Assembly: GCA_002753465.1 (NCBI GenBank)
Contig: PEAF01000004.1
Coordinates: 474 to 64,473 of the forward strand
Source: Candidatus Omnitrophota bacterium
Lineage (GTDB): Bacteria > Omnitrophota > Gorgyraeia > Zapsychrales > Fredricksoniimonadaceae
Direction of reading: 5' to 3'
DNA length: 64,000 nucleotides
Positions within the stretch are counted from its first letter, which is position 1. Every line of letters begins with the position of its first letter. Shown here in pieces: positions 1 through 64,000 of the stretch. The translations under genes and the position numbers were made by a program. The notes under the pieces were generated by a model. It ran no database searches, was not told the origin of the DNA, and was given only the letters and a program-made list of their open reading frames with translations.

Positions 1-1
1 G

Positions 2-469
2 GATGATTTTATTTATGGGTTCTGGGATTCCCATGAGCTTTGCCTCCTTAAAGGTGTTGCACGCGATGAAGTTAAAAAGGCCATTGTGGATGGCCGGAGC
101 ATTTCACTGTGTTTTCCGGAACATAATATTTATTGTTCCGGTATCGTGGGAAGCCTGATCGGTACAGCGACGGGGACTGCCTGGGCGCTCAAGCATCAGG
201 GTAAAAAGGGGCGTGTATTCCTGTTCTGTGGTGACATGTCTTCTGAAACAGGTATTTTTCACGAGGCGGTGAAGTATGCCGTGAATTTCGATCTTCCGGC
301 CGTCTTTGTCGTTTCTGACAATGGACTAAGTGTTATGACGGATACACGCGCTTCCTGGGGGTCGTCTGAGCCGTGGTTCAAAGGAACGCGCTTTGAGAGC
401 AAGATAGAATATTTTAAGTACAAGAATGGCTGGCCGCATTCAGGGCTCGGAAAGTTGATCAAGTTTTAA
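2..469 (+). CDS. TPP-dependent enzyme, PP-domain subunit (E1-alpha / transketolase N-terminal-like); 5'-truncated by the window edge
   Basis: Frame 2 is open from base 2 with no stop before the listed Met at 86. TPP-binding GD..N motif: FCGDMSSETGIFHEAVKYAVNFDLPAVFVVSDNG. Confidence 0.6.
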   Translation, partial: DDFIYGFWDSHELCLLKGVARDEVKKAIVDGRSISLCFPEHNIYCSGIVGSLIGTATGTAWALKHQGKKGRVFLFCGDMSSETGIFHEAVKYAVNFDLPAVFVVSDNGLSVMTDTRASWGSSEPWFKGTRFESKIEYFKYKNGWPHSGLGKLIKF

Positions 470-470
470 A

Positions 471-1007
471 ATGAAATACTTCGATGAACTCAAACGCACC
501 ATGGAATGGCTCGCCGGGAACCCGAAGGTGATCTTCGTGGGTCAGACGGCGGGCGTGCCGGGTACTTTCATGTATCAGACCTTGCGTGATGTTCCCAAGG
601 AAAAAGCCATTGAATTTCCCGTTAATGAAAGTTTTCAGATGCAGTTCACGCTGGGGCTGGCATTGGGAGGATATATTCCCGTCAGCATTTATCCGCGGCA
701 GAATTTCCTGCTTCTGGCAGCGGGGGATATGGCTAATATGGTTGACAAATTCAAGGACCTGACATGTGGCCAGGTCAGCCCGCGCATGATCATCCGTGTG
801 GCCGTGGGACCGGATAAGCCGGTACATCCGGGGCATCAGCATATCGGTAACTATGCCGAGGCTTTTCGCGCCATGTTCCATGAGATCGAGGTCGTGGAAC
901 TCAATGAGCCGGGTGATATTTTTCCCGCGTATGAGCAGGCGCTCATGCGTCCTGACCCCAAACCCATGCTCCTTATTGAGCACGGCAATTATTATAACGA
1001 CAAATAA
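471..1007 (+). CDS. TPP-dependent enzyme, Pyr-domain subunit (E1-beta / transketolase-like)
   Basis: PVNESFQMQFTLGLALGG resembles the catalytic-Glu Pyr-domain motif of E1-beta. Only a 1-nt gap separates it from the upstream PP-domain partner. Confidence 0.6.
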   Translation: MKYFDELKRTMEWLAGNPKVIFVGQTAGVPGTFMYQTLRDVPKEKAIEFPVNESFQMQFTLGLALGGYIPVSIYPRQNFLLLAAGDMANMVDKFKDLTCGQVSPRMIIRVAVGPDKPVHPGHQHIGNYAEAFRAMFHEIEVVELNEPGDIFPAYEQALMRPDPKPMLLIEHGNYYNDK

Positions 1008-1933
1008 TGAAACTGACACCGCAGACAAAGATCGTAATCGTAGGCAACGGGGATATCAGTGAGGTTTCCCTGAGGCATCATTTTACGGCCAACGGCTTTC
1101 TGCAGGTTTATCCGGAAAAAGCATTTGATCCTTTGCATAGCGGTAGTACGCGGGATTTCTTTGAACGTGAGCGGCCTGACATTGTGATACTGACGTCCGT
1201 GCGATCGGGCGGAATCGGGGTCAATCAGGAAAAACCGGCCGAGTTCATTCATGACAATCTTATGGCGCAGATGAATGTTATCGATACTTCTTATCGTGCG
1301 GGCGTTAAGAAACTTTTATTCCTTGCTGCATCTTGCGTTTATCCCAAACAATGCCCGCAGCCGATCAAGGAAGAATATTTTTTGACAGGGGCTATGGAGT
1401 CTTCCAGTCTGGCTTACTCAACGGCCAAAGCGGCAGGCGTTGTGATGTGCCAGGCCTATCACCGTCAGTACGGGTTTAATGCGATCGTTGCCGTGCCGGC
1501 CACGGTCTATGGGCCCGGGGGACACGCCAACATTGAAGAAGCGCATGTGCTGGGGGCCTTGATCGGAAAATTTGACCGCGCCGTACGTGAAGGTGTTCCT
1601 GCTGTCGGGTTGTGGGGGACGGGTGAGCCTAAACGCGAATTCATTTTCGGGAATGATCTGGCCGCAGCATGTGTTTTTCTGCTGGAAGACTATGATGATG
1701 AGGGCATTATCAATATAGGCCGCAGTGAGGAAATATCGATCAAGGAATTAGCCAGGATCGTCGCGGATGCGGCCGGGTTTAAGGGTGATATTATCTGGGA
1801 TGCCACCAAGCCTGACGGTACGATGCGCAAGCTTCTTGATACATCCCACCTGAGGTCCATGGGGTGGATGGCCAAAATGCCGTTAAGGGAAGGCATAGTC
1901 AAGACTTTTGCGGCGTTACGTCATGGCCGCTAG
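1007..1933 (+). CDS. GDP-L-fucose synthase / GDP-L-colitose synthase (Fcl/ColC) family SDR
   Basis: Colinear with recalled E. coli Fcl: LLFLAASCVYPK, YSTAK (YxxxK), WGTGEPKREFIFGNDLAAA, KPDGTMRKLLD. TAATG 1-nt overlap with the upstream stop. The N-terminal glycine motif is degenerate (VGNGDISEV). Confidence 0.65.
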   Translation: MKLTPQTKIVIVGNGDISEVSLRHHFTANGFLQVYPEKAFDPLHSGSTRDFFERERPDIVILTSVRSGGIGVNQEKPAEFIHDNLMAQMNVIDTSYRAGVKKLLFLAASCVYPKQCPQPIKEEYFLTGAMESSSLAYSTAKAAGVVMCQAYHRQYGFNAIVAVPATVYGPGGHANIEEAHVLGALIGKFDRAVREGVPAVGLWGTGEPKREFIFGNDLAAACVFLLEDYDDEGIINIGRSEEISIKELARIVADAAGFKGDIIWDATKPDGTMRKLLDTSHLRSMGWMAKMPLREGIVKTFAALRHGR

Positions 1934-1960
1934 ATCTTTTGAACCACGCCAGGAGAACGG

Positions 1961-3331
1961 GTGCTGCGTCTATTAAAATTTCTGCCATTTGTTCTTTTGA
2001 TATTTTACTGGGCTTATCTTGTCCGAGCCACTCAACCCCTCGTTATTTATGATGCGATCGGGTATCAGGATGCCGGCCGTCTTTTAATGGAACAAGGATG
2101 GGGTGCTTATTTCAAGGGCCTTAACCGTGAACCGCTTTTTCCGTTGATGATCTCGATCGCAATGCGCCTTGAGCACAGTGTGGGCATTGGCTATACGTAT
2201 ATTCTTAAAACCTTTCTTTTGGTCGAACTGGCTTTGGCGATGACAGGGACTTACCATCTGGCGCGATCATTGGGCGCTCGACGGTTGTGGGCGGGTATGG
2301 GTGCATTTTATCTGGGGATGTCCCCGGCCATTCTTAACAGTACGCTGTGGTTGTGGTCGGAAGCAGCTATTTATCCCTTTGTTGTTTGGGGCGTTATCTG
2401 GATGATCCGTACCTGGCGTGAAATGAAACGTGCATGCCGGGTCGATCGCCTTGCCGGGCATGCGGCGCTGACAGCGACGTTGTTTATCCTGGCGGCGATG
2501 GTCAAGGCGCCGGTGGCTACCGTGTTTGTCGCGTTGCTCTTGCCGTTTTATGCGGCGGTTGTCCATGGCTTTTGGGTAAAGGATGGACGCGGTGCACTAA
2601 GGGCGGTTTTTGTCAGTGCGATTTGCCTTTTGATGATGGGCGCGTATGTTGAGAATTATAAATTCCTGAATTGGCGCGGTAATGGTCATTACGCGATCAC
2701 CAACCGGGCTGATCTGGCGCTTTTTGGCAATACGGTGCGGCGGCTGGATCCGGAGGCGTTAAAAAGGATCCCCGAAGCGGTTTTGTCTGTTCCCAGGCTT
2801 GTGATATGTGAGCGTTATTACGGGCGCTCATGCGGTTATTGGGGGTATGCTACATCTGATAATATTAATGAGCAGTATGCTCAGAAATTGGCCGCCCGGG
2901 GATTTTCTGATATTCAGCGGCAAGAGTTCTTTTTCAGTACGGCATTCCGCCTGATGCGGGAACATCCTTTTCAGGAAGCCTTCTTTTCTGTCATTGAGGG
3001 CATGAAAATGTTCTTTTGGGAGAACAGGCTGTTTTTCGTGAAGTACCCCGATTGGCTGGTGCGGGTCTATTCTCATAATGTGTTGGTTTTAACGCTGTGT
3101 TTTTCGGGGGCTGTTTTGAGTTTGATCGCATTATGCCGCGCGATATTTCTGGCGGTGCGCCGGCGCTTGATGCCGCAGGTATTCGCTGTACTTTTTGTAG
3201 GCTGTTTTATAGGTTCATATGCTTTGTTTTTTGTTGATATCCGGTATGGGTTCCCGTTAGCGCCCGTCTTTATAGCCATGATCGCGGCCATAGGCGTCAG
3301 GGAACATAATGAAAAAGGGGAATGGGCATGA
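1961..3331 (+). CDS. Polytopic membrane protein, GT-C (ArnT/PMT-like) glycosyltransferase candidate
   Basis: GTG start and many hydrophobic segments. An early loop NREPLFPLMISI resembles the ArnT/PMT_2 family. Sits in a glycan cluster. Confidence 0.45.
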   Translation: MLRLLKFLPFVLLIFYWAYLVRATQPLVIYDAIGYQDAGRLLMEQGWGAYFKGLNREPLFPLMISIAMRLEHSVGIGYTYILKTFLLVELALAMTGTYHLARSLGARRLWAGMGAFYLGMSPAILNSTLWLWSEAAIYPFVVWGVIWMIRTWREMKRACRVDRLAGHAALTATLFILAAMVKAPVATVFVALLLPFYAAVVHGFWVKDGRGALRAVFVSAICLLMMGAYVENYKFLNWRGNGHYAITNRADLALFGNTVRRLDPEALKRIPEAVLSVPRLVICERYYGRSCGYWGYATSDNINEQYAQKLAARGFSDIQRQEFFFSTAFRLMREHPFQEAFFSVIEGMKMFFWENRLFFVKYPDWLVRVYSHNVLVLTLCFSGAVLSLIALCRAIFLAVRRRLMPQVFAVLFVGCFIGSYALFFVDIRYGFPLAPVFIAMIAAIGVREHNEKGEWA

Positions 3332-4260
3332 AGATATTAGTGACAGGGGGAGCAGGGTATTTGGGGTCAGTCATGGTGCCGCGTCTTTTAGAAGCCGGGC
3401 ATGAGGTTGTCGTGATCGATAATTTTATGTATAACCAGACGCCTCTTTTGGAAGTTTGTCATCATGATAAGCTGACCATCATGCGCGGGGATGCACGCGA
3501 TAAAGGTCTTGTGGGCAAGGTTTTAAAGAACATGGATGCGGTTTTCCCATTGGCATGTCTGACGGGGGCTCCGTTATGCGCGAAAGACCCTGTGGGCGCG
3601 CAGACGGTATTACTCGATGCCGTGAAAATGATCGTTGATATGTCTTCCAAGGATCAGCGTATCATATTCCCGACGACCAACAGCGGTTATGGGTTGGGGG
3701 AGAAGGGTAAATTCTGTACGGAGGAAACGCCCTTGCGGCCTATTTCTTTATACGGACGTCTTAAGGTCGATGCCGAGAAAGTCGTTCTGGACAGCGGGCA
3801 CGGGATCACCTTGCGCCTGGCCACGGCTTTCGGTTCAAGCCCGCGCATGCGCCTTGACCTTCTGGTGAATGATTTTACGTACCGCGCGGTCAATGACCGC
3901 TTCATTGTCCTTTTTGAAGCGCATTTTAAACGGAACTTTATCCATACGCGTGATGTGGCCAAGGCCTTCATGTATAGTCTGGAGCATTTCGATCAAATGA
4001 AGAATGAGCCGTACAATGTGGGGCTTTCCGACGCTAATCTAAGCAAGATGGAGCTGTGCGAACAGATCAAGAAACATGTTCCTGATTTTTATTTTGTTGA
4101 GGCAGCCGTGGGCGAGGACCCGGACAAGCGTGATTACATTGTTTCAAATGAGAAGATCGAGCGCGCCGGCTATAAGCCTGATGTGTCTTTATCGGGCGGG
4201 ATCAAAGAACTTGTGAAAGCGTATCAGATCCTTAAGCGTAATCAATTCGCTAATGTTTAA
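3322..4260 (+). CDS. NAD-dependent epimerase/dehydratase (extended SDR)
   Basis: KILVTGGAGYLGS Rossmann motif and YGRLK (YxxxK). Alternative ATG at 3328. Confidence 0.7.
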   Translation: MGMKILVTGGAGYLGSVMVPRLLEAGHEVVVIDNFMYNQTPLLEVCHHDKLTIMRGDARDKGLVGKVLKNMDAVFPLACLTGAPLCAKDPVGAQTVLLDAVKMIVDMSSKDQRIIFPTTNSGYGLGEKGKFCTEETPLRPISLYGRLKVDAEKVVLDSGHGITLRLATAFGSSPRMRLDLLVNDFTYRAVNDRFIVLFEAHFKRNFIHTRDVAKAFMYSLEHFDQMKNEPYNVGLSDANLSKMELCEQIKKHVPDFYFVEAAVGEDPDKRDYIVSNEKIERAGYKPDVSLSGGIKELVKAYQILKRNQFANV

Positions 4261-4276
4261 CCGGGGTTAATTTCCT

Positions 4277-5275
4277 ATGATCATCAGCCGAACACCGTTC
4301 CGTATTTCATTTTTCGGCGGCGGCACCGATTATCCGGCCTGGTTCAAGGATAATCCAGGTGCGGTCCTGGCGACCAGCATTGATAAGTACTGTTATATTA
4401 CAGCGCGTTATCTGCCGCCTTTTTTCGATCATCGTTCACGCATCATTTATTCCAAAATGGAACATGTGCAGACGGTGGATGAGATCAATCATCCGGCGGT
4501 ACGCGAAACACTGCGTTTTTTGAATATTCATCAGGGCATTGAGATCCATCATGACGGCGACCTCCCGGCGCGCACCGGGCTTGGGTCAAGCTCGGCGTTC
4601 ACGGTAGGGCTTTTGAATTCTCTTTATGCGCTTAAAGGGATCATGCCCACCAAGGAGCAGTTGGCGCGTGAGGCGATCCATATTGAGCAGGATATGATCA
4701 GGGAGAATGTCGGGTGTCAGGACCAGGTCCTCGCGGCCCATGGCGGGTTCAATTACATTGAATTCGGCGGGGATGGGCATTTGAGTGTGCGTAAGATCAC
4801 GGTAACGAAAGAGAATCTTGCTGTGCTGCACAGCCACATGATGCTTTTTTTCACCGGGTTCTCGCGTACGGCCTCCGAGATCGCGGTGCATCAGATCCAG
4901 AATATCCCCAAGCGCAAGAAGGAACTTACAGCCATGCAGGCAATGGTCATGGAGGCGGTCAGGGCCTTGAATGCCTGCGACTGGGAGAAGTTCGGTGAAC
5001 TTTTGCATGAGAGCTGGCTGTTAAAGCGAACGCTGTCTGATAAGATCACGACGGGACATATTGACGGCATCTATGAACGCGCGCTGAAAGCAGGCGCTCT
5101 GGGGGGCAAGTTGCTGGGGGCTGGCGGCGGTGGCTTTGTATTGATCTATGCCAGGCCGGACCAGAAAGAAGCGGTACGTGCCGCCCTAAGTGATCTTCTG
5201 GAAATACCTTTCAAGTTTGAAACTCTGGGCAGCCAGATCATTTTTTATCAACCTAACAGCGGTGTGGTGGTTTAA
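4277..5275 (+). CDS. hddA: GHMP kinase, D-glycero-alpha-D-manno-heptose-7-phosphate kinase-like
   Basis: N-terminal RTPFRISFFGGGTDYP and GHMP motif PARTGLGSSSAF. Directly followed by a nucleotidyltransferase, as in hddA-hddC pairs. Confidence 0.7.
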   Translation: MIISRTPFRISFFGGGTDYPAWFKDNPGAVLATSIDKYCYITARYLPPFFDHRSRIIYSKMEHVQTVDEINHPAVRETLRFLNIHQGIEIHHDGDLPARTGLGSSSAFTVGLLNSLYALKGIMPTKEQLAREAIHIEQDMIRENVGCQDQVLAAHGGFNYIEFGGDGHLSVRKITVTKENLAVLHSHMMLFFTGFSRTASEIAVHQIQNIPKRKKELTAMQAMVMEAVRALNACDWEKFGELLHESWLLKRTLSDKITTGHIDGIYERALKAGALGGKLLGAGGGGFVLIYARPDQKEAVRAALSDLLEIPFKFETLGSQIIFYQPNSGVVV

Positions 5276-5977
5276 ATGAAAGCAGATTTTCTTATTCTTT
5301 GCGGCGGGCTTGGAACGCGCTTGCGTGCCGTGACGGGCGATACACCCAAGGTGATGGCTGAGGTGCAGGGCGAGCCATTCCTTGATTTTTTGTTACGTTA
5401 TCTCATCAAACAGGGGGCCCAGCGTATTATTTTATGCGCTGGGTATAAGGCCGAATCGATCGCGGCGCATTACAAGGCCAAGTTCAGTCAGGTCGAGATC
5501 CATTTTTCGGTCGAGAATGAGCCGCTGGGCACGGGGGGTGCGCTTAAGAATGCGGCATCCTTCATTAAAAATGAGCATGTGTTCGCGCTCAACGGCGATT
5601 GTTTTACGCCGGTTAAATACGCCAAACTTCTGGCGTTCCATCAAAAACATCAGGCTCACGCCACTTTGACGGCCGTCCGTGTTGACGGCAATAAAGATTT
5701 CGGGACCATTGTCAGCAACGATAAGCTTGAGATCGTGGCGTTCAAAGAGAAATTCGTGACGGATGAAGTGCAGTACATCAATGCCGGCGTTTATTGTTTC
5801 AATAAAGATGTTTTTGATCTCATGCCGACAGGGAAGTTCTCGATCGAGTATAATTTCTTTCCGAAGATGATCGGTAAGAAGTTTATGTCCTATCAAGTGG
5901 ACGCGCCTTTTATTGATATTGGGACGCCAGAACGTTTTGAGTGGGCCAAGGCGCATTTGAATGAGATGCTTGATTGA
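5276..5977 (+). CDS. hddC: Sugar-1-phosphate nucleotidyltransferase, heptose-1-phosphate guanylyltransferase-like
   Basis: LILCGGLGTRLR G-loop. Starts 1 nt after the hddA stop. Confidence 0.65.
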   Translation: MKADFLILCGGLGTRLRAVTGDTPKVMAEVQGEPFLDFLLRYLIKQGAQRIILCAGYKAESIAAHYKAKFSQVEIHFSVENEPLGTGGALKNAASFIKNEHVFALNGDCFTPVKYAKLLAFHQKHQAHATLTAVRVDGNKDFGTIVSNDKLEIVAFKEKFVTDEVQYINAGVYCFNKDVFDLMPTGKFSIEYNFFPKMIGKKFMSYQVDAPFIDIGTPERFEWAKAHLNEMLD

Positions 5978-6120
5978 TTCGCCAAGCTATAGCCCTTGTT
6001 CATGCCCTGTGGCTCAGACAGTCCTCGCGCATCCATTTTTGAAGAATGTTGAATGAGGAAGGAAAATGGATGGCTGCGGAACTCGCCCTTAGGGCATGAA
6101 CGGCGGGCTGCTTGTCGAAT
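5978..6120 (+). repeat. Structured intergenic repeat, copy 1 (long imperfect hairpin)
   Basis: ttcgccaagctatagcccttgttcatgccctgtggctcagacagtcctcgcgcatcc...ggatggctgcggaactcgcccttagggcatgaacggcgggctgcttgtcgaat. Near-identical to 50254-50400 and 53523-53676. Confidence 0.9.
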
Positions 6121-6139
6121 CTTAAATGCAGGTTAAAAT

Positions 6140-7309
6140 ATGAAAATACAAGAAGGCCAGGAGTCAAAAAAGGCGGGGTACAGGGTTCCTTTCGGGACCG
6201 TGTCGATCACGCCCAAAGCGCGCAAACTTATTAACGAAGCCCTGGATACCGGTTGGGTGACCAAGGGGAAATATGTTAAAGAGTTCGAGGATAAGTTCGC
6301 GGCTCTTTTCGGTGTAAAACATGGCATTGCTGTTTCAAGCGGAACGGATGCCGATGCTTTGGCTTGTGCGGCTTTATATGATCTTGGCGCTCGGCGCGGC
6401 GATGAGGTCCTGGTGCCCTCGCTGTCTTTCATAGCGACGGGCAATTCTGTATTTCAGGCTGGCTTGACACCGGTCTTTGTGGATGTTGATCGCACAACGC
6501 TTAACATTGATCCACTTAAGATCGAGGCGAAGATCACACCCAGGACCCGCGCGATCATGCCGGTCCATTTGATGGGTAAACCTGCGGATATGAACGCCGT
6601 AAGGATGATCGCGAAAAAACATAATCTGCGCATTATTGAAGATGCCGCTGAGGCACATGGAGCAGAGTATCATGGCGAGAAAGTCGGGGCCATGGGGGAT
6701 ATGGCCTGTTTCAGCCTTTATGCCGCGCATATTGTTACGACCATTGAAGGCGGCATGATCCTGACGGATTCCGACAAGATCGCTGAGGTTCTTAAGTCAC
6801 TACGCAATCACGGGATGACCGGAAAATTTACCTTTGAACGCATCGGGTTTTCGGCTAAAATGAACGAACTCGAAGCGGCTGTTGGGCTTGGGAACATTGA
6901 TATTTTCAATGATATCCTTTCTAAACGTCGCAGGAACATGTTGTACCTGATCGAAAAGTTCAGAAAATTCAGCAAGTTTTTTATCACACTGACAGAAGAC
7001 AGCCACGAAAAGCTCGGGCCGCATGCATTTTCGATCATTGTCCGTGAAGGTGCCGGCTTTAGTAAAGATGACCTCGTGGCGCATTTAGAAGCGAATGGGG
7101 TCGATTCGCGCAATCTGTTTTATTCCATGCCGACGCAATGTCCTAGTTATGCTTTTTTAGGGTATAAACTGGGGGATTTCCCCGAGGCTGAATTTTGCAG
7201 TGATCACGGGACCCATATCGGCATTCATCAGGATATCGGGATAGAGCAGTTGGATCATGTTGTAGTTGTAGTTGAGGGGTTTCTTAAGAAAAAAGGAGTT
7301 TCCTATTAA
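6140..7309 (+). CDS. DegT/DnrJ/EryC1 family PLP/PMP enzyme; His replaces the active-site Lys, as in ColD/E1-type sugar 3-dehydratases
   Basis: YVKEFEDKFAALFGVKHGIAVSSGTDA, GDEVLVPSLSF and EDAAEAHGA. FSLYAAHIVTTIEGG aligns to recalled ColD FSSFYSHHIATMEGG, with His where aminotransferases carry Lys. Confidence 0.75.
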   Translation: MKIQEGQESKKAGYRVPFGTVSITPKARKLINEALDTGWVTKGKYVKEFEDKFAALFGVKHGIAVSSGTDADALACAALYDLGARRGDEVLVPSLSFIATGNSVFQAGLTPVFVDVDRTTLNIDPLKIEAKITPRTRAIMPVHLMGKPADMNAVRMIAKKHNLRIIEDAAEAHGAEYHGEKVGAMGDMACFSLYAAHIVTTIEGGMILTDSDKIAEVLKSLRNHGMTGKFTFERIGFSAKMNELEAAVGLGNIDIFNDILSKRRRNMLYLIEKFRKFSKFFITLTEDSHEKLGPHAFSIIVREGAGFSKDDLVAHLEANGVDSRNLFYSMPTQCPSYAFLGYKLGDFPEAEFCSDHGTHIGIHQDIGIEQLDHVVVVVEGFLKKKGVSY

Positions 7310-7322
7310 AGATTATTTAAGA

Positions 7323-9101
7323 ATGATCTATCTGGCGCGCCGGAACTTCCAGTATCTTATCGGAGGTGTCGTGGCCATGCTGGTTTCCACGGTTTTTGAA
7401 GGGGCGCAGTTGGGAGCCATTGTTCCTTTGGCCGACCGTATTTTTAACAACAAACTTATCGTTCTTCCTAAAGGTATGCCGCCGTTTGTGATGGAGTGGG
7501 CGGAAAAGCTTAATGACCTTGACCGCAACCAGATCTTTTACGGCATTATCTTCATTATTCCGCTTTTTATTTTATTGAAGGGTGTTTGTTTTTATATTCA
7601 GGGCTACATGATGAATCAGGTGGCCCAGAAGTCCGTTGCTGATACGCGCGGCGATCTGTTCCGTAAATACCAGCAATTATCCCTGGATTTTTATAGCCAG
7701 AAGCGTCAGGGTGAACTCATGTCGCGCATCACGAATGATGCCGGGTTTATCGGCACCGCGATCTCGTATGGTTTGACGGATGTTGTCTATCAATCGTTCC
7801 TGGCTGTGATGTTCACTGTCATTGCGATCACGATCAGCTGGAAAATGGTGCTGATCGTGCTGGTTGTTTTTCCGCTGAATGCGCTGATGATCTATAGCAT
7901 CGGCAAAACGATCAAAAAGCAGTCGTTGTACTCCCAGGAGTCGATGGCTGACCTTAACTCCATACTTGCAGAAACAAATCAGGGCGTATCGATCGTTAAG
8001 GCTTTTTCACGTGAAGAGCATGAGATCGGGCGTTTTGATGAGATCAATAAGCGTTATTACAAATCTGTCGTTAAAGGTATCCGCCGTAACTTATTAATGA
8101 CGCCTGTCGCGGAACTGCTGGCCGCGATAGCGGTCGTTATCGTTTTCTGGGTGGGTGGAAAACAGGTCATGAAAGGCGATATGTCTTTTGGTGTTTTCCT
8201 GCTTTTCCTCACAGCCTTGATGAGCATTTTGCGTCCTATCAAAAAGTTGACCGCGGTGTATGGCATTATCCAGCAGGCGATTGCCTCAACGCAGCGGCTT
8301 TATGATATTTTCGACTGGAAGCCGTCTATCGTTGATTCACTGGCGGCAGTCGTGGCGCACCCTCCCGAGAAATATATCCGCTTTCATGATGTATCGTTCA
8401 AGTATGAGAAGAAGGAAGAACGCTGGATCATCAAGAATTTCTCGCATGATTTCGAGATCGGCAAGACCACGGCTTTGGTTGGTCCGACAGGTTGCGGTAA
8501 AACGACGATCATGAACATGATCTTGCGTTTCTATGATGCGGACAAGGGGGTCGTCCTTTTTGACGATCAGGATATCAAACAGGTCACGATCAATTCATTG
8601 CGCCAGCATGCCGGCCTGGTGACACAGGACATGATCCTTTTCAATGAGACCATCCGCGAGAATCTGCGTTATGGAAAACTGGATGCGACCGATCAGGAAC
8701 TTCATGAGGCAGCCCGTCAGGCACTGGCGTCCGAGTTCATTGACCGTTTGCCTAATGGATTGGATACCGTCGTGGGTGATCGCGGGTTCAAACTTTCCGG
8801 CGGACAGAAACAGCGCTTATGTATTGCGCGCGCTATTTTAAAGAATCCCAAGATCCTTCTTCTGGATGAAGCCACTTCAGCGCTGGATGCTGAAAGTGAA
8901 TATTTCGTTCAGCAGGCGCTGGATAATCTGATGAAGAACCGCACGGTCATTGTGATCGCGCACCGGCTTTCGACCATTCGCCACGCATCATGCATCATTG
9001 TGATGGATCAGGGGCGTGTGGTGCAAAAAGGCGAGCATGATGATCTTATGAAATCTTCGGAGCTTTACGCACGCCTGGCGAGTTATCATTTCAATCAATG
9101 A
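7323..9101 (+). CDS. ABC exporter, fused permease/ATPase (MsbA-like)
   Basis: Six-TM N-terminal half. Walker A GPTGCGKTT, signature LSGGQKQRLCIARA, Walker B ILLLDEATSALD. The track start at 7272 is TTG and overlaps the upstream gene; ATG 7323 is preferred. Confidence 0.8.
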   Translation: MIYLARRNFQYLIGGVVAMLVSTVFEGAQLGAIVPLADRIFNNKLIVLPKGMPPFVMEWAEKLNDLDRNQIFYGIIFIIPLFILLKGVCFYIQGYMMNQVAQKSVADTRGDLFRKYQQLSLDFYSQKRQGELMSRITNDAGFIGTAISYGLTDVVYQSFLAVMFTVIAITISWKMVLIVLVVFPLNALMIYSIGKTIKKQSLYSQESMADLNSILAETNQGVSIVKAFSREEHEIGRFDEINKRYYKSVVKGIRRNLLMTPVAELLAAIAVVIVFWVGGKQVMKGDMSFGVFLLFLTALMSILRPIKKLTAVYGIIQQAIASTQRLYDIFDWKPSIVDSLAAVVAHPPEKYIRFHDVSFKYEKKEERWIIKNFSHDFEIGKTTALVGPTGCGKTTIMNMILRFYDADKGVVLFDDQDIKQVTINSLRQHAGLVTQDMILFNETIRENLRYGKLDATDQELHEAARQALASEFIDRLPNGLDTVVGDRGFKLSGGQKQRLCIARAILKNPKILLLDEATSALDAESEYFVQQALDNLMKNRTVIVIAHRLSTIRHASCIIVMDQGRVVQKGEHDDLMKSSELYARLASYHFNQ

Positions 9102-10081
9102 AAAAGATCCTGGCCTTTAGAAATGATCGTTTCGGCGAGTTTTTGCTGAATATTCCGGCGTTCCGCGCGATCAAAGAAATTTATCCCGAGATCGAATTGC
9201 ATGTTGTGGTGGCGCCTTCGGTTGAGGGGATTGCCGGATCCGTGCCGTTCATTGATAAAGTTTTGGTGCGACCATCAGGTCCTTGTCCGTGGTGGGAAGA
9301 TATGGCCCTCATCGGCGGCTTGAGGCGTGAAAAATATGACGCGGCGGTAGTCCTTAATCCTTCCCGTGAGGCCCATCAGATCATTTTCTGGGCCCGCATA
9401 CCCGTTCGTGTTGGATACTCCCGCAAACATCATTTTCTGCTTACTAAGACGCTGGAAGACCATAAGCATCTGGGTTTACATCATGAAGTGGATAATAATT
9501 TGGACCTAGTGAAGTTGCTGGGCGCATCGACAGCAGATAAAACATTACAGTTAAATATTCCGGCGGATGTCAAAGCGGCTGTTGTTAAGAAGTTCAGCCT
9601 TGATCCGCATGAGGCTATGGTGGCCGTGCATCCATGGACAAGTGATCCTGTAAAACAATGGCCGCTGGAAAGATTCAAAGAGTTGGTTGATGGTCTGGCT
9701 AAAGACTTTCCGGGGAAGATCCTGATCATTGGAAAACCTGAGCCCTGGCATGATGAGTCTGCATTCCCCTCCCCCTTGTGGGGAGGGGTTGGGGAGGGGG
9801 GATGTTCGCGTATCATCGATTTGCGCGGAAAAACTTCTTTGCTTGAGGCCGCGGCTGCGTTGAGTTTTTGCCGTTGCCTGGCTTCCTGTGACAGCGGGCC
9901 GATGCATCTGGCCAGCGCGGTCGGCACGCCGGTTGTGGCCTTGTTCAGGAATGATATGCCAGGCAAGAACCCCAAGCGTTGGGGACCGTGGGGTGAAGGG
10001 CATATCGTTATCCAGCAGGCATCCATGGATGCGATCACGGTTGACAATGTTCTTCTTGTACTCAAAAGTAAACTCGGTTAA
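9098..10081 (+). CDS. Glycosyltransferase family 9 (heptosyltransferase-like)
   Basis: ILAFRNDRFGEFLLNIPAFRAIKE N-terminus and DSGPMHLASAVGTPVVALF C-terminal motif. ATGA overlap with the ABC gene. Confidence 0.75.
   Translation: MKKILAFRNDRFGEFLLNIPAFRAIKEIYPEIELHVVVAPSVEGIAGSVPFIDKVLVRPSGPCPWWEDMALIGGLRREKYDAAVVLNPSREAHQIIFWARIPVRVGYSRKHHFLLTKTLEDHKHLGLHHEVDNNLDLVKLLGASTADKTLQLNIPADVKAAVVKKFSLDPHEAMVAVHPWTSDPVKQWPLERFKELVDGLAKDFPGKILIIGKPEPWHDESAFPSPLWGGVGEGGCSRIIDLRGKTSLLEAAAALSFCRCLASCDSGPMHLASAVGTPVVALFRNDMPGKNPKRWGPWGEGHIVIQQASMDAITVDNVLLVLKSKLG
9766..9801. repeat. G/C-rich palindromic mini-element embedded in frame in the GT9 gene
   Basis: cccctcccc-cttgt-ggggagggg followed by ttggggagggggg. 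Encodes FPSPLWGGVGEGG in a linker region. Confidence 0.7.
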
Positions 10082-10105
10082 TTGTCGGAAATAAAGATAG
10101 AGGTT

Positions 10106-10831
10106 ATGGCTAAGCAGAATCATCTTTTAGAAAAGATCGTCAGCGTCATCGCGGGCCAGAAAAAAGGTAAAGTCCTGGATATGGGCTGTGGCGACGGCAA
10201 GACAGGCAAGCGTCTGCTGGACCTCGGTTTTGACGTCGAAGCTTGTGATATGGACAGCGAGCGGTTTGAATTCAAGGGAATTATTCCGTTTACGGCCGGG
10301 AACCTTGATCATCCCCTGCCTTATGCTGACGGGACGTTTGATTATGTGATATTCATGGAGGTCATAGAGCATATTTATAATCCCGGGTTTGTGATCTCTG
10401 AGATCAGCCGCATTCTGCGCCCTGGAGGACAGATCTTGCTCTCAACGCCCAACATCCTCAATATTGCTTCACGGTTTCGTTTTCTCTTGGAAGGAAGTTT
10501 TGATTTCTTCCGCGAGCCGACATTGGATTATGCCAAGTGTTTTCCTGTCGCTTTGCAGAATATGCATGTTGTCCCTTGGAGATATCAGGAACTTGAATAT
10601 CTGCTTTATCAGTATGATTTGGTTACGCACGATTTTCATATCGATCAAAAGAAGGTTAATTTATATCTTCCGTTACTTTTGATGAGGCCATTTTTATGGT
10701 TGCAGGCTAAGACGAAGGAATGGAATGCCAAGAAGAAGGGTAGCGTTGATTTTGCGCGGATGAACAAGATCCTGCTGTCAGATGACATGCTTTTAGGAAA
10801 ACATTTGATCATGAGAGCCGTGAAGGCATAA
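10106..10831 (+). CDS. Class I SAM-dependent methyltransferase
   Basis: VLDMGCGDGKTG motif I and FDYVIFMEVIEHI. The track start is TTG 10082; ATG 10106 is preferred. Confidence 0.7.
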   Translation: MAKQNHLLEKIVSVIAGQKKGKVLDMGCGDGKTGKRLLDLGFDVEACDMDSERFEFKGIIPFTAGNLDHPLPYADGTFDYVIFMEVIEHIYNPGFVISEISRILRPGGQILLSTPNILNIASRFRFLLEGSFDFFREPTLDYAKCFPVALQNMHVVPWRYQELEYLLYQYDLVTHDFHIDQKKVNLYLPLLLMRPFLWLQAKTKEWNAKKKGSVDFARMNKILLSDDMLLGKHLIMRAVKA

Positions 10832-10835
10832 GGGC

Positions 10836-11615
10836 ATGGATAAGATCGCTGCGGTCATTATTACTAAGAATGAAGCAACGCGTATTCGTAAGGCTTTGAC
10901 GTCAGTTCGGCCGCTTGTCGACGAGATCATTGTGGTCGACGATATGTCAACGGATGACACGTGCAAAATTGCAGCTGAAGAATTTGGAGCTAAGGTTTAC
11001 AGGCGTGATCTGAACGGTGATTTTGCGGCCCAGCGGAATTTTGGAGCGGATCAGTCCGGGTGTGAATGGATCATGTGGATGGATGCGGATGAAGAGCTGC
11101 CGGTAGAGACTGTTTCAAAGATACGGCAGGCGTTGGCGGTGTCTAAAGATGAGGTCGGATTTCAGCTACGCCGGCTCAATCATTTGTTGGGGCAGCCTAT
11201 TCGGCATGCGGGGGCCTACGAGTACGTTTGGCGTATTTATCGTAGCGATAAAGTGAGATTTCAGAAGCCAATCCATGAATGCCTGGGTATTCAGGGGGTG
11301 ACCGGTCGTATTGATGCGGATATCCTGCACTATCCTTTTGAGGCCATGACACCCATGCTCATGAAAGCTGTGACCTATGGTGAGCAGGAGGCTGAACTTT
11401 ATTGCCAGCAGCATGCGACCGTCAGCGAAAAAGAGATCCGTTATCGCCTGATGTGGAAATCGGTGAAACTGTTCTGGAAGATGTATTTTAAGAAACAAGG
11501 GTTCAAGGATGGTATGCCAGGCCTGGTCTGGTGTATTTGTAATATAATCGGGCCGCAGATCAAGTGGATCAAGATCTGGGAGAAAGCTAAGATCAAAAGG
11601 ACCTTGGTACCGTGA
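10836..11615 (+). CDS. Glycosyltransferase family 2
   Basis: AAVIITKNEATRI..EIIVVDDMSTDDT..MDADE (DxD). Confidence 0.75.
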   Translation: MDKIAAVIITKNEATRIRKALTSVRPLVDEIIVVDDMSTDDTCKIAAEEFGAKVYRRDLNGDFAAQRNFGADQSGCEWIMWMDADEELPVETVSKIRQALAVSKDEVGFQLRRLNHLLGQPIRHAGAYEYVWRIYRSDKVRFQKPIHECLGIQGVTGRIDADILHYPFEAMTPMLMKAVTYGEQEAELYCQQHATVSEKEIRYRLMWKSVKLFWKMYFKKQGFKDGMPGLVWCICNIIGPQIKWIKIWEKAKIKRTLVP

Positions 11616-12337
11616 GAGGAAAAATGATTAATAATATCAGTGCATTCACGATCAATAATCCTGTTTTTGTCAGGATCAAGAAGAAGTTCAATTGGGCTAA
11701 ATTGACCTATGAGCAGTCTGTGAAAGCCGTTTATATCAATGAGCGTATCATTGAGCTTCCTTTTGTCATTCAGGGGCTTGCCGGATTGAAGCGTGGGGGC
11801 AAGGTTTTGGATGTGGGGTGTTCGGAGAGCATCCTGCCGATGCAGTTGGCTGGCCTGGGCTATGCGGTCACGGGATTGGATTTCCGTTATTATCCTTTTC
11901 ATTTTCCCGGGCTGGGATCCTGCCAGTCTGATGCGACAAAGATGCCTTTTGAGAACGGGTCTTTTGATGCGGTGACATGTGTGTCCATGCTTGAGCATGT
12001 CGGGATCGGTCATTATGATGATCCTTGGCATGATGACTCGGGGGATACCAAGGTCATGGGGGAGATCGCACGGGTCCTTCAAAAGGATGGTTTGATTTTA
12101 TTGACAGTGCCTTTCGGTGTTCCGACACAAGGCTCGCTGCAGCGGACATATGATCCTAAGCGTCTTGAAAAGATCTTGAGTGGCTGGCGTGTTGAAGAGA
12201 AAAGATATTTTATCAATGCCCAGGATAAAGGGGCGTTGAACGATCATTGGCAGGAATGTGATGAGGCCAAAGCGGCAACGATGAATTCGGTCGATAAGAC
12301 TGTTTGTGTTTGCTTGCTCAAAGCCAGAAGGTCTTAG
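11612..12337 (+). CDS. Class I SAM-dependent methyltransferase
   Basis: VLDVGCSESILP and FENGSFDAVTCVSMLEHVG. 4-nt overlap with the upstream gene. Confidence 0.65.
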   Translation: MRGKMINNISAFTINNPVFVRIKKKFNWAKLTYEQSVKAVYINERIIELPFVIQGLAGLKRGGKVLDVGCSESILPMQLAGLGYAVTGLDFRYYPFHFPGLGSCQSDATKMPFENGSFDAVTCVSMLEHVGIGHYDDPWHDDSGDTKVMGEIARVLQKDGLILLTVPFGVPTQGSLQRTYDPKRLEKILSGWRVEEKRYFINAQDKGALNDHWQECDEAKAATMNSVDKTVCVCLLKARRS

Positions 12338-12365
12338 ATCCGGTTAATTACCCAGAGGATCCTGT

Positions 12366-13130
12366 ATGAAAGATGCTAGAGAATCGTATCGCGATTATTA
12401 TAAAGAGCAGGCCACGGCCATAGGCGGGGATGAGCGTTTTACCTGGGTCATGCAGGAGATCCTTAAAGACGTTTCCGGCAAGAAGGTCCTTGATGTCGGG
12501 TGTGGTGAGGGGACTTTACTGAGGATGTTACGCGATGCCGGCAATGAAGTGCAGGGTGTTGATGCGGCCCAGACCGGCAAAGACCTGTGTGTCAGTAAGG
12601 GGTTGCCGTGTGAGGTTGTTGATATCAGCCGCGGGGCGTTTCCTTTGGCAGATGATGCGTTTGATGTGGTCCTTTGTTTAGAGACATTAGAACATTTGGA
12701 GAATCCGTATCACTGTATCAGCGAGATCAAGCGCGTCCTGAAAAAGGGCGGGATGTTTGTGGCGAGTATCCCGAATCCCAAGAGTTTGCACGGATATATT
12801 TATCCAGGGCTTTTTGAGTTTGATAATTTCGAAGCTTTCCTTGAGCTTAACGGATTTAAAGTCACGCGTCAGGCCTGGTGGGGGCAGAACACCATGTTCA
12901 ATGGCCTGTCCCGTCGTCTGGCGGCGTGCGGGTGTACGTGGGGACAGGGGTTGGAACGGTTCATCTATTATTTGAGCCGTAAGCGCAATGCCTTTCTGCG
13001 CAATCATTGTTCAACACCCAGGGATTGGTGCTGGTCGTTGAATTTTGTATGTGTCAATGAGGTTAAACATACGGATGTTCTTCATGAGATCGCTGTAGAA
13101 ACGACGCCCAGCGATAAAAGGCGTTCTTAA
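12366..13130 (+). CDS. Class I SAM-dependent methyltransferase
   Basis: VLDVGCGEGTLLRML and FDVVLCLETLEHL. Confidence 0.7.
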   Translation: MKDARESYRDYYKEQATAIGGDERFTWVMQEILKDVSGKKVLDVGCGEGTLLRMLRDAGNEVQGVDAAQTGKDLCVSKGLPCEVVDISRGAFPLADDAFDVVLCLETLEHLENPYHCISEIKRVLKKGGMFVASIPNPKSLHGYIYPGLFEFDNFEAFLELNGFKVTRQAWWGQNTMFNGLSRRLAACGCTWGQGLERFIYYLSRKRNAFLRNHCSTPRDWCWSLNFVCVNEVKHTDVLHEIAVETTPSDKRRS

Positions 13131-13161
13131 GCATTATTCATGTGTTGTAGAGGGATATGGG

Positions 13162-14325
13162 ATGCGTATCGGATTTGATGCCAGGATATTGACAGTACCT
13201 AAATGCGGCGGAGTGGCTTATTTCGCGCGTTTGCTTAAGCATCTGCCTTTACTGGATGATAAGATCGAGCTGGTGCTTTTCCTGCCGCAAGCGATCCTGC
13301 CCGAGCATGAGCATTTCCTGCAGCATGAGCGTATCCGGCGCGTTATGGTCCCCGAAGGGGCCAAAGATCTCAGCCGTTGGCCGGCGAAGCATATGCCGCG
13401 CTTGCTGAGGGAACATAAGATCGATATTTATCATCAGCCGTTTAATGCGGATGGGGCTTTTTTCTGGTCACCGTGCCCGGTCATTGTTTCGATCCTTGAT
13501 CTTATTCCATGGGTCATCCCCGGTATTTTTCGTAAGCCATTCAAGGCGCTGCGCTATAAGTTGAGAAATATTCTCTGGGCGCATACGTCAGCAAAAGTTT
13601 TGACGATCTCTGAAGCGAGTAAACGTGACATTGTGCGCCTTTGCCGTGCACAGGCCGATAAAGTTGTCGTTACCTTATTAGGTGCTGATGATATTTATAG
13701 CGGAGTTATACCTTCGACGGAAAAGGAAGGCATCTTGAAGCGCCTTGGCCTATTCGGCAAAAAGTATGTGGTGAATATGGGCGGGTTGAACCAGTTGCGC
13801 CGTAATCCGGATTTCATCCTGGAAGGGTTCGGTCAATACCGACGCGAGACTGGTGACGATTGTTATCTGGTTTTCACGGGCAGCATTCTTAAACAGGACG
13901 GGTTCTTTGAGCGTGTTCAGGCCAAGATGGAACAGTTGGGCATTACGGAACGGGTCATTATTACGGGGTTTTTGACAAACAAGGACCTTAAAGTCGTTCT
14001 TGCAGCGTCATGTGTTTCTGTCATCACATCGCTTTATGAAGGGTTTTGCTTGCCCATGACCGAATCGTTCTGCTGTGGGGTGGCGACTATTGCCAATGAT
14101 CGCGGCTCTATTCCTGAAATTGCAGGCGATGCGGCCATTCTGGTCGATCCTACCCAGCCGCAAGTTCTGTCTCAGCAGCTTAAGGTCTTGATGACGGATG
14201 AGGGCAGGCGTGAGGAGTTAAAGCGTAAGGGTTTTGAGCGGGCTAAGCTTTTCCGCTGGGAGAATGCGGCGCAGGGAACCTTGGACGTGTATCGGGCCGT
14301 GCATGCCCGTAAGGCGGTAAGATGA
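13162..14325 (+). CDS. Glycosyltransferase family 4 (GT-B)
   Basis: MRIGFDARIL N-terminus and SLYEGFCLPMTESFCCGVATIAND (EX7E-type region). Paralogue of 15269-16414. Confidence 0.8.
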   Translation: MRIGFDARILTVPKCGGVAYFARLLKHLPLLDDKIELVLFLPQAILPEHEHFLQHERIRRVMVPEGAKDLSRWPAKHMPRLLREHKIDIYHQPFNADGAFFWSPCPVIVSILDLIPWVIPGIFRKPFKALRYKLRNILWAHTSAKVLTISEASKRDIVRLCRAQADKVVVTLLGADDIYSGVIPSTEKEGILKRLGLFGKKYVVNMGGLNQLRRNPDFILEGFGQYRRETGDDCYLVFTGSILKQDGFFERVQAKMEQLGITERVIITGFLTNKDLKVVLAASCVSVITSLYEGFCLPMTESFCCGVATIANDRGSIPEIAGDAAILVDPTQPQVLSQQLKVLMTDEGRREELKRKGFERAKLFRWENAAQGTLDVYRAVHARKAVR

Positions 14326-15272
14326 AATATCTTGTGACAGGCATTTCAGGTTTTGTCGGGGCGTACCTTTTTGACCAGCTTTCTTCCAAGGGCCATGATG
14401 TCGTCGGTGTTGATGCGTATCCTTTGTCAATGCCGCTGGCTTTATCGCGCTTTTATCAGATGTCCCTTATGGACCAAAGCGGGATCCGTGGAGTGATCGA
14501 ACAGGAAAAGCCGCAGCGCATCGTGCATCTGGCATCGGCGAGTTCCGTCGGATCAAGCTGGCAGCAACCCACGGATTGTTTTGTCAATAATACGAATATC
14601 TTTCTTAATTTGATTGAAGCCGTACGCTTGTCCGGTCTTAAATGCCGCATCCTTTCAGTGGGGTCATCGGAGGAGTACGGACCGGTAGCCGCGTCAGAAA
14701 TGCCCCTTAAGGAAATACGTCCGGCCAATCCCATGAATCCTTATGCTGTAGCGCGCGTCGCCCAGGAGAACATGTCACGCGTGTTCGCTAAAGGGTACGG
14801 GATGGATATCGTTTGTACGCGTTCATTCAATCACATTGGGCCTGGGCAGACGGACCGTTTTGTTGTCAGTTCTTTTGTGCGCCAGGCTGTCGAAGTGTCT
14901 CGCGGCCAAAGGCCTAAGATCATTTGCGGGGATCTGGATGTGGTGCGTGATTTTGTTGATGTGCGTGATGTGATCGCGGCCTATGACTGTATTCTGGATA
15001 AAGGTATTTCCGGTGAGATCTATAATGTTTGCAGTGGTCAGGGTGTGACCCTGCGCAGCATCCTTGAACGTATTTGTTCTAAAGTCGGCATACCCGCTGA
15101 TTTTCAGGTCGACCCGGCGCTTATCAGGCCGATCGACAACCCAGTGATCATCGGGGATAATACCAAGTTGTGCTCTTTAGGTTTTGCATTAGCGTATGAA
15201 GGATTAGATGCCGCGATCGATGGGATGGTCGTTTGGTGGCAGAAGAAATTAGACGAAGGGGGCAAAGGATGA
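14322..15272 (+). CDS. NAD(P)-dependent SDR, GDP-4-keto-6-deoxymannose reductase (Rmd)-like
   Basis: LVTGISGFVGAYL, YAVARV (Y..xK-like region) and GDLDVVRDFVDVRDV, typical of the Rmd/Gmd clade. Confidence 0.65.
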   Translation: MKYLVTGISGFVGAYLFDQLSSKGHDVVGVDAYPLSMPLALSRFYQMSLMDQSGIRGVIEQEKPQRIVHLASASSVGSSWQQPTDCFVNNTNIFLNLIEAVRLSGLKCRILSVGSSEEYGPVAASEMPLKEIRPANPMNPYAVARVAQENMSRVFAKGYGMDIVCTRSFNHIGPGQTDRFVVSSFVRQAVEVSRGQRPKIICGDLDVVRDFVDVRDVIAAYDCILDKGISGEIYNVCSGQGVTLRSILERICSKVGIPADFQVDPALIRPIDNPVIIGDNTKLCSLGFALAYEGLDAAIDGMVVWWQKKLDEGGKG

Positions 15273-16414
15273 GGATCGGCTTTGATGCGGCAAGCTTGAC
15301 GCGGGAGCGTTCGGGTATAGCGAATTATCTGGTCAGATTGGTGCGCCGTCTGGTCGAGATCGATGGGGACTTGCAGGTTGTCCTGTTCGCTCCGGACAAG
15401 ATCTGTGTGGATTATGATCTTTTCATCCATCATCCGCGCGTGAAGCGCGTGATCGTTGATCTGCCACGTGCCGAGCAAAAGAAATGGGTCAGGAAGTATC
15501 TTCCCAAACTGCTTAAGGAATACGATATTAATCTTTTTCATCAACCCGGTGGGCTGGACACGTCAGTTTTTCGTCCGTCATGTCCTTGCGTAGTGACAGC
15601 TCATGATATGGCGCCCTGGGTCCTTAATACGTTCAAGGATCTGCGCAAAGCTATCAGATATAAGGTGCGTACCACGCTCTGGGCGCATCAGGCCAAACGC
15701 ATTGTGACGGGCGTTGATGTCAGCCGTAATGATATTGTGCGTTTATGCCGTGTGTCAGCGGATAAGGTCATTGTTTCGCCATACGGCGCTGAGCGTGTAT
15801 ATGAAGGGGATATCACGGCGGATGAAGAGAATGATATCCTGCGCAAGTACCGGTTGCAGGGTAAGCGTTACGTTATCAATTGTTCCGGCCTGAATTTCAA
15901 ACGCCGCAATCTTGATCTGGTCCTGGACGGCTTCGCGCGTTTTCAACGGGAGGTTACCGGCGAAGTGACGCTTGTGTTCACGGGAGCGATCGCTAATGTT
16001 CAAGGCGCTTTTGACCGTGCCCAGCGCAAGATGGGCATGCTGGGCATACGCGAGCGCGTTGTAACGACGGGGTTTATGGCCGAGAAATCGCTGCAAGTAC
16101 TTTTGAATAATGCCGAAGCGGTGATCATTACCTCTTTTTGCGAGGGGTTCCCTCAATCCATGGTCGAGGCGTTCGCCTCAGGGACAGCGGTTATTGCCAC
16201 GGATCGCGGCGGTGTTCCCGAGGTCGCGGGTGAGGCGGCGGTTATTATTGACCCGTATGACCCTCAGGCATTGTCTGAGGCGCTTAAGCGTCTTACAGGC
16301 AATGAAGTCGAAAAGCATTTATATGCCGAAAAAGGCCACACACGCGCGCAGGATTTTACCTGGCAGCGTCATGCACAGGATGTAATTGCGGTTTACCGCA
16401 GTCTGGTGAAATGA
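15269..16414 (+). CDS. Glycosyltransferase family 4 (GT-B)
   Basis: MRIGFDAASL start at ATG 15269, with an ATGA overlap on the upstream stop. SFCEGFPQSMVEAFASGTAVIATD. The track start at 15233 is rejected. Confidence 0.8.
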   Translation: MRIGFDAASLTRERSGIANYLVRLVRRLVEIDGDLQVVLFAPDKICVDYDLFIHHPRVKRVIVDLPRAEQKKWVRKYLPKLLKEYDINLFHQPGGLDTSVFRPSCPCVVTAHDMAPWVLNTFKDLRKAIRYKVRTTLWAHQAKRIVTGVDVSRNDIVRLCRVSADKVIVSPYGAERVYEGDITADEENDILRKYRLQGKRYVINCSGLNFKRRNLDLVLDGFARFQREVTGEVTLVFTGAIANVQGAFDRAQRKMGMLGIRERVVTTGFMAEKSLQVLLNNAEAVIITSFCEGFPQSMVEAFASGTAVIATDRGGVPEVAGEAAVIIDPYDPQALSEALKRLTGNEVEKHLYAEKGHTRAQDFTWQRHAQDVIAVYRSLVK

Positions 16415-17478
16415 AAAAGATCCTTATCGTTAATCCCTTCGGCATCGGGGATGTTCTGTTCTCTACGCCCCTTATCGCTGCCTTGAAGGCGCAGGATCCG
16501 TCTGTGTCTATCAGCTATATCGGCAATGCGCGTACGCTCCCATTCCTAAAGAATGATCCGCGTTTAGACCATGTTTTCTCTTATGAGCGTGATGAGTTTG
16601 TTGCCGTTTATAAGCAATCACCTTGGCAGTTTCTTTTAAAGTGGAAGAAATTTGTCGAGGACATCCGTGCCGAGGGGTTTGATACGGCATATGATCTTTC
16701 GAATGGTTCTCCGGTGAGCGTGGCGTTAATGTTAGCGGGTATCCCGCAGCGCATAGGGTTTGACTATAAAGGCCGCGGGCGCTGGCTGACACAAAAGATG
16801 CCGCTTAAAGGTTATGAAGGCCGTCATGTGGCGGAGTATATTCTGGACCTGATGCGTGTCGCAGGACAGGACCCAATGACGGAGCATGGGATGTCTTTAT
16901 ATGTGGGTAAGCCGGAAGAATTTTGGGCGCAGGATTTCATGAGAAGTCATGGCCTTCTGGCAAAAGGATTCATCATGCTGTTCCCTGGGGGCGGCGCCAG
17001 TTGGGGTAAGGGCGCTGATCTGAAGCGTTGGCCGGCGCAAGGCTATGCGAAATTGGCTGAGAAAATAATTGAAAGATCAAAGTGCCCCATTATACTGATG
17101 GGGGACAAGAGCGAAGAAGGCCTTTGTAAGGCTGTTATTCCGCAGGGAAATGCTTTGGTCATTATTCTGGCAGGACAGACCAGTGTGCTTCAATCGGCGG
17201 CGCTGATGCGTCAGGCAAGATGCGTTGTCGTTAATGACGGCGGTCCGCTGCACATGGCGGTTGCCTGCGGCGCTTCGACGGTATCGATCTTCGGGCCGGT
17301 TGATCCTGCGGTGTACGGGCCGTATCCGGCAAGCGATAAGCATAAAGTAGTTGTCAAAGGTTTGGCGTGCCAGCCGTGTTACAGGAAATTCAGGATGTCC
17401 GGGTGCGGGCATCAGCGTTGTTTAAAAGATCTAACTGTTGATGATGTTCTTGAAACCATGAAGGAGTTTTTGGTATGA
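16411..17478 (+). CDS. Glycosyltransferase family 9 (heptosyltransferase-like)
   Basis: KILIVNPFGIGDVLFSTPLI and NDGGPLHMAVACGASTVSIFGP. Confidence 0.75.
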   Translation: MKKILIVNPFGIGDVLFSTPLIAALKAQDPSVSISYIGNARTLPFLKNDPRLDHVFSYERDEFVAVYKQSPWQFLLKWKKFVEDIRAEGFDTAYDLSNGSPVSVALMLAGIPQRIGFDYKGRGRWLTQKMPLKGYEGRHVAEYILDLMRVAGQDPMTEHGMSLYVGKPEEFWAQDFMRSHGLLAKGFIMLFPGGGASWGKGADLKRWPAQGYAKLAEKIIERSKCPIILMGDKSEEGLCKAVIPQGNALVIILAGQTSVLQSAALMRQARCVVVNDGGPLHMAVACGASTVSIFGPVDPAVYGPYPASDKHKVVVKGLACQPCYRKFRMSGCGHQRCLKDLTVDDVLETMKEFLV

Positions 17479-18572
17479 GCGTGCCGTTTATTGATTTTAC
17501 GGAGCAAAATAAACTTATCCGTGCCCAAGTTGACGCGGGCTTGAACAGCGTTATTGAAAAGGCATCCTTCATCATGGGGCCTGATGTTAAGAAATTTGAG
17601 GATGAGTTTGCGGCTTATTGCGGCGTCAAATACGCCGTGGGTGTGAATTCAGGGACCGATGCGCTTTATCTGGCGCTGGCCGGTTTAGGTGTCGGGCCAG
17701 GGGATGAAGTGATCCTTCCGACGTATACCTTCATTGCTACGGCGTTGTGCGCTTCCTATACAGGCGCTCAGGTCAAGTTTGTGGATATTGAAGAAGCTTC
17801 TTATAATATGGACCCCGCCAAACTGGAAAAAGTCATTACCAAGAAGACCAAGGTCATTATTCCAGTACATCTTTATGGCCAGATGGCCAACATGGATGAG
17901 ATCCTTGCCGTCGCGAATAAACATGGCATTGCGGTCCTGGAAGACTCCTGTCAGGCGCATGGCACGCGCTATAAGGGGCACAGAAGCGGTTCCATGGGTA
18001 TTGGCGGCTGTTTCAGTTTCTATCCGACCAAGGGCTTGGGCGGCTGGGGTGACGGCGGCATTGTGGTTACCAGTGATGAGAAATTAGCGCATATGGTGCA
18101 GATGTTGCGTGATTATGGACGTACGGATCGTTATGCCCATAAGTTCAAAGGTCATAATTCACGTCTGGACACGCTGCAAGCGGTTGTCTTGTCGGCTAAA
18201 TTGCCCCACCTTGATAAGTGGAATGAAATGCGTAAGGTGGTCGCAGGTTTTTACGCCAAGCATTTGGCAGGGCTTCCGGTCATTCTGCCCAAAGGTCAGG
18301 CTGATCGTGAGCATGTTTATCAGACCTATGCTATCCGTCTTAAAGACCGCGCCCGTGTGATGGATAATCTTAAAGCCAAAGGTATTACGGCCCTTATTCA
18401 TTATCCGATCCCGATCCATTTGCAGGAAGCCTATGTTGATGCCGGCTTTAAACAAGGCGATTTCCCGGTATCTGAAAAGATCTGCGACGAGATATTATCA
18501 CTGCCGATGTTCCCTCACATGACCGAAGCACAGGTCATTGAAGTAGCGCAGGCCTTGAAGGAGTCTTTTTGA
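17475..18572 (+). CDS. DegT/DnrJ/EryC1 family sugar aminotransferase (Lys-type)
   Basis: GVNSGTDALYLAL, EDSCQAHG and FSFYPTKGLGGWGDGG, with the PLP lysine present. Confidence 0.8.
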   Translation: MSVPFIDFTEQNKLIRAQVDAGLNSVIEKASFIMGPDVKKFEDEFAAYCGVKYAVGVNSGTDALYLALAGLGVGPGDEVILPTYTFIATALCASYTGAQVKFVDIEEASYNMDPAKLEKVITKKTKVIIPVHLYGQMANMDEILAVANKHGIAVLEDSCQAHGTRYKGHRSGSMGIGGCFSFYPTKGLGGWGDGGIVVTSDEKLAHMVQMLRDYGRTDRYAHKFKGHNSRLDTLQAVVLSAKLPHLDKWNEMRKVVAGFYAKHLAGLPVILPKGQADREHVYQTYAIRLKDRARVMDNLKAKGITALIHYPIPIHLQEAYVDAGFKQGDFPVSEKICDEILSLPMFPHMTEAQVIEVAQALKESF

Positions 18573-19345
18573 TGGCCAGGATCCCCATTTCCGTTGTCAT
18601 CATCGCCAAGAATGAAGAAGACAATATGGATGCGTGCATCCTTAGCGCTAAAGGTTGGGCTGACGAGATCGTTGTCGTCGATGATAATTCCACGGATGCC
18701 ACCGTTGCGATCGCTGCGAAGCATGGCGCTGTGATCTACCGGCGCACGATGGATAATGAAGGCATCCATCGTAATTGGGCCGCAGCACAGGCGAAGAACG
18801 AATGGGTTCTTTATCTGGATGCGGATGAGCGCGTGACGCCTGAATTGCAACAGGAGATCGATGCGGTATTGCCTGCGACCACGCATGTGGCTTTTGCCAT
18901 ACCATTCCGCACATATATCGGTCATCATTTTGTTAATCATTCCGGATGGTATCCGGGATCTAAAACGCGTTTTGTACGTAAGAGCAAGTTTCATTATGAG
19001 GAGGTTGCCGTGCATCCGCGCGTGTTTCATGACGGGTCCTGCGGGCATCTTACCAAAGACATTATTCATTACGGTTATCCGGATATCGCGCATTTTCTGG
19101 CCAGCCTTAACCGGCAGACAACCCTCGAAGCGCATAAATGGGTGAATACCGGGCGTAAGATGACCATGCTCATAGGTTTCTGGCGCACCATTGACCGGTT
19201 CTTCCGTTCTTATATCGGCAAAGGTGGTTGGAAGGCCGGTTTCATGGGCTTTGTTATCGCTTATTTTGCGTCGCTGTATCAGATCATGAGTTACATCAAG
19301 TATTATGAAATTATTAACGGCATTAAAGAGAAGTCAAAGCCATGA
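18569..19345 (+). CDS. Glycosyltransferase family 2
   Basis: ISVVIIAKNEEDN..EIVVVDDNSTD..LDADE. Paralogue of 10836-11615. Confidence 0.75.
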   Translation: MMARIPISVVIIAKNEEDNMDACILSAKGWADEIVVVDDNSTDATVAIAAKHGAVIYRRTMDNEGIHRNWAAAQAKNEWVLYLDADERVTPELQQEIDAVLPATTHVAFAIPFRTYIGHHFVNHSGWYPGSKTRFVRKSKFHYEEVAVHPRVFHDGSCGHLTKDIIHYGYPDIAHFLASLNRQTTLEAHKWVNTGRKMTMLIGFWRTIDRFFRSYIGKGGWKAGFMGFVIAYFASLYQIMSYIKYYEIINGIKEKSKP

Positions 19346-19941
19346 AAGTTGTTTTTCTCGACCGAGACGGCGTCATCAATGAATTCCCGGGTAATGGCCT
19401 TTACGTGACTAAGGTCAAGGATTTTCATTTCATTCCCCGCGTTTTCGATGCGCTTAACATGCTGACCAATGCCGGGTATCACATTTTTATTATTTCCAAT
19501 CAGGCGGGGGTCGGTAAGGGTGTTTACAGTTTGCGTAAGCTTGAGCTTATTACAGCGCATATGCTTAAGGGCATTAAAGATGCCGGTGCGCGCGTGACTG
19601 ACGTCCTGTATTGTACCTGCAAATCTTCCGACGGTTGTAATTGCCGCAAGCCGCGTATCGGCAATGTGCTTAAAGCCCTGGAGTCGATCGATAAGACAGC
19701 GGCAGATGCCGGGCACACGTATTTTGTTGGTGACACCGAGACGGACATCAAGGCGGGAAAAAATGCCGGATGTCAGACGATTTTTGCGCTTTCCGGTCGG
19801 GAAGACCGTGATTATATGAAGCATTGGGATGTTAGGCCTGATTTCATTGTGGAGGACCTTTATGAAGCCGCAAAACTCATCATCGCCCAAGATCCTGGTG
19901 ATCCACGCGACCGCCGGCGCCGGTCATCGAAAAGCCGCTGA
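19342..19941 (+). CDS. gmhB: D-glycero-D-manno-heptose 1,7-bisphosphate phosphatase (HAD-IIIA)
   Basis: FLDRDGVIN (DxD), SNQAGVGKG, CTC..CNCRKP zinc-site-like Cys, GDTETDIKAG. The 3' end overlaps the next gene by about 80 nt. Confidence 0.7.
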   Translation: MKVVFLDRDGVINEFPGNGLYVTKVKDFHFIPRVFDALNMLTNAGYHIFIISNQAGVGKGVYSLRKLELITAHMLKGIKDAGARVTDVLYCTCKSSDGCNCRKPRIGNVLKALESIDKTAADAGHTYFVGDTETDIKAGKNAGCQTIFALSGREDRDYMKHWDVRPDFIVEDLYEAAKLIIAQDPGDPRDRRRRSSKSR

Positions 19942-20971
19942 AGCTATTCATCACGGCTTGATCGCCCGTCAGGTCGCAGGCGCAGCTATCATTGACGCGC
20001 TGGATTACACCTCGCCGTTTTTCCGTTTCGGTTACAGTAAAGGCTATGAGTTCATGGTCGGTGAAATGCCAACGTTCTGGGCGGCGTTCTTTGCGTTGAC
20101 CGATCAGACGTGGTTCCTGCCTGTTTTCCGTACGGTGCGCCGCATTTATAATGGCGTTAATACCGCACCCCTTGAGAAGTTCCTTAAGCAGGAAAAGTTC
20201 GACCGCATTGTCATTACGCATTTTCTTTCGGCTGAGGTTTGCGGATATTTGAAGCGCACAGGACAGATCGCGTCAAAGCTTGTGGTTGTTGTGACAGATT
20301 TTGATGTGCACAAGATATGGCTTATCGATGGGGTTGATGAGTATTGTGTGGCCAGTGAGTATACGAAAAAGCGTTTGATGGCGCTGGGCGTTGAGGCCAG
20401 CCGCATTACGGTTACGGGCATTCCGCTCGATGAGAAATTTACCAAGGCGCGTGATAAAAAAGCAACGCGCAAGAAGCTGGGTCTGGACCCCGATGCGTTC
20501 ACGGTCCTGATATCAACAAGCTCCTTCGGGTTCGGACCTATTGAACAATTGGCGGAATATCTACAGCAGCTGCAATTGATCGTTATTTGCGGCAATAACA
20601 GGGAATTGCGTCAGCGGATGGAAGCCAAGGCTAATCCCCGGCACAAGATCTGTGCGTTTGTTGATAATATGGAAGAAATGCTGACAGCCTCCGATGTGAT
20701 GGTCACCAAGCCCGGCGGGCTTTCTGTTACCGAGGCGCTGGCTAATAATTTACCCATGGTCTTTTTCAGCGCTATCCCGGGGCAGGAAGCCGGTAATGTA
20801 CGCGTTTTAGCGGCCAATGGTATCGGGTTAAGCGGTATGCCGCTCAGGGACCTTGCTTCTGAAGTGTTGGGACTTTCAGCCTCTCCAGCCGCGCTGAATG
20901 CCGCCCGTGAAAAGACCAAGGCACTGGCTAAGCCTAATTCTGTCGGGGATATTATTTCCCGTCTTGTGTGA
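19862..20971 (+). CDS. Glycosyltransferase family 28 (MGDG-synthase / MurG-like)
   Basis: KILVIHATAGAGHRKAAEAI and MVTKPGGLSVTEALANNLPMV. GGAGGA Shine-Dalgarno 5 nt before ATG 19862; the track start at 19829 is rejected. Confidence 0.65.
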   Translation: MKPQNSSSPKILVIHATAGAGHRKAAEAIHHGLIARQVAGAAIIDALDYTSPFFRFGYSKGYEFMVGEMPTFWAAFFALTDQTWFLPVFRTVRRIYNGVNTAPLEKFLKQEKFDRIVITHFLSAEVCGYLKRTGQIASKLVVVVTDFDVHKIWLIDGVDEYCVASEYTKKRLMALGVEASRITVTGIPLDEKFTKARDKKATRKKLGLDPDAFTVLISTSSFGFGPIEQLAEYLQQLQLIVICGNNRELRQRMEAKANPRHKICAFVDNMEEMLTASDVMVTKPGGLSVTEALANNLPMVFFSAIPGQEAGNVRVLAANGIGLSGMPLRDLASEVLGLSASPAALNAAREKTKALAKPNSVGDIISRLV

Positions 20972-20978
20972 TGCCTGT

Positions 20979-22631
20979 ATGAATCCTTCTATTGCCCAGG
21001 TTGTCGTCGGAGTTCCTGTCGACGGCCCGTTTGATTATCTTATCCCTGAAGATCTTCTGCCGCGGGCCGTGGCCGGGGCGCGCGTACTGGTCCGTTTCGC
21101 CGGTAAGAAGCGTGTCGGGATTATTGTCAAACTTTTGGATATGTCTGCACATCAGGGCGTTTTGAGCACTCTCATCAAGGTGCTCGATGACCGACCTGTT
21201 TTTTCACCAGCTTTCTTAAAACTCGCTGATTCTTTTGCGGCCCGGTTTGCCTGTACGGCGGGTGAGGCCTTAGAGCTTTTTTTACCCGCGTATTTAAGGG
21301 GTAATAAAAAGTTCGAGGCACCTGCCTTCGGATCTACCTTGAACCAGCCCAAATTTGAACTTATTTTCGATCGCGGGCAAAGTAAACGCTGGGATATCCT
21401 TCTGCCGCGCATTGCCAGGACGTTGAACGACGGTAAGGGCGTGCTGGTACTTTTGCCGGAAAGCTCCCGTTGCCATGATGTGCTGCCTAAATTAGGCCCG
21501 CTGATCAAGGCTAATGAGCGTGTTTTATTTTCACATGGGACGGATAAAGAAGAATATACGCGCTGGTTAAGCATTCGTTCCGGGGCGGTCAGGCTGGCGG
21601 TCGGGTTCATTTCAGCCGCTTTTGCACCTGTCAAAGATCTGGCGCTCATCGTTATTATGGACGAGGAGAGTTCTTTTTACCGGAACGATCAGTCGCCCTT
21701 TTACCATGCCCGCGAAGTTGCTTTTGAACGGGCGCGGCTGGAAGGGTGTGATGTGGTCTGTGTCTCAAGCGCGCCATCGGTGGAAATGTGGCAGCGGGTG
21801 CAGGATAAAGAGGTGGCGTTAATCTATTTGGAGGAGCCTCTCGCGGGTGTGAAGTTCCTCGATCTTTCTAATTTTAAAATGAAGAAAGGTACATTTGTTT
21901 CTTTGGGTCTGAGGCATCATATTGAAGCCATGATGAAAGAGAAACGCACAGTGTTGCTTTATATTCAGGCGGCGCGCGGGGTGGCTGGGGTTATGGATGA
22001 GGTCAAAAAGCATTTCCCCGGGGCTGTTGTGGCGGGATATGATAAAGCTTCATCGGCGCTGCCGGTTCATTTTGATGTTCTGGTGGCCACACAGGCGATC
22101 TTCAGATATCGCGCCACGTTAAAAGTTAATTTGACGGCGGTCCTGGATATCGACTGGGAACTTCATAAACATGATTACCAGGCGTCGCACAGCGCCTTTG
22201 CTTTTCTGGCGCATTTAAGGCAGATGACCCTGGAACATGTTCTATGCCAGACGCGCAATGCGGCCGATCCTTTATTGCATGTCCTGGCATCGGATAATGC
22301 CGATGATTTTTATCACCATGAGGCTGCGTTGAGGCGCGAGATGGGCTTGCCGCCGTTCCAGGCCTTGGTGAGCATTGTTGTGCGTTCCGCTGATCCCGAG
22401 CTGGCTTGCAACCAGGCTAAAAACTTGTATGATGTTTTGACATCAAAGGATTTGAAGGATGTGATCATCCTTGAGCCTCAAGAGGACCGTACGGCGATCA
22501 TGCGCGGCAAGTTCCGTCACTGCGTTTCGTTGCACGGGCCTGACAGGGGGCTTTTGGTAAGCCAGGTTAAAGATGTTCTTAAGATGTTCCGACCCAAAAA
22601 GGACACGGTCGTTACCGTGAGCGTTGAATGA
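20979..22631 (+). CDS. priA: PriA-like primosomal protein with degenerate helicase motifs and no Cys-rich zinc region
   Basis: N-terminus VVVGVPVDGPFDYLIPE..RVLVRFAGKKRVGIIV matches the PriA 3'-DNA-binding domain. priA-fmt synteny. Walker A and B, motif VI and the zinc fingers are not conserved (see findings). Confidence 0.6.
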   Translation: MNPSIAQVVVGVPVDGPFDYLIPEDLLPRAVAGARVLVRFAGKKRVGIIVKLLDMSAHQGVLSTLIKVLDDRPVFSPAFLKLADSFAARFACTAGEALELFLPAYLRGNKKFEAPAFGSTLNQPKFELIFDRGQSKRWDILLPRIARTLNDGKGVLVLLPESSRCHDVLPKLGPLIKANERVLFSHGTDKEEYTRWLSIRSGAVRLAVGFISAAFAPVKDLALIVIMDEESSFYRNDQSPFYHAREVAFERARLEGCDVVCVSSAPSVEMWQRVQDKEVALIYLEEPLAGVKFLDLSNFKMKKGTFVSLGLRHHIEAMMKEKRTVLLYIQAARGVAGVMDEVKKHFPGAVVAGYDKASSALPVHFDVLVATQAIFRYRATLKVNLTAVLDIDWELHKHDYQASHSAFAFLAHLRQMTLEHVLCQTRNAADPLLHVLASDNADDFYHHEAALRREMGLPPFQALVSIVVRSADPELACNQAKNLYDVLTSKDLKDVIILEPQEDRTAIMRGKFRHCVSLHGPDRGLLVSQVKDVLKMFRPKKDTVVTVSVE

Positions 22632-23557
22632 GGATCGTTTTTTTCGGTTGTGATGATTTTGCGGCGGTCAATCTGACGCATTTGATCGACCGGGGGCATC
22701 GGGTGGTGGGACTTGTGACACAGCCTGATAAACCCAAGGGCCGCGGCTTGCATTGCGGTTATTCGCCGACCAAGCAGATCGCCTTTGCGCACGGCATCGC
22801 CGTATTCCAGCCGGAAACATTGAAAGATCCCGTTCTGGTCGATAAATTGCGCTGGTTCCATGCCGATATTTTCGTGGTCATTGCCTACGGCAAGTTTTTG
22901 CCGCAGGAGGTTCTGGATTTGCCCAAACATTTTTGTATCAATGTGCATGCGTCGCTTCTTCCTAAATATAGAGGCGCGGCTCCGATCAACTGGGCCATTA
23001 TTCACGGGGAAACCGAAACGGGCGTGACTATCATGAAGATGGACGCCGGTATGGATACAGGTGCTATTATTGCGCAGTGCGCCTGTCCTGTGCCGGATGA
23101 AATGACATCCGCTGAATTGCGGCGTGATCTGGCGGGTATGGGGGCAGATCTTTTATCCGATAGTCTGCGCCGGATCAAATCCGGTGATTTTACTGTTACG
23201 CCTCAGGATCATGCCTTGGCCAGCCGTGCGCCCAAAATGCACAAAGACCTCGGGCACATTCATTGGCAGACGACGGCGAAAGAGATCCATGATCTGGTAC
23301 GCGGCGTCCAACCGTGGCCGGGGGCGTTCACTTTCTGGCGTGGTAATCGTCTGAAGGTATTGGAGGCGCAGGCATCTGAGGCCCAACTCAAGGGTAAGCC
23401 GGGTGAGATCGTAGAACTTCATAAAGACGGTTTTTATGTTCAAGCGGGAGATCGTGCTGTTTTGGTCAAGCGTGTGCTTCCTGCCAATTCCCACGCAATG
23501 GATGCCAGGGCTTTTCTGGCGGGGCATAAGCTGATGATAGGTGAAATCCTGGGTTGA
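22628..23557 (+). CDS. fmt: Methionyl-tRNA formyltransferase
   Basis: MRIVFFGCDDFA, QPDKPKGRG and NVHASLLPKYRGAAPINWAI. Confidence 0.9.
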   Translation: MRIVFFGCDDFAAVNLTHLIDRGHRVVGLVTQPDKPKGRGLHCGYSPTKQIAFAHGIAVFQPETLKDPVLVDKLRWFHADIFVVIAYGKFLPQEVLDLPKHFCINVHASLLPKYRGAAPINWAIIHGETETGVTIMKMDAGMDTGAIIAQCACPVPDEMTSAELRRDLAGMGADLLSDSLRRIKSGDFTVTPQDHALASRAPKMHKDLGHIHWQTTAKEIHDLVRGVQPWPGAFTFWRGNRLKVLEAQASEAQLKGKPGEIVELHKDGFYVQAGDRAVLVKRVLPANSHAMDARAFLAGHKLMIGEILG

Positions 23558-23575
23558 TCACCGGAAAGGATATTT

Positions 23576-24724
23576 ATGCCTGTTTTTCTCATCATGATTT
23601 TTGTTGTATTATTTACGTTGGTAGCCATGGTCGCTGTGGCATCATCCCTACAGGCGCTTCAGGTAAGCGGCTCTTTTAAGGGGCTGTTTGGCTTCAGGGG
23701 TAATGTGCTGGGTTTTAATGACGGGATCATTGACGCGGACGGGAAGAGTGTCCAGCTTCAATATCATGCCGGCAGCAAAAATAATCCATCGCGTCTTCAG
23801 CTTTCATGGACAGGCGATTTTTTTGCCAATGCGCTCTTACGTCATGAAACAGCGGCCGATCGTTTCGGTAAAAACATAGGCCTTAATGATGAAGCACAGA
23901 CGTATGACCCTTCTTTTGACAGCGAGGTTTATATCGAGTGCGAGGATCAGGATTTTGTCCGGCAATGCCTGATATCAAAAGATGTGAAAGACCAGCTGAA
24001 GACCCTGCTTCAGGATTTCACAACGCTGGAGATCAAGGGGAGCCAGTGCTGTCTGGTGAAAACGCCGTGCCCTAACGTGAATATTTTTACGCAGGACCGG
24101 CTGACCGCGGCCGCTAAAACGCTGGTTTTATTTGCCGCAGGGATCCCCCGGCCTCAACCCGGGCAGACATCATCTACACCTGTAACAGATCAAGTCCGCG
24201 CCTCATCAGGCTTCTTATCCGGAGCCGGTGTCCTGACGATCATCGTCGGCATTGGTTTGCTGATATGGGGACTTGTAGGTTTTGCGCCGATTTATCCGGG
24301 GAAGATATTGGTTCTTGCATTAAAACTAAGCCTTCCTCTTTTTTTGATCTTCATGTTCTATGTATATAGTCAGGTCAAAGGTTTTTCGAATGCTTTGACG
24401 GTTCTGACAGGCGCTTTCTTTTCTTCATTAATAGGGTTGCCGCTTTTGCTATGGGGCGGACTGACCGTGGTGAACGGGGCGCAGGATGTTTCAGCGCCGA
24501 CTAAGCATGCCACATCCGTGGTCAGTAAATACATTTCCCATTCGAAGAACAGCACATCCTACAATATTACTGTGAGCGGGTGGGATGATAACCGCTCAAC
24601 ATATTCGTTCACTGTCCCAAGTTATGAATATAACCGTATTAACTTTGCGGATCCCTGCGTGATCACAACCAGAGACGGTTTGTTCAGTTTTACCTGGGTT
24701 TCAGCCAGGAAATGCGGGCGTTGA
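23576..24724 (+). CDS. Hypothetical membrane protein
   Basis: N-terminal TM segment, a soluble middle region, then four or more TM segments. No recognised motif. Confidence 0.5.
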   Translation: MPVFLIMIFVVLFTLVAMVAVASSLQALQVSGSFKGLFGFRGNVLGFNDGIIDADGKSVQLQYHAGSKNNPSRLQLSWTGDFFANALLRHETAADRFGKNIGLNDEAQTYDPSFDSEVYIECEDQDFVRQCLISKDVKDQLKTLLQDFTTLEIKGSQCCLVKTPCPNVNIFTQDRLTAAAKTLVLFAAGIPRPQPGQTSSTPVTDQVRASSGFLSGAGVLTIIVGIGLLIWGLVGFAPIYPGKILVLALKLSLPLFLIFMFYVYSQVKGFSNALTVLTGAFFSSLIGLPLLLWGGLTVVNGAQDVSAPTKHATSVVSKYISHSKNSTSYNITVSGWDDNRSTYSFTVPSYEYNRINFADPCVITTRDGLFSFTWVSARKCGR

Positions 24725-24800
24725 TTTATTTAGTGGCGTTTTGGACGGTACGGGTGTAAAATTAGAGAAATTGGAGAAATAAATAACCAGGAGGCAAAGT

Positions 24801-25508
24801 ATGAGGAAGATTTTGGCAGCAATGGTCGTTCTTCTTGTTGTTTTTGTGGGCGTTGCCCGCGCTGAAGTCAAGCCGATCCAGTTGTCGGTATTCGCTCCTA
24901 CGCAGATGGTGCCGGAAGCTGATTCGATACGGGGGCTTCGTTTGAATTTGTTCTATACGGTTAACCAGGATATGACAGGCTTAAGCTGGAGTTTTTTGGG
25001 TGTGAACAGGACTAAGGGTAACGTTATGGGTGTTGAATTCGGTCTGGGCAACTGGACAGATGGCGACTTTTTCGGATGGCAGCCGGCTTTTGTCAGCCGT
25101 ACGGGCAAGCGTTTCGTGGGTTGGCAGGGTGGTATTGTCGCTGTGACCGAGGGTGATTTTACCGGTCTTCAGTCAGGCATGGTCACGTGGACAGAAGGTT
25201 ATTTTCATGGATGGCAGGATGGTTGGGTTAATTTTACCAGAGGGCGTTTTATCGGTTTTCAGAGCGGTCTGGTGAACGTTACTGAGGGTAAGGTCAGCGG
25301 TCTTCAGTTAGCCGCCGTTAATTGGTCTGAGGGTTCGGTTAAAGGTGTTCAGGCAGGTTTGTTCAATTACTCGGCCGAAGTGCATGGACTTCAGCTCGGC
25401 TTTGGTAACGTGACCAAATCGCTGGACGGTGTGCAGATCGGTTTGGGAAATTATAACGGTAAGAAAGAGCCGTTCGAATTTTTACCTTTTGTTAACTGGT
25501 CGTTCTAA
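24801..25508 (+). CDS. Secreted repeat protein (~15-aa GxQ/N.T.G periodicity)
   Basis: AGGAGG Shine-Dalgarno and signal peptide MRKILAAMVVLLVVFVGVARA. Tandem units such as SGMVTWTEGYFHGWQ / SGLVNVTEGKVSGLQ / LAAVNWSEGSVKGVQ. C-terminal FVNWSF. Confidence 0.6.
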   Translation: MRKILAAMVVLLVVFVGVARAEVKPIQLSVFAPTQMVPEADSIRGLRLNLFYTVNQDMTGLSWSFLGVNRTKGNVMGVEFGLGNWTDGDFFGWQPAFVSRTGKRFVGWQGGIVAVTEGDFTGLQSGMVTWTEGYFHGWQDGWVNFTRGRFIGFQSGLVNVTEGKVSGLQLAAVNWSEGSVKGVQAGLFNYSAEVHGLQLGFGNVTKSLDGVQIGLGNYNGKKEPFEFLPFVNWSF

Positions 25509-25530
25509 GATAAACTGGTGTCGATCCTGA

Positions 25531-25572
25531 CTCCTGCCGGATCAATCATGCTCCGGCAGGAGTTTATTTTTT
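25531..25572 (+). terminator. Rho-independent terminator
   Basis: ctcctgccgg-(12 nt)-ccggcaggag followed by tttatttttt. Confidence 0.75.
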
Positions 25573-25581
25573 GACTACATT

Positions 25582-27279
25582 ATGATCCAAAACATTTTTC
25601 TTACGGCTTTATTATCACTGATCGCCCTTCGTCTGGGTATCTGGAAGCTTTTTCCGGCGATGGAGTTCTCGATCAAGGATGAATTTTCAAATATGATCAT
25701 CGCCGGGTTGATCTTTGCCGTGGCCCTGGCTTTTTACGGTTTGAAGTGTATTCGCCGTGAAGCGTTGGGCCGCAGCGGGTTCGAAGGGCCGTTAGCACTT
25801 TTACTCATCGCCGCGGCCGTGTCTATGCCATGGACGGCGGATGTGTCATCCAGTGTCAGCGCGATGATCGTTTTGGTGGCGTACATACTGTTTTTTCATA
25901 TGCTTTTTGAAACGCTGCTCTATGCACGATCAAGGCAGATATTCCTGTGGTTTTTTGCCGCATGTTCTCTTGTCGTCGCGCTCATTGGCATTAACGATAT
26001 CATTTATTTGAGCAGTGTCCCGGCGCAGGAAATAGAGAATGCCCGGCTCACCAATGAAAGCCTTTATTATATTCTGATCAATAAACGTGCCTGCTCGCTT
26101 TTGGGTTGGCCTAATGTCCTGGCAGGATTCCTGATGCTGGGGATGCCTGTTGCGGCAGGGCTTTTTGTGATCGCAAGGCAGTGGGCGTTAAAGGTGTTGT
26201 GCATTATCAGTGCCGCCGTCATGTTGACCGCCTTTTTCTTTACCTACTCTTTTCTGGGCTGGAGTGTGTTCTTGTTCACGGCCACTATCATGGTTTTTAT
26301 TCTATGGCGTTCCGGATTTTTAAGGATCCCCCCTAAAATGGGCCCATGGGTGATGGCAGGGATCTTTCTGTTGATGGTGTTATTCTCGGTCGTTGTGATC
26401 AGGAAGAATTTCGCCTCGTCGATCTCGCCGCGTAAAGAGTATGCGCGTGTTGTCGCATCCGTGATCACCGAGCACCCCTGGCGCGGCGTTGGTTTCGGGG
26501 CGTATCGTGCCGCTTCGCTTAAGTTTGTCGATAACCGCGAAGGCCTCACAGGTTTTGCGCATAACGCTTATCTTCAGATCTGGGCTGAGGCAGGGATCGC
26601 GGCCTTGATTGCCGTCATTTGGTTGCTTTTTTTGATGGCCAGGGGATCGTGGCGGGCATGGCTGGCTCCGGGGGAGCGTGATCACAAGCTCATGCTGGCG
26701 GTTGTCGTGTGGGGTATGCTGGCTTTTCTGATCGATAATCTGAACAGTTTTACCATGCTTAAACCTAACAGCTCATTCTTTTTCTGGACGTGGCTGGCGG
26801 TTGTTGCCAGCTTTATTTACCGTACGCCTCCGGTTTGTGCGCGTTGGCTGGCATTGGCTTTTCTGCCGGTTTGTATTGTCGGGATATTCTTGTCGGCACG
26901 CTGCGCAGGGTATTTAAATTGGTTGCAAAAAAGCGTTCAGGCGGTCAATGCCGGCCAGCTTAAGGAAGGGCGCGCGGCGATGGCACATGGCCAAGCGCTT
27001 AATCCGCTGGACGTCAGGGTATGGACAGCGCTGGGTATGTCATATTTGCAGGAATTTCAACGTACGCAAGAGAGGTCTGCCTTGGAAAGAGCGCAGGCTG
27101 CCTTTGAGCGGGCCGCGAAGATCGCACCGAATTTCTACCACAGTTTCTTGATCTTAAGCCGTATCCACGCATTTAAGGGGGATATGCTGCAGGCCTCAGC
27201 GTTGCAGCAGAGGGCCATAGCTATTTCTCCATATGAAACACAGCGTGACCTGTTATTGTCCCAGGGTGCACAGCGGTGA
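25582..27279 (+). CDS. O-antigen ligase (Wzy_C) family membrane protein with C-terminal TPR repeats
   Basis: Ten or more TM segments, FAHNAYLQIWAEAGI motif, and a TPR-like tail (ALNPLDVRVWTALGMSYLQ..). Confidence 0.65.
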   Translation: MIQNIFLTALLSLIALRLGIWKLFPAMEFSIKDEFSNMIIAGLIFAVALAFYGLKCIRREALGRSGFEGPLALLLIAAAVSMPWTADVSSSVSAMIVLVAYILFFHMLFETLLYARSRQIFLWFFAACSLVVALIGINDIIYLSSVPAQEIENARLTNESLYYILINKRACSLLGWPNVLAGFLMLGMPVAAGLFVIARQWALKVLCIISAAVMLTAFFFTYSFLGWSVFLFTATIMVFILWRSGFLRIPPKMGPWVMAGIFLLMVLFSVVVIRKNFASSISPRKEYARVVASVITEHPWRGVGFGAYRAASLKFVDNREGLTGFAHNAYLQIWAEAGIAALIAVIWLLFLMARGSWRAWLAPGERDHKLMLAVVVWGMLAFLIDNLNSFTMLKPNSSFFFWTWLAVVASFIYRTPPVCARWLALAFLPVCIVGIFLSARCAGYLNWLQKSVQAVNAGQLKEGRAAMAHGQALNPLDVRVWTALGMSYLQEFQRTQERSALERAQAAFERAAKIAPNFYHSFLILSRIHAFKGDMLQASALQQRAIAISPYETQRDLLLSQGAQR

Positions 27280-27379
27280 TAAAATACGCGTAAAAATCCA
27301 CTTGCGCGATAAGATTTTCTTGTTAATATAACTCGGATTTAGCGGTCATTCTGTATAAGAAAATCAAAGGAAAGTGTGT

Positions 27380-29125
27380 ATGGAATACAACATCAGAGAT
27401 AACAAGATCATCCTTAATATCCACGACCGTATTTGTGAGACGGAAGAGGAGATCCTTTCGAGCGAGCTTTTTGAAGGCGTGGTGACCTCAGCCATCAAGA
27501 AATTGACCAAACGCCGCTCGATCTTACTGGATGTTTTCGGTAAGAAGGATGTTGTTAAGGAGGATGTTGATCATTTGATCGAAACACTTAAAGTCCTTAA
27601 GAAAGTACCTGCGGCTCAGGCTGTAAAGATATTGCCAACGGCCAGTGTTCTTTTAAGTGATCCGGCGCGGTTCAATGATTTCATTGAATATCTTTATAAT
27701 TACTGGCGCAGTTTTGACCGGTTCATTATTTCTGATTCCCAGGGGCGTTCATGGGACCGGATGCCATATCGCACGTTCAATGCCACCATCGGCCAATTGA
27801 CCAATCTGGTGCGCAGCATGTACCGTGACATTCAGGAAAATGTGACGGGGCAGCATCCGCGCATTTACCGTCAGGTAGCGGCCGGGGCCGAGGTTTCGAC
27901 CATCGCCGTCAGTAAGGACGTGCCGTTCAAGAGCCAGGAGTATATGGCGCTCAACAGCGTCCCCATGATGCGCCAGATGCTCATTTATCCGCCGCTCATC
28001 CTTAATCCTCCGATGAATAAGCGCGGCGGACGTTTCGAGCGCGTGATGGAAAATCCGCTGAAAGGCATCGAGTTCAACAAGCGTGAATGGTTGTGTTATC
28101 CGGCCAAGGTCGGGGAACTTATTATCCTCATTTATTTTCATCATAGTGTGGCGGAGCTTGGGCATGCGCTATGTAATCTTTTTGAAATGGCGGATGATGC
28201 CGATCTTGACCGCGCGCCGGATGCGGTGTACGCCTATGGTGTTCCAGAAGCAGCGTTGGAGCGTTTCGGTTCAAGCCAGATCTTTTTTGATGATGAAAAA
28301 GCCGGCATGCTGGTGGGTGCTGTGCCGCTGAAGCCGGAATTCGGTTATTTCGGGTATTTGAAGAAAATGGTCCTGACTTTGCATAATGTCATCATGATGA
28401 AACGCGGTGTTCTGCCATTCCATGGTGCTTTGGTGCGTATCATCCTTAAGGGGGACCTCGACCGTACTTTACTTTTTATCGGTGATACGGGCGCCGGAAA
28501 ATCCGAGACGCTAGAAGCCTTGCGCTCTTTCGGTGAGGAGATCATTCAGGACCTTATTATTATCGCGGATGACATGGGCTCTATTCAAGTTAAGGATAAA
28601 ACTGTTCTCGGGTATGGCACCGAGATCGGCGCTTTCTTGAGGCTGGATGATCTGCAACCCGGGTACGCGCTGGGTCAGATCGACCGTGCGATCATCATGA
28701 ACGCGAATCAGGTCAATGCCCGTATTATCATCCCTGTGACAACATTTGATCAGGTTGTTAAAGGCGAAGAGATCGACTTTGTATTTTATGCGAACAATTA
28801 CGATGCGATCGATGACGATCATCCCGTCATTCAGCGTTTTGCGGACGCCGAGAGCGCTTTGAACGTTTTCCGTGAGGGAACGTCCATGAGTAAGGGCACC
28901 ACCACATCGACAGGCCTTACGCATTCCTATTTTGCTAACGTGTTTGGTCCCGCGCAATACAAGGATATGCACGAACCTTTGGCCAAGAAATATTTTGAGG
29001 ATTTCTTCAAGCACGATGTCTTTGTGGGGCAGGTGCGTACACGCCTCGGGCTTGCCGGCTGGGAGCGTAAAGGGCCTGAAGAGGCGGCAAAAGAACTGCT
29101 CAGGGTCATTCAGCAGAAGGTGTAA
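27380..29125 (+). CDS. HprK/PEPCK-superfamily P-loop kinase-like protein with an unknown ~350-aa N-terminal region
   Basis: GVLPFHGALVRI..LLFIGDTGAGKSETLEAL..IIIADDMGSI..GTEIGAFLRL parallels HprK (GxSGxGKSE, ADD) and PEPCK (GLSGTGKTT, GDDEH). ATG 27380 is preferred over GTG 27374. Confidence 0.5.
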   Translation: MEYNIRDNKIILNIHDRICETEEEILSSELFEGVVTSAIKKLTKRRSILLDVFGKKDVVKEDVDHLIETLKVLKKVPAAQAVKILPTASVLLSDPARFNDFIEYLYNYWRSFDRFIISDSQGRSWDRMPYRTFNATIGQLTNLVRSMYRDIQENVTGQHPRIYRQVAAGAEVSTIAVSKDVPFKSQEYMALNSVPMMRQMLIYPPLILNPPMNKRGGRFERVMENPLKGIEFNKREWLCYPAKVGELIILIYFHHSVAELGHALCNLFEMADDADLDRAPDAVYAYGVPEAALERFGSSQIFFDDEKAGMLVGAVPLKPEFGYFGYLKKMVLTLHNVIMMKRGVLPFHGALVRIILKGDLDRTLLFIGDTGAGKSETLEALRSFGEEIIQDLIIIADDMGSIQVKDKTVLGYGTEIGAFLRLDDLQPGYALGQIDRAIIMNANQVNARIIIPVTTFDQVVKGEEIDFVFYANNYDAIDDDHPVIQRFADAESALNVFREGTSMSKGTTTSTGLTHSYFANVFGPAQYKDMHEPLAKKYFEDFFKHDVFVGQVRTRLGLAGWERKGPEEAAKELLRVIQQKV

Positions 29126-29128
29126 GTT

Positions 29129-29761
29129 TTGAGACACTCCTATCGACAAAAATATTGGAAGGGTGTGATACTGTTCATACTTTTCCTTGTAATAGGAGGG
29201 TATATGTTACCCATAACGGATGTATTAGCCGCAGATATCAAGAAGGCGGTTTTCGCCGGCGGGTGTTTTTGGTGTATGCAGCCTTCTTTTGATCGAGTTC
29301 AGGGCGTGATGGCAACAACGGTCGGTTACACCGGCGGGCATGATGCTAATCCTACGTATGAAGAAGTTTCATCGGGCACTACCGGGCATGTTGAGGCGAT
29401 AGAGGTTGTGTATGATCCTGCTAAGGTAACATACGAAAAATTGCTCGATACGTTCTGGAAAAGTATTGATCCTACGGATATTGACGGGCAGTTCGCTGAT
29501 CAGGGCTCACAGTATAAATCAGTTATTTTTTATCAAAATGAAGATGAACGTCAGAAGGCGCAGTTATCCCGTGATGCTTTAGGCGCGTCGGGGCGTTTTG
29601 ACATCCCCATTGTCACTCAGATCCTTCCTGCCAAACCATTTTATCCCGCTGAAGAGTATCACCAGCATTACTATTTGAAGAATGTCCTGCATTACAACAC
29701 TTATAAGAAGGGCTCAGGGCGCGAAGGCTTCCTTGAACGTACGTGGGGAGCTGCAAAGTAG
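29129..29761 (+). CDS. msrA: Peptide-methionine (S)-S-oxide reductase
   Basis: AVFAGGCFWCMQPSF and GYTGG. TTG 29129 gives an N-terminal TM anchor. Alternative ATG 29204 sits behind GGAGGG. Confidence 0.85.
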   Translation: MRHSYRQKYWKGVILFILFLVIGGYMLPITDVLAADIKKAVFAGGCFWCMQPSFDRVQGVMATTVGYTGGHDANPTYEEVSSGTTGHVEAIEVVYDPAKVTYEKLLDTFWKSIDPTDIDGQFADQGSQYKSVIFYQNEDERQKAQLSRDALGASGRFDIPIVTQILPAKPFYPAEEYHQHYYLKNVLHYNTYKKGSGREGFLERTWGAAK

Positions 29762-29806
29762 GTTCGTGCCGATGCGTCGGAATAAGCACTCATTTCTCGT
29801 TTTGTC

Positions 29807-29835
29807 TTGATAAAAACTTCTAATATTCTTATACT
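29807..29835 (+). promoter_or_regulatory. Sigma70-type promoter candidate
   Basis: TTGATA-17 nt-TATACT, about 28 nt upstream of the SPFH gene start. Confidence 0.45.
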
Positions 29836-29862
29836 TGTTGAAGTTCCGGCAAAGGAGAAAAC

Positions 29863-30921
29863 ATGCATAATGAAATTCGCGATAAACTGAACGAACATTT
29901 TAATTTTAATTGGGAGAACTTTAATATGAATAAGGGTTCAGCTTTTTTTCTAGGGGCGATCATCATTGTCATGATGGCGTTCTGGATGTTCGTCGGGATC
30001 GTCGATATCAAGCCGACCGAAGTGGGCGTTGAAATTGATAAGGTTCAGGGCAAGGTCATGGAAATGCCGCGCGGCGTCGGTTATCACGTTTTTAATAAAG
30101 TTTCGACCGATATTGTTGTTTATAACGTAGCGGCCCGGGCTTTTCCGGGGGATGTGATGAAAAGCGAGAATAGCGATAATTACAGCCTTGACCTTAAGAC
30201 GAATGACGGACAGAACATCCGCGTTGATCTGACGGTGCTTTATGCGTTGAAGCCTAATGAGGTGCCGGCGCTGCATCAGACGATCGGGTCAAATTACGAA
30301 GATCAGATCCTGTTGCCGCAGATCCGTTCGGAAGCACGCATTGCTATCGGTAGCTATGCGGCTGAAGAGATCTATAGCGGTAAGGTGCGTGATGCGATCC
30401 AGAAAGAGATCGCCACCCGTTTGCAGAACGCGGTAGCCAAGTTCCCGGCCATTCAGATCCAGGATGCGCTTATCCGTCATTTTGCATTCAGCGTTGAATT
30501 TGAACGTGCCATCGAGCAGAAAAAGCTGGCAGCGCAGCAGGTAGAAATTAACAAGAACCGGGCGATGGCGCAGGAAGAAGAATCCAAGCGTATGGAAGCT
30601 GAAGCGCGCGGCGGTAAGTTAAGGGCCATTCAGGATGCCGAAGGGCGTGCGCAGTCAGCCAAGATCGAGGCCGATGCCGAGCGTTATAAACTTGAGCAGG
30701 AAGCATTGGGTAAGCTGGCTAATTATAAAGCTGATGCCGAGGGTAAGAAGCTCCAGGCGGATGCTTTGGGCGGTGGACAAAATGTAGTCGCGCTCAAGTT
30801 TGCCGAGAATATTTCTGACAAGTTCCGCATTTTTGCTGTGCCAATCGGACAAAATTCGACAAGTTTGATGGACCTTAGCGGTATTATGAAGGGCATGTTC
30901 ACGCAGGCGGCAAAAGAATAG
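29863..30921 (+). CDS. SPFH/Band-7 (prohibitin/flotillin-like) membrane protein
   Basis: N-terminal TM segment, an SPFH core, and a coiled Ala/Glu/Gln-rich tail (KKLAAQQVEINKNRAMAQEEESKRMEAEARG). AAGGAG Shine-Dalgarno. Confidence 0.8.
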   Translation: MHNEIRDKLNEHFNFNWENFNMNKGSAFFLGAIIIVMMAFWMFVGIVDIKPTEVGVEIDKVQGKVMEMPRGVGYHVFNKVSTDIVVYNVAARAFPGDVMKSENSDNYSLDLKTNDGQNIRVDLTVLYALKPNEVPALHQTIGSNYEDQILLPQIRSEARIAIGSYAAEEIYSGKVRDAIQKEIATRLQNAVAKFPAIQIQDALIRHFAFSVEFERAIEQKKLAAQQVEINKNRAMAQEEESKRMEAEARGGKLRAIQDAEGRAQSAKIEADAERYKLEQEALGKLANYKADAEGKKLQADALGGGQNVVALKFAENISDKFRIFAVPIGQNSTSLMDLSGIMKGMFTQAAKE

Positions 30922-30930
30922 GAGGCCGGT

Positions 30931-31032
30931 ATGGTATCATTTCTAGAGACAGCGGTTTTATTGCAGGCGATCATCATCGGATTTCTTTTGTTCAAGGTTT
31001 TAGAAATACAGAAGAAAAAGGATGAAAAATAA
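30931..31032 (+). CDS. 33-aa single-TM mini-protein (not in the ORF track)
   Basis: AGGAGG 5 nt before the ATG. MVSFLETAVLLQAIIIGFLLFKVLEIQKKKDEK. Lies between the SPFH stop and a terminator. Confidence 0.45.
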   Translation: MVSFLETAVLLQAIIIGFLLFKVLEIQKKKDEK

Positions 31033-31049
31033 GCGTTAATTTATTTGGG

Positions 31050-31089
31050 AAAGCCCTCTGAGGACCGATATCTTCAGGGGGCTTTTTTA
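31050..31089 (+). terminator. Rho-independent terminator
   Basis: aaagccctctgagg-(loop)-cttcagggggcttt followed by tttt. Confidence 0.65.
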
Positions 31090-31156
31090 TGGGGACATGT
31101 ACCATTAATCCGCGAAGCGAATTTGGCACGTGTCCCCATAACTATAGGACTATTTT

Positions 31157-32020
31157 ATGTGGCTGGTTTTATCATTTCTCACAGCGATCTTTACTTCAGC
31201 TCAGGATATCATTTCCAAGCGTGTGTCCACACGCGTGAGCCCTTATGTGACAACCTGGGCGGTCAGTTTCTTCTCGATCCCTTTTTCCGCCGTACTGCTT
31301 TTCTGGGAGAAACCGGCGGTTCACGACCCGGTGTTCTGGGTAGCGCTGGCCGCAACGACCGTAACGCTGACCACAGCGTCAGTTTATTTCTTTAAAGCTA
31401 TTGAAGCGTCTGATCTGACGTTAAGTATCCCGCTGCTCAGTTTTACGCCGCTCATGCTTTTAGTGACCTCACCGCTGATCGTGGGGGAGTTCCCCAAGCC
31501 TTTGGGAATCGTTGGCATGGTCCTGACCGTGCTGGGATGTTATATCCTGTTTTATCATCCCGATCAGGAGGACATTCTGGCGCCTTTCAGGCGCTTGATC
31601 AAGGCGCGCGGCAGCCGGTACATGCTCATTGTGGCCATTCTCTACAGCATAGGCGCCAATGTCGACAAGCTGGGTATGAAGGCGTCATCGCCTTTGTTGT
31701 GGAGCCTATCGCTGAACAGTGCCGTTTCTGTTGTCGCGGCCATCTTGATGCTGGTTAAGGTCAGGCAGCCGCTGCGCCAGATCAAGCCGGTGTGGGGGTG
31801 GCTGGTCCTTTTAGGCTTTTTCATGGCCCTGAGTTTCTTTGTTCAGATGCATGCTTTAAAGATCGCCATTGTGCCGTATGTGATCGCGGTCAAGCGTACG
31901 AGCATTATCCTGACAGCCCTCTGGGGCGTATGGTTCCTGAAAGAGAAGGGCGGGCGCGAAAGGCTTCTGGCCGTGCTCCTTATGGTGGCCGGCGTTTTCA
32001 TCATATCTTTTGCGCATTAA
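31157..32020 (+). CDS. EamA/DMT-family transporter
   Basis: Ten-TM profile with a two-fold EamA-like architecture. Confidence 0.7.
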   Translation: MWLVLSFLTAIFTSAQDIISKRVSTRVSPYVTTWAVSFFSIPFSAVLLFWEKPAVHDPVFWVALAATTVTLTTASVYFFKAIEASDLTLSIPLLSFTPLMLLVTSPLIVGEFPKPLGIVGMVLTVLGCYILFYHPDQEDILAPFRRLIKARGSRYMLIVAILYSIGANVDKLGMKASSPLLWSLSLNSAVSVVAAILMLVKVRQPLRQIKPVWGWLVLLGFFMALSFFVQMHALKIAIVPYVIAVKRTSIILTALWGVWFLKEKGGRERLLAVLLMVAGVFIISFAH

Positions 32021-32077
32021 CCCGATAATTCCTTATTCTCGTATTGATATTTTCCGGGTACAGTTATACAATAAATC

Positions 32078-32584
32078 ATGCTTTTACATCATGATAAAGA
32101 TACGGCCTTGAAGCTAAAGAAATTGTTCGCCGTGGAATGGGTGATGTTCTGGCTTTTTGGGTTGTTCTGGGCGGCCGCGATGTTCCTTCCGCTTTTCTTG
32201 ACAGGGTCATTTGAAAATAAACAGCAGATACCGCAAAGCCTGCTGATCATGTTCGGGCTTTATTTGATGTATTTGGTTGTGCGCTGTGTTCATTGGCTTG
32301 GCCAAAGTCTTTTTAAAGCCTATTTGCATTCTAATTTATTTTTCAAGAGCGAGTTCGAAAAGGTTGCCGCTGACGAATGGTTCAGGTTTGTAGTCCTGGC
32401 GATCTTTTGGTCCATGATCATGGCGTTCCCGATGTATGCGGCGGGGTTCTTTGTCGATCGTTTCGCATGGCCGGTGGCATTGGCGATACTTTTGGGACCG
32501 TATGCGGGGTATCTTTGCTTGCGGCTCGGGCTTTTTTTGATTCAATCGTTCTTTTGGGCTTTTGGTGAAGGGCTTAAGAAGTAA
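32078..32584 (+). CDS. Hypothetical membrane protein
   Basis: Four hydrophobic segments and no recognised motif. Confidence 0.45.
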   Translation: MLLHHDKDTALKLKKLFAVEWVMFWLFGLFWAAAMFLPLFLTGSFENKQQIPQSLLIMFGLYLMYLVVRCVHWLGQSLFKAYLHSNLFFKSEFEKVAADEWFRFVVLAIFWSMIMAFPMYAAGFFVDRFAWPVALAILLGPYAGYLCLRLGLFLIQSFFWAFGEGLKK

Positions 32585-32610
32585 AATAAACGTTATACAA
32601 AGGGGGGAAT

Positions 32611-33291
32611 ATGGGTGGTTGGAATCAGATCGTGATCGTTCCGCTGACGAACATGCTCAATACAGTAGCGGTTTATTTGCCGTTTTTATTCGGCGCCATG
32701 ATCATTTTGCTCATTGGATGGATCATTGCTAAAACGATTGCCAGCGTTGTTCAGCAGGTCTTAGAGAGACTTAAGTTCAATGAGCTCTCGGCGCAGATCG
32801 GACTGACGGACATCCTCAATAAAGGCGGCTTAAGCCTTTCTCCGGCAGCATTGCTCTCTTCATTTGTTTATTGGGTCCTTTTCATTGTAGTGCTCGCCAC
32901 GACCATGCAGGCCATCGGCCTCGAAGTGGCGGCCAAGTTACTTGAGCGGGTGATGGGTTATGTACCTAACGTTGTTTCCGCTGTTTTCGTGGTCGTTGTG
33001 GGTATGTTCCTGGCGAATCTGGTGACAGGCATTGTGAAGGCCGCGGCCAATAATGCCAAGCTCGCCCGCGCTGAACTGCTGGCCAGTATCGCTAAAGGCG
33101 GCATCCTGATCTTTACCGCTGTGAGCGCCCTTGAACAGTTGAATATCGCGACATTCTTTGTTACAACCACATTCCAGATCTTCTTTGCGGCGGTTTGTCT
33201 GGCGCTCGCCCTGGCTTTTGGCATCGGCGGCAAAGACCTGGCGGCCAGGATCCTTTGGGATTTCTATAATCAGCAGAATGAGAAGAAGTAA
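32611..33291 (+). CDS. Conserved-TM-helix-repeat membrane protein (mechanosensitive-channel-associated family)
   Basis: The N-terminus VAVYLPFLFGAMIILLIGWIIAKTIASVV and the repeated TM pattern resemble the TM_helix repeat family. Confidence 0.55.
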   Translation: MGGWNQIVIVPLTNMLNTVAVYLPFLFGAMIILLIGWIIAKTIASVVQQVLERLKFNELSAQIGLTDILNKGGLSLSPAALLSSFVYWVLFIVVLATTMQAIGLEVAAKLLERVMGYVPNVVSAVFVVVVGMFLANLVTGIVKAAANNAKLARAELLASIAKGGILIFTAVSALEQLNIATFFVTTTFQIFFAAVCLALALAFGIGGKDLAARILWDFYNQQNEKK

Positions 33292-35293
33292 TACCTTGAT
33301 CGAGTTGTTTTTGGGAAAGCGCAGGGGGTTCATTGCCTCCTGCGCTTTTTTATTGGGAGTGATATCTGTTGCTTCCCAGGTTATTCTTATACGTGAATTG
33401 ATGAGCGTTTTCAGCGGGAATGAGCTGGTGTTCGTTGTTGTGCTGGGAGTGTGGCTTGTGGGTGTGGCGCTCGGAAGTTTTCTGTTGCGCGCTTCCTCAT
33501 GGATATGGGTGACAGGGCTTTTCTTGGCATCGTTGGTTGTATTGCCGGTAACGATCCTGGCGGTAAGATCCTTCAGGGCTCTTTTGGGTATCCCTATGGG
33601 AAGCTTAACGGATATCGGACGCGTTGTTGCGGTAAGCAGCGTTCTTATTTTGCCGGTAGCCGTTATTCTGGGCGGTCTTTTTGCTGTCCTGGCACGTTTA
33701 AGCGAGGATGCTTCCGGTATATACGGGAAGGAAGCCGCTGGGTTTACTGTGGGCGGTATTTTGATGGCGTTGATCTTTATGGTGCCGTTGCCAGCTGACC
33801 TTAACCAGCGCACGTCCATGATCGCGTGGCAGGGGTATGAGCTTATAGCACAGGAACAATCACCTTATGGCCATCTGATGGTCATTGAGCGCGGCGGGCA
33901 ACGCAGCCTTATTGAAAATGGCCGGCATCTTTTCACAGCGCAGGATGACCTTTCCGCTGAAGAGGTGCAGGTGCCGCTTTTAGTGCACCCCAACCCCAAG
34001 GATGTTTTTCTTGTCGGCGGGGGTTTTTCCGAAGCAGGGTCTCAAATGCTCAAGCATCCTTTGGAGCGCCTGGATTACGCCGAACTTGACCCCGTCGCCC
34101 TGCGCCTTGAAAAAGCTTTCTTTACATCTCACCTGGATATGCGGATCCATTTGAATGCAGGTGATCCCAGGCGTATCCTGGCCCGACAGGCCAGGCGTTA
34201 TGATGTGATCGTGATCAATGCCGGGGATCCTGTGAGTTTGCTTTCAGCACGGTTATTTACACGTGAATTTTATGACGAGGCACGTCGTCACTTGATGCCG
34301 GGTGGTATTTTAAGCATCACCATGGGCTTGTCAGAAGATTATGTGAATCCTCAAGGCAAAGCGTATGCTTCCAGTGTTTATGCGACTTTGTTATCTGTTT
34401 TTAAGGACGTTCAGGTGGTTTCGGGTGAGCGCATGGTGTGGTTGGCGTCCGATAAGAGGTATCATTTAAGCAGTGAGTTATTGACGGCGCGTTTGCACGA
34501 GCGGGGCATCGTTACCAAGTTTATTCAGGGGCATTATCTGAAGGACCGGATGGCGCCATGGCGCATCGCGGAGGTTTACGCCTGGCTTGATCCCTCCGCC
34601 GCGATATCAACCGATGATAAGCCTGTTGCAGCTGTTCGCGCGCTGGCATTTTTAACAACGCGGACAGGGTCGGCTTTCTCAACATGTGTAGAAGTTTTTG
34701 AGCGATACGGATTTTGGTTATGGACGGTGATCCCGGCCATGGCGTTGGCTGGCTTTTTCGGTCGCGGCATGGTTGGCGCTCCTTTATGGGGGATGGGGGT
34801 TGTCGGGTTTACTCAGATGGCGTTTCAAGTTGCCGTCATATTGAGCGTGCAGGCTGTTTTTGGACATGCGTATGCGATGGTCGGTGTTTTGACAGCAGGG
34901 TTCATGTTCGGGGTATTTATGGGGACACATTTATTTAAACACGTTTTGAAAGACAGCCTTGTGCCGGCGGGCCTGTTGGCGCAGACCCTGCTGGCAGGCA
35001 CGTTCATGGCTTGTTGGACGTGGTGGCCACAGGGGTTTTACTTTTTTCCTGTTGTAGCGGGTGTTTTCGGCGGCGGTTTATTCAGGGCTTATACGGCCAT
35101 CGCCGGTGAGGGTCGCGCGGGGGTTGTTTATGCCGCTGACCTTATCGGCGCGGCGGCGGGGGCTTTTCTTGTCGGACTTTTCCTGGTCCCTTTATGGGGG
35201 ATCACAGCAACCATGCTTTTTGTCGCGGCATTTAACGCGGCGATGTATTTGGGTGCGCGGTCTTACCCTGGTAAGGTATCGGCGCTTTTATAG
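33278..35293 (+). CDS. Membrane-fused spermidine-synthase-like (polyamine aminopropyltransferase fold) protein
   Basis: N- and C-terminal TM bundles flank SPYGHLMVIE..VFLVGGGFSEAG..YDVIVINAGDP. ATG 33278 is preferred; the track start at 33158 lies inside the upstream gene. Confidence 0.65.
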   Translation: MRRSNTLIELFLGKRRGFIASCAFLLGVISVASQVILIRELMSVFSGNELVFVVVLGVWLVGVALGSFLLRASSWIWVTGLFLASLVVLPVTILAVRSFRALLGIPMGSLTDIGRVVAVSSVLILPVAVILGGLFAVLARLSEDASGIYGKEAAGFTVGGILMALIFMVPLPADLNQRTSMIAWQGYELIAQEQSPYGHLMVIERGGQRSLIENGRHLFTAQDDLSAEEVQVPLLVHPNPKDVFLVGGGFSEAGSQMLKHPLERLDYAELDPVALRLEKAFFTSHLDMRIHLNAGDPRRILARQARRYDVIVINAGDPVSLLSARLFTREFYDEARRHLMPGGILSITMGLSEDYVNPQGKAYASSVYATLLSVFKDVQVVSGERMVWLASDKRYHLSSELLTARLHERGIVTKFIQGHYLKDRMAPWRIAEVYAWLDPSAAISTDDKPVAAVRALAFLTTRTGSAFSTCVEVFERYGFWLWTVIPAMALAGFFGRGMVGAPLWGMGVVGFTQMAFQVAVILSVQAVFGHAYAMVGVLTAGFMFGVFMGTHLFKHVLKDSLVPAGLLAQTLLAGTFMACWTWWPQGFYFFPVVAGVFGGGLFRAYTAIAGEGRAGVVYAADLIGAAAGAFLVGLFLVPLWGITATMLFVAAFNAAMYLGARSYPGKVSALL

Positions 35294-35408
35294 AATTTGG
35301 CCTCGGTCAGTCTGCCGGGCGCCGTCTCGCCGGATAATGGTTTTATCCATTTTAGGATAAATATCCCCGCCATAGCTGTCAGGCATGTTTTTAGGAAATC
35401 ACGTCTAT

Positions 35409-36383
35409 TCATGACCATATCCCCGGGATTTTTGTGCCGCAGTATTCACAGGCGCCATCCTTGAGATGGTTTTCGATCACATCATAGCCTTCACGCCGTA
35501 TCAATATCTTGCCGTCATGAGGGCAGTAGGTGTGATTGCCTGGATGCCCGGGGACATTGCCGATATAAATGAATTTCATGCCTTCGGACTTGGCTATATC
35601 CCAGGCACGGTTAAGGGTTTCCAGCGGGGTTGGCGGCAGATCGTTTAATTGGTACATCGGAGAGAACCTTGAAAAATGCAGCGGCGTGTCCGGCCCCACG
35701 TTGTCTTTCACCCAGCGTACCAAAGCCAGGATATCTTTATCGCTGTCATTCCACGTCGGGACGACCAAGTTGCACAGCTCGAGCCACACGCCCTGTTTCT
35801 TGATGGTCGTGATGGTGTCCAGCACCGGCTTTAAATGGGCTTTGCACATTTTGATATAGAAATCATCGGTCATGCCTTTGAGGTCGATCTTAATGGCGTC
35901 GGCCACCTGGCATAATTCAATGAGCGGCTTTTGCTCGATATATCCGCCGGAAACCAGTATGTTGAGGATGCCGTTTCTTTTGGCGCTCACGCAGGTGTCA
36001 TAGGTGTATTCGTAAAACACAACGGGATCTGAATAGGTGTAGGCAATGCTGCGGCATTGATGCCGCTTGGCCTGCCGGACGACTTCATCGGGCGGCATGT
36101 CGATATGTTCTGCTTTTTCGGGGGGTGTCTGGGATATTTGCCAGTTCTGACAGTAAAGGCAGTGCAGGTTGCATCCTGCGGTGGCCAGTGAAAAGGCTGT
36201 TGAGCCGGGAAGTATGTGGAAGAACGGTTTTTTTTCGATCGGGTCCACGTGTACGGTGCAGGGCGTCCCATAGACAAGAGAGAAAAGCTTTCCGTCGACA
36301 TTGGTGCGGACACGGCAATCGCCGCGCTGTCCTTCAGCAAGCTTGCAATGTCTCGGGCAAAGGGTGCATTCGACTTTATTCAT
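35409..36383 (-). CDS. AmmeMemoRadiSam-system-type radical SAM enzyme
   Basis: CTLCPRHCKLAEGQRGDCRVR N-terminal Cys cluster. CNLHCLYCQNW (CX3CX2C). PFL-activase-like length. Confidence 0.75.
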   Translation of the reverse strand: MNKVECTLCPRHCKLAEGQRGDCRVRTNVDGKLFSLVYGTPCTVHVDPIEKKPFFHILPGSTAFSLATAGCNLHCLYCQNWQISQTPPEKAEHIDMPPDEVVRQAKRHQCRSIAYTYSDPVVFYEYTYDTCVSAKRNGILNILVSGGYIEQKPLIELCQVADAIKIDLKGMTDDFYIKMCKAHLKPVLDTITTIKKQGVWLELCNLVVPTWNDSDKDILALVRWVKDNVGPDTPLHFSRFSPMYQLNDLPPTPLETLNRAWDIAKSEGMKFIYIGNVPGHPGNHTYCPHDGKILIRREGYDVIENHLKDGACEYCGTKIPGIWS

Positions 36384-36583
36384 GGGGCACTTTTCCAGTA
36401 TTTCCCCTCGTGCAGGGGTAGTTTCATGTCCATGATCTTTTGACGTGCTTCACCCGGCTTCAGGGTGTCGGCAGATGATAGGCCGGCAGTACTTATATTA
36501 TCAGTTATGATCGACCCCAGCAAGAACAGGGAACACAGCATAATGGCCATAAAAAGACGGTCATGTTTAGTCATGGAAGCCAC
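36380..36583 (-). CDS. 67-aa membrane-anchored mini-protein
   Basis: ATGA overlap with the downstream radical SAM start. Overlaps the upstream stop by 17 nt, or by 8 nt if the start is the internal Met (MTKHD...) at 36574. Hydrophobic LFMAIMLCSLFLLGSII. Confidence 0.45.
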   Translation of the reverse strand: MASMTKHDRLFMAIMLCSLFLLGSIITDNISTAGLSSADTLKPGEARQKIMDMKLPLHEGKYWKSAP

Positions 36584-37754
36584 CTTTGATCATGAGCGCA
36601 TTGACAGGGCAGGCGCGCAGGCATTTAGCACAGTTGATACATTCTGCCATATCGATGGCGGGAATGCCTTTTTTATCAGAGGTGATCGCTTCTGTGGGGC
36701 AGATCCTGGCACAGTCGCCGCAGCCATTACAGGTGGAACGAGGTTTTATTTTGAAAAAGCTGAAGACTGCAGCGAGCCCTGTCAGGGCGCCGACAGGGCA
36801 GAGGTACTTGCACCAGAACCGGTAGTTGAATATGGCGAGCACGAGCATGAAAGCCAGAAAAGCCCAGGCAAGTTTACTGCCATGCCCGGCAAAGAGGGTG
36901 ATGAAGGGTTCAATATTGGCAATAGCGCCAGAGTTTAGGTATAGAGCGAGGCTCATGAGGATCAAAAGTAAAATGTATTTAATGAGACGGCTGTATTTAT
37001 CGATGACCGGCGTGATGACGGGGGTTGTATCGGCACGCCGGGATTTGAACATGAATAATATTTCCTGGATAGACGCGAAAGGGCACAAGCTGCCGCAGTA
37101 GACCCTTCCGATAAGGAATGCACTGAGGATGCCTATGATCAGGAACATCCACCATAAAGTGTTTTGACTGAAGTCCGGCGCTTTGCCCAGGCCTGCCTGA
37201 GTGATCTGGAGGATCGAAAGCATGGAGTGATTGATGATACCGAAATAAAAGGTACTGCCGATCATTACTGCCCAGCGCAGGGGGTTGTGACGATAGCAGA
37301 AGGCGATGGTGGCTGCAACTATAAGGAGTAAGGGGAGGATAATATACTCAATATTTAAAGCTGGTATTCTTTCTTCCTGTTGAGGCGTTTTGAGGATCAA
37401 GGCGCGCTCTTTACGTACACCCTCGGTGATGGCGTCACTGGTGATCGTTGCTCCTGAGATCGCATCGATGTCTCTCCCAAGGATAAGCTGGTTTTCACGG
37501 GGCTTTCCGATGAAGCGGGCCAGGAAGTCTTCAAGCCGGCCGACATAAGAAGGTGTTTCATCGTGTTGCGTGACTTGCAGGGATGTGATCGTACCATTAT
37601 CAGTAAGCTCCATGGTCATGTGAATCGGGCCGCCGTAGCCATAAGCTGTGAAAGCCGGCGGGGCTGCTAACTGGGGACGGCTCGTCCATAGGCCAGCGGC
37701 AAACAGTGTGCAACATAGAGTGGTTGCAATAAAGTAAAAACGCGGGTTGAACAT
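36567..37754 (-). CDS. FMN-binding-domain / NapH-NosR-like polyferredoxin membrane protein
   Basis: Flavinylation-type motif DAISGATITS. TM-embedded CGSLCPFASIQE and FWCKYLCPVGAL. C-terminal CNGCGDCARICP and CINCAKCLRACP. Confidence 0.7.
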   Translation of the reverse strand: MFNPRFYFIATTLCCTLFAAGLWTSRPQLAAPPAFTAYGYGGPIHMTMELTDNGTITSLQVTQHDETPSYVGRLEDFLARFIGKPRENQLILGRDIDAISGATITSDAITEGVRKERALILKTPQQEERIPALNIEYIILPLLLIVAATIAFCYRHNPLRWAVMIGSTFYFGIINHSMLSILQITQAGLGKAPDFSQNTLWWMFLIIGILSAFLIGRVYCGSLCPFASIQEILFMFKSRRADTTPVITPVIDKYSRLIKYILLLILMSLALYLNSGAIANIEPFITLFAGHGSKLAWAFLAFMLVLAIFNYRFWCKYLCPVGALTGLAAVFSFFKIKPRSTCNGCGDCARICPTEAITSDKKGIPAIDMAECINCAKCLRACPVNALMIKGGFHD

Positions 37755-37905
37755 AGTGTTTTATTCTATAACAGAGTTTGTAAAATGTCATAGTCAATTA
37801 TATGCAGTAGCTGGCTGCGTAGTGTCCATTTATCAGAAATACCTTGAGCACAGCGTCTTTTCTTATAATATTATCTTATATGTTCAAGAAAGGTCCGCTC
37901 GCGTG

Positions 37906-39069
37906 ATGAAGAGGCTGATGCATTTGTTGGGTTCCGCCGCATTTACGGCCGTGATCAGCACGGTCCTGATCGGGTTCTTTATTATATCTACATCGACTGA
38001 AGCCATGCATGGCAGCGTATTGTCGCAGGAGATCTTTTATAATGCCTGGTGGTTCGACCTGTTGGTTTCTTTATTATGGGTCAATATCTTCTTTTCCATC
38101 GTTGTGCGATGGCCGTTGTGCTGGCGGCAGACCGGATTTCTGATCACGCATGTCGGTATCCTGGGCATACTTTCCGGCGCTTTCATTATAAAATATTTCG
38201 TCGTTGACGGGCAATTGATGGTCGCTGAGGGGCAGAGGGTAGATTATTTTAAGCGCTCCGGCAAGATGCTGGCACGTACAGATAAGAAGGTTCCGTTTTG
38301 TCCTTTGGCCGTGAAAGGGCCTGTTAAGCTCCCTGCCCCTATCCTGAAGGTGATGGATAAAGAGGGCAAGGAATTACTGAGCTATACACTTGCCGTCGGG
38401 GATATCCCTGTAAAGATCAATATTCCGCAGACGGCATTTGAGATCGATGGACTGGCTTTTTATCCTTATGCTGCGGTTCAAGGCAAGGGTGTGCTGGTCA
38501 ATGATCCGGCAGGGCGCATGCCTAATCCGGCTGTGTCGTTTGACCTGATCGACAGCAAAGGGTTCGCTGTGCATCAGTTTGCATTTGCATTTTTCCCTGA
38601 TTTTAGTGCGATGCATCCCTCAGAGGAAAAGGGTGTGTCGGACCTGACGTTCCGTCTGGAAGCGGGAAAGCCTGAGGATTATACTGCATCCTCGGCTATG
38701 CCTGGTGGGGCCGCTGATCTTGCGCGGACAGATCGTTCGGAAGAGCTACCTTTTTCGCTGATGCTGAAAGATTTCCGTAAGATCGATTATCCTGGCACAA
38801 TGGAGGCGGCTGCTTTTGAGAGTGATGTTGTCCTGGAGGATAAAAAGAGCGGTGTAATGCTGGAGAAGACCATCAGCATGAACCATCCGCTGACGTATCA
38901 GGGTTACAAGATCTTTCAGATGTCGTATATTGATGACGGGGTCCACGGAAAAAGTTCCGTATTCACGGTGGCAAAAAATCCCGGGATACCGGTCGTATAT
39001 TTTAGTTCGTTTATAGCCTGCCTGGGTGCTTTATGGCAGTTTTATGGAAAAAGGTCTGAGGAGACATGA
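37906..39069 (+). CDS. ccsB: System II cytochrome c biogenesis protein (ResB/CcsB-like)
   Basis: N-terminal TM pair, a large periplasmic domain and a C-terminal TM segment (PGIPVVYFSSFIACLGALW). Precedes ccsA with a 4-nt overlap. The track start at 37747 is rejected. Confidence 0.6.
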   Translation: MKRLMHLLGSAAFTAVISTVLIGFFIISTSTEAMHGSVLSQEIFYNAWWFDLLVSLLWVNIFFSIVVRWPLCWRQTGFLITHVGILGILSGAFIIKYFVVDGQLMVAEGQRVDYFKRSGKMLARTDKKVPFCPLAVKGPVKLPAPILKVMDKEGKELLSYTLAVGDIPVKINIPQTAFEIDGLAFYPYAAVQGKGVLVNDPAGRMPNPAVSFDLIDSKGFAVHQFAFAFFPDFSAMHPSEEKGVSDLTFRLEAGKPEDYTASSAMPGGAADLARTDRSEELPFSLMLKDFRKIDYPGTMEAAAFESDVVLEDKKSGVMLEKTISMNHPLTYQGYKIFQMSYIDDGVHGKSSVFTVAKNPGIPVVYFSSFIACLGALWQFYGKRSEET

Positions 39070-40637
39070 TGAAAACAATATTGATCCTTGCTTTGGTATT
39101 CATGGGGTTTGTGGCGCCCGTCAGTGCGTCGCAGGTTGCAGGTTCCGTTGCTGTTGGTTTGATCCCCATTCAGCATGGCGGGCGCATCAAGCCTTTTGCC
39201 GCGTTTGCCCACGAACTTGTTCAGTCAATAACCGGCAAAGCCCGGTGGCAGGGATCTCCGGCGGTCGATGTGATCATGAGCCGTTTAGCCAGGCCCGAGC
39301 AATTTCTGGATGTCCCTTTCATCAGGATCGATCATCCCGGCTTAAAAGAAGCGCTGGGCATTCTATCGGAGAAGAAAAGCGTCTCGTACCATGAGCTGCA
39401 ACCAGTATTTAAGACCCTTGAGTCGATCGTGGCGCAAGCTTCGGTGAAGCGGCAGAAGGAAGAGAGGCTCTCTGCCCTTGAACAGCAGGCGGATATTCTT
39501 TATGAGCGTCTTGCTACAGTTGATCGCCTGAGCCGTGGAGAAATGATCACCGTTATGCCTGTTCCCGGCAAGACGGCATGGGCATCTCCTTTTACAAGCA
39601 ATATGGTTCAATCCAAATATTTCCTTCAACTTGTTAAAAATTATGCCGATAAAGACCCAAAAATTGTGACTCAGGTTGACCTTTGGATCGCATCCGTCGT
39701 GCCTTCACTGGAAAAAGACGGCTGGGAGAAGGTTAAAATGGAAGGCATCTATTATGCGATGGAGCCATTTTATTATGCCGGGATATTGTATCTTATCGGG
39801 TTTATCCTCTTAGTCTTTTCCGGATTGCGGATGCCGGATGCCGGATGCCTAGCGCTGTTCATCGGGTTTGTCTTCCATACGGCCGGGCTCCTGTTAAGAA
39901 CATATATTCTGTCGAGGCCGCCTGTCGCTAATATGTATGAGACCATGATCTTCATGGATTGGGTCCTTATGATCTGTGTCGGATGTTATGCGATCTTTCA
40001 GAAGCGTCGATCATTCTTGTCGAGCGGCGCGCTGGCAAGCGTCCTGGTGATGCTTTATGCGAATCTGCTCCCGGTTAGTAGCTCATTGGACGTCCTTTCT
40101 CCGGTTTTGCGCAGCAGTTATTGGTTAATGATCCATGTCATGACGATCATGGCCAGTTATAGTTTTTTTACGTTAGCCATGGCGATTTCTCACCGGTATT
40201 TATTTCTGGCAGCAACAGGGAAGCTGACGGCCGATGAGGACAAAGGGTCCGCGCTGGCCATTTACCGGATTTTGCAGGCGGGTTTGATCGCTTTAGGTGC
40301 GGGGACGATCTTGGGCGGCGTATGGGCCAATGAGACCTGGGGCCGGTTCTGGGGCTGGGACCCTAAAGAAACATGGGCGTTCATTACGTTTTTGGGGTAT
40401 ATGGCGATTTTGCACTTGCGTTACAGCCGTAAGCTTACGAATTGGGGTTTAGCGGTGGCCAGCCTTTTGGGATTCCTTCTGGTCCTGATGACATGGTATG
40501 GCGTGAATTTTGTCCTGGGGCGCGGCTTGCATAGTTATGGTGCAGGGTCGGGTGGTTTGGAATGGATCATGTTATTTTTGGTATTGGAGGCAGGATTCCT
40601 GGGTGGTATGATTTATTTAAGAAAGAGGAGGGGATAA
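39066..40637 (+). CDS. ccsA: System II cytochrome c biogenesis protein CcsA/ResC with an N-terminal periplasmic extension
   Basis: WWD motif WGRFWGWDPKETWAF and conserved His-bearing TM helices. Confidence 0.8.
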   Translation: MMKTILILALVFMGFVAPVSASQVAGSVAVGLIPIQHGGRIKPFAAFAHELVQSITGKARWQGSPAVDVIMSRLARPEQFLDVPFIRIDHPGLKEALGILSEKKSVSYHELQPVFKTLESIVAQASVKRQKEERLSALEQQADILYERLATVDRLSRGEMITVMPVPGKTAWASPFTSNMVQSKYFLQLVKNYADKDPKIVTQVDLWIASVVPSLEKDGWEKVKMEGIYYAMEPFYYAGILYLIGFILLVFSGLRMPDAGCLALFIGFVFHTAGLLLRTYILSRPPVANMYETMIFMDWVLMICVGCYAIFQKRRSFLSSGALASVLVMLYANLLPVSSSLDVLSPVLRSSYWLMIHVMTIMASYSFFTLAMAISHRYLFLAATGKLTADEDKGSALAIYRILQAGLIALGAGTILGGVWANETWGRFWGWDPKETWAFITFLGYMAILHLRYSRKLTNWGLAVASLLGFLLVLMTWYGVNFVLGRGLHSYGAGSGGLEWIMLFLVLEAGFLGGMIYLRKRRG

Positions 40638-40639
40638 CA

Positions 40640-40951
40640 ATGTTGAACATTGACCGACGCAAGGTTTTAATTTTGACCAGTGTTTTCATGCTGACGTCTT
40701 TGGGTGCTGTGCAAGCCACCCCTAAACAAAGGAAATTGTATAAAGAGGTGTTCCCGGATTCAAATCCTAAGTGCGCCTATTGTCATGATCTGGATAAGCC
40801 CAGGAAAGACGGGGAAAAGCTGTCTATGAATGATTATGGGATGGCGATCATAAAAGCGGCGCAAGATGCCCGGGAGACTAAAGACATGGAAGCCGTGCCT
40901 GTTGCTGAAACCTATAAAAAAGTAGGTCAAGTTGAAGATTTCAAGAAGTAA
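40640..40951 (+). CDS. Periplasmic monohaem c-type cytochrome
   Basis: Signal peptide MLNIDRRKVLILTSVFMLTSLGAVQA and a single CAYCH motif. Confidence 0.65.
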   Translation: MLNIDRRKVLILTSVFMLTSLGAVQATPKQRKLYKEVFPDSNPKCAYCHDLDKPRKDGEKLSMNDYGMAIIKAAQDARETKDMEAVPVAETYKKVGQVEDFKK

Positions 40952-41690
40952 AGTAGCTCTTCTTATAATTGGCGTAGCCGTATTTTTCATTGCGGGGATC
41001 ACGTATGCCTCCAGTGCCGGTAAGGCTCCTGTGACCGCGATCAAGGGTGCTACCTATGTCGGTTTGGAGACCTGTACGGCCTGTCACCGGAAAGAGGGAC
41101 GGGTTTATCCGGCGTCTTTGCACGCGAGGCTTGCGACCAGAGATGCTGATCAGGCTCAGGATTGTGAGATATGCCACGGTGCCGGCAGCATACACGCCGA
41201 TGACCCGAGGAAAAAAGGGAGTATCATCAATCCACGCAAGGATCCTGAGATCTGCCTGAGTTGCCATCAGGAAAAGCGCATGGAAGCCAAGTTGCCGTTC
41301 AGGCATCCGGTCCTGGAAGGCAAGATGGGTTGTACGGATTGTCATGAACCGCACGGAGCGGATCTCGTCGCCGGCGGAGCGTCCATGGAAAGTATGAATG
41401 AGGTTTGTTTCAAGTGTCATAAAGACCAGCAGGGCCCGGTGGTTTATGAGCATGCGGCCATGCGCGAAGGTTGCACAGAATGCCATAAGGTGCATGGTTC
41501 TATTTATGACAAAATGCTTAAGACCAGGGATGCCAATCTGTGTTTGCGTTGTCATGTGCAGGCTAATTTTCCTACAATCGGAGGGGGCGCGCATACGTCT
41601 AATTCGAGGATACCCCAGGGTGTATGTTTTTATGCCGGATGTCATACGGCGGTGCACGGGTCTAATTTTGATAAAACGCTGCGCTACTAA
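40932..41690 (+). CDS. Periplasmic multihaem c-type cytochrome (7 CXXCH + 1 CX4CH)
   Basis: CTACH, CEICH, CLSCH, CTDCH, CFKCH, CTECH, CLRCH, then CFYAGCH..HGSN. TTG start and signal-anchor KVALLIIGVAVFFIAG. Confidence 0.8.
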   Translation: MKISRSKVALLIIGVAVFFIAGITYASSAGKAPVTAIKGATYVGLETCTACHRKEGRVYPASLHARLATRDADQAQDCEICHGAGSIHADDPRKKGSIINPRKDPEICLSCHQEKRMEAKLPFRHPVLEGKMGCTDCHEPHGADLVAGGASMESMNEVCFKCHKDQQGPVVYEHAAMREGCTECHKVHGSIYDKMLKTRDANLCLRCHVQANFPTIGGGAHTSNSRIPQGVCFYAGCHTAVHGSNFDKTLRY

Positions 41691-41726
41691 GAGGGTGAGC
41701 ACATAGCACATATTTCTTTTAAACAC

Positions 41727-43817
41727 ATGCTCGGGCGTATTTTTTGCGGCGGTTGTATCTTCGTAGCCGGTGTTGCCGCGGCATCTGCTGAAAGTAAGGC
41801 GTCTGTCGAAATCACGCCTGCGGTCAAGGTTGTTGAGGTCAAAGGGGATGTTGCCAAATTCCGGGCCATCAGCGGTCAGAATGATCAGGGTTCTTCCGGC
41901 TTCAAGGATATTTCCATAGAGAGCGATATAAGCAAGGGTACCCGCATTACGATGAAGGGTGGCTATTTGCCGGAGGAGAATGATAATAACGGTACGGTCT
42001 TGATCACCCAAGATGATGTCGGGTTTATCCGGATGGATTACAATGCGCTGCGCCGGTATTACATGAATCAAGGGGGATATTATCCTTTTACGACGGCAGG
42101 CCTTCAGGTCATCCGCCTGACGCAGGATCTGAACATGGATATTGATAAGTTCAGTTTTGAGCTCGGCAACGGCACGCCGGATGATTCCACCCTCAGTGTG
42201 CAATATGATCGCAGGACTAAAAAGGGCATCAAGAACCGTTTGACCTGGGGAGGCGTTGTTTCGGGTTTGGCGACCAAATCGACGGCGCCGTCTTACAGTG
42301 AGCATGATGAAACAACCGACACGGTAACAGTTAAAAATAAATTTCAGGCCATGGGATTCACGGTTAAGGGTGCCCAGCAGTACGAATTCTTTCAGTCCAA
42401 TAAGAGCCGCACCGAGCAATGGTACAACGCTGCCATGGACACGCCTGCCAGTACGAATAAGAAAAGAGTGCAGTCGGACGACACACAGGCCAAGTCGTTA
42501 TCGACAACGCTTTTAGCGGATAAGTGGTCGCTGAATGACAAGACTTATCTGGCGGTTGGTTCGCGTTATTCGCACAACAGGACAAGTCAAATTGAGGTGC
42601 AGCGTGAGTATCAGGTTGATGGTACGCCGTGGGCCTATAGCCGTCCATATATTAAAGACGGGGGGGCCGATAACTTCGAGGATAAGTACACGTTGACGGG
42701 GAATTTGCTGTCCAATTTAAGCGACCGGTTGACATTTGGCACGAAGTTCAAGACTGATATGACATCTATCCGTGCGGCATCGACCCAGGGGGCTGATTGC
42801 GGCCCGGCGGATACGGTCTGTTCTTCTATCGCGGCTGCAGGTGTGTCGCCGGACGGTGTTGCCAATTATTACTATGATGGCTCGACTGAGAATAAGATCA
42901 TGGCAACGGCAGGCAGCTTCTCACTCAAGTACAGCGGCATTCCCAAGACCAGCCTTTATACCGACCTTGACCTGACGCATGAACGCAATTGGCTGTCTCT
43001 GGCCCGTATAGCTTATTTGGGGCAGGACGCTTCGTTGGCTACCAATACATCCGGGGATGCGTATCATGATATTATTAATCGCACAGCCGATATTACCAGC
43101 ACCGTCGGTGCGCGATTTACGCCGGTAAAGAATGTCACGACGACCGTAGAGTATAAGAATGGCGGTAAGAATGACAAGCTCGACAGGATCATTTACTCAA
43201 GTGATAGCGAAGCATACTTGAATACTTTACGCACGCGAAAAGAGGAGGTGGCCTCGCGGATCGCGTGGAAGCCTGTGAAGTGGTTCGAGAATTCATTTCG
43301 TTACAAGACGATAGGAAAAACATACAAGACCCAATATGCAGCCTTGGATATGGTCAAAAGCCAGCAGATGGAGCGGGATTATATTTATGATGTGACACTG
43401 ATCCCGACGGATGCGTTGATGTTCAATGTTGCTTATTTATTGCAACTTTATAAAACGTCGACTCCGGCCGCCCAGATGCAGACCGCAACCTATTTGCCGG
43501 CAACGACCGCGAATGTACATACATGGTCAGCAGGGATCAGTTATGCCCCGGTTCAGACGTTAAGCTTTTTCAATTCCTATGAATATTCCAGGGCCAAGAA
43601 CGCCAATAACGATTACATAGGTGATACAGGGACGGCCTTCTTATACGCGCCTGATAATGAATGGTACAATACCAGTCTGGGCGTTACGTGGTCGCCCAGG
43701 AAGTATTTGACCATTGAACCGCGCTATACCTATTATGGTTTTCGTTCGTACCAGTCTGTCGATACGGGCAATTATACGGCGCAGGCCTTATGGCTTGATG
43801 TTAATGTGATCTGGTAA
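41727..43817 (+). CDS. Outer-membrane beta-barrel protein, MtrB/PioB/OmbB-type porin candidate
   Basis: Signal peptide ..VAGVAAASA/ES. A ~670-aa mature chain rich in Tyr/Thr/Asn/Gly alternation. C-terminal ..LWLDVNVIW (aromatic terminus). Lies 36 nt after the multihaem cytochrome. Confidence 0.6.
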   Translation: MLGRIFCGGCIFVAGVAAASAESKASVEITPAVKVVEVKGDVAKFRAISGQNDQGSSGFKDISIESDISKGTRITMKGGYLPEENDNNGTVLITQDDVGFIRMDYNALRRYYMNQGGYYPFTTAGLQVIRLTQDLNMDIDKFSFELGNGTPDDSTLSVQYDRRTKKGIKNRLTWGGVVSGLATKSTAPSYSEHDETTDTVTVKNKFQAMGFTVKGAQQYEFFQSNKSRTEQWYNAAMDTPASTNKKRVQSDDTQAKSLSTTLLADKWSLNDKTYLAVGSRYSHNRTSQIEVQREYQVDGTPWAYSRPYIKDGGADNFEDKYTLTGNLLSNLSDRLTFGTKFKTDMTSIRAASTQGADCGPADTVCSSIAAAGVSPDGVANYYYDGSTENKIMATAGSFSLKYSGIPKTSLYTDLDLTHERNWLSLARIAYLGQDASLATNTSGDAYHDIINRTADITSTVGARFTPVKNVTTTVEYKNGGKNDKLDRIIYSSDSEAYLNTLRTRKEEVASRIAWKPVKWFENSFRYKTIGKTYKTQYAALDMVKSQQMERDYIYDVTLIPTDALMFNVAYLLQLYKTSTPAAQMQTATYLPATTANVHTWSAGISYAPVQTLSFFNSYEYSRAKNANNDYIGDTGTAFLYAPDNEWYNTSLGVTWSPRKYLTIEPRYTYYGFRSYQSVDTGNYTAQALWLDVNVIW

Positions 43818-43905
43818 CAACAGATACGGCATCGCTAAACGCCCTGGGCCGGAATCGATAAAAATTCTTGATTCGTTTATCCTTAGCATCCGCAGGATTA
43901 TTTTC

Positions 43906-43934
43906 TTGCAGAATACCGCTCTTCTCCATATAAT
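43906..43934 (+). promoter_or_regulatory. Sigma70-type promoter candidate for the hydrogenase operon
   Basis: TTGCAG-17 nt-TATAAT, about 77 nt upstream of ATG 44011. Confidence 0.5.
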
Positions 43935-44010
43935 CAGCCAATTCATAAGGGTCAGGAAGTTCATCCGAATAGTCCCGACTTAACCCGCATTAAACATCAG
44001 GAGTTTGTTT

Positions 44011-44487
44011 ATGGTCGTTGAAACCTTAAAAGACGACGTAAAAGCCGTTATTGAGCGTTGGAAGGATAAAGAGGGTAACCTCATCATGATCCTTCATGAT
44101 ATTCAGGACCGTTACGGGTATGTTCCGCGTGAGGCCGCGCTTGAAGTGTCGCGTCAGGCAGATATGCCGCTGGCGCGCATTTATGAGGTTCTTACGTTCT
44201 ACAATTATTTCAAGCTGACGCCTCCCGGCAAATTCACTATTTCGGTCTGTTTGGGTACGGCGTGTTATTTGAAGGGAGCTCCGGCTTTGATCGAGGAGAT
44301 CCGCCGTTTGCTTCAGGTGGATGAAGGGCATACGACCAAGGACGGTTTATTTCATCTGCAGATCGTCCGTTGCCTGGGTTGTTGCGGCTTGGCGCCGGTG
44401 ATCACGGTAGGGCACAAGGTTTACAGCGCGGTCAAGAGGACCGATGTGATGGGTATCATTGCCGAACATAAGACCGTTGAAGCTTAA
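44011..44487 (+). CDS. hydC: [FeFe]-hydrogenase NuoE-like [2Fe-2S] subunit (HydC/HndA)
   Basis: SVCLGTACYLKG and RCLGCCGLAP Cys pattern. AGGAG Shine-Dalgarno 8 nt before ATG 44011. Confidence 0.85.
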   Translation: MVVETLKDDVKAVIERWKDKEGNLIMILHDIQDRYGYVPREAALEVSRQADMPLARIYEVLTFYNYFKLTPPGKFTISVCLGTACYLKGAPALIEEIRRLLQVDEGHTTKDGLFHLQIVRCLGCCGLAPVITVGHKVYSAVKRTDVMGIIAEHKTVEA

Positions 44488-44530
44488 ATCGGCTGCGTGC
44501 GTTCGGCGTTAATTATTGAGGAGGGCCGTT

Positions 44531-44872
44531 ATGGCTATGACCAGGGAAGAATTAAATAAATTAAAATCAGCAGCGCAGTCCAATCCACCCAGGAACTGGA
44601 TCCGCGTGGGCTATAGCACATGCGGTGTGGCGGCGGGTGCCAAAGAAGTTCTTGATGTTCTCAACGAAGAGATCAAGGCGCACAACATGGATGTGATCGT
44701 CAAGAAATGCGGCTGTGTCGGGCTTTGCTCGGCCGAACCGCTGGTTGAGGTCAATATCGAAGGCGCCCCGCGCGTATTCTACGGCAAGGTCAATAAGGAC
44801 GTGGCCCGCAGGATCGTCGATGAACATGTTTGCCAGAAGAAGCTTGTTGAGAACCATATTTACGAGATCTAA
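44531..44872 (+). CDS. Thioredoxin-like [2Fe-2S] ferredoxin (HndB-like)
   Basis: GYSTCGVAAGA..KKCGCVGLCSAEP. GAGGAGG Shine-Dalgarno before ATG 44531. Confidence 0.7.
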   Translation: MAMTREELNKLKSAAQSNPPRNWIRVGYSTCGVAAGAKEVLDVLNEEIKAHNMDVIVKKCGCVGLCSAEPLVEVNIEGAPRVFYGKVNKDVARRIVDEHVCQKKLVENHIYEI

Positions 44873-44896
44873 CCCCGGATTAATAAGGAAAAAGAT

Positions 44897-46630
44897 ATGA
44901 AACGGATCCTTCTTCAAGATACCAATGGCAGCCTTAAAAAGGAATTACGTGATTTTCACGTGGCCTTTAGCAGTTACCTGCGGGATAACAACCTCGTGGA
45001 CAAGGCCCAGGTCGTTCTTGTGTCTGATATCGGCGTGTATAACAAGGGTATTGTGGCCAAGGTGCTGCCGGAAGGCTTCATTTATGTTAATTTGAACAGT
45101 GCCAATATTGCCGAGATCGTTGACAAGACCGTGGTCAAGGGTGAAAAGATCGATGCTTTGTCTTTTGAGAAAAAGAATAAGCAGATGCGTTTGGTCCTGC
45201 GCAATTGCGGTATCGTTGATCCTGAGAGCATTGAAGAGTATATCGCTGCTGATGGTTACCAGGGGCTGGCCAATGCCCTGGCCATGGGGCCTGAAAAGGT
45301 CATTGAGGAAATGAAGAAGTCAGGCTTGCGCGGCCGCGGCGGCGCAGGTTTCCCGACATGGATGAAATGGAATATCACCCGCGGCGTGAAGGGCGATGAG
45401 AAATATATTATCTGTAATGGCGATGAAGGCGACCCGGGCGCCTATATGGACCGTTCGGTGCTTGAGGGCGATCCTCATTCTGTCATTGAAGGTCTTATGA
45501 TCGGCGGCTTTGCGGTCGGTGCCAAGCACGGTATTTTCTATATTCGTGCTGAATATCCGCTGGCGGTTGAGCGTATCCAGAAAGCTATCGATGTGTGCCG
45601 CAGTAAGGGCATTATCGGCCAGAATATTTTCGGTTCCGGCTTTGATTTTGATGTTGAGATCCGCCTGGGTGCAGGCGCTTTCGTGTGCGGCGAAGAGACG
45701 GCGCTGATCGCGTCCGTTGAAGGGTTGCGCGGCTATCCGCGCCCGCGTCCGCCGTTCCCATCGGTCAAGGGCGTATGGGGCAAGCCTACGGTCATCAACA
45801 ATGTTGAGACGTTAGCCAATATTCCTTATATCCTGTTTAAAGGCGGTGCTGAATTCGGCAAGGTCGGCACCGAAGGTTCCAAGGGGACCAAGGTTTTCGC
45901 TCTCACCGGCAAGGTCAAGAATTCAGGTTTGGTCGAAGTCCCCATGGGTACAACGCTGCGCGAGATCGTTTTCGATATCGGCGGCGGCGTCCTTAACAAT
46001 CACGCCATCAAGGCGATCCAGACCGGCGGTCCGTCGGGCGGCATGATCCCGTCGCAGTTTTTTGATACGGCTGTGGAATATGAAAGCCTGCAGAAGCTCG
46101 GCTCCATCATGGGATCGGGCGGCATGATCGTTATGGATGAGTTCGATTGCATGATCGATATCTCCAAGTTCTATCTGGGTTTTTGCGTGGATGAGTCCTG
46201 CGGCAAGTGCGCGCCGTGCCGTATCGGCGGGACGCAGATGCTGGCGATCCTTAAAAAGATCTCCGAAGGCAAGGGTGAGCCCGAGGATATGGTCAAGCTC
46301 AATCAGATCGCCCAGGCGATGCAGAAGGCTTCCTTGTGCGGGTTGGGTCAGACAGCGGCGAATCCTGTTCTCTCGACCATGAAGTATTTTGAAGATGAAT
46401 ATAAAGCGCACGTCATTGATAAGAAATGCCCGTCCTGCAAGTGCCCGAGCCTTGTAGTGTACAGCATCAATAAGGAACGCTGCACGGGTTGCAGTTTGTG
46501 CGCACGTAACTGTCCGGTCAATGCCATTTCAGGTGACCGTCAGAGCAAGTACACGGTCGATACGGCCAAGTGCATCGGGTGTGCGAACTGTTATGAAGCA
46601 TGTAAATTCAACGCGATTGTGCGTCAATAG
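44897..46630 (+). CDS. hydB: [FeFe]-hydrogenase NuoF-like flavoprotein subunit (HydB/HndC)
   Basis: GLRGRGGAGFPT, ESCGKCAPCR, and two C-terminal CxxCxxCxxxCP motifs (CTGCSLCARNCP, CIGCANCYEAC). Confidence 0.9.
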   Translation: MKRILLQDTNGSLKKELRDFHVAFSSYLRDNNLVDKAQVVLVSDIGVYNKGIVAKVLPEGFIYVNLNSANIAEIVDKTVVKGEKIDALSFEKKNKQMRLVLRNCGIVDPESIEEYIAADGYQGLANALAMGPEKVIEEMKKSGLRGRGGAGFPTWMKWNITRGVKGDEKYIICNGDEGDPGAYMDRSVLEGDPHSVIEGLMIGGFAVGAKHGIFYIRAEYPLAVERIQKAIDVCRSKGIIGQNIFGSGFDFDVEIRLGAGAFVCGEETALIASVEGLRGYPRPRPPFPSVKGVWGKPTVINNVETLANIPYILFKGGAEFGKVGTEGSKGTKVFALTGKVKNSGLVEVPMGTTLREIVFDIGGGVLNNHAIKAIQTGGPSGGMIPSQFFDTAVEYESLQKLGSIMGSGGMIVMDEFDCMIDISKFYLGFCVDESCGKCAPCRIGGTQMLAILKKISEGKGEPEDMVKLNQIAQAMQKASLCGLGQTAANPVLSTMKYFEDEYKAHVIDKKCPSCKCPSLVVYSINKERCTGCSLCARNCPVNAISGDRQSKYTVDTAKCIGCANCYEACKFNAIVRQ

Positions 46631-46641
46631 GAGTGAATCCA

Positions 46642-48402
46642 ATGTCGACGGTAACTAAGATCAAAGCCATTATCAACGGGATCCCTGTCGAGGTCGATCA
46701 GGGCGCCACGATCCTTGAGGCGGCGCATAAAGCCCAGGTCAATATCCCGACACTTTGCAAACATCCTGACCTGGTTGCTTCGGCAGGTTGCGGTATTTGC
46801 ATTGTGAAGATCAAGAATAATCGCAAGATGCTGCGCGCATGTTGTACGCCTCTTGAGGAAGGCATGGATATCATGACCCATGACCCCGAGATCGTACAGA
46901 CCCGCCGTACGGTGCTTGAGCTCATCCTTTCCAATCACCCGACGGATTGCCTGGTGTGCGGACGCAACAACGACTGCGAATTGCAGAAGATCTGTGCTGA
47001 ATTCGGTATCCGTGATGACCGTTTTGAGCGTATCCTTCCTAATATCCCGGTTGATAGTTCGACCAAGACGATCATTTTGGAGCCGAGAAAATGCATCAAG
47101 TGCAGCCGGTGCATCGATGCGTGCCAGAACATGCAGGATGTATGGGCGCTTTCATATGTGGATCGCGGGTTTAAAACGCGCATGGCACCTTCCGGCGACA
47201 TCAAGCTGGCGGAATCCCCGTGCGTGCGTTGCGGCCAGTGTGCGGCGCATTGCCCGACGGGCGCTATTTGCGAGAATGACGAGACCCAGAAGGTGTGGCA
47301 GCTCTTGCAGGATCCGGATAAGCATTGCGTGGTGCAGATCGCACCCGCGGTGCGTGTGGCGGTAGGTGAAGGGTTTGGTTATCCTGTCGGAACGAATTTG
47401 ACCAAGAAGCTTTATGCCTTGTTGCGCCGCCTTGGTTTCAAGGCCGTATTTGATACTAACTTCGGCGCTGATTTGACGATCATGGAAGAAGGCACGGAAT
47501 TTGTAGAGCGTTTTGTCAACAAAAAGGGCCCTTTACCGCTGATCACCAGCTGCTGCCCGGCGTGGGTTGATTATCTTGAGAAGTATTATGGTGATACCAT
47601 TAGCCTTTTCTCATCGGCTAAGAGTCCGCATGAGATGGTGGGTGCTTTGGCCAAGACGTATTACGCGCAGAAAAAGAATATCGATCCTTCCAAGATGAAG
47701 GTCATTTCCATTATGCCGTGCACGGCCAAGAAGTATGAGATCTCACGTACCGAAGAAATGTCAGCTTCCGGTTTTCAGGATGTTGACGTATCGTTGACGA
47801 CCCGTGAGCTCATTCGCATGATCAAACAGGCTGGTATTGACTTCAAGCAGCTTCCTGATGAAGATGCGGATCTTATGCTGGGTGATTATGCAGGGGCAGG
47901 CACGATCTTTGGTGCGACGGGTGGTGTTATGGAAGCGGCTCTGCGTACAGCTTACTTTGCCATTACGGGTGAGAATTTGAAGGATGTGAATTTCACGGCT
48001 GTGCGTGGTTTACAGGGTGTTAAAGAAACGACGATCAATATCAAGGGTACGGATGTTAAGATCGCGGTGGCGCATGGTTTGAAGAATGTAAAATATGTTA
48101 TGGATAAGGTACGCGATGCGCTTAAGAACAATCAGCCGCCTCCGTATCATTTCATTGAGGTTATGGCATGTCCCGGCGGTTGTGTTGGCGGCGGCGGTCA
48201 GCCGTATATGGTGACCGATGATATCCGCAAGCAGCGCGCGAAGGGTCTTTATGAAGAGGACGCCAACCTGCCGCATCGCTGTTCGCATGAGAATCCGTAT
48301 GTTGCACAATTATACAAGGATTTTCTGGAGAAGCCGTTGTCACATAAGTCGCACAAGCTTCTTCATACGAAGTACGTTTCACGTCCGTTGTATACGCGCT
48401 AA
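46642..48402 (+). CDS. hydA: [FeFe]-hydrogenase catalytic subunit, multi-cluster (group A, bifurcating-type architecture)
   Basis: N-terminal 2Fe-2S and 4Fe-4S Cys motifs. H-cluster motifs TSCCPAW, MPCTAKKYE and EVMACPGGCVGGGGQP. Confidence 0.9.
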   Translation: MSTVTKIKAIINGIPVEVDQGATILEAAHKAQVNIPTLCKHPDLVASAGCGICIVKIKNNRKMLRACCTPLEEGMDIMTHDPEIVQTRRTVLELILSNHPTDCLVCGRNNDCELQKICAEFGIRDDRFERILPNIPVDSSTKTIILEPRKCIKCSRCIDACQNMQDVWALSYVDRGFKTRMAPSGDIKLAESPCVRCGQCAAHCPTGAICENDETQKVWQLLQDPDKHCVVQIAPAVRVAVGEGFGYPVGTNLTKKLYALLRRLGFKAVFDTNFGADLTIMEEGTEFVERFVNKKGPLPLITSCCPAWVDYLEKYYGDTISLFSSAKSPHEMVGALAKTYYAQKKNIDPSKMKVISIMPCTAKKYEISRTEEMSASGFQDVDVSLTTRELIRMIKQAGIDFKQLPDEDADLMLGDYAGAGTIFGATGGVMEAALRTAYFAITGENLKDVNFTAVRGLQGVKETTINIKGTDVKIAVAHGLKNVKYVMDKVRDALKNNQPPPYHFIEVMACPGGCVGGGGQPYMVTDDIRKQRAKGLYEEDANLPHRCSHENPYVAQLYKDFLEKPLSHKSHKLLHTKYVSRPLYTR

Positions 48403-48511
48403 CGGGTGGTCCTGATCCGTCGGGGGTTGACCCGGGCGGTGAGGGAAATAAAAATTAAGTGTCTGCGGTAAGGGCAAGGCCTGAAACCAAGGGAAGTGAC
48501 AATAAGATCAC

Positions 48512-48556
48512 ACAGCCCCGGTTTTATGCTTTGCATAAGATCGGGGCTGTTTGTTT
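48512..48556 (+). terminator. Rho-independent terminator after hydA
   Basis: acagccccg-(loop with nested ttatgc/gcataa)-cggggctgt followed by ttgttt. Confidence 0.7.
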
Positions 48557-48557
48557 A

Positions 48558-48602
48558 GCGGGTCCTGGCACTGTCGTGATGCCCTTGCCGTCTTTCGAAG
48601 TC
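48558..48602. repeat. Inverted-repeat arm A (partner 50415-50459)
   Basis: gcgggtcctggcactgtcgtgatgcccttgccgtctttcgaagtc. Its reverse complement matches arm B at 40 of 45 positions (hand alignment). Confidence 0.85.
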
Positions 48603-48631
48603 GGATGGCTAAATACATAAGGGGAATTGAT

Positions 48632-48880
48632 ATGAGCAAACGTTTAGGTTTTGTAGGTATTATCATAGAAAATCGTGTTAAGGCAGCACCATTGGTGAAC
48701 AAGATCCTTTCTGAGTATGGCGATGAGATCGTGGCCCGGGTCGGCTTGCCGTATAAAGAGCGTCATTGCAGCGTTATTACGCTGACGGTCGATATGACAA
48801 CCGATGAACTGGGCGCATTGACGGGTAAGCTGGGTGCAGTTGAGGGCGTGATGGTCAGATCGGCATTAGCCAAGGCATAA
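48632..48880 (+). CDS. TM1266-like ACT-fold protein (putative iron-only hydrogenase system regulator family)
   Basis: MSKRLGFVGIIIENRVKAAPLVNKILSEYGDEIVARVGLPY.. About 82 aa, sitting in front of aspA and the hyd maturases as in Thermotoga/Clostridia clusters. The track start at 48551 lies in the terminator. Confidence 0.65.
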   Translation: MSKRLGFVGIIIENRVKAAPLVNKILSEYGDEIVARVGLPYKERHCSVITLTVDMTTDELGALTGKLGAVEGVMVRSALAKA

Positions 48881-48882
48881 AT

Positions 48883-50253
48883 ATGGAATTTCGCACAGAA
48901 CATGACATGTTGGGTGAGAAGAATATTCCGCTGAAAGCTTATTGGGGCATTCATACGCAACGTGCATTGGAGAATTTCCCTTTGTATTCTGGTGTTGTGT
49001 CGTTGCCACTGATGAAAGCCATGGCCATGGTCAAGAAAGCCTGTGCGCTGGCGAATAAGGACTTGGGATATTTAACACCTGAGAAAGCTTCAGTCGTTAT
49101 AAGTGTGTGCGATGAGATCATGGCTGGCAAGTTGAATGACCAGTTTCCCCTGGATGCACTGCAGGGCGGGGCGGGGACATCGACGAACATGAATTTGAAT
49201 GAGGTCATCGCCAATCGCGGCCTCGAGATCATGGGGCGCGCCAGGGGTGATTATGCGGCGCTCCATCCTTTGGAGGATGCGAATCTACATCAATCGACCA
49301 ATGATGTTTATCCGACGGCGCTGAAGGTGGCTTTAATCCTGGGTGTTAGGTCTTTAAGCGAGACAACAGCGCTGCTGCAAGGTGCTTTTCAGCGTAAGGA
49401 AAAAGAATTCGCCGGTATCATCAAGTTGGGGCGTACCGAGATGCAGGATGCCGTGCCGATCACCTTAGGCGCTGAGTTTTCCGGCATGGCTGAAGCGGTT
49501 TCGAGAGACCGCTGGAGAACGTTTAAATGTGAGGAGCGCTTACGGGTGGTTAATATTGGCGGCACAGCCGTGGGGACAGGGCTTGGTGCGCCGCGTGATT
49601 ACATTTTTCTGGTCATTGAGAAGTTGCGTGAGGTTACAGGGCTTGGTGTTTGCCGGGCTGAGAATATGATGGGCGATACGGCGCATGCGGATACGTTCGT
49701 TGAGGTGTCAGGGATACTCAAGGCGCATGCCGTCAATATCCTGAAGATCTCGAATGACTTGCGCTTGATGAATATGCTGGGTGAAATTGTGTTGCCATCG
49801 GTGCAGGCTGGCTCATCGATCATGCCGGGCAAAGTTAATCCTGTGATATTAGAGGCAGTGTCGCAGGCCGGCCTTAAAGTGATCGCGCAGGACGGTCTTG
49901 TAACGCAAGCGGCATCGCGCGGCACCGGGCAGATCATTGAATTCATGCCGCTATTGGCGGATGCGCTTTTAGGGGCGGTTGATCTTTTGGTCAAGGCGGA
50001 TGGGATGCTGACAGCACATATCGATGGGATCAAAGCGGATGAAGATCGCTGCCGGCATTATGTTGACAGAAGCCGGACGCTCATTACGGCGTTTGTTCCT
50101 GTGGTGGGGTATGACCGTTGTCAGGCCTTGCTGAAAGAATTTGATGATATTAAGGAAGATAATTTGCGTGCGTTCCTTAACCGGAGGTTGGGTGTGGAGA
50201 TTGTCAATAAAACATTGGCGCCGCATAATCTTGTCGGATTAGGACATAGATAA
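48883..50253 (+). CDS. aspA: Aspartate ammonia-lyase (class II fumarase/aspartase family)
   Basis: TEHDMLGEKNIPLKAYWGIHTQRALENFP and signature GSSIMPGKVNP. Confidence 0.8.
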   Translation: MEFRTEHDMLGEKNIPLKAYWGIHTQRALENFPLYSGVVSLPLMKAMAMVKKACALANKDLGYLTPEKASVVISVCDEIMAGKLNDQFPLDALQGGAGTSTNMNLNEVIANRGLEIMGRARGDYAALHPLEDANLHQSTNDVYPTALKVALILGVRSLSETTALLQGAFQRKEKEFAGIIKLGRTEMQDAVPITLGAEFSGMAEAVSRDRWRTFKCEERLRVVNIGGTAVGTGLGAPRDYIFLVIEKLREVTGLGVCRAENMMGDTAHADTFVEVSGILKAHAVNILKISNDLRLMNMLGEIVLPSVQAGSSIMPGKVNPVILEAVSQAGLKVIAQDGLVTQAASRGTGQIIEFMPLLADALLGAVDLLVKADGMLTAHIDGIKADEDRCRHYVDRSRTLITAFVPVVGYDRCQALLKEFDDIKEDNLRAFLNRRLGVEIVNKTLAPHNLVGLGHR

Positions 50254-50400
50254 TGATTCGCCAAGCTTTGGCCCTCGTTCATGCCCTGTGGCTCAGACAG
50301 TCCTCGCGCATCCGCTTTTGAAGGATGTTGAATGAGGAAGGAACGCGGATGGCTGCGGAACTCGCCCTTAGGGCATTGAACTTCGGGCCGCTTGTTGAAT
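50254..50400 (+). repeat. Structured intergenic repeat, copy 2
   Basis: tgattcgccaagctttggccctcgttcatgccctgtggctcagacagtcctcgcgcatccgc...gcggatggctgcggaactcgcccttagggcattgaacttcgggccgcttgttgaat. Confidence 0.9.
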
Positions 50401-50414
50401 GAAATACGCGAGAC

Positions 50415-50459
50415 GCCTTCGAAAGACGACAAGGGCATCACGACGGCGGCAGGACCCGC
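50415..50459. repeat. Inverted-repeat arm B (partner 48558-48602)
   Basis: gccttcgaaagacgacaagggcatcacgacggcggcaggacccgc. Sits in a ~66-nt insert that copy 2 carries relative to copy 3. Confidence 0.85.
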
Positions 50460-50489
50460 GAAGCGACTGTGAAGGATGAGAGGAATATT

Positions 50490-51749
50490 ATGGATAAAAC
50501 ACCAAAATCATTAAGGCTTCAGATCGGCATTTTCGGCCGGACCAATGTGGGCAAGTCAAGTTTGCTTAACATGGTCGCGGGGCAGGACGTGGCCATTACA
50601 TCCGCTGTGGCTGGGACGACGACAGATGTGGTGGAGAAGGCCATGGAACTGCTGCCATTAGGCCCCGTGATGTTCCTGGATACGGCAGGGCTTGATGATG
50701 ATTCTCTCCTGGGGGAAAAGCGTATTGAGCGCACACGGCGCGCGCTGGACCGCTGTGATATTGCTTTGTTAGTCGTTGAGCCCGGGATCTGGGGGGTATG
50801 CGAAGTGCAGTTTGCTGAAGAGCTTAAGGCTAAAAAGAAGCCACTGATCATTGTTATTAATAAGGCGGACATAAAGTCGATCGCTGATGATTTCATGCAA
50901 GTTCTTCAAGCGATAACAGATAAGGTTATCGTTGGTTCAAGCGTCGTCACGGCCCAGCGCGAAGCATTTTTACAGGCGTTCAAGCTTTGCCTGATCCAGA
51001 CCTGTCCGGAGGATTTTTTAAGACCGCCGACGCTATTGGGGGATCTTGTTCCCGCTGGTGGCGTGGCCGTTCTGGTCGTGCCGATCGATCTGCAGGCGCC
51101 GAAGGGGCGACTCATACTGCCGCAGGTGCAGGCGATCCGTGACGGACTGGATAATGATGCTGTTGTAGCGGTTGTTAAGGAGCGTGAGTATGCGGCGTTC
51201 CTGCAGAATCTAAAAAGTAAGCCTGCGGTGGTTGTGTGCGACTCACAGGTGGTAATGAAAATGGTCGCAGATACGCCCTTGGATGTGAAATGCACGACAT
51301 TCTCGATTCTTTTCGCGCGATACAAGGGCGATCTGGTCGAGATGGCCAAAGGTGCGGCGCATATTGAAGCGCTCAAACCGGGGGATAAGGTCCTGATCGC
51401 GGAAAGTTGTTCACATCATGCGGCTGAAGATGATATCGGACGGGTCAAGATCCCGCGCTGGCTGCGTCAATATGTCGGCGGTGATCTGGTGGTCGATCAT
51501 TTTGCGGGACGTGATTATCCCAAGGACCTTGAACAGTACAAACTTATTGTGCACTGCGGTTCGTGTATGTTAACGCGTGGTGAGATGTTGTGGCGTATCC
51601 ATCAGGCCAAAGAAAGAGGAGTACCGATTACAAATTATGGCGTCGGGATATCTTTAGTTCAGGGTGTATTGAAACGTGTTCTTTCGCCATTTCCGGCGGC
51701 GTTGGATGCGTTTGAAAAAGAAGTAGCTCAGGTAATTTCCGCGCTATAG
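50490..51749 (+). CDS. hydF: [FeFe]-hydrogenase maturation GTPase
   Basis: GRTNVGKSSLLN G1 motif. C-terminal cluster motif ESCSHH...HCGSC. The track start is GTG 50469. Confidence 0.9.
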   Translation: MDKTPKSLRLQIGIFGRTNVGKSSLLNMVAGQDVAITSAVAGTTTDVVEKAMELLPLGPVMFLDTAGLDDDSLLGEKRIERTRRALDRCDIALLVVEPGIWGVCEVQFAEELKAKKKPLIIVINKADIKSIADDFMQVLQAITDKVIVGSSVVTAQREAFLQAFKLCLIQTCPEDFLRPPTLLGDLVPAGGVAVLVVPIDLQAPKGRLILPQVQAIRDGLDNDAVVAVVKEREYAAFLQNLKSKPAVVVCDSQVVMKMVADTPLDVKCTTFSILFARYKGDLVEMAKGAAHIEALKPGDKVLIAESCSHHAAEDDIGRVKIPRWLRQYVGGDLVVDHFAGRDYPKDLEQYKLIVHCGSCMLTRGEMLWRIHQAKERGVPITNYGVGISLVQGVLKRVLSPFPAALDAFEKEVAQVISAL

Positions 51750-51844
51750 GCTTTGGCAAAGGATTCCGGCTCAGGAGCGCCCGTCCTTTTTGGGATGGAA
51801 ATGCGGGTGGAAGGACGTCCGCAATTCGCCGTCATCCTTTTGCC
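51749..51844 (+). repeat. Diverged fourth member of the structured repeat family
   Basis: ggcaaaggat..ccggctcag..gcgcccgtcc-tttttgggatggaaatgcgggtggaa-ggacgtccgc..aattcgcc..atccttttgcc. Same architecture, with the stems replaced by different complementary sequences. Confidence 0.65.
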
Positions 51845-51972
51845 TGCAGCCTGCGCGGATTAAACGCTTTCCTGATTTAAAGCTGAAGGCATGCCGCAGA
51901 TGCGAGTTTGGAAACCAAGCTTTCAACAATGTTCTTTAGAAAAAGCTGTTTCCACTGTCTGAGCAGCCAGGT

Positions 51973-53520
51973 ATGCCGAAAGCTTTAGAAATCAGGAAAG
52001 ATAAACAAGTTAGAGGTGGTCATATGAATAAAGCGACAGGATTGAATGGATGGGCTGGTCAGCGGATCAAGCCGGATCAGATAACGAAGTACATGGACCA
52101 GGGCCGTGATTTTATTAATGACGGCGATATTGAAGCTAAGCTCGCGGCGTTCTCGGGTGAGCCTGAACCGGCGCAGGTGCGCGCTATTCTGGCTAAATCT
52201 ATGGCCGTTAAGGACCTTTCGCTCGATGAGGTGGCGATCCTTATCAGGGTCAATGACAAGAAGATGCTTGAGGAAATGCGTCAGACCGCGTTGGCCCTCA
52301 AGATCAAGATCTATGACAATCGTATTGTGACCTTCGCGCCCTTTTATTTAGGTAATTATTGCGTGAACAGATGCGCGTATTGCGGGTTCAATAACGATAA
52401 TACGGCAGCGACACGCACAGTACTAGATACAGATGCTATCCGCCGGGAAATTGCGGTCCTCGCGGGAGAGATTGGGCACAAGCGCCTTATTGCGGTCTAT
52501 GGCGAGCATCCAAAGAATGATGTTGATTATGTGATCGAAAGCCTTAAAACGATCTATTCGGTCAAGGTCAAGACCAAGAACGGCACAGGAGCAATCCGAC
52601 GGGTCAATGTTAACGCACCTCCTTTTTCTATTGAGGACCTCAAGAAGATCAATGAGGCGGGCATCGGTACGTATCAGGTTTTTCAGGAGACCTATCATAA
52701 AGAGACCTATGCCAAGATGCATCCGGCAAATACGATCAAAGGCGATTATAACTGGCGCTTGTACAGCATGCATCGCGCCATGGAGGCGGGCATTGATGAT
52801 GTCGGTATCGGCGCGCTTTTTGGGCTTTATGACTGGCGTTTTGAACTGATGTCACTTGTTTGCCACACCCAGGCGCTTGAAAAGCGCATGGGCATTGGCG
52901 CGCATACGATCTCATTCCCGCGCGTGGTACCGGCGCTTAATTCCGTGATCACGCCAGACTGGCCGTATCTTGTTTCTGATGATGATTTTAAGAAGATCAT
53001 GATGATCATCCGTCTGGCCGTGCCTTACACCGGCATGATCGTGACGGCGCGCGAAAAGGCCGAGATACGTAACGAGGCTGTCTTGATGGGCATCACCCAG
53101 ATGGACGCATCATCGCGCATTGCTGTCGGTGGGTATTCTGATTGTGTGACCGCCCAGAAGGAGGACAAACAGCAGTTTATTTTGGGGGATACACGTTCTT
53201 TGGATGAACTTATCCGTGATCTGGCGCAGATGGGCTTTATCACATCTTTTTGCACCGCGGGCTATCGTTGCGGACGTACCGGCAAATGCATCATGGATCT
53301 TTTAAGAAGCGGCACCGAGGGGAAGTTCTGCAAGCTTAATGCCGTGCTCACATTTCAGGAATGGCTGGATGATTTTGCCACAGAGGACACACGACGCCTG
53401 GCGCAGCCGCTCATCGACCGTGAGGTCGCTGAGATCAAGGCCAAGAATCCGCAGACGCTGGATATCTTTATGAATTATTATGAGCGGGTGAAGAAGGGTG
53501 AGAGGGATCTTTATTTATAA
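51973..53520 (+). CDS. hydG: [FeFe]-hydrogenase maturation radical SAM tyrosine lyase
   Basis: CVNRCAYCGF (CX3CX2C) and a C-terminal Cys region FCTAGYRCGRTGKC..FC. Alternative ATG 52024 sits behind AGAGGTGG. Confidence 0.88.
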   Translation: MPKALEIRKDKQVRGGHMNKATGLNGWAGQRIKPDQITKYMDQGRDFINDGDIEAKLAAFSGEPEPAQVRAILAKSMAVKDLSLDEVAILIRVNDKKMLEEMRQTALALKIKIYDNRIVTFAPFYLGNYCVNRCAYCGFNNDNTAATRTVLDTDAIRREIAVLAGEIGHKRLIAVYGEHPKNDVDYVIESLKTIYSVKVKTKNGTGAIRRVNVNAPPFSIEDLKKINEAGIGTYQVFQETYHKETYAKMHPANTIKGDYNWRLYSMHRAMEAGIDDVGIGALFGLYDWRFELMSLVCHTQALEKRMGIGAHTISFPRVVPALNSVITPDWPYLVSDDDFKKIMMIIRLAVPYTGMIVTAREKAEIRNEAVLMGITQMDASSRIAVGGYSDCVTAQKEDKQQFILGDTRSLDELIRDLAQMGFITSFCTAGYRCGRTGKCIMDLLRSGTEGKFCKLNAVLTFQEWLDDFATEDTRRLAQPLIDREVAEIKAKNPQTLDIFMNYYERVKKGERDLYL

Positions 53521-53522
53521 CA

Positions 53523-53676
53523 ATCTCGACAAGCTTTGGCCCTCGTTCATGCCCTGTGGCTCAGACAGTCCTCGCGCATCCGTTTCTTCAGGATTTTGAG
53601 GGCGGAGGAAGAAAACGGATGGCTGTGGAACTCGCCCTTAGGGCATTGAACTTCGGGCCGCTTGTTGGCTGTGAAG
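53523..53676 (+). repeat. Structured intergenic repeat, copy 3
   Basis: ctcgacaagctttggccctcgttcatgccctgtggctcagacagtcctcgcgcatccgtttcttc...gaagaaaacggatggctgtggaactcgcccttagggcattgaacttcgggccgcttgttggc. Confidence 0.9.
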
Positions 53677-53727
53677 GATGTAAGGAGGCATGCTGATGGC
53701 GAACAATTGGCGTGGAGGAATGTGGTT

Positions 53728-54720
53728 ATGAATCGTGATGAGATCATTGAGAATCTGATGACAGACAGACCGGCGGCGCTGTTTGGCGAGGCGGACCGCG
53801 TGCGCCGTTTGCATGTGGGCAATGCCGTGCATCTGCGCGGGCTCATTGAATTCTCCAATGTCTGCGGACGTGATTGCATTTATTGTGGTATACGCCGTTC
53901 AAATCATGGTGTGGCCCGGTACAAGATGTCCACGGGCGAGATCTTTGACGCCGCAGCTTACGCGGTGGGCCTGGGGTTTAAAAGTTTGGTTCTTCAGTCG
54001 GGTGAGAGCGGTCAATATTCAACTGATGAGATGGTTGCGCTTATCGGCCGTATCAAGCAAGCGTTCGGTGTAGCGATCACGCTTTCCATGGGAGAGAAAA
54101 CGCGCGTGGAATATGCTGCGCTTAGGCAGGCTGGTGCTGACCGTTACCTTTTGCGCTTTGAAACATCCTGTGAGAAGCTTTTTATTAAGCTCAAACCAGA
54201 TTCAGTTTACGCCGATCGGATCCAATGCCTGAGCTGGCTGCGTGAGGTGGGGTTTCAGGTCGGGTCTGGCATTATGGTCGGGCTTCCCGGGCAGACTGAA
54301 GAGATGATCGCCGATGATATTCTTCTCATGCGTGAGCTTGATCTGGACATGGTGGGTTTTGGCCCTTTTATTCCTGACCCTAATACGCCGCTAAAAGGTG
54401 TCGGAGGCGGGTCACTGGGGCTTACGTTACGCACCTTGGCGCTTATCCGTATCGTGATGCGTAATGTGCACATCCCAGCTACCACGGCCATGGGAACGAT
54501 CGATCCTAATGGGCGCCAAAGAGCCCTCGAAGTGGGTGCGAATGTCTTGATGCCCAATGTTACCCCGACACGATACCGCGAAATGTACCAGCTCTATCCC
54601 AATAAGCCGGGGCTTAAGCAGGCGCCCAGTGATACGTTCGAGACCTTGCGCGCTTTGGTTCATTCGGTAGGGCGTACGGTCGCCACAGATCCCGGGCATA
54701 GCCTTAAACGGTCGGCGTAG
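53728..54720 (+). CDS. hydE: [FeFe]-hydrogenase maturation radical SAM enzyme
   Basis: HLRGLIEFSNVCGRDCIYCGIRR. GGAGGA 8 nt before ATG 53728. The track start, TTG 53662, lies inside the repeat. Confidence 0.88.
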   Translation: MNRDEIIENLMTDRPAALFGEADRVRRLHVGNAVHLRGLIEFSNVCGRDCIYCGIRRSNHGVARYKMSTGEIFDAAAYAVGLGFKSLVLQSGESGQYSTDEMVALIGRIKQAFGVAITLSMGEKTRVEYAALRQAGADRYLLRFETSCEKLFIKLKPDSVYADRIQCLSWLREVGFQVGSGIMVGLPGQTEEMIADDILLMRELDLDMVGFGPFIPDPNTPLKGVGGGSLGLTLRTLALIRIVMRNVHIPATTAMGTIDPNGRQRALEVGANVLMPNVTPTRYREMYQLYPNKPGLKQAPSDTFETLRALVHSVGRTVATDPGHSLKRSA

Positions 54721-54733
54721 TCATGTTTTGGCA

Positions 54734-54761
54734 TTGACAGGGCAGGACTTTCAGTTATATT
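54734..54761 (+). promoter_or_regulatory. Sigma70-type promoter candidate upstream of rex
   Basis: TTGACA-16 nt-TATATT. Confidence 0.45.
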
Positions 54762-54819
54762 AGAGAAACTTTTATCGAGAAGATTATATCGATACTTTTA
54801 TCTCTAACCCTGGTCCCCG

Positions 54820-55461
54820 GTGCTTTTCGTGTCTAAAGATCCCGTCGTATCTCGCTCCACATTGAAAAGATTGCCCCTGTACCTTCATTTGCTTGAGGCG
54901 CTTTTGGCTCAGGGCGTTGAGTGTGTTTCATCGACGCAGCTTGCCCGGGAGTTTAATTTTAATCCGACCCAGGTGCGCAAGGACCTTGAGGTGACCGGCG
55001 AAGTGGGTAAGGCGCGCGTCGGCTTTCGTGTGGCCGGCCTTGTGGTGCGTATCCGTGACTTTTTGGGATGGAACAGCACGCATGACGCTGTTTTGGTCGG
55101 TGTCGGCAATATGGGAAAAGCGCTTTTAGGGTATAAGGACTTCGAGAAGTACGGTCTCAACATAGTCGCTGCTTTCGACAAGGATGTGCGCAAGGTGGGG
55201 GCAACGACATTTGACCGTGAAGTTTTGCCGTTGGCACAATTGCCTAAATTTATCAAGCGCACTAAGGTCCATATCGGCATTTTAACCGTCCCGGCGCGTG
55301 AGGCACAGCCGGTGGTCGATCTTATGCTGGCTGCCGGTATTAAGGCCATATGGAACTTTGCGCCAGCCCCGCTGCGTATCCCTGCGGGTGTTATCCTTGA
55401 AAATGCCCGTTTGACCCAAAGCCTTGCCGTCCTAACAAGTCATCTTACCCATCAAAATTAA
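54820..55461 (+). CDS. rex: Redox-sensing transcriptional repressor Rex
   Basis: RSTLKRLPLYLHLLE..VSSTQLA..NPTQVRKDL winged helix, and the VLVGVGNMGKALLGY Rossmann motif. Confidence 0.85.
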   Translation: MLFVSKDPVVSRSTLKRLPLYLHLLEALLAQGVECVSSTQLAREFNFNPTQVRKDLEVTGEVGKARVGFRVAGLVVRIRDFLGWNSTHDAVLVGVGNMGKALLGYKDFEKYGLNIVAAFDKDVRKVGATTFDREVLPLAQLPKFIKRTKVHIGILTVPAREAQPVVDLMLAAGIKAIWNFAPAPLRIPAGVILENARLTQSLAVLTSHLTHQN

Positions 55462-55605
55462 CCGCCACAGGCAGAAAACCGTTGACATTTTTAGACCGCC
55501 AGGGCTAATATAGGCTCCTTCGGGAATGAAAACTATTTATTCTTTGAAAGTGATATTTTTTCCGTTGTCGACGATAAAAAAACCTCAAAATCACCGAAAA
55601 AGCGC

Positions 55606-55633
55606 TTGACAATTCATGCTGATGAGATACTAT
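55606..55633 (+). promoter_or_regulatory. Sigma70-type promoter candidate for the nrd operon
   Basis: TTGACA-16 nt-TACTAT. A second TTGACA-18 nt-TAATAT lies around 55481-55510. Confidence 0.4.
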
Positions 55634-55673
55634 ATCTAGTGCCTGACCGGAGCTCTAACAACTATAAGTTGTT
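55627..55673. promoter_or_regulatory. Tandem NrdR-box candidates
   Basis: Box 1 atACTATATCTAGTgc matches about 13/16 of the recalled acaCwAtATaTwgtgt consensus. Box 2 AACAACT-ata-AGTTGTT is a perfect 7-bp inverted repeat. Centres are 30.5 bp apart, overlapping the -10 element. Confidence 0.5.
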
Positions 55674-55725
55674 TTTTCCGGCAGGTTTTCGTCTTTTCTT
55701 ATTCTTTAACATTCTTTAACGTGCA

Positions 55726-56535
55726 GTGCGAATGGCTTTGATGCTCCAACCTCAATTCAAGTATATTTATGGCCCCGTTCATTCCTGGAGAATGGGGATG
55801 TCCTTAGGTCTGGATCCTATCTCAACGCATAAAAAAGTTTGTAGTTTTAATTGCACGTATTGTCAGCTCGGTTGTGCGGAGCAGGCAGATGCTATAGCAG
55901 GCCGCCAGGTTTTCGTGGCAACATCTGACCTTATTGAAGAGATCAAATTGCTTGAGTCTGAGGTCAGGATCGATTATTTGACGTTCTCCGGTAATGGTGA
56001 GCCAACGTTGGCGGCTAATTTAGGGGAGATGATCACTGCCGTGCGCAGCGTTCGTCCCGAGAAAGTCGCCGTCATAACCAACGGTACACTGTTAGGCCGT
56101 AAGGATGTTCAGGCTGATCTTAAGGGCGTCGATCTGGTGTTAGTGAAGCTTGAGGCGGCTGACGAGCGTGTTTTTCAAGCGCTTAATCGTCCGGCGGCAG
56201 GGATCACCTGGCGATCAACGCTAGACGGCATCAAGGCATTTAAAGGGACCTTTAAAGGACGTTTTGCGCTGCAGATCATGTTCGTTGAAGCGAATAAGGC
56301 GCAGGCCTCCAAGTTGGCCGCGCTGGCGCGTGAGATCGGCGCGGATGAGATCCAACTGAATACGCCGTTACGGCCTAATGCCGAAAAACCTTTGTCGTTG
56401 CTGGAAATGACAGCTATTAAAGATCAGTTCGCGGGCCTTAATGTCCGCATGGTCTATGAAGAGGAAAAGAAGGATTATCACCCGTTCGACGATCAGCAAA
56501 CGATCCGTCGGCATGGACAATATAAACAGGCATAG
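55726..56535 (+). CDS. Radical SAM protein (COG0731-like, YGPV..R.G.SLG family)
   Basis: YIYGPVHSWRMGMSLGLDP and CSFNCTYCQLG (CX3CX2C). Start uncertain (GTG 55726, ATG 55732 or ATG 55741). Confidence 0.7.
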   Translation: MRMALMLQPQFKYIYGPVHSWRMGMSLGLDPISTHKKVCSFNCTYCQLGCAEQADAIAGRQVFVATSDLIEEIKLLESEVRIDYLTFSGNGEPTLAANLGEMITAVRSVRPEKVAVITNGTLLGRKDVQADLKGVDLVLVKLEAADERVFQALNRPAAGITWRSTLDGIKAFKGTFKGRFALQIMFVEANKAQASKLAALAREIGADEIQLNTPLRPNAEKPLSLLEMTAIKDQFAGLNVRMVYEEEKKDYHPFDDQQTIRRHGQYKQA

Positions 56536-56564
56536 ATTTTATAAATACTAACAGGGAGAGAACA

Positions 56565-58694
56565 GTGTACACGACAGAATTATTCGACAAGGTCATCAAA
56601 AGGAACGGGGCGGAAGAAACCTTTGAACCGGTGAAGATCACCAAGGCGCTTCAAAAGGCGGGTGAGGTAACAGGTGAGTTCGGTGAAGATGTCGCGCAGA
56701 AACTGACCATCCGTGTGTTGAACCTGGCGCTTCAGCTCTATTCCAAGCGTTTGCCGACCGTCGAAGGCCTTCAGGATATCGTTGAAGAAGTTCTGATCAC
56801 ATCGCCGTATAAGAAGACAGCCAAAGCGTATATTATTTATCGTGATCAGCATTCCCGTATGCGTGAGATCGCGTCCATGTTCAACGTTGATCTTGTCGAG
56901 AAGTATCTTTCCCGCAAGGATTGGAAGGTCAACGAGAATTCCAATATGGCGTATTCCCTCCAGGGTTTGAACCATTATATCTCGTCGGAAATTTCCCAGG
57001 CATACTGGCTCAATAAGGTTTATCCTCTGGAAGTCCGCGAGGCGCACACCAATGGAGACCTTCATATCCATGACCTGGGCAGCATCAGCGTTTATTGCGT
57101 AGGGTGGGACCTTTATGATCTTTTGCTTCAGGGTTTTCAGGGTGCTTCAGGCAAGGCCGAATCACGCCCTGCCAAGCATTTCCGTTCAGCGTTGGGGCAG
57201 GTCGTGAATTTCTTCTATACGCTTCAGGGTGAGGCGGCGGGTGCGCAGGCATTTTCGAATTTCGATACGCTCTTGGCACCATTCATCCGTTATGACGGTC
57301 TGACTTATAAAGATGTGCGTCAGGCCCTGCAGGAGTTCCTGTTCAACGTTAACGTTCCGACGCGTGTCGGTTTTCAGACACCGTTCACGAATGTCACGCT
57401 GGATGTCCGTGTGCCCACGTATTATAAAGAAAAGGGTGTTCTCATCGGCGGTCAGATCCAGGATCAGGTTTACGGCGATTTCCAGAAGGAAATGGACATG
57501 TTCAACAAGGCCTTCCTCGAGGTTATGATCGAGGGTGATGCCAAGGGCCGTGTTTTTACGTTCCCGATCCCGACGTACAACATTACCAAGGATTTTGATT
57601 GGGATAATGTTGAATTGAACCCGCTGTGGGATATGGCCGGCAAATATGGCATTCCGTATTTTACCAACTACATCAATTCCGACATGAGCCCTGACGATGC
57701 ACGCAGCATGTGCTGCCGTCTGCGTATCGATAACCGTGAGCTTAGCTTGCGCGGCGGCGGTTTATTCGGCGCGGCCCCGTTGACAGGTTCGATCGGTGTT
57801 GTGACTATCAATATGCCGCGTTTAGGGTATGCCTGCAAGAATGAAGAAACATTCTTCGCCGAGCTTGAGCATCAGATGATCCTGGCCAAAGAAAGCCTTG
57901 AGATCAAGCGTAAAGGGCTTGAAGTACTGACGGATGATAATTTGTATCCTTACATGCAGTTCTATCTGCGTGATATGAAAAAGCGTTTCGGGAAATACTG
58001 GAAGAATCACTTCTCGACGATCGGTTTGGTCGGCATGAATGAGTGCTGTTTGAATTTCCTGGGGGAGAATATCACAACGCCCAAGGGCAAGAAGTTCGCG
58101 GAAGATACACTGGATTTCATGCGTAAAGTGCTCTTGAAGTTCCAGGAGGAAACAGGCAATAATTACAACCTTGAAGCCACACCGGCTGAAGGCGTTTCTT
58201 ACCGCCTGGCGCGCATGGACAAGGATATGTATCCTGAGCTCAAGCGTGACTGCCCGAATGAAACAGCGGGCGGTGAGCCGTTTTATTCCAACTCGACGCA
58301 TGTTCCGGTACATCACACGGATGATATTTTCCAGTTGTTCGATCATCAGGATTCATTGCAGACGCGTTATACCGGCGGTACGGTCATTCATGTATTTGTC
58401 GGCGAGCGCATCGAGAATACGGAATCGGTCAAGAATTTCGTCCGGACGGTGTGTGAAAAATACAGCCTGCCGTATTTCACGCTGTCACCGACATTCAGTG
58501 TCTGTCCGTCGTGCGGGTATATCACGGGAGAGCATAAGCACTGCACCAAGTGCGGCGCCGAGTGTGAGGTGTATTCGCGTATCGTTGGATATTTACGCCC
58601 TGTTAACCAGTGGAACAAGGGTAAGAAATCCGAATTCCTTCAGAGAAAGACCTTTAGCATATGCTCATCGGGGGCTTGCTCAAATTCTCTCTGA
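56565..58694 (+). CDS. nrdD: Anaerobic ribonucleoside-triphosphate reductase (class III)
   Basis: N-terminal ATP-cone VIKRNGAEETFEPVKITKAL. C-terminal zinc ribbon CPSCGY..CTKCG and glycyl-radical motif SRIVGYLRPV. Confidence 0.9.
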   Translation: MYTTELFDKVIKRNGAEETFEPVKITKALQKAGEVTGEFGEDVAQKLTIRVLNLALQLYSKRLPTVEGLQDIVEEVLITSPYKKTAKAYIIYRDQHSRMREIASMFNVDLVEKYLSRKDWKVNENSNMAYSLQGLNHYISSEISQAYWLNKVYPLEVREAHTNGDLHIHDLGSISVYCVGWDLYDLLLQGFQGASGKAESRPAKHFRSALGQVVNFFYTLQGEAAGAQAFSNFDTLLAPFIRYDGLTYKDVRQALQEFLFNVNVPTRVGFQTPFTNVTLDVRVPTYYKEKGVLIGGQIQDQVYGDFQKEMDMFNKAFLEVMIEGDAKGRVFTFPIPTYNITKDFDWDNVELNPLWDMAGKYGIPYFTNYINSDMSPDDARSMCCRLRIDNRELSLRGGGLFGAAPLTGSIGVVTINMPRLGYACKNEETFFAELEHQMILAKESLEIKRKGLEVLTDDNLYPYMQFYLRDMKKRFGKYWKNHFSTIGLVGMNECCLNFLGENITTPKGKKFAEDTLDFMRKVLLKFQEETGNNYNLEATPAEGVSYRLARMDKDMYPELKRDCPNETAGGEPFYSNSTHVPVHHTDDIFQLFDHQDSLQTRYTGGTVIHVFVGERIENTESVKNFVRTVCEKYSLPYFTLSPTFSVCPSCGYITGEHKHCTKCGAECEVYSRIVGYLRPVNQWNKGKKSEFLQRKTFSICSSGACSNSL

Positions 58695-59353
58695 TCGATT
58701 ATCCGGGCAAGGTGGCGGCGGTAATTTTCACCCAGGGGTGCAATTACCGCTGCCCCTTTTGCCATAATCCCGCGCTGGTCCTGCCGGAGTTGTTCACCGC
58801 ATCGATCGATGTCGCTGAGGTCATGGCGTTCCTGCACAAACGCCGGGGCCAGTTGCAGGGCATCGTCATTACCGGCGGAGAACCCACCCTTCACCCTGAC
58901 CTTAAAGAGTTCATCCGTACGATCAAACAGATGGGCTTCCTTGTCAAATTAGATACCAATGGTTCACGCCAGGATGTCCTTAAGGATATTCTGTCCGAAA
59001 AACTTGTCGACTACGTCGCCATGGATATCAAGTCATCGCTCGAAGGATATTGTAAGGCTTCCGGCGTGGCAGTCGACTTGGAGAGTGTTAAAGCATCTAT
59101 TGCTCTTATCAAAGCGTCGGGTGTAGACTATTCATTCAGGACCACGGCCGTTAGAAATTTTGTTTCACCGGAAGATCTGAAGGCCATTGGGGTCCTTTTG
59201 GATAATCCGTTGAGGTATAAACTTCAGCGCGGCAATTTGAGCGGTAAGGTTTTGGATCCCGGCATTCAGGATGGCCCGCATGATTTCTCTGACGATGAAT
59301 GGGCTGCGATGCAAAATGTCTATGCCGGCATTGAACGCAAATTGAAAGAATAA
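58661..59353 (+). CDS. nrdG: Anaerobic RNR activating radical SAM protein
   Basis: FSLIDYPGKVAAVIFTQGCNYRCPFCHNP. Overlaps the nrdD 3' end by 34 nt. Confidence 0.85.
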   Translation: MLIGGLLKFSLIDYPGKVAAVIFTQGCNYRCPFCHNPALVLPELFTASIDVAEVMAFLHKRRGQLQGIVITGGEPTLHPDLKEFIRTIKQMGFLVKLDTNGSRQDVLKDILSEKLVDYVAMDIKSSLEGYCKASGVAVDLESVKASIALIKASGVDYSFRTTAVRNFVSPEDLKAIGVLLDNPLRYKLQRGNLSGKVLDPGIQDGPHDFSDDEWAAMQNVYAGIERKLKE

Positions 59354-59366
59354 CCAAGGAGTTCTT

Positions 59367-59984
59367 ATGAAAGTATTGATCGTGCAGTATTTGCCTGGCG
59401 GGGAAAGTTCTAATACTAAAAAACTTTTAGATGCTGCCCTGGCTGTTCTCAAAAGCGGTAAAGCCGATATTGAAACACTCGATCTTGTGAAAGACCTTCC
59501 GGATTTCTTTACCCCTGAGCGTATTGGTGTTTATTATGAGCGTAATTACGGTGGCCAGCAGGTTTCAGTGCAGAAAATGGGGTATATGGCCAAGATGGAC
59601 CGTATGGCCGCGCAATTAAAAGCCGCTGATATGCTTATTCTTGCCGCACCGATGTACAATTTTTCTCAACCGGCAGCCGTAAAGGCATGGTTTGATTCAG
59701 TGATGCAAAAAGGCGTGACGTGGGACCTTAATCCTGGCGTTGGTTATGTGGGGTTGTTGAAGGGGAAAAAAGCGCTCTTTTTATCGACCAGCGGCGGGCA
59801 GTATGAGGCGGGTCACCCGTATGAGCATTGCATAAGCCTGACGAAGGTCCATTTGGGATTTATGGGATTTGAGACGGAAACTGTCACAGCGGGTGGGATC
59901 AATCAGTTCCCTGATAAGGCGGCAGGGGCGATCGCACAGGCTCAGGCCAAAATCAGGGATGTGCTTGGCAAATGGATCAATTGA
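59367..59984 (+). CDS. azoR: FMN-dependent NADH-azoreductase / flavodoxin-like quinone reductase
   Basis: MKVLIVQYLPGGESSNTKKL, AADMLILAAPMYNFSQPAAVKAWFD and GKKALFLSTSGG. Confidence 0.7.
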   Translation: MKVLIVQYLPGGESSNTKKLLDAALAVLKSGKADIETLDLVKDLPDFFTPERIGVYYERNYGGQQVSVQKMGYMAKMDRMAAQLKAADMLILAAPMYNFSQPAAVKAWFDSVMQKGVTWDLNPGVGYVGLLKGKKALFLSTSGGQYEAGHPYEHCISLTKVHLGFMGFETETVTAGGINQFPDKAAGAIAQAQAKIRDVLGKWIN

Positions 59985-60002
59985 ACCATAAGTAATTTGT
60001 AT

Positions 60003-60031
60003 TTGACATCAAAATAGGGCGGCAGTAAACT
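60003..60031 (+). promoter_or_regulatory. Sigma70-type promoter candidate
   Basis: TTGACA-17 nt-TAAACT. Confidence 0.4.
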
Positions 60032-60114
60032 AACGGCTAATGTTTGTTGATACTGGGATGTCCTTCACGGTTTCTTTGTGAATTCTAATAAAATGTTGGA
60101 AAGGAAAGTGTTCG

Positions 60115-60621
60115 ATGAGAAAGTTTGCTATGGGGGTTATTTTAGCCGCAGGGATGATCGTTACGTTTAATGCTTCTTCGGTGTTTGCCCAGGAGAATAC
60201 GGATGATAAATTTTCGTTCGGTAAGGTTGTAAGCGTCACGAGCGCATCGATCGTTGTTAAAGAATATGATTTTGCTAAAGATGCTGATGTCGAAATGACT
60301 TATGCGGTTACAGCCGAAACAGAGTTAGGTAATGTTAATGCCGTTACAGATCTCGTGGCCAATGACGATGTCGTCATTGATTATGCTGACAAAGACAGTA
60401 AGCGCGTTGTTTTGACGCTTGTTAAAGAAGATAAGGGTGCAGAAGCTCCGGCAGCTGGTGAAGCGACAGAGCAGGCTCCGGCAGCGCCGGCAGCAGAGGC
60501 AGCTCCTGCGGAGGCTGCAGCGCCGGCAGCAGAGGCAGCTCCTGCGGAGGCTGTAGCGCCCGAAGCCCCCGTAGCTCCTAAGGCGTCAGTTAACGCCGAA
60601 GCTGCTCCGGTTCAGCCATAA
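60115..60621 (+). CDS. Secreted protein with an Ala/Pro/Glu-rich C-terminal tail
   Basis: Signal peptide MRKFAMGVILAAGMIVTFNASSVFA. Tail APAAPAAEAAPAEAAAPAAEAAPAEAVAPEAP. Confidence 0.55.
   Translation: MRKFAMGVILAAGMIVTFNASSVFAQENTDDKFSFGKVVSVTSASIVVKEYDFAKDADVEMTYAVTAETELGNVNAVTDLVANDDVVIDYADKDSKRVVLTLVKEDKGAEAPAAGEATEQAPAAPAAEAAPAEAAAPAAEAAPAEAVAPEAPVAPKASVNAEAAPVQP
60481..60552 (+). repeat. Perfect 36-bp tandem duplication inside the Ala/Pro/Glu tail
   Basis: gcagcgccggcagcagaggcagctcctgcggaggct occurs twice back to back (60481-60516 and 60517-60552). Confidence 0.85.
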
Positions 60622-60685
60622 TTCTCTAAGTGAGTAAGTCCCTTAAATGGGAGAGTAGAAACAAGACACAACGAAAGAGACTCAA

Positions 60686-60928
60686 ATGAACAAGGGTAAA
60701 GTGAAGTGGTTTGATCGGAAGAAGGGGTATGGTTTTATCACTACAGCTGAAGGCAAGGATGTTTACGTGCATTACAGTGGCATTCAGGCCGATGGATTCA
60801 AGTACCTCGTTGATGGAGAGGAAGTTGAATTCGAAGTCCAGGAAGATTCACGCGGTCCTAAGGCCGTGAATGTGGTTCGTCTTAATCCGCCGCCTGAGAA
60901 GCCGCGCGGTAATCGTCAAGACGCTTAA
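60686..60928 (+). CDS. Cold-shock domain protein with a short basic C-terminal extension
   Basis: KGKVKWFDRKKGYGFI (RNP1-like) and DVYVHYS (RNP2-like). Confidence 0.9.
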   Translation: MNKGKVKWFDRKKGYGFITTAEGKDVYVHYSGIQADGFKYLVDGEEVEFEVQEDSRGPKAVNVVRLNPPPEKPRGNRQDA

Positions 60929-60951
60929 GTAGTAGCTTTAGAAATACTTAG

Positions 60952-60993
60952 AAGGGATGAAGGGCCTAATGGTTCTTCATCCCTTTTCTTTTT
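60952..60993 (+). terminator. Rho-independent terminator
   Basis: aagggatgaag-(loop)-cttcatccctt followed by ttctttttt-type T-run. Confidence 0.7.
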
Positions 60994-61111
60994 ACATTCC
61001 CTGTTTTGGCATTTCCTTTAGTAATAGTTTATATTTATATATGTGGTTTTAGTCATTCAAAGAGATATATGTAAGATCGGCGTGTGCAATGTTCCAATGT
61101 TAAAGGGTATT

Positions 61112-64000
61112 ATGCGTAAGATCCTGGTATTTATTATTTTAGCGACTTTTATCACGAATGTTTTCGTGCCGCCATCTTGTGCCCAGATACTGATGTCACA
61201 TCCGGGGGAAATGGTGGCTTTAAGCCAGACCTTCCGGCCGTCCCTGTTGACGGGCGTGAAGATCTATGCCCATGATCCGTTCCGGATTGATTTTATTATG
61301 GACAGGGGGGACGAGGGCAAGAGTGTCGATGCGAATCGTCTTGTTAAATATTTTCTTGCGTCTTTAGCTGTTCCTGAAAAAGACCTATGGGTCAATTTGT
61401 CGCCCTATGAGAAAGATCGCATTGTACCTGCAGCCTTTGGCCAGACTGAAATGGGGCGGGATCTTTTAGCACAGGATTATTTTCTAAAGCAGCTGACAGC
61501 GAGTTTAATGTACCCCGAGGGTGATTTAGGCAAGAAGTTTTGGTCTGAAGTTTACCGCCAGGCGCAGGCTAAATTCGGAACAACGGATATTCCTGTCGAT
61601 ACGTTTAATAAGGTCTGGATCACACCAGCTAAGGTTGAGGTTTTTGAGAATAAGGGTGTGGCGTATGTGGTCGATGCAAAATTAAAGGTGATGCTGGAAG
61701 CGGATTATGTATCGATGGGCAATACGGTGGGTGTAGGGGAGGACCTTGTGTCCTCACCAAAAAGGGCGGACATAAAGTCCGCCCCTACACAAAACATGAC
61801 ACAGGCGCTTATCCGTCAGATCATTCTTCCTGCACTGGAAAAAGAAGTTAACGAAGGAAAAAGTTTTACTCAACTCCGTCAGGTTTATAACTCACTGATC
61901 CTGGCCACATGGTTCAAACGAAAAGTAATTCAATCCGACCTGTGGCGAAATTATGCCGACCAGAATAAAGTCGTCGGGATAAATATTGCCGACCCGCAGG
62001 AATCAGGGAAGATCTGGGTGAAGTACGTCGAAGCGTTCAAGAAAGGCGCTTATAATTTTATCAAGGAAGAGAAGGATGCGGCTTCGGGTGACGTTGTGCC
62101 GCGTAAATATTTCTCCGGCGGGTTTGATATGGCGCAGGTAGGCTCATTGATGAGCATTGTCAAAAAGATCGAACCCAAAAAGATGGCGGCACAAGGCCAT
62201 GCCGATAATATGCTGGTCAATATTAAGATCATGCCGTATTCAGTTAAGCCCCAAAAGCGTACGGCCTCCGCTGGGGATATGGCGCAGCAGCAGGCCTATG
62301 CCATCTTGCGGAGGGCTGAAAATGCCTACCGCAACATTTATCAGGAACCTGAGTTGTTTGATCTATTGCCTGGGAGTAAGTTTAATCAGGGCAAGCAGAC
62401 ATTTTCATTGGTTGAGAATGTTCGCGAAGCGATTTATAAAGGGCTGGTTAATCTTGCGAAGATATCCGAACAAAGGACCGCAGATGCCGATCTGCTTAAA
62501 TGTTTCTTCGGGATAAGTGGTTCGTTAAATTATTTGCGTGAACGTGATGGGACGGTTTATTGGGACGGCGTGAACGATCTGGATATTATCATTTCTTTGC
62601 CGTATCCATTGTCAGACAGCAGCAAGAATGTCATTACACAGGAAATATCCAAAGTTTTGGAAGGTCAGGGAATAAATATTTCTTATCATGCGGTTTTTCT
62701 AGATACGTTTGGTTCTGGTTACCGTAACAATATAGATTGGTTGTATGCTAACTTTTCAGACACCACGTATTTCAGGCTGGATAACAAGGCTCCGCTTAAG
62801 AAGGCTTTTGATGTTTTGAACTACGGCAGGCTTGTGTTGCAGCAGTACGCTGAAATTTACGCGGGGATGGACAAGTATGTATCTTGGCACAGGTTGAGTG
62901 ATACGGCATCGCTGATGAAGGTTTTGAAACGCATCCTTGTTTTAGCCAGGCTGCGTGGTGATATGGAAATGGAGGCAGAGCTCTTCGATCTTATTAAGAA
63001 AGTGATCAAGGGGCAGGTTGATATTTCAACGGATGAATTTATCAAGAAAGTAGAGCAATATAAATCAAACGTCAGGCCGCACTTTAAAAGAGATGATGGT
63101 TCGTTGCATGCGCATTCGTATGTTCATGGGAAAAACATTTGGGATAGGGCTCAAACTTCTTTAATCGTGAACGAAGATATCTCCTTGGATTCTGAAAAAG
63201 CACAGACTTTAACCGGAGCACTGGCTGACCCAGAGTTAAGGTCGATCCCAGAATCCCAACGCCTTAAGATGATCGCCAAGGCTGGATTGGCGGCATTAAC
63301 AGCCGAAGAAGTTGCCCAACTAAATGAAATTATTCCGCAGTTTGATTGGAGGACCGCATCGTTGGTTCCTTGGACGGAGTGTGTAAGGGACGATCAAATG
63401 CAGCCAGTTCCCGAGAGTGAGAATCAGGTTGTTTATTGGGATAATTTGACGGCGGCGAGACGGGAATTCCTGGGGATGATCGTAAAGTTTGCATTGAAAC
63501 AGATCCCTGATGTTGAGGCATTCCGGAAGATACTGGAGGGGATTCATAAAAAGGTTTTGATCCACCGTGATGGCAGGGTTTACAGATCGGCTGACAATTT
63601 TGATATGAAGGAGGATGTGGCTAAAGGGTGGGCGGGAGTATTGATCAAGGAAGATATTAATTCTGCCAGGGTGCAGGAGTTATTTCAGTATTTTCAGCGG
63701 CTTGTTGATTTTGGGTTAACGCGCCCCAAGCTTGTGGCATGGATAGGGCAGGTTGGATTGATCTATCATAAGTTGATCTGGCAGAATTTGTTTTATTATG
63801 GCAATAATTCAATGGCGATGGACATTAACAATGGATTCTTGCGGTTTTTTCTTCCGTTGGGTATTTCCCATAATGAACTTGATCAGAAGGCACGCCGGTC
63901 ATCTGTTATCGATCCAAGGTTCATACCTGATTATGTGGCAAGGGTAAAGAGGACCAATTGGCGCGTCCCTTTTTATTTGGAGCAGACCATGGATCAGGCG
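61112..64000 (+). CDS. Large secreted protein of unknown function, 3'-truncated by the window edge (>963 aa)
   Basis: My translation from ATG 61112 stays open to base 64000 (2889 nt, 963 codons). Signal peptide MRKILVFIILATFITNVFVPPSCA. Absent from the ORF track, presumably because no stop lies in the window. Confidence 0.7.
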   Translation, partial: MRKILVFIILATFITNVFVPPSCAQILMSHPGEMVALSQTFRPSLLTGVKIYAHDPFRIDFIMDRGDEGKSVDANRLVKYFLASLAVPEKDLWVNLSPYEKDRIVPAAFGQTEMGRDLLAQDYFLKQLTASLMYPEGDLGKKFWSEVYRQAQAKFGTTDIPVDTFNKVWITPAKVEVFENKGVAYVVDAKLKVMLEADYVSMGNTVGVGEDLVSSPKRADIKSAPTQNMTQALIRQIILPALEKEVNEGKSFTQLRQVYNSLILATWFKRKVIQSDLWRNYADQNKVVGINIADPQESGKIWVKYVEAFKKGAYNFIKEEKDAASGDVVPRKYFSGGFDMAQVGSLMSIVKKIEPKKMAAQGHADNMLVNIKIMPYSVKPQKRTASAGDMAQQQAYAILRRAENAYRNIYQEPELFDLLPGSKFNQGKQTFSLVENVREAIYKGLVNLAKISEQRTADADLLKCFFGISGSLNYLRERDGTVYWDGVNDLDIIISLPYPLSDSSKNVITQEISKVLEGQGINISYHAVFLDTFGSGYRNNIDWLYANFSDTTYFRLDNKAPLKKAFDVLNYGRLVLQQYAEIYAGMDKYVSWHRLSDTASLMKVLKRILVLARLRGDMEMEAELFDLIKKVIKGQVDISTDEFIKKVEQYKSNVRPHFKRDDGSLHAHSYVHGKNIWDRAQTSLIVNEDISLDSEKAQTLTGALADPELRSIPESQRLKMIAKAGLAALTAEEVAQLNEIIPQFDWRTASLVPWTECVRDDQMQPVPESENQVVYWDNLTAARREFLGMIVKFALKQIPDVEAFRKILEGIHKKVLIHRDGRVYRSADNFDMKEDVAKGWAGVLIKEDINSARVQELFQYFQRLVDFGLTRPKLVAWIGQVGLIYHKLIWQNLFYYGNNSMAMDINNGFLRFFLPLGISHNELDQKARRSSVIDPRFIPDYVARVKRTNWRVPFYLEQTMDQA
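61731..61790. repeat. Compound palindromic mini-element embedded in frame in the large ORF
   Basis: gtgtaggggaggac-cttgt-gtcctc-accaaaaa-gggcggac-ataaa-gtccgcccctacac. Two hairpins flanked by gtgtagggg / cccctacac. Encodes GVGEDLVSSPKRADIKSAPT. Confidence 0.7.

Follow-up and report, generated by a model that had tools for sequence, protein, structure and literature searches.

The AmmeMemoRadiSam system consists of a radical SAM enzyme (TIGR04337), an AMMECR1-like protein A (TIGR04335) and a Memo-like protein B (TIGR04336), which the family description treats as three cytoplasmic partners. The system is enigmatic, and its eukaryotic homologues are linked to disease; our literature search returned nothing relevant on AmmeMemoRadiSam function. 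In general, radical SAM chemistry is assumed to take place solely in the cytoplasm, which provides SAM and low-potential reductants, and we know of no radical SAM enzyme that acts elsewhere; the literature searched held nothing relevant on Tat-exported or periplasmic radical SAM enzymes, on AMMECR1 together with Tat or on fused MFS/spermidine synthases. Outside the cytoplasm, the flavinylated NapH-like conduits, which include NosR and PceC, have been described as an extracytosolic electron-transfer apparatus (Meheust et al. 2021, PMC8238504; radical SAM is not mentioned there). Tat hitchhiking, the co-export of signal-less Fe-S subunits bound to a signal-bearing partner, is likewise established (Rodrigue et al. 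1999, as reviewed in PMC10924467).

Here we describe a locus of Candidatus Omnitrophota. The window analysed (the whole stretch of DNA, 64 kb) contains a four-gene, translationally coupled minus-strand operon, g1-g2-g3-g4 (Table 1), the design of which suggests an enzyme working outside the cytoplasm. We put the probability at roughly one half that the locus encodes a split, export-addressed AmmeMemoRadiSam radical SAM enzyme along with an electron conduit of its own.

Gene content was established as follows. The three minus-strand ORFs of the initial annotation were all recovered at their coordinates (36380-36583 for g2 in its longer form), with the overlaps it had reported (17 nt or 8 nt between g1 and g2, 4 nt as ATGA between g2 and g3), and the triad is kept as a unit in the relatives L001, L003, L004, L006-L008 and L073 (L numbers denote related loci). 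This triad is real and conserved but incomplete: a fourth coupled gene, g4, had been overlooked, the ATG of which overlaps the g3 stop (again ATGA) and which shares 31 nt at its 3' end with the convergent gene. It is plausible that this is the only minus-strand operon in the window, as had been claimed; the sole other long minus-strand ORF looked at (40941-42419) has no family match and overlaps a multihaem cytochrome gene. The promoter-like site, a consensus match only, lies just 5' of the g1 ATG within the AT-rich divergent intergenic region.

Table 1. Features of the operon and its convergent neighbour (positions in the window).
Feature	Position (nt)	Strand	Basis or remark
g1, NapH/NosR-like membrane electron conduit, 395 aa	36567..37754	-	Pfam/NCBIfam, motifs, hydropathy and positive-inside analysis
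g1 flavinylation motif DAISGATITS, aa 97-106	37437-37466	-	motif scan
g1 CX3CP motifs CGSLCP and CKYLCP	37080-37097 and 36795-36812	-	~5 predicted TM helices
g1 C-terminal 2x[4Fe-4S] ferredoxin, predicted cytoplasmic	36606-36731	-	two CxxCxxCxxxCP motifs
g2, anchor mini-protein, 64 aa	36380..36574	-	ATG start 36574; 67 aa if GTG 36583
g2 tail LPLHEGKYWKSAP	36383-36421	-	corresponds to TIGR04337 profile positions 2-9
g3, signal-less AmmeMemoRadiSam-type radical SAM core, 324 aa	35409..36383	-	TIGR04337
g4, free-standing Tat-signal mini-protein, 49 aa	35263..35412	-	TIGR01409 17.9 bits vs cutoff 16.7
c1, polytopic 'fused MFS/spermidine synthase'-type membrane protein	33278..35293	+	PF01564 56.4 bits; NF037959 48.9 vs cutoff 40
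Promoter-like site	37763..37791	-	ATGACA-17-TAGAAT, 10/12 matches, consensus scan

The assignment of g3 to the AmmeMemoRadiSam radical SAM family was confirmed by the TIGR04337 profile (373.4 bits against a cutoff of 220) and by the presence of the CNLHCLYC motif. Its cysteines fall into an N-terminal cluster (C6/C9/C13/C23), the radical SAM CX3CX2C motif (C71/C75/C78) and a C-terminal group (C287/C312/C315), the first two sets being invariant in 89 homologues; homologues at 60-87% identity are all ~324 aa long. The AF2 model has a mean pLDDT of 93.4. No SPASM, twitch, RRE or leader-recognition domain was detected in g3 by Pfam and NCBIfam profiles, and for this family we found no solved structure closer than PFL-activating enzyme. 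The g3 match begins at profile position 10, and the N-terminal 'A.FY.KL' element (positions 1-9) is absent from the protein.

The missing element was traced in 83 non-redundant related loci, 60 with fused enzymes and 23 with signal-less 'core' enzymes such as g3. In the 60 fused loci a single polypeptide carries a signal, a linker, an 'EA.FY' motif (more fully 'EA.[FY][YW].KL') and the enzyme (52 with an RR motif, and eight, for example with KK, having Sec-like signals without RR). The TIGR04337 alignment of these proteins starts at profile position 1-2, right at 'A.FY', and in 48 of 50 the motif and the first cysteine are 13 residues apart. Eight fused enzymes also contain a CxxCH...H.H haem-c-like insert.

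At the locus described here the corresponding residues occur in g2. This mini-protein, for which the ATG at 36574 is the likelier start because its orthologues begin at MTKHD or MSKHD, is built of a single predicted TM helix (aa 7-25), a linker and a tail that includes 'HEGKYWKSAP'. The middle ORF had been described as lacking a recognisable family, which holds for Pfam and NCBIfam as neither gave a match, but its tail corresponds to the detached N-terminal element of the radical SAM family. In a chimera of the g2 tail and the core, the TIGR04337 match reached position 2 and the score rose from 373.4 to 381.1 bits (+7.7); g3 starts immediately where g2 stops. In split loci with an upstream anchor mini-protein, tail and core together give a spacing of 13-14 residues, except in L017 and L044. 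On this homology g2 is a predicted membrane anchor joined to an N-terminal element (about profile positions 1-9) that was split off the enzyme. Conservation of the mini-ORF was also confirmed: g2 is under purifying selection, with pN/pS of 0.33-0.68 at saturated pS. One gene broken by a sequencing error or read through by a programmed frameshift was ruled out for g2 and g3, because more than 100 homologues are ~324 aa long, the split is kept across divergent loci and the frame offsets differ (+2 in the window, +1 in L001, L003 and L004).

A second copy of the module is carried by g4. Its product reads MNRRDFLK, an h-region TCLTAMAGIFIL, a basic c-region KWIK and then LTEAKFYKSADTLPG, so that the twin-arginine (Tat) signal is followed by 'EAKFYKSADTLPG'; the NRRDFLK motif, the h-region, the basic c-region and a TIGR01409 score above cutoff together agree with a Tat signal. 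A single-sequence word-index search with g4 returned only g4 itself, while exhaustive phmmer and profile searches surfaced 77 free-standing homologues of 34-85 aa, in which R3, R4, F6, K8, G16, W22, E37, A38, Y41, L47 and G49 are invariant. With pN/pS of 0.30-0.67 (pS ~0.8), these comparisons mark g4 as a real gene family. A chimera of the g4 tail and the core gave no extension of the TIGR04337 match, because the motif spacing is 17 and not 13; therefore g4 is a diverged paralogue of the module rather than the precise part that g3 lacks. The literature searched held no free-standing Tat signal gene of this type.

The fused and split arrangements were compared with a uniform detector of Tat-like mini-ORFs, applied to both strands of entire loci, with 'directly downstream' taken as -3 to +211 nt. 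A Tat-like mini-ORF lay directly downstream in 18/23 core loci (18-22 counting atypical cases, among them the versions in L017, L029 and L032) and in 0/60 fused loci; the Memo-AMMECR1 protein of L044 bears the Tat module (signal plus motif) as an N-terminal fusion. The cis (fused) and trans (split) forms are complementary in distribution. The formal Tat HMM was passed by g4 and by 1/10 fused proteins tested, the remaining Tat calls being made by regular expression and hydrophobicity, and the Tat-like minis of L007 and L009-L013 have R-K in place of R-R. By homology, the N-terminal module is part of the enzyme and appears here to have been detached twice, onto g2 and onto g4, leaving g3 a bare core.

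The conduit g1 had been described as a combination of an FMN_bind domain, a flavinylation motif, a CxxxCP membrane part and a ferredoxin, and Pfam and motif positions bear this out: PF04205 (FMN_bind) scored 62.6 bits and PF12801 (Fer4_5) 49.1 bits, and 2x[4Fe-4S] Fer4 families were matched too. The N-terminus is a signal anchor (TM helix) followed by a predicted periplasmic FMN_bind domain, and this arrangement together with PF12801 places g1 in the class of flavinylated NapH-like proteins, which have an extracytosolic N-terminal FMN_bind domain. On the other hand, all equivalog or subfamily scores fell below cutoff (NosR, NF046105, 98 vs 1000; NapH, TIGR02163, 92.1 vs 213 and NF007013, 81.3 vs 234). 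Flavinylation of g1 is predicted from the motif; an apbE-like gene was not found within the 64-kb window using an approximate query sequence. We found no solved structure for the membrane part of g1, which is NapH-like. Topology, for g1 as for all other proteins here, is predicted from hydropathy and from fusions.

Fusions of the g2 tail are of three kinds. In L004 and L006 it extends g1 homologues at their C-terminus, after the cytoplasmic ferredoxin and one TM helix, as it does in L007, after the NapH TM helices and one extra TM helix; in L009, L010 and L012 it directly follows a free, signal-anchored FMN_bind domain with no intervening TM helix. By the predicted topology, these three independent fusion kinds each place the motif tail in the periplasm. 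Orthologues of g1 were found in 21 loci, and NapH-like genes accompany 12/23 signal-less radical SAM loci compared with 7/60 fused loci (p=2e-4). This enrichment makes g1 plausible as the dedicated reductant supply proposed by the initial annotation; however, the topology points to delivery of electrons on the periplasmic (FMN) side and not from the cytoplasmic ferredoxin to a cytoplasmic enzyme.

The neighbourhood of related loci extends this pattern. The initial annotation had reported that the AMMECR1 and MEMO1 partners are not adjacent, and indeed none was found within the 64-kb window (tblastn with eight Memo-AMMECR1 proteins as queries) or in L001-L008, the loci most closely related to it; these usual partners are nevertheless part of the same wider system, and a Memo-AMMECR1 fusion adjoins the radical SAM gene in 24 related loci. 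All 23 of the full-length Memo-AMMECR1 fusions adjoining radical SAM genes carry predicted Sec, lipoprotein or Tat signals, and among the DUF362 neighbours the single representative read has a Tat-like signal. The substrate of g3 is probably common to these exported Memo-AMMECR1 proteins. Moreover, c1 (its ORF listed from 33158, with ATG 33278 the likely start) is a conserved convergent neighbour that adjoins the radical SAM gene in 44 loci; its SAM-fold domain is predicted to face outward in 33/39 and might connect the protein to SAM-type chemistry outside the cytoplasm.

A four-step mechanism can be proposed, in which we infer the binding of peptide to core, the Tat export and the direction of electron flow: i) g3 would fold and acquire its Fe-S clusters in the cytoplasm; ii) the g4 tail would bind g3 by fragment complementation, and the g4 twin-arginine signal would carry the g3-g4 complex through TatABC in the manner of a hitchhiker; iii) at the periplasmic face the g3 core would dock onto the g2 tail next to g1; iv) electrons would pass from the cytoplasmic ferredoxin of g1 through the CX3CP membrane domain to the flavinylated periplasmic FMN domain, which would act as a tethered flavodoxin-like reductant of the radical SAM cluster. 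Since g2 and g4 would compete for one site on the core, a hand-over step must be assumed. Several observations stand against such export: i) periplasmic supply and regeneration of SAM are unexplained; ii) the Sec-like signals of eight fused homologues could not export a cofactor-loaded Fe-S enzyme; iii) minis with R-K occur in L007 and L009-L013; iv) besides apbE and Memo/AMMECR1, TatA-like and tatABC genes are absent from the 64-kb window; v) of the proteins given to the formal Tat HMM, g4 and one of ten fused enzymes passed; vi) the g4 tail, with its spacing of 17, did not lengthen the profile match. Extended to the whole clade the proposal is tentative, and we rate it a little short of an even chance: this would be the first periplasmic radical SAM family, in which the export signal became a separate gene in Omnitrophota and Thermodesulfovibrionales, a Tat signal plus docking strand of ~50 aa escorts the cluster-loaded enzyme in trans, and the part of flavodoxin as reductant falls to the flavinylated FMN domain or, elsewhere, to a haem-c insert or DUF362 protein.

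Under the model of the initial annotation, g3 would stay in the cytoplasm and be reduced by the g1 ferredoxin, itself fed from the membrane or periplasm, and the minis would merely tether or regulate. SAM and all known radical SAM chemistry are cytoplasmic, g3 has no signal of its own, the g1 ferredoxin is predicted to be cytoplasmic and would be a suitable low-potential donor, and the genes are tightly coupled. However, the tails thought to contact the core are put in the periplasm by all three fusion kinds, one directly behind a signal-anchored FMN domain, and L007, L009, L010 and L012 lack the ferredoxin domain yet retain the FMN domain and the tail. A cytoplasmic enzyme also leaves unexplained why a Tat mini-gene goes with signal-less cores and never with fused ones, and why the Memo-AMMECR1 partners carry export signals; we consider this model unlikely.

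Alternatively, the minis could be substrates: a radical SAM enzyme resembling PFL activase would modify E-A-x-[FY]-[YW] of g4 (and g2), and Tat, which is able to carry modified or folded cargo, would export the product as a peptide-derived cofactor or signal, as for RiPPs. Small conserved peptides do adjoin the enzyme, the closest solved fold (PFL-activating enzyme) acts on a peptide loop, and E37, A38, Y41 and the C-terminal G49 are invariant in the g4 family. Yet the motif forms positions 1-9 of the enzyme's own profile at a nearly fixed spacing, so a substrate role would imply self-modification in the fused enzymes; g3 lacks the SPASM, RRE or leader-recognition domains; and minis are confined to loci whose enzyme has no such motif, as complementation predicts and a substrate role does not. 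We regard such modification as improbable.

A slightly slimmer chance attaches to the 'EA.FY' element docking exported Memo-AMMECR1 instead of the radical SAM core, in which case Memo-AMMECR1 would be served in the periplasm by the FMN domain and the minis, and g3 would act apart in the cytoplasm. The fusion in L044 and the predicted export of every full-length Memo-AMMECR1 agree with it, whereas the lack of Memo/AMMECR1 in the window and at L001-L008, the fixed spacing to the first cysteine and the place of the motif within the radical SAM profile (which argue for an intramolecular role), and the contiguity of the g2 stop with the g3 start, which resembles simple gene fission, do not. Finally, g2 and g4 are very short, no curated family covers them, and g4 shares nucleotides with the 3' end of the convergent gene, but that they are non-functional rearrangement leftovers or gene-calling noise is hardly credible given ORFs intact across loci with saturated synonymous sites (pN/pS 0.30-0.68), the many g4 homologues with invariant residues, the ATGA coupling and the strict association with signal-less cores.

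If the export reading is true, a widespread clade with Tat-signal radical SAM enzymes, Sec- or lipoprotein-signal Memo-AMMECR1 and outward-facing donors would open a new compartment for radical SAM chemistry and give the first functional handle on the AMMECR1/Memo/radical SAM system, and research on Tat would gain a novel component in the free-standing, trans-acting signal gene, which would also offer a simple means of co-export taken from nature. Should the export reading fail, an 'orphan' mini-ORF is still explained as a product of gene fission, 77 or more overlooked mini-proteins are recognised as a family, and the NapH-like flavinylated conduit gains a new class of client enzyme.

In comparison with the AmmeMemoRadiSam system, g3 is a clear TIGR04337 member and related loci share the adjoining Memo-AMMECR1 fusion; the differences are that here the first nine profile positions of the enzyme sit on separate mini-proteins, that components in related loci bear export signals, that a NapH-like conduit is attached, and that the genes for proteins A and B are absent from the window. 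As to the flavinylated NapH-like systems, g1 has their defining build (FMN_bind with an ApbE-type motif plus the PF12801 CX3CP domain) and, like NosR, a cytoplasmic ferredoxin, but it is half the size of NosR and far below the NosR and NapH equivalog cutoffs, its associated enzyme is a radical SAM protein and not a respiratory reductase or oxidase, and its relatives are fused to the N-terminal element of that enzyme.

The proposed crossing of a signal-less, cofactor-loaded subunit bound to a twin-arginine partner resembles Tat hitchhikers (the HybO/HybC hydrogenase and formate dehydrogenases), except that the known signal-bearing partner is a full-size folded subunit and here would be a ~49-aa peptide of signal plus a 15-residue docking tail. 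PFL-activating enzyme (PDB 3C8F/3CB8) is the closest solved fold to the predicted g3 model (TM 0.80-0.81 on target, E 3e-15) and also its closest characterised sequence relative, yet at 17-18% identity; g3 adds an N-terminal four-cysteine region of ~60 aa and a C-terminal three-cysteine region of ~50 aa, and no glycyl-radical enzyme partner lies at its locus. Lastly, RiPP radical SAM maturases (PqqE/PqqA) likewise pair the enzyme with a short conserved peptide gene, and the E-x-x-x-Y spacing of the g4-type peptide is one that we take to be reminiscent of PqqA; unlike those maturases, g3 has no SPASM or RRE, and the peptide motif shares homology with the N-terminus of the enzyme itself and is present only where the enzyme lacks it.

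The operon at 35263-37754 on the minus strand of the window consists of four tightly coupled ORFs, not three: the conduit gene g1, the anchor mini-protein gene g2, the rSAM gene g3 and the Tat-signal mini-protein gene g4. The initial annotation of 35409-37754 had placed the first three and their overlaps (17 or 8 nt, and 4 nt) correctly and is confirmed, but it overlooked g4, whose ATG overlaps the g3 stop in the same ATGA arrangement as g3 on g2. The proposed FMN_bind domain and 2x[4Fe-4S] ferredoxin of g1 are borne out by the tabulated family matches, and its CxxxCP motifs by the sequence, which carries DAISGATITS, two CX3CP and two CxxCxxCxxxCP motifs. The AmmeMemoRadiSam assignment of g3 lies well above the TIGR04337 cutoff, and the AMMECR1 and Memo partners, described as not adjacent, are undetectable within the 64-kb window, as are ApbE and TatA genes. 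The operon is, as annotated, a minus-strand exception: nearly all other genes of the window lie on the plus strand, and GC skew is positive in all 2-kb bins (0.055-0.216). The minus-strand ORF of 492 aa is probably a spurious antisense ORF.

Features of the operon, its surroundings and two classes of related rSAM loci (L handles)
Feature	Position	Strand	Details
'Fused MFS/spermidine synthase'-type protein	33278-35293	+	polytopic; most conserved neighbour of the rSAM clade
g4	35263-35412	-	49 aa; starts MNRRDFLK; Tat-signal model 17.9 bits vs 16.7
g3	35409-36383	-	324 aa; TIGR04337 373.4 bits vs cutoff 220
g2	36380-36583	-	ATG 36574 = probable start
g1	36567-37754	-	395 aa; FMN_bind 62.6 bits, Fer4_5 49.1 bits, 2x[4Fe-4S] ferredoxin families
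Promoter-like site	immediately upstream of g1	-	
ResB	37747-39069	+	divergent from operon
CcsA	39066-40637	+	divergent from operon
Multihaem cytochrome	40932-41690	+	divergent from operon
492-aa ORF	40941-42419	-	no family match; overlaps multihaem cytochrome gene
696-aa protein without family	41727-43817	+	divergent from operon
NuoE-like gene	44005-44487	+	divergent from operon
ORFs with sizes matching HydABC-type hydrogenase genes	after NuoE-like gene, to 48402	+	
CxxCH-insert rSAMs	N-terminal regions		L014, L021, L041, L045, L062, L069, L075, L076
R-K Tat-like minis	60-80 nt downstream of rSAM		L007, L009, L010, L012, L013

Loci with rSAM relatives (80, from GTDB species representatives) were analyzed by script; the architecture census covers 83 non-redundant loci. 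In 60 of the 83, the rSAM forms a single chain, in which an N-terminal signal (RR motif in 52, Sec-like in 8) is followed by a linker, by the motif 'EA.[FY][YW].KL' and, after that, by the cluster 'V.C.LCP..C'; the motif-to-first-Cys distance is 13 residues in 48/50 cases. The TIGR04337 profile begins at this motif, and the fused proteins align from position 1-2 at 'A.FY'; the alignment of g3 begins at position 10. Joining the g2 tail (..HEGKYWKSAP) to g3 extended the match to position 2 and added 7.7 bits, and most split loci with an upstream anchor mini show a spacing of 13-14 residues when a g2-type tail is placed before the core. The g4 tail joined to g3 did not lengthen the TIGR04337 match, owing to its 17-residue spacing. 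Judged from this register, g2 is a fission product bearing a membrane anchor and the enzyme's first structural element, and g4 has a diverged copy of that element behind a Tat signal; we consider gene fission and homology of the modules very probable. The description of g2 as family-less therefore stands for family profile searches, which found no match, but not for its tail.

The distribution of the signal was surveyed with one mini-ORF detector ([RK][RK].[FL] start, hydrophobic stretch, motif near the C-terminus; 28-75 residues counted from the twin-arginine-like motif), applied identically to core and fused loci over whole loci and both strands. A Tat-like mini-ORF lay immediately downstream of the rSAM in 18/23 signal-less core loci vs 0/60 fused loci. 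Thus the signal is either part of the enzyme's own chain (in cis) or supplied by an adjacent gene (in trans). Atypical versions occur in L017, L029 and L032, and in an Omnitrophota subgroup S/T-R-K-x-F-L-K replaces R-R (tabulated). In a Chromatiaceae MAG (L044, 1459-3252, plus strand), a Tat signal and 'EADFYRPHDLAG' module are fused to the N-terminus of Memo-AMMECR1 (597 aa), after a signal-less rSAM core. Core-type enzymes fell into at least two groups with fused lineages between them in an NJ tree without support values.

Topology was assigned by simple methods (hydropathy, charge bias, fusions), which predict a NosR/NapH layout for g1, FMN domain outward, CX3CP loops and ferredoxin inward, and N-in, C-out for g2. 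Natural fusions agree: the motif tail comes after the ferredoxin and a single TM helix in L004 and L006, after the NapH TM helices and an extra helix in L007, where the ferredoxin is absent, and directly after a signal-anchored FMN_bind domain, with no intervening helix, in L009, L010 and L012. Thus the rSAM element is predicted to be displayed outside the membrane beside the flavin. NapH-like proteins accompany 12/23 cores vs 7/60 fused enzymes (p=2e-4), which supports the suggestion of a membrane reductant supply in the initial annotation, whose interpretation is supported in part. An enzyme working in the cytoplasm, fed by the inward ferredoxin domain, is unlikely beside a tail predicted outside.

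In the export model that we favor, g3 would mature in the cytoplasm, the g4 tail would bind it and the twin-arginine signal would take the complex through Tat, hitchhiking of the kind established for hydrogenases and formate dehydrogenases (PMC10924467). Outside, the g3 core would dock on the g2 tail next to g1, whose putatively flavinylated FMN domain would reduce the rSAM cluster. We rate the full, sequence-based model at a probability of roughly 0.5 because of several weak points: i) we know of no precedent for a periplasmic rSAM; ii) periplasmic SAM supply is unaccounted for; iii) the Sec-like signals of 8 fused enzymes and R-K in place of R-R in some minis count against it, and only g4 and 1/10 fused proteins tested passed the Tat HMM; iv) g2 and g4 would compete for a single site on the g3 core; v) the topology methods are simple. 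AF2 modeled g3 with high confidence (pLDDT 93.4); among solved folds PFL-activating enzyme is nearest (TM 0.80), which makes it possible that the substrate is a protein or peptide. That the minis, with tails resembling the enzyme's own first element, are themselves RiPP-like substrates is quite improbable.

The commonest rSAM neighbor, present at 44 loci, is the membrane protein of 'fused MFS/spermidine synthase' type (NF037959 48.9 bits vs 40). A crude positive-inside analysis placed its SAM/dcSAM-fold domain in the periplasm in 33/39 homologues, and the protein may be relevant to extracytoplasmic SAM-type chemistry. A Memo-AMMECR1 fusion (TIGR04336 + TIGR04335) is also among the commonest (24 loci), and Sec, lipoprotein or Tat signals are present in 23/23 full-length proteins; that the motif is a docking peptide for this fusion is nevertheless very improbable. 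As to electron input for an exported enzyme, only Tat-fused enzymes have DUF362 neighbors (14/44); since these proteins never accompany core-type or haem-type rSAMs, they may be an alternative donor. Their genes lie directly upstream of the rSAM in 14 loci, e.g. L036 (1735-2685, plus strand), whose protein, the sole representative examined, has a Tat-like signal. Eight fused enzymes without NapH-like or DUF362 neighbor carry a CxxCH...H.H insert. This insert (~24 residues, downstream H.H, between N-terminal motif and Cys cluster of Tat-fused rSAMs) resembles a site for c-type haem, and such a site would demand a periplasmic location; one such locus, L014, has a CcsA neighbor. The candidate modules (NapH-like, DUF362, CxxCH insert) tend to be mutually exclusive.

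At 60-87% identity, the closest rSAM homologues come from Candidatus Omnitrophota MAGs, and almost every one is ~324 aa long. The triad proposed for a conservation check recurs with its fourth gene in L001, L003 and L004, as NapH-like gene, 69-72 aa mini, rSAM and 48-50 aa Tat mini, followed by a convergent spermine-synthase-like membrane gene. In these loci hydrogenase genes are the direct divergent neighbors, so the cytochrome block of the window looks like an insertion between operon and hydrogenase genes. Both g2, whose conservation had been in question, and g4 retain open frames and motifs despite saturated synonymous sites (pS ~0.8; pN/pS 0.30-0.68), beside which minis as non-functional remnants are barely credible. 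Exhaustive phmmer and profile searches turned up g4 homologues as free-standing proteins (77, of 34-85 aa) and never inside long ones; R3 R4 F6 K8 G16 W22 E37 A38 Y41 L47 G49 are invariant.

This family of Tat-signal mini-proteins is newly recognized here, and the locus would imply radical SAM chemistry outside the cytoplasm. Meheust et al. (PMC8238504) described a 'NapH-like' class of flavinylated extracytosolic electron-transfer systems to which the conduit g1 conforms; their paper leaves radical SAM clients unmentioned. The locus is a combination of two known kinds, an AmmeMemoRadiSam rSAM and a NapH-like flavinylated conduit.

Follow-up and report, generated by a model that had tools for sequence, protein, structure and literature searches.

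Organisation of the locus

Within the 64-kb stretch of DNA analysed here (the 'window') lies an [FeFe]-hydrogenase (hyd) maturase operon, in which genes for a TM1266-like protein and an aspartate ammonia-lyase-like protein (AspA) sit between hydA and hydF, with a series of non-coding features in the two spacers that flank this gene pair (Table 1). The AspA-like protein matches P0001, which comes from a Candidatus Omnitrophica MAG, with 100% identity. In the hydA-TM1266 spacer, a leader hairpin motif is followed by a terminator, the hairpin of which (48512-48550) is kept, with covariation, in seven relatives; together with its T-run it immediately precedes the feature examined here, as the first-pass annotation had it.

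The aspA-hydF spacer opens with copy 2 of a 145-nt hairpin repeat. Other copies lie at 5975-6120 and 53522-53667 of the window (the latter being copy 3), and at 11384-11529 of locus L001 in the closest relative, with identities of 87-92% between copies. Copy 2 (here 50254-50397) and copy 3 have their body and the tail CTGTGAAGGATG in common, such that copy 2 is set apart by 69 additional nt (50398-50466; given earlier as about 66 nt), and it is this insert that holds the second of the two arms described below.

A Pfam scan of 50 ORFs across the window found no recombinase, transposase or integrase domain, in agreement with the earlier reading of the sequence, and a promoter scan returned nothing at either arm. 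The open frames that run over the arms look incidental: arm A is open in the TM1266 frame, and minus-strand ORFs overlap both arms.

Table 1. Features of the hydA-hydF region, in window coordinates.
Feature	Position	Strand	Details
Leader hairpin motif YCUGMGG-N-MAGRGC...GCYURAANCYAAGGGR	48458..48500	+	In the hydA-TM1266 spacer; separate from the repeat
Terminator-like hairpin and T-run	48512..48557	+	18 pairs, loop of 3, tail TTGTTTAGCG; directly 5' of arm A
Unit A, 52 nt, putative solo left arm of a hairpin element	48558..48609	+	TA on both sides; includes arm A (48558-48602)
TM1266-like gene, 82 aa	48632..48880	+	Pfam PF21699, E = 3.2e-28
Aspartate ammonia-lyase-like gene (aspA), Lyase_1, 456 aa	48883..50253	+	Pfam PF00206, E = 4e-78
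145-nt hairpin repeat, copy 2	50254..50404	+	Direct-repeat families D1, D2
Unit B, 53 nt, putative inverted copy of the truncated left arm	50407..50459	-	Includes arm B (50415-50459)
Tail with ribosome-binding site, common to copies 2 and 3 (CTGTGAAGGATGNRAGGA)	50467..50484	+	Direct-repeat family D20, 18 nt, 89%
hydF	50490..51749	+	Pfam HydF_tetramer, HydF_dimer, MMR_HSR1

An inverted-repeat pair brackets two genes

Arms A and B lie where the first-pass annotation had placed them, and the core of A matches the reverse complement of B at 40 of 45 positions, as it had counted. A repeat search of the window extends the pair to 64 nt (48555-48618 / 50399-50462; 80% complementary, with 1780 nt between), and no other such inverted pair is present in the whole 64 kb. 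The closeness of arm A to the start codon of the TM1266-like gene likewise stands, at 29 nt and not the 30 nt first reported; for arm B and the hydF start codon, the reported 30 nt is exact.

That chance, or an artefact of assembly, produced this match strikes us as barely conceivable: by a binomial estimate, the expected number of matches of at least 40/45 over all position pairs in the window is ~1e-9; the arm pair has a BLASTN E-value of 1e-11 within the window, whereas the next-best reverse-complement match to the 45-mer in the 64 kb reaches only 24/45; an NCBI record of the same species (JADGAA010000010.1) carries the identical sequence, arms included; and arm A is kept in another species, in two independent assemblies (L001 and L002). 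BLASTN with the 45-mer found no third copy in the window.

Each arm belongs to a slightly longer unit (Table 1), the reverse complement of unit B matching unit A at 44 of 52 positions. The two units have a common truncated format, GCGGG...CGC(G) and then TA, with one terminus kept in each. Unit B has TA on its inner side and GA on its outer side, its inner boundary being ambiguous by a few nt.

A full hairpin element in the closest relative

In the closest relative (L001/L002), whose AspA is 85% identical to that of the window, a homologue of arm A occupies the same hydA-TM1266 site, and its inverted partner is local, some 80 nt away. These are the left and right arms of a 184-nt element (hereafter E) that is flanked by TA at both ends, has perfect termini of 12 nt (ATGTTTAGCGGG / CCCGCTAAACAT) within imperfect arms of ~45 nt, and is predicted to fold as one long stem (MFE -74.7 kcal/mol, z = -4.9). 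Unit A is identical to the left arm of E at 48 of 52 positions (92%), with a run of 38 consecutive identical nt, and the window site equals the site in the relative minus 132 nt, the missing segment lying between two CGCTAA repeats. TA adjoins both E and unit A on either side, and could instead belong to the terminal repeat. The partner arm ends, on its outer side, 24-30 nt before a start codon in the window and in L001 alike.

Sites that lack the element are found in other relatives. When it is removed in silico, TTTAAA is restored, as in L012 (ATTTAAAGGAGG), where, as in L018 and, with 34 nt, in L011, the terminator is followed directly by a ribosome-binding site and ATG. On the other side of the gene pair, the aspA-hydF spacer is reduced to 2 nt in L016, and in the P0004 contigs the genes overlap. 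Elsewhere among the relatives, the two spacers are either empty or filled with unrelated hairpin repeats: a second repeat family occupies the aspA-hydF spacer of L001 and, inverted, the hydA-TM1266 spacer of L003, which also has small perfect palindromes in these spacers, and other hairpins occur in L012 and L018.

The eight related Omnitrophota loci for which gene tables exist all have hydB-hydA-TM1266-aspA-hydF-hydG-hydE in unchanged order and orientation; one of them has arm-like sequence and seven have none. Comparing both arms across relatives for conservation and covariation, as the first-pass annotation had proposed, gave no sign of a conserved pair: arm B was not found in any relative, arm A occurs in one, paired there with its local partner, and both are absent from six other Omnitrophota lineages. 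For arm B, an empty-site alignment with the tail of the repeat copy in L001 gave near-equal scores (21 versus 22). An nhmmer search with the full L001 element, against the window and related loci (~80 kb), recovered the known arms only, so that the known copies amount to two half-copies in the 64-kb window and a single full copy in L001 (15 kb), all within the hyd operon.

Four-fold synonymous sites are 43-48% identical between the window genome and L001 and are saturated. The 92% identity of arm A despite this saturation suggests either that arm A is constrained or that it results from a recent, independent insertion at the same TA; an old orthologous insertion would be expected to have decayed. 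The right arm of the L001 element is far more diverged than the left, an asymmetry that might reflect constraint on the latter. Equally high identity between species is seen in repeat families at clearly non-orthologous sites.

Database searches and rejected identities

At the Rfam 15 gathering score there was no match in the window, L001 or L003, and in E-value mode (E <= 5) both arm regions and the L001 element returned noise only. The pattern GTGATSCCCTTGNCGTCTTNCG matched seven times in GTDB representative genomes, a collection that does not hold the source species, in unrelated phyla and always inside coding sequence for '..KDGKGIT..'; since these matches lack similarity beyond the pattern, we regard them as codon-driven chance. 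In the JGI metagenomes, which likewise leave out the source species, GATGCCCTTGNCGTCTTTCGAAG gave one chance match in coding sequence, and viral contigs, plasmids and phages yielded no match.

Several candidate identities could be set aside. A sigma-54 or sigma-70 promoter in arm A is suggested by TGGCAC, but the GG-to-GC spacing is 12 and not 10, and L001 has TGACAC. An integron attC site does not fit, as E ends in GTTTAGC ... GCTAAAC, the reverse order of 5'-RYYYAAC ... GTTRRRY-3', and the scanned window ORFs include no integrase. Arm A and the leader motif share 12 bp of pairing in the fold of the window sequence, but this interaction is less strong in L001 and near chance expectation.

Origin and possible roles of the arms

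On balance, we lean towards the arms being remnants of a MITE-like hairpin element, with their mutual complementarity a by-product. They would represent two opposite-orientation copies, ~52 nt each, of the left arm of E, a small, palindromic, TA-flanked and non-coding element. We suggest that E, presumably mobile at the time, was inserted at a TA between the attenuator-type terminator and the TM1266 ribosome-binding site; that the window lineage then lost the 132 nt that make up the loop and right arm, between the two CGCTAA microhomologies, to leave arm A as a solo left arm; and that a copy of this truncated unit was subsequently placed in the opposite orientation at a TA upstream of hydF, within the tail of the 145-nt repeat, giving arm B. 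Arm B would not be the translocated ancestral right arm, an origin that we rejected on alignment scores (68 and 60 for unit B against the left arm, versus 27 against the right arm of L001). The arms would bracket TM1266 and aspA because these two spacers alone in the operon tolerate insertions. The bracket would thus mark neither a cassette nor a switch, and the arms, although able to pair in a read-through mRNA, would do so as a by-product and probably have no function of their own. Against a MITE origin count the small number of copies, all of them in the hyd operon (dispersal being a defining property of MITEs), the lack of a transposase among the scanned ORFs of the window, the high identity of arm A to the L001 left arm despite saturated synonymous sites, the stronger divergence of the L001 right arm, and the GA outer flank and ambiguous inner boundary of unit B.

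The arms might alternatively have been selected to form a long-range RNA duplex, in which A pairs with B in a read-through transcript and TM1266-aspA is looped out, to give a site for RNase III-type processing, or a stabilising stem, that sets relative maturase expression, arm B standing in for the lost local partner of arm A; we think this unlikely, if worth serious thought. A long duplex had been put forward at first pass, and its physical feasibility is borne out by modelling: the predicted A:B energy is -89.8 kcal/mol (single arms fold weakly, at -15.7 and -17.1 kcal/mol), the MFE structure of 48403-50520 includes an A:B helix of 47 pairs, and the MFE of this 2.1-kb segment is 56 kcal/mol better than that of the best fold with spans <=600 nt. 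By prediction, and with co-transcription assumed, the two complementary segments could hence pair as those of an RNase III stem do. Selection for pairing would also be consistent with the conservation of arm A against saturated synonymous sites, with a left arm that is partnered in both genomes (locally in L001, distantly in the window), and with the like placement of the partner's outer end before a start codon; stems derived from MITEs are, moreover, known to act as RNase III or mRNA-stability elements (PMC2229807). What tells against it is chiefly comparative, in that arm B is confined to one species and conservation and covariation of both arms, as in an RNase III stem, are not seen; nor is there covariation to assess, only one of the five core mismatches being a G-U wobble (in plus-strand RNA). 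Arm A is conserved in sequence beyond the needs of pairing alone, and the equally high identity of repeats at non-orthologous sites weakens the case for constraint. Translating ribosomes on the 1.6 kb of intervening ORFs, as well as the upstream terminator, would oppose formation of the helix. More improbable again is a fuller version, in which the ~52-nt left arm is a functional hyd cis-element that needs a partner, a role taken over by the inverted copy 1.8 kb downstream, the resulting duplex being selected, looping out TM1266-aspA, and being processed or stabilised so as to set the stoichiometry of the accessory proteins versus HydF/G/E. Were either of these minority readings true, a local hairpin would have been replaced by an mRNA duplex of kilobase range, a rare occurrence.

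Protein binding to the arms as DNA has also been considered, with the ~52-nt unit serving as a double-stranded operator for a hyd-specific regulator, through looping of the DNA or through dual control at the starts of TM1266 and hydF; here the inverted pair is ~80 nt apart in L001 and 1.8 kb apart in the window. It is sequence itself that is conserved, over the 38-nt identical run, and either orientation occurs, as would suit a DNA site; all known copies of the unit are inside the operon, and a gene for a Rex-type regulator lies 4.4 kb downstream. Saying that, the unit has neither an internal dyad nor a recognisable Rex-type box, no candidate binding protein was identified, most relatives have the same operon without the unit, and the unit sits 3' of a terminator, probably within a transcription unit and not at a promoter (the promoter scan being empty there), so that we hold this to be a distinctly poor prospect. 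The RNase III site, the coupling of cistrons and the paired operators that the first-pass annotation had raised all find no support in the comparison across relatives, given the restriction of arm B to the window species. Its further proposal, an invertible or mobile cassette with the arms as its ends for recombination or transposition, had the attraction that 45-bp inverted repeats flank exactly two genes, but is largely refuted and in our estimation very improbable indeed: both genes keep their place and orientation in 8/8 loci, 7/8 of which have no repeats; L001 has both arms on one side of the genes; the 50 scanned window ORFs include no recombinase or transposase; the independent NCBI record of the same species has the same orientation; and the order of the attC-like core sites is wrong.

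Implications for the hyd operon

If the arms are indeed remnants of a MITE-like element, the relatives show how palindromic insertion elements and microhomology deletions can together build a long inverted repeat around genes, which urges caution against over-annotating such pairs as a switch or cassette boundary. The hyd operon of uncultured Omnitrophota is documented here as repeat-rich, with repeat families that are ~90% identical between species whose synonymous sites are saturated.

A more promising lead than the repeat pair is the leader hairpin together with its terminator. The motif can be aligned in seven Omnitrophota loci, with 93.7% of cells paired and compensatory changes in two pairs, and its covariance model matches exactly once per locus, at 38-54 bits, with no further match in 142 kb. 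Placed upstream of the TM1266-like gene, leader hairpin and terminator look like an undescribed attenuator or riboswitch for hydrogenase maturation genes.

Comparison with known systems

The arms recall the invertible segments of Hin/Gin and fimS, in that inverted repeats flank a segment of DNA, but here no recombinase was found in the window, no second orientation came to light, the arms exceed the usual length of recombination sites, and the genes between them are normal members of the operon, which stay in place in relatives without the repeats. In the RNase III stems that flank rRNAs, too, complementary segments kilobases apart pair and loop out the intervening sequence; those stems are conserved and covarying across taxa, around an untranslated loop, whereas in our case one arm is species-specific and the loop carries two translated ORFs.

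REP/BIME sequences of E. coli are operon-internal repeats, single or in inverted pairs, that can stabilise mRNA. A single REP copy is a compact, G+C-rich palindrome, in contrast to the weakly folding single arm found here, and no RAYT-type transposase was seen. ERIC of enterobacteria and RUP of pneumococcus are imperfect palindromes, 100-130 bp long, that lie between genes at TA targets, are transcribed within operons and have reported effects on the stability of flanking mRNA; mobilisation of RUP is thought to depend on an IS630-type transposase acting in trans (PMC2229807). Their terminal repeats are 7-9 bp, compared with inverted arms of ~45 nt in E, for which the scanned window ORFs offer no cognate IS or transposase.

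Bacterial MITEs in general are below 200 bp, with terminal inverted repeats, often TA termini, long stem-loop transcripts and size variants that arise by internal deletion (PMC2229807). E is likewise small and non-coding (184 nt in L001, with units of 52 and 53 nt in the window), carries terminal inverted repeats in L001, and is matched by empty sites (L011, L012 and L018, together with the L016 and P0004 contigs that lack an aspA-hydF spacer). Among MITEs, the Correia or NEMIS elements of Neisseria are small, non-coding, intergenic and co-transcribed palindromes with terminal inverted repeats and TA termini, whose long and short variants differ by an internal segment and whose long RNA stems can be cut by RNase III (PMC2229807). 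They number hundreds of copies per genome, whereas E is known from three sites, in one operon, in the sequence examined; the two have no sequence similarity, and the stem of the window half-elements would be a long-range one, over 1.8 kb, and not a local one. In its architecture, E in L001 is nonetheless like a Correia element: 184 nt, TA-flanked, with perfect 12-nt termini and one long stem.

The inverted-repeat pair and its operon

Arms A and B, the two 45-nt sequences that the first-pass annotation had placed around the TM1266-like and aspA genes, are present where it reported them and are, as it said, complementary at 40 of 45 positions. A repeat search returned a 64-nt pair spanning both arms (80% complementary, 1780 nt between) as the longest of the region and of the whole window. 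The second-best reverse-complement match to the 45-mer in the 64 kb reaches 24/45, BLASTN found no third copy in the window, and such a pair is expected there by chance at ~1e-9 (binomial); the pair is genuine, and we give chance or artefact practically no weight. The stretch 38883-50707 is 100% identical to NCBI contig JADGAA010000010.1 (GCA_015232235.1, 67,796 bp), the contig ending inside hydF, ~250 nt past arm B, while the window runs on seamlessly and so derives from a different record or assembly of this organism; the AspA-like protein is identical to that of a Candidatus Omnitrophica MAG.

Arm A is immediately preceded by a terminator-like hairpin and T-run, and copy 2 of a 145-nt hairpin repeat does carry an insert with arm B, which measures 69 nt (not the ~66 first proposed) and sits between the repeat body and an RBS-containing tail; in copy 3, 5' of hydE, body and tail are directly joined, again as described. 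Copy 1 lies 44 kb off, between NTP-transferase and DegT-type aminotransferase genes. Within operons, copies of this repeat begin directly at a stop codon or shortly after one, and the tail shared by copies 2 and 3 (CTGTGAAGGATG) includes a TGTGAA half-site.

Around the operon, the cytochrome block separates the hyd genes from radical-SAM and FMN_bind/Fer4 genes, which in L001, L012 and the P0008/P0009 contigs (relatives' sequences) stand immediately upstream of hydC. The Rex-type gene is absent from the post-hydE position in L001 and L003, and lies further downstream in the P0008/P0009 contigs.

Coordinates of the features described (window numbering, or that of the relative's locus)
Feature	Sequence	Position	Remark
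145-nt repeat	window	5975-6120; 50254-50404; 53522-53667	copies 1, 2, 3
145-nt repeat	L001	11384-11529	
Cytochrome block	window	37747-43817	c biogenesis and multihaem (ResB, CcsA-type, Paired_CXXCH)
hydB, NuoF-like	window	44897-46630	Pfam
hydA, [FeFe]-hydrogenase	window	46633-48402	Pfam
Leader region	window	48403-48557	motif core 48458-48500
Terminator	window	48512-48557	hairpin 48512-48550
Longest inverted pair	window	48555-48618 / 50399-50462	
Unit A	window	48558-48609	contains arm A, 48558-48602
TM1266-like gene	window	48632-48880	Pfam
Lyase_1 gene, aspartate ammonia-lyase-like	window	48883-50253	Pfam
Unit B	window	50407-50459	minus strand; contains arm B, 50415-50459
hydF	window	50490-51749	Pfam
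hydG	window	51973-53520	Pfam
hydE	window	end at 54720	Pfam
Rex-type redox regulator gene	window	54820-55461	Pfam (Put_DNA-bind_N + CoA_binding); directly 3' of hydE, then nrdG + nrdD
Tandem 36-nt units	window	60442-60588	4 units, 2 identical, in ORF 60115-60621; Ala/Pro/Glu-rich
ORF >990 aa	window	from ~61.0 kb	runs past window end
Leader motif	L001	6416-6458	
Leader motif	L003	3539-3582	
Leader motif	L011	5408-5460	
Leader motif	L012	6623-6676	
Leader motif	L016	5553-5603	
Leader motif	L018	5644-5686	
Element E	L001	6512-6695	184 nt
Second palindromic family	L001	8372-8632; 11541-11583	
Second palindromic family	L003	3728-3862	opposite orientation
Small palindromes	L003	5562-5629; 8523-8571	near-perfect

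The arm A site in relatives

We compared the same locus in eight related Omnitrophota lineages (AspA identity 85% to 67%). Because the order hydB-hydA-TM1266-aspA-hydF-hydG-hydE is kept on one strand in all eight, the TM1266-like and aspA genes are long-standing members of the operon. Arm-like sequence was seen only in the closest relative (loci L001/L002, 85%), where a homolog of arm A occupies the same post-terminator position and its inverted partner is local: in element E both arms stand together with TA at each side, the termini ATGTTTAGCGGG and CCCGCTAAACAT are perfect over 12 nt, and the predicted fold is a single long stem (-74.7 kcal/mol, z = -4.9). The window site equals element E minus 132 nt between two CGCTAA repeats of L001, leaving unit A as a 52-nt solo left arm with TA on both flanks. 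The site is empty in more distant relatives (L012, L018 and, with 34 nt, L011), the terminator T-run leading directly into RBS and ATG; deleting the element from the window or L001 sequence gives TTTAAA, as in L012 (ATTTAAAGGAGG).

Unit B and the aspA-hydF spacer

Conservation of both arms did not hold among the relatives compared, as arm B is in none of them. Unit B (53 nt) has the format of unit A, GCGGG...CGC(G) followed by TA, with inner flank TA and outer flank GA. Since it is far closer to the left arms (alignment score 68 against unit A, 60 against that of L001) than to the L001 right arm (27), we read it as an inverted copy of the truncated left arm and reject a right arm that had moved. 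Unit B agrees with unit A in having TC at positions 6-7 and with L001 in having C at position 50, a pattern that suggests it split from the window lineage before the last change in unit A.

What lies between aspA and hydF varies among the relatives: L001 has a 261-nt palindromic repeat of another kind, L003 one small perfect palindrome, and L011, L012 and L018 other hairpins, whereas the spacer is 2 nt in L016 and the genes overlap in the P0004 contigs. The L001 repeat is found again, inverted, in the L003 hydA-TM1266 spacer, with a fragment in L001 hydG-hydE; to judge from these sequences, several unrelated families of hairpin-forming repeats have clearly used the operon's spacers as insertion sites. 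This second family ends GGCCTTGTGGTAC...GTACCGCAAGGCC and occupies different hyd-operon spacers by species. The two small L003 palindromes, in the aspA-hydF and hydG-hydE spacers, share a core GTAGAGACG...CGTCTCTAC and are REP-like in look.

Further copies of the arms

No further copy was found in the 64-kb window and ~80 kb of relatives' loci, and the arm core had no match in viral contigs, plasmids or phages. Pattern scans gave seven matches in GTDB representatives and one in JGI metagenomes, collections evidently without the source species and that of L001; we reject these as arm copies, being chance matches of 22-23 nt in G+C-rich genomes of unrelated phyla, always coding for KDGKGIT-like peptides, (K/E)D(G/D/A)KGI(T/L). 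Exact-pattern matches of this length can thus arise from codon usage.

A conserved leader upstream of the TM1266-like gene

The ~100 nt between the hydA stop codon and the terminator carry a motif, YCUGMGG-N-MAGRGC-[variable hairpin]-GCYURAANCYAAGGGR, conserved in 7/7 Omnitrophota loci compared as DNA; next comes the terminator and, where the site is unoccupied, the TM1266 RBS immediately after it. RNAalifold folds the region into a hairpin of three tiers that shows compensatory changes (93.7% of alignment cells paired, double changes in 2/9 pairs), together with a covarying terminator; a covariance model matches each locus exactly once, at 38-54 bits, and nothing else in 142 kb. The motif was not found in a Smithellaceae locus, which likewise has no TM1266-like gene, and searches with the window, L001 and L003 gave no Rfam match. 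On these models, leader and terminator together look like a candidate for an undescribed attenuator or riboswitch of the hydrogenase maturase genes, and the motif merits study in its own right. Twelve base pairs are possible between the arm A core (48581-48592, UGCCCUUGCCGU) and the motif's 5' half (48466-48477, GCGGUAAGGGCA), and the local MFE fold has them enclosing the terminator; in L001 the pairing is weaker, and it is near chance expectation.

Discussion

Synthesising these findings, we somewhat favour a model in which a MITE-like palindromic insertion element left the arms behind as two ~52-nt remnants in inverted orientation; the bracket around TM1266-aspA would then be a by-product of these two spacers being where insertions are tolerated. 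The mobile or invertible two-gene cassette raised in the first-pass annotation is ruled out, save for the faintest residual probability, since neither the position nor the orientation of the two genes differs in genomes without arms; a Pfam scan of 50 ORFs across the window bore out the absence of any recombinase or transposase. A long-range RNA duplex or processing site under selection is unlikely, though well ahead of the cassette. Were one transcript to span both arms, the already anticipated A:B helix would be strongly favoured in silico (-89.8 kcal/mol predicted; 47 A:B pairs in the MFE of 48403-50520, a structure 56 kcal/mol more stable than the optimum when spans are capped at 600 nt), and we regard it as a possibility on these predictions. 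Against it stand the two translated ORFs between the arms, the terminator just 5' of arm A, and the absence of arm B from every relative; of the five core mismatches, only one is a G-U wobble in the plus-strand RNA.

Unit A is identical to the L001 left arm at 48/52 positions (38 consecutive bases), where four-fold degenerate sites of five genes are saturated (43-48% identical); this looks unlike a neutrally decaying orthologous relic, and keeps a functional reading alive, especially given that the L001 right arm is far more decayed than the left. A paired DNA operator, as one such reading, we consider improbable. High cross-species identity is nevertheless a property of these repeat families, because the 145-nt repeat (87-92% within and between the genomes of the two species, a non-orthologous pair at 92% exceeding the same-slot pair at 87%) and the second family (83%, L001 vs L003, in differing slots and orientations) have it even at clearly non-orthologous sites. 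Such identity fits recently active or exchanged mobile elements, and alone is no demonstration of a site-specific function for the arms.

Finally, set against described MITEs (PMC2229807), the element agrees in size, terminal inverted repeats, occurrence at a site that is occupied in some genomes and empty in others, and a predicted stem-loop in the transcript, and it has TA flanks that may be a target-site duplication or part of the terminal repeat; judged by its sequence, it resembles a MITE in both form and behaviour, and we regard it as a putative member.

Follow-up and report, generated by a model that had tools for sequence, protein, structure and literature searches.

A family of long hairpin repeats with a widespread internal-loop core in and around the hydF-hydG-hydE operon of an Omnitrophota bacterium

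The stretch of DNA analyzed here (64,000 nucleotides of a Candidatus Omnitrophota contig; hereafter the window) contains, on the + strand, an operon (positions 48883 to 54720) with genes for Lyase_1 (aspA-like; 48883-50253), HydF (50490-51749), HydG (52024-53520) and HydE (53729-54720). The spacers in this operon are longer than the list of open reading frames implies, as the true starts of HydF (50490), HydG (52024) and HydE (53729) lie further downstream. The window holds three near-identical long hairpins of approximately 145 nt, all on the + strand, at the places given in an earlier reading of the sequence (the original prediction), and Pfam searches confirmed the co-directional gene pairs that flank them. 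Copy 1 (5976-6121) lies between a nucleotidyltransferase (hddC-like) gene and a DegT gene, and its opening bases provide the GA of the preceding gene's TGA stop codon. Copy 2 (50254-50400), in the Lyase_1/HydF spacer, begins 1 nt past the Lyase_1 stop codon and lies 89 nt upstream of the HydF start; copy 3 (53523-53668), in the HydG/HydE spacer, begins 2 nt past the HydG stop codon and lies 60 nt upstream of the HydE start. A 37-nt core identical in copies 1 to 3 was matched three times in the window, as compared to no matches in 100 shuffles. Strand A of this core, the 20-mer GGCUCAGACAGUCCUCGCGC, is found at 6011-6030, 50290-50309 and 53558-53577; strand B, GCUGCGGAACUCGCC, is found at 6073-6087, unchanged at 50352-50366, and with a C to U change at 53622-53636.

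Copies 2 and 3, which are 3.3 kb apart, are more closely related to each other than to any other copy; over the 52 nt for which identity had been stated they do not differ, and they show a single C/T difference in the 3' arm. This near identity of two neighboring copies would fit a plain recent segmental duplication of a spacer that is neither mobile nor functional. However, identity between copies extends no further than the hairpin feet, with flanks that are unrelated, copy 1 is 44 kb away, another full-length copy is present in a different Omnitrophota genome (following a gene for type III glutamine synthetase, away from hyd genes), and the core recurs in unrelated phyla. We thus give this explanation hardly any credence; it is already refuted by the distribution of the element. 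In all, three to four copies were seen in 64 kb, plus the one in the other genome.

Copies 1 to 3 each form, as predicted, a single long and imperfect hairpin (folding energy between -61 and -64 kcal/mol; z between -3.3 and -5.2 as compared to shuffles; copy 1, -64 kcal/mol and z = -5.2), and the reverse strand folds nearly as stably. Compensated changes between the copies had been interpreted as a sign of selection on structure; these changes were seen in the alignment, both in one stem (agccc/gggct versus ggccc/gggcc) and in the inner stem (catccatttt/aaaatggatg, catccgc/gcggatg and catccgttt/aaacggatg), but they are not evidence of selection at the RNA level. The arms carry no RNA-type G·U asymmetry: arm mismatches of the G·U type numbered 34 on the motif strand as compared to 39 on the complement (p = 0.64) and were scarcely enriched over transversion mismatches, and predicted G·U pairs numbered 273 and 301, respectively. 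No intrinsic terminator (a GC-rich stem followed by a U-run) was found at any copy, and the tails are not T-rich. Small open reading frames within the element were considered and rejected, as frames differ among copies, the copy in the other Omnitrophota genome has an early stop, and loop lengths among core carriers are not multiples of 3; judged by its reading frames, the element has no coding capacity.

The original prediction placed a copy in every spacer of the hyd cluster, which holds in a loose sense only: the hydF/hydG spacer (51750-52023) has no canonical copy but a diverged, inverted one (copy 4; 51876-51988, - strand), which came to light in a motif scan and with a covariance model. 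Copy 4 (GCUG-C-UCAGACA-G-UGGAAAC...GUUUCCA-AACUC-G-CAUC) retains the internal loop and remnants of the outer arms (CAUACCUGGCUG / GCGGCAU), with the inner helix swapped. The motif scan, which gave 0.03 such matches per shuffled window, yielded four candidates in the whole window, all of them in the spacers described here, and a covariance model built solely from foreign sequences matched copy 4 at 51891-51975 (18.4 bits, E = 0.008). A possible decayed relic on the + strand of the same spacer (51768-51836; GGCTCAGGAGCG ... CCGCAATTCGCC) showed a weak resemblance in a comparison of the sequences and gave no covariance-model match at E ≤ 10.

The asymmetric internal loop of the hairpins is a two-strand motif, C-UCAGACA-GUCCUCGCGC opposite GCGCUGCGG-AACUC-G, in which a bubble (5'-C-UCAGACA-3' opposite 5'-(A)AACUC-G-3') lies between two helices, P-a and P-b. 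P-a is freely variable; P-b reads GUCCUCGCGC / GCGCUGCGGAAC in the main class, whereas in bubble-only variants its place is taken by other perfect helices, of which at least four were seen. Among 132 further occurrences of strand A in public genomes and metagenomes, 114 had strand B within range; carriers of strand A range from 35 to 74% GC and include Omnitrophota, Pseudomonadota and Desulfobacterota. The core of roughly 35 nt is identical across Omnitrophota, Gammaproteobacteria and Desulfobacterota and also occurs on more than 100 metagenomic contigs with the same range of GC contents, and not a letter of the bubble changes between bacteria of at least three phyla. No other part of the element comes near the internal loop in conservation or in breadth of distribution, a point overlooked in the original prediction. 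The helices around the bubble are unrelated between carriers, and outside the Omnitrophota lineage the apical part is unrelated or consists of loops of 4 to 13 nt. The proposal of a CsrA-like binding site in the apical loop is not supported, as the GGA-rich loop occurs in the Omnitrophota lineage only and is unconserved in other core carriers.

The bubble nucleotides are invariant and both flanking helices covary. The distance from strand A to strand B ranges from 5 to 85 nt, and the flanks nonetheless always pair; flank duplex energies were -23.9 kcal/mol for own partners as compared to -8.9 kcal/mol for cross-paired flanks in type 1 instances, and -14.2 as compared to -5.3 kcal/mol in type 2 instances. 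As strand B is near strand A in most occurrences, the flanks pair at variable spacing and P-b is replaceable, the core acts as a folded unit. Moreover, a covariance model built from foreign metagenomic instances alone retrieved the window copies with E values of about 1e-10 (copy 1, 45.5 bits, E = 4e-10; copy 2, 45.8 bits, E = 4e-10; copy 3, 43.3 bits, E = 2e-9).

The element had not been recognized as a named RNA family, and this was borne out, as no match was found with Rfam 15 (covering, among others, the hammerhead, twister, twister-sister, pistol, hatchet, hairpin and HDV-like ribozymes, 6S, SRP and riboswitches) at gathering thresholds in the window and eight genome loci, and the motif drew no match when 14 loci were scanned at relaxed thresholds, nor did one further locus (L124). 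Relaxed matches at another locus (L106) represented generic miRNA-hairpin noise, and a glutamine riboswitch match on copy 2 (18.4 bits as compared to a threshold of 35) depended on AACGCG, which is unique to copy 2. Resemblances to known motifs, i.e., kink-turn, sarcin-ricin, SRP domain IV, sigma-54 promoter, Tn3/IS inverted repeats, loop A of the hairpin ribozyme (common letters GACAGUCCU) and a 23S segment (GAACUCGCUGUG), were dismissed because the shared letters vary in bubble-only variants or because the Rfam models gave no match. Searches of the searchable literature with 12- to 16-mers of the core (both strands, as DNA and RNA) retrieved unrelated primers only, and concept searches retrieved nothing relevant. 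The core is thus uncatalogued, being absent from both Rfam 15 and the searchable literature.

The invariant bubble and covarying helices could indicate a widespread structured RNA that has the bubble as its core and a biochemical function of its own, for example as a module for protein binding or as a small self-cleaving ribozyme, and that acts in transcripts, with the hairpins as scaffolds and mobility as a secondary matter. Both circular permutations of the motif occur (73 versus 41 instances), as they do for hammerhead and twister ribozymes; like these permuted ribozymes (hammerhead types I-III, twister P1/P3/P5), the element has a small conserved core with arbitrary helices, either of which may be closed, and is multi-copy and scattered across phyla and metagenomes. 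The variable spacing of strands A and B, furthermore, rules out recognition of duplex DNA, and the copies would be transcribed, as they lie inside operons. Unlike these ribozymes, however, the core is hit by none of the ribozyme and motif models in Rfam, not even when short stretches were scanned at E ≤ 10, and neither the G·U over A·C asymmetry nor the orientation signature of such an RNA was found.

For 37 well-flanked instances, crude greedy longest-ORF gene calls placed 14 in sense and 9 in antisense orientation between co-directional genes, 12 between convergent genes and 2 between divergent genes; the element is thus placed at gene 3' ends without strong strand preference. Type 1 instances in co-directional spacers favor the sense orientation (7 versus 1, the window itself supplying 3 of the 7), which speaks for a structured RNA, but type 2 instances are unoriented (7 versus 8), inverted pairs exist inside single spacers (at loci L002, L011, L069 and L132), an inverted copy lies in the same operon as copies 2 and 3, and close relatives do without the element. 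Overall, we regard a structured RNA with mobility as a secondary matter as rather unlikely.

The clustering of copies near hyd genes (the three hyd spacers account for three to four of the four to five copies in the window, and the hairpins adjoin stop codons) speaks for the main proposal of the original prediction, according to which the hairpins are a cis-regulatory RNA module selected for processing, stability or translation of the hydF-hydG-hydE mRNAs. Among relatives, the hyd clusters of L133, L134, L135/136 and L137 (HydG 82 to 92% identical) contain neither strand A nor strand B, so that the presence/absence polymorphism named in the original prediction as pointing to a MITE is observed; their hyd spacers are 0 to 68 nt long or otherwise occupied. 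In L134 and L135 the cluster is identical in other respects, but its hyd genes abut or overlap and leave room for neither spacers nor hairpins. The closest relative, L133 (HydG 92% identical), does have hairpins in the same two spacers, but these are unrelated, GTAG-type hairpins (GTAGAGACG...CGTCTCTAC), a pattern typical of spacers that gather palindromic elements. Moreover, copy 1 and the copy in the other Omnitrophota genome lie in unrelated operons, copy 4 is inverted, no link to hyd genes was seen at about 115 other loci, and local transposition or duplication accounts for the clustering equally well, given that copies 2 and 3 are closest to each other. A module selected for the maturase mRNAs is therefore improbable, the relatives having largely refuted it already; at the hyd locus the hairpins are passengers that can be dispensed with, and a dedicated [FeFe]-hydrogenase maturation RNA switch is unsupported.

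Integrons carry attC sites after their cassette ORFs; these imperfect palindromes are recognized as folded hairpins with extrahelical bases. The element resembles them in being a structure-defined hairpin of about 145 nt directly after ORFs, with gene-wise orientation in the window and structure conserved over sequence, and it might likewise be recognized as a folded single strand in which unpaired bases are essential; the 3' end of copy 2 (GTTGAAT) even fits GTTRRRY. Elsewhere, however, RYYYAAC and GTTRRRY are missing (3' ends GTCGAAT and GTTGGCT; 5' ends ATTCGCC and ATCTCGA), so that R''/R' core sites are lacking, conservation is central rather than terminal, both orientations are found, and the flanking genes form a syntenic core operon with neither integrase nor cassettes. 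We therefore consider an attC-type single-strand recombination site very improbable.

Repetitive extragenic palindromes (REP, REPIN and BIME) are mobilized by RAYT Y1 transposases in E. coli, Pseudomonas and Stenotrophomonas. The element shares with them its placement as an extragenic imperfect palindrome at gene 3' ends and between cistrons, the lack of coding capacity, the occurrence in both orientations with inverted pairs or mosaics in some hosts (L002, L011 and L132), and presence/absence differences between close relatives, here at orthologous sites in the hyd spacers of the four relatives. It differs from REPs in that neither foot of copies 1 to 4 has a 5' GTAG (present in the L133 hairpins), in its length (about 145 nt as compared to 20 to 40 nt), in that conservation falls on a non-complementary bubble and not on the stem, and in having a core that occurs in two circular permutations and does not change from phylum to phylum, REPs being species-specific. 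MITE-like hairpin repeats, i.e., Correia/NEMIS in Neisseria, ERIC/IRU in enterobacteria and RUP/BOX in Streptococcus, are similarly intergenic, 100 to 200 nt long, present as long hairpins in co-transcribed mRNA and polymorphic for insertion between close relatives. Unlike these families, which have conserved terminal inverted repeats and target-site duplications, the element has termini that vary between carriers (lineage ends read (T)GATYCGNCAAGC ... GCTTGNYGRRY, and other core carriers have wholly different ends) and no visible duplication; none of these repeat families is known to be common to several phyla.

Overall, we think it somewhat more probable than its alternatives combined that a non-autonomous, palindromic mobile element of the REP/REPIN/MITE type gave rise to the copies by insertion and that these are lineage-specific carriers of the widespread core; this was the fallback option of the original prediction and is the best supported. 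The bubble would be the recognition determinant for a putative mobilizing or processing protein that acts on a folded single strand, either ssDNA in transposition or replication, or RNA. Gene 3' ends and intercistronic spacers would tolerate insertions, which is why copies would build up in these places. Apart from generic ABC ATPases, no recurrent gene family was found beside the motif in about 115 loci, as expected for a single-copy partner such as a RAYT. Against a mobile element stand the lack of a target-site duplication (no flanking direct repeat around the four full copies, the orthologous sites without the element being too diverged to align), the vague ends in the alignment, the absence of a transposase or RAYT-like partner from what was identified in the 64 kb covered of this genome, the presence of only three to four copies in 64 kb, and the sense lean of type 1 instances, which would fit an RNA role.

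In E. coli, REPs act as exonuclease barriers and hinder ribosomes when near a stop codon, and such mRNA effects are expected of the element. A hairpin of -60 kcal/mol starting 0 to 2 nt past the stop codon would be part of the hyd mRNA and, by analogy with the E. coli REPs, may represent a 3'-exonuclease barrier or hinder terminating ribosomes; any such effect would be a side effect and not the reason for the element's existence.

REP or MITE families are normally species-specific, and letter-perfect conservation of approximately 35 nt across phyla exceeds what is usual for them, as does an identical core set in unrelated helices and in both permutations; this, too, counts against a mobile element, and the core may have a biochemical function of its own. 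We raise, tentatively, the possibility that the bubble and its flanking helices are an undescribed pan-bacterial structured nucleic-acid motif with its own biochemical activity. The bubble could be a small RNA of a new sort that cleaves itself or recruits a protein or, alternatively, it could be what a new class of enzymes for the mobilization of single-strand DNA acts on; in the latter case the two circular permutations would reflect a circular, dumbbell-shaped intermediate that can open at one terminal loop or the other. If the core is the handle of a novel mobilization system or a small functional RNA, it would represent a new widespread family. Direct biochemical tests are feasible, because both permuted minimal forms are only about 45 nt. 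BLAST searches with the core gave no match in E. coli genomes or viral contigs, and the sole match among plasmids was a bubble-only variant on Ralstonia megaplasmids.

The three hairpin copies of the original prediction were borne out by our sequence check (copies 1 to 3, at 5976-6121, 50254-50400 and 53523-53668 of the plus strand). They form the longest direct-repeat family found by a repeat finder in the 64 kb, and an identical 37-nt stretch common to all three occurs at no other site in the window and in 0 of 100 shuffles. The predicted fold of every copy is a single long imperfect hairpin (-61 to -64 kcal/mol; z -3.3 to -5.2), and the complementary strand folds almost equally (-60 to -61 kcal/mol). 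The compensated differences between hairpin arms, which had been taken to argue for selection on structure, are present in the alignment, but by themselves are no sign of RNA selection, as they are expected of any inverted-repeat element. A different kind of repeat, four tandem 36-nt units of which two are identical, lies at 60442-60588 and probably encodes an Ala/Pro/Glu-rich repeat.

Copies 1 to 3 start 0 to 2 nt past the preceding stop codon, and in copy 1 the GA of the upstream TGA stop comes from the element itself; none of the window copies has the look of an intrinsic terminator. Pfam searches placed copy 1 between nucleotidyltransferase and DegT aminotransferase genes, and identified an [FeFe] hydrogenase (46633-48402) and a Lyase_1 protein (48883-50253), followed by HydF, HydG, HydE and Rex. 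According to alignment to relatives, the true starts of HydF, HydG and HydE are at 50490, 52024 and 53729; all three spacers are thus longer than first-start ORFs, which run too far 5' (50469, 51973, 53662), would indicate.

The conserved part of the hairpins is an internal loop, or bubble, whose 5' and 3' strands we call A and B. The C directly 5' of UCAGACA pairs with the G after GGAACUC, and a helix of any sequence and any length (P-a) runs outward from this pair. On the other side, P-b consists of GUCCUCGCGC paired with GCGCUGCGGAAC, with one U·C mismatch and two bulges, and is prolonged by additional helices of arbitrary sequence. The core exists in two forms that are true circular permutations of each other: in type 1, the form found in the window, a loop closes P-b and P-a is open, whereas type 2 has an open P-b and a P-a that is closed, at times by just 3-4 nt. 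Minimal forms of type 1 (L106) and type 2 (L124) measure approx. 45 nt. The two flanks of any one instance are complementary to each other but not to those of other instances; own flanks have mean duplex energies of -23.9 (type 1) and -14.2 kcal/mol (type 2), as compared to -8.9 and -5.3 kcal/mol when flanks of different instances are paired. In bubble-only variants, found on a Ralstonia megaplasmid, at several metagenomic loci and in a fourth window copy, just C-UCAGACA-N and (A)AACUC-G are retained and P-b is replaced by GCCUCCCC/GGGGAGGC, GUCACAUC/GAUGUGA, CACGCGC/GCGCGUG or UGGAAAC/GUUUCCA; it is therefore the bubble that stays invariant, while both helices covary. A scan for these variants gave 0 hits on shuffled loci. 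As the spacing of A and B ranges from 5 to 85 nt and the strands face each other in every case, we infer that the core must be recognised as a folded single strand and not as duplex DNA.

The fourth copy (51876-51988, minus strand) bears on the proposal that the family occupies every spacer of the hyd cluster. The hydF|hydG spacer holds no canonical copy; a scan of the window for the two bubble strands plus adjacent helices returned exactly four candidates, i.e., copies 1 to 3 and 51904-51962 on the minus strand, compared to 0.03 hits per shuffled window. A covariance model derived from foreign sequences alone (15 metagenomic instances) found copies 1 to 3 with 43-46 bits (E 4e-10 to 2e-9) and copy 4 with 18.4 bits (E 0.008), the next match having E 2.2. 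Copy 4 retains C-UCAGACA-G, AACUC-G and remnants of the family's outer arms, with UGGAAAC/GUUUCCA as inner helix. With this inverted and diverged copy, the proposal is loosely true. The same spacer contains a possible decayed relic (51768-51836, plus strand; GGCTCAGGAGCG...CCGCAATTCGCC), which escaped detection by the covariance model.

Searching one genome per species for exact matches to the strand A 20-mer, we found 11 loci, seven of which also have strand B (GCUGCGGAACUCGCC, with 0 or 1 mismatch) close by; these are in an Omnitrophota MAG (L003, a full-length, near-identical copy), three Gammaproteobacteria MAGs (four loci), a Desulfobulbaceae MAG and a Thermodesulfobacteriota single-cell genome. 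Of the other four loci, L001 is recognisable as a variant that has no matching B strand, and three seem to have matched by chance. A search with an 18-mer found at least 120 loci in metagenome contigs and none in viral contigs. Among the matches listed, B lies 18-40 nt upstream of A in 73 of 132 occurrences and 5-70 nt downstream, the arrangement of the window, in 41; one occurrence is flanked by a candidate B on either side, and the other 17 lack B or are at a contig end. By our own estimate, B would fall within range by chance in about 1% of cases. Host contigs carrying the core range from 35 to 74% GC.

At two proteobacterial loci (L011, 2660-3090; L132, 1400-1760), A/B hairpins are modules within nested palindromes of about 400 nt, which end in CAAAGAAAG-type hairpins and each contain two different A/B hairpins inverted to one another. 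Imperfect direct repeats of 13-15 nt, all of one conserved sequence (CCCTGCGCTGCTCGG), lie on either side of type 2 hairpins at L015, L027, L104, L124 and similar loci; they might belong to a larger element or mark a site-specific target. One contig with a type 1 motif also carries a bona fide ZMP/ZTP riboswitch (L049, 1056-1140, minus strand; 58 bits, gathering score 39).

Relatives of the window, which is of Omnitrophota origin, speak against an RNA module selected for the maturase genes, as had been suggested. The same hyd cluster is found on four related contigs (HydG 82-92% identical), none of which contains strand A or B there. In two relatives (L134, L135) the hyd genes abut or overlap, and in another (L137) the spacers hold other sequences. 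The closest relative (L133) carries short perfect hairpins starting with GTAG (GTAGAGACG...CGTCTCTAC), which look like classical REP sequences, in its lyase|hydF and hydG|hydE spacers (5578-5606 and 8530-8557; GTAGAGACGAGGC-aat-GCCTCGTCTCTAC and GTAGAGACGTTGCG-CGCAACGTCTCTAC), exactly the two that hold A/B hairpins in the window; its hydF|hydG region has a GC hairpin (approx. 6957-6978). Different strains thus collect different palindromic elements in these spacers, none of them required. Moreover, L003, the only other full-length member from the window's lineage, follows a type III glutamine synthetase gene, and an all-vs-all comparison of ORFs within 2.5 kb of approx. 115 instances revealed no recurrent neighbour but generic ABC ATPases. 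Overall, these data argue against a module dedicated to hyd genes.

In a census of arm mismatches over 57 distinct instances, 34 were G·U-capable on the motif strand as compared to 39 on the complement (P = 0.64), and transversion-type mismatches (111) outnumbered both classes. Predicted G·U pairs numbered 273 and 301 on the two strands, with the complement slightly more stable on average. We classified 37 well-flanked instances by means of a longest-ORF gene model, which recovers the genes of the window: 14 were sense and 9 antisense in co-directional spacers, 12 lay between convergent and 2 between divergent genes; cruder gene models agreed. Type 1 alone leans towards sense (7 vs. 1, three of the seven from this window), while type 2 does not (7 vs. 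8), and several spacers carry two oppositely oriented copies. Placement at gene 3' ends, no clear transcriptional orientation and no wobble signature of a selected RNA helix show the pattern of palindromic mobile DNA.

No Rfam 15 family matched at gathering thresholds, nor on short stretches at E ≤ 10 except for a sub-threshold glutamine riboswitch match (50274-50349; 18.4 bits, gathering score 35; E 0.13), which we judged to be due to chance as it depends on CGUUCA and GGAAGGAACGCG of copy 2 alone; curiously, a glutamine synthetase III gene lies upstream of the L003 copy. The core strings matched only unrelated primers in the literature searched, and the main form was absent from plasmid, E. 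coli and viral collections. Among known kinds, intergenic palindromes of the REP/REPIN/BIME and MITE classes come closest. The window element lacks the GTAG and size that define REPs and shows no target duplications as MITEs do; its ends are alike within the lineage but entirely different in other carriers of the core, unlike the conserved terminal repeats of MITEs. It differs from both classes by its central, non-complementary, cross-phylum core. With attC sites it shares the logic of a folded single-strand site after an ORF, but attC core sites are missing in the window copies. The circular permutation of the core is similar to that of small ribozymes, and is the one feature pointing to catalysis.

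A REP/MITE-type element, the alternative offered in the original prediction, is the best fit for the window hairpins, and we hold this reading with moderate confidence. The element is probably a passenger; by analogy with E. coli REP biology, its hairpin may have side effects on mRNA decay or translation termination within the operon. The finding remains of interest because of its core, an uncatalogued bubble motif that occurs in two circular permutations and is unchanged in at least three phyla. A truly new activity, i.e., a ribozyme, a protein-binding RNA or a new substrate for ssDNA mobilisation, seems rather unlikely even when the three are taken together. Ralstonia pseudosolanacearum, a cultivable and much-studied carrier, would be a convenient experimental entry point; bubble-only variants of the form GGGGAGGC-AAACUC-G...C-UCAGACA-GCCUCCCC are found at 1470-1530 and 1690-1750 of L132 (strain GMI1000 megaplasmid NC_003296.1, approx. 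302.9-303.1 kb), with 1-4 such variants per megaplasmid among 128 Ralstonia records.
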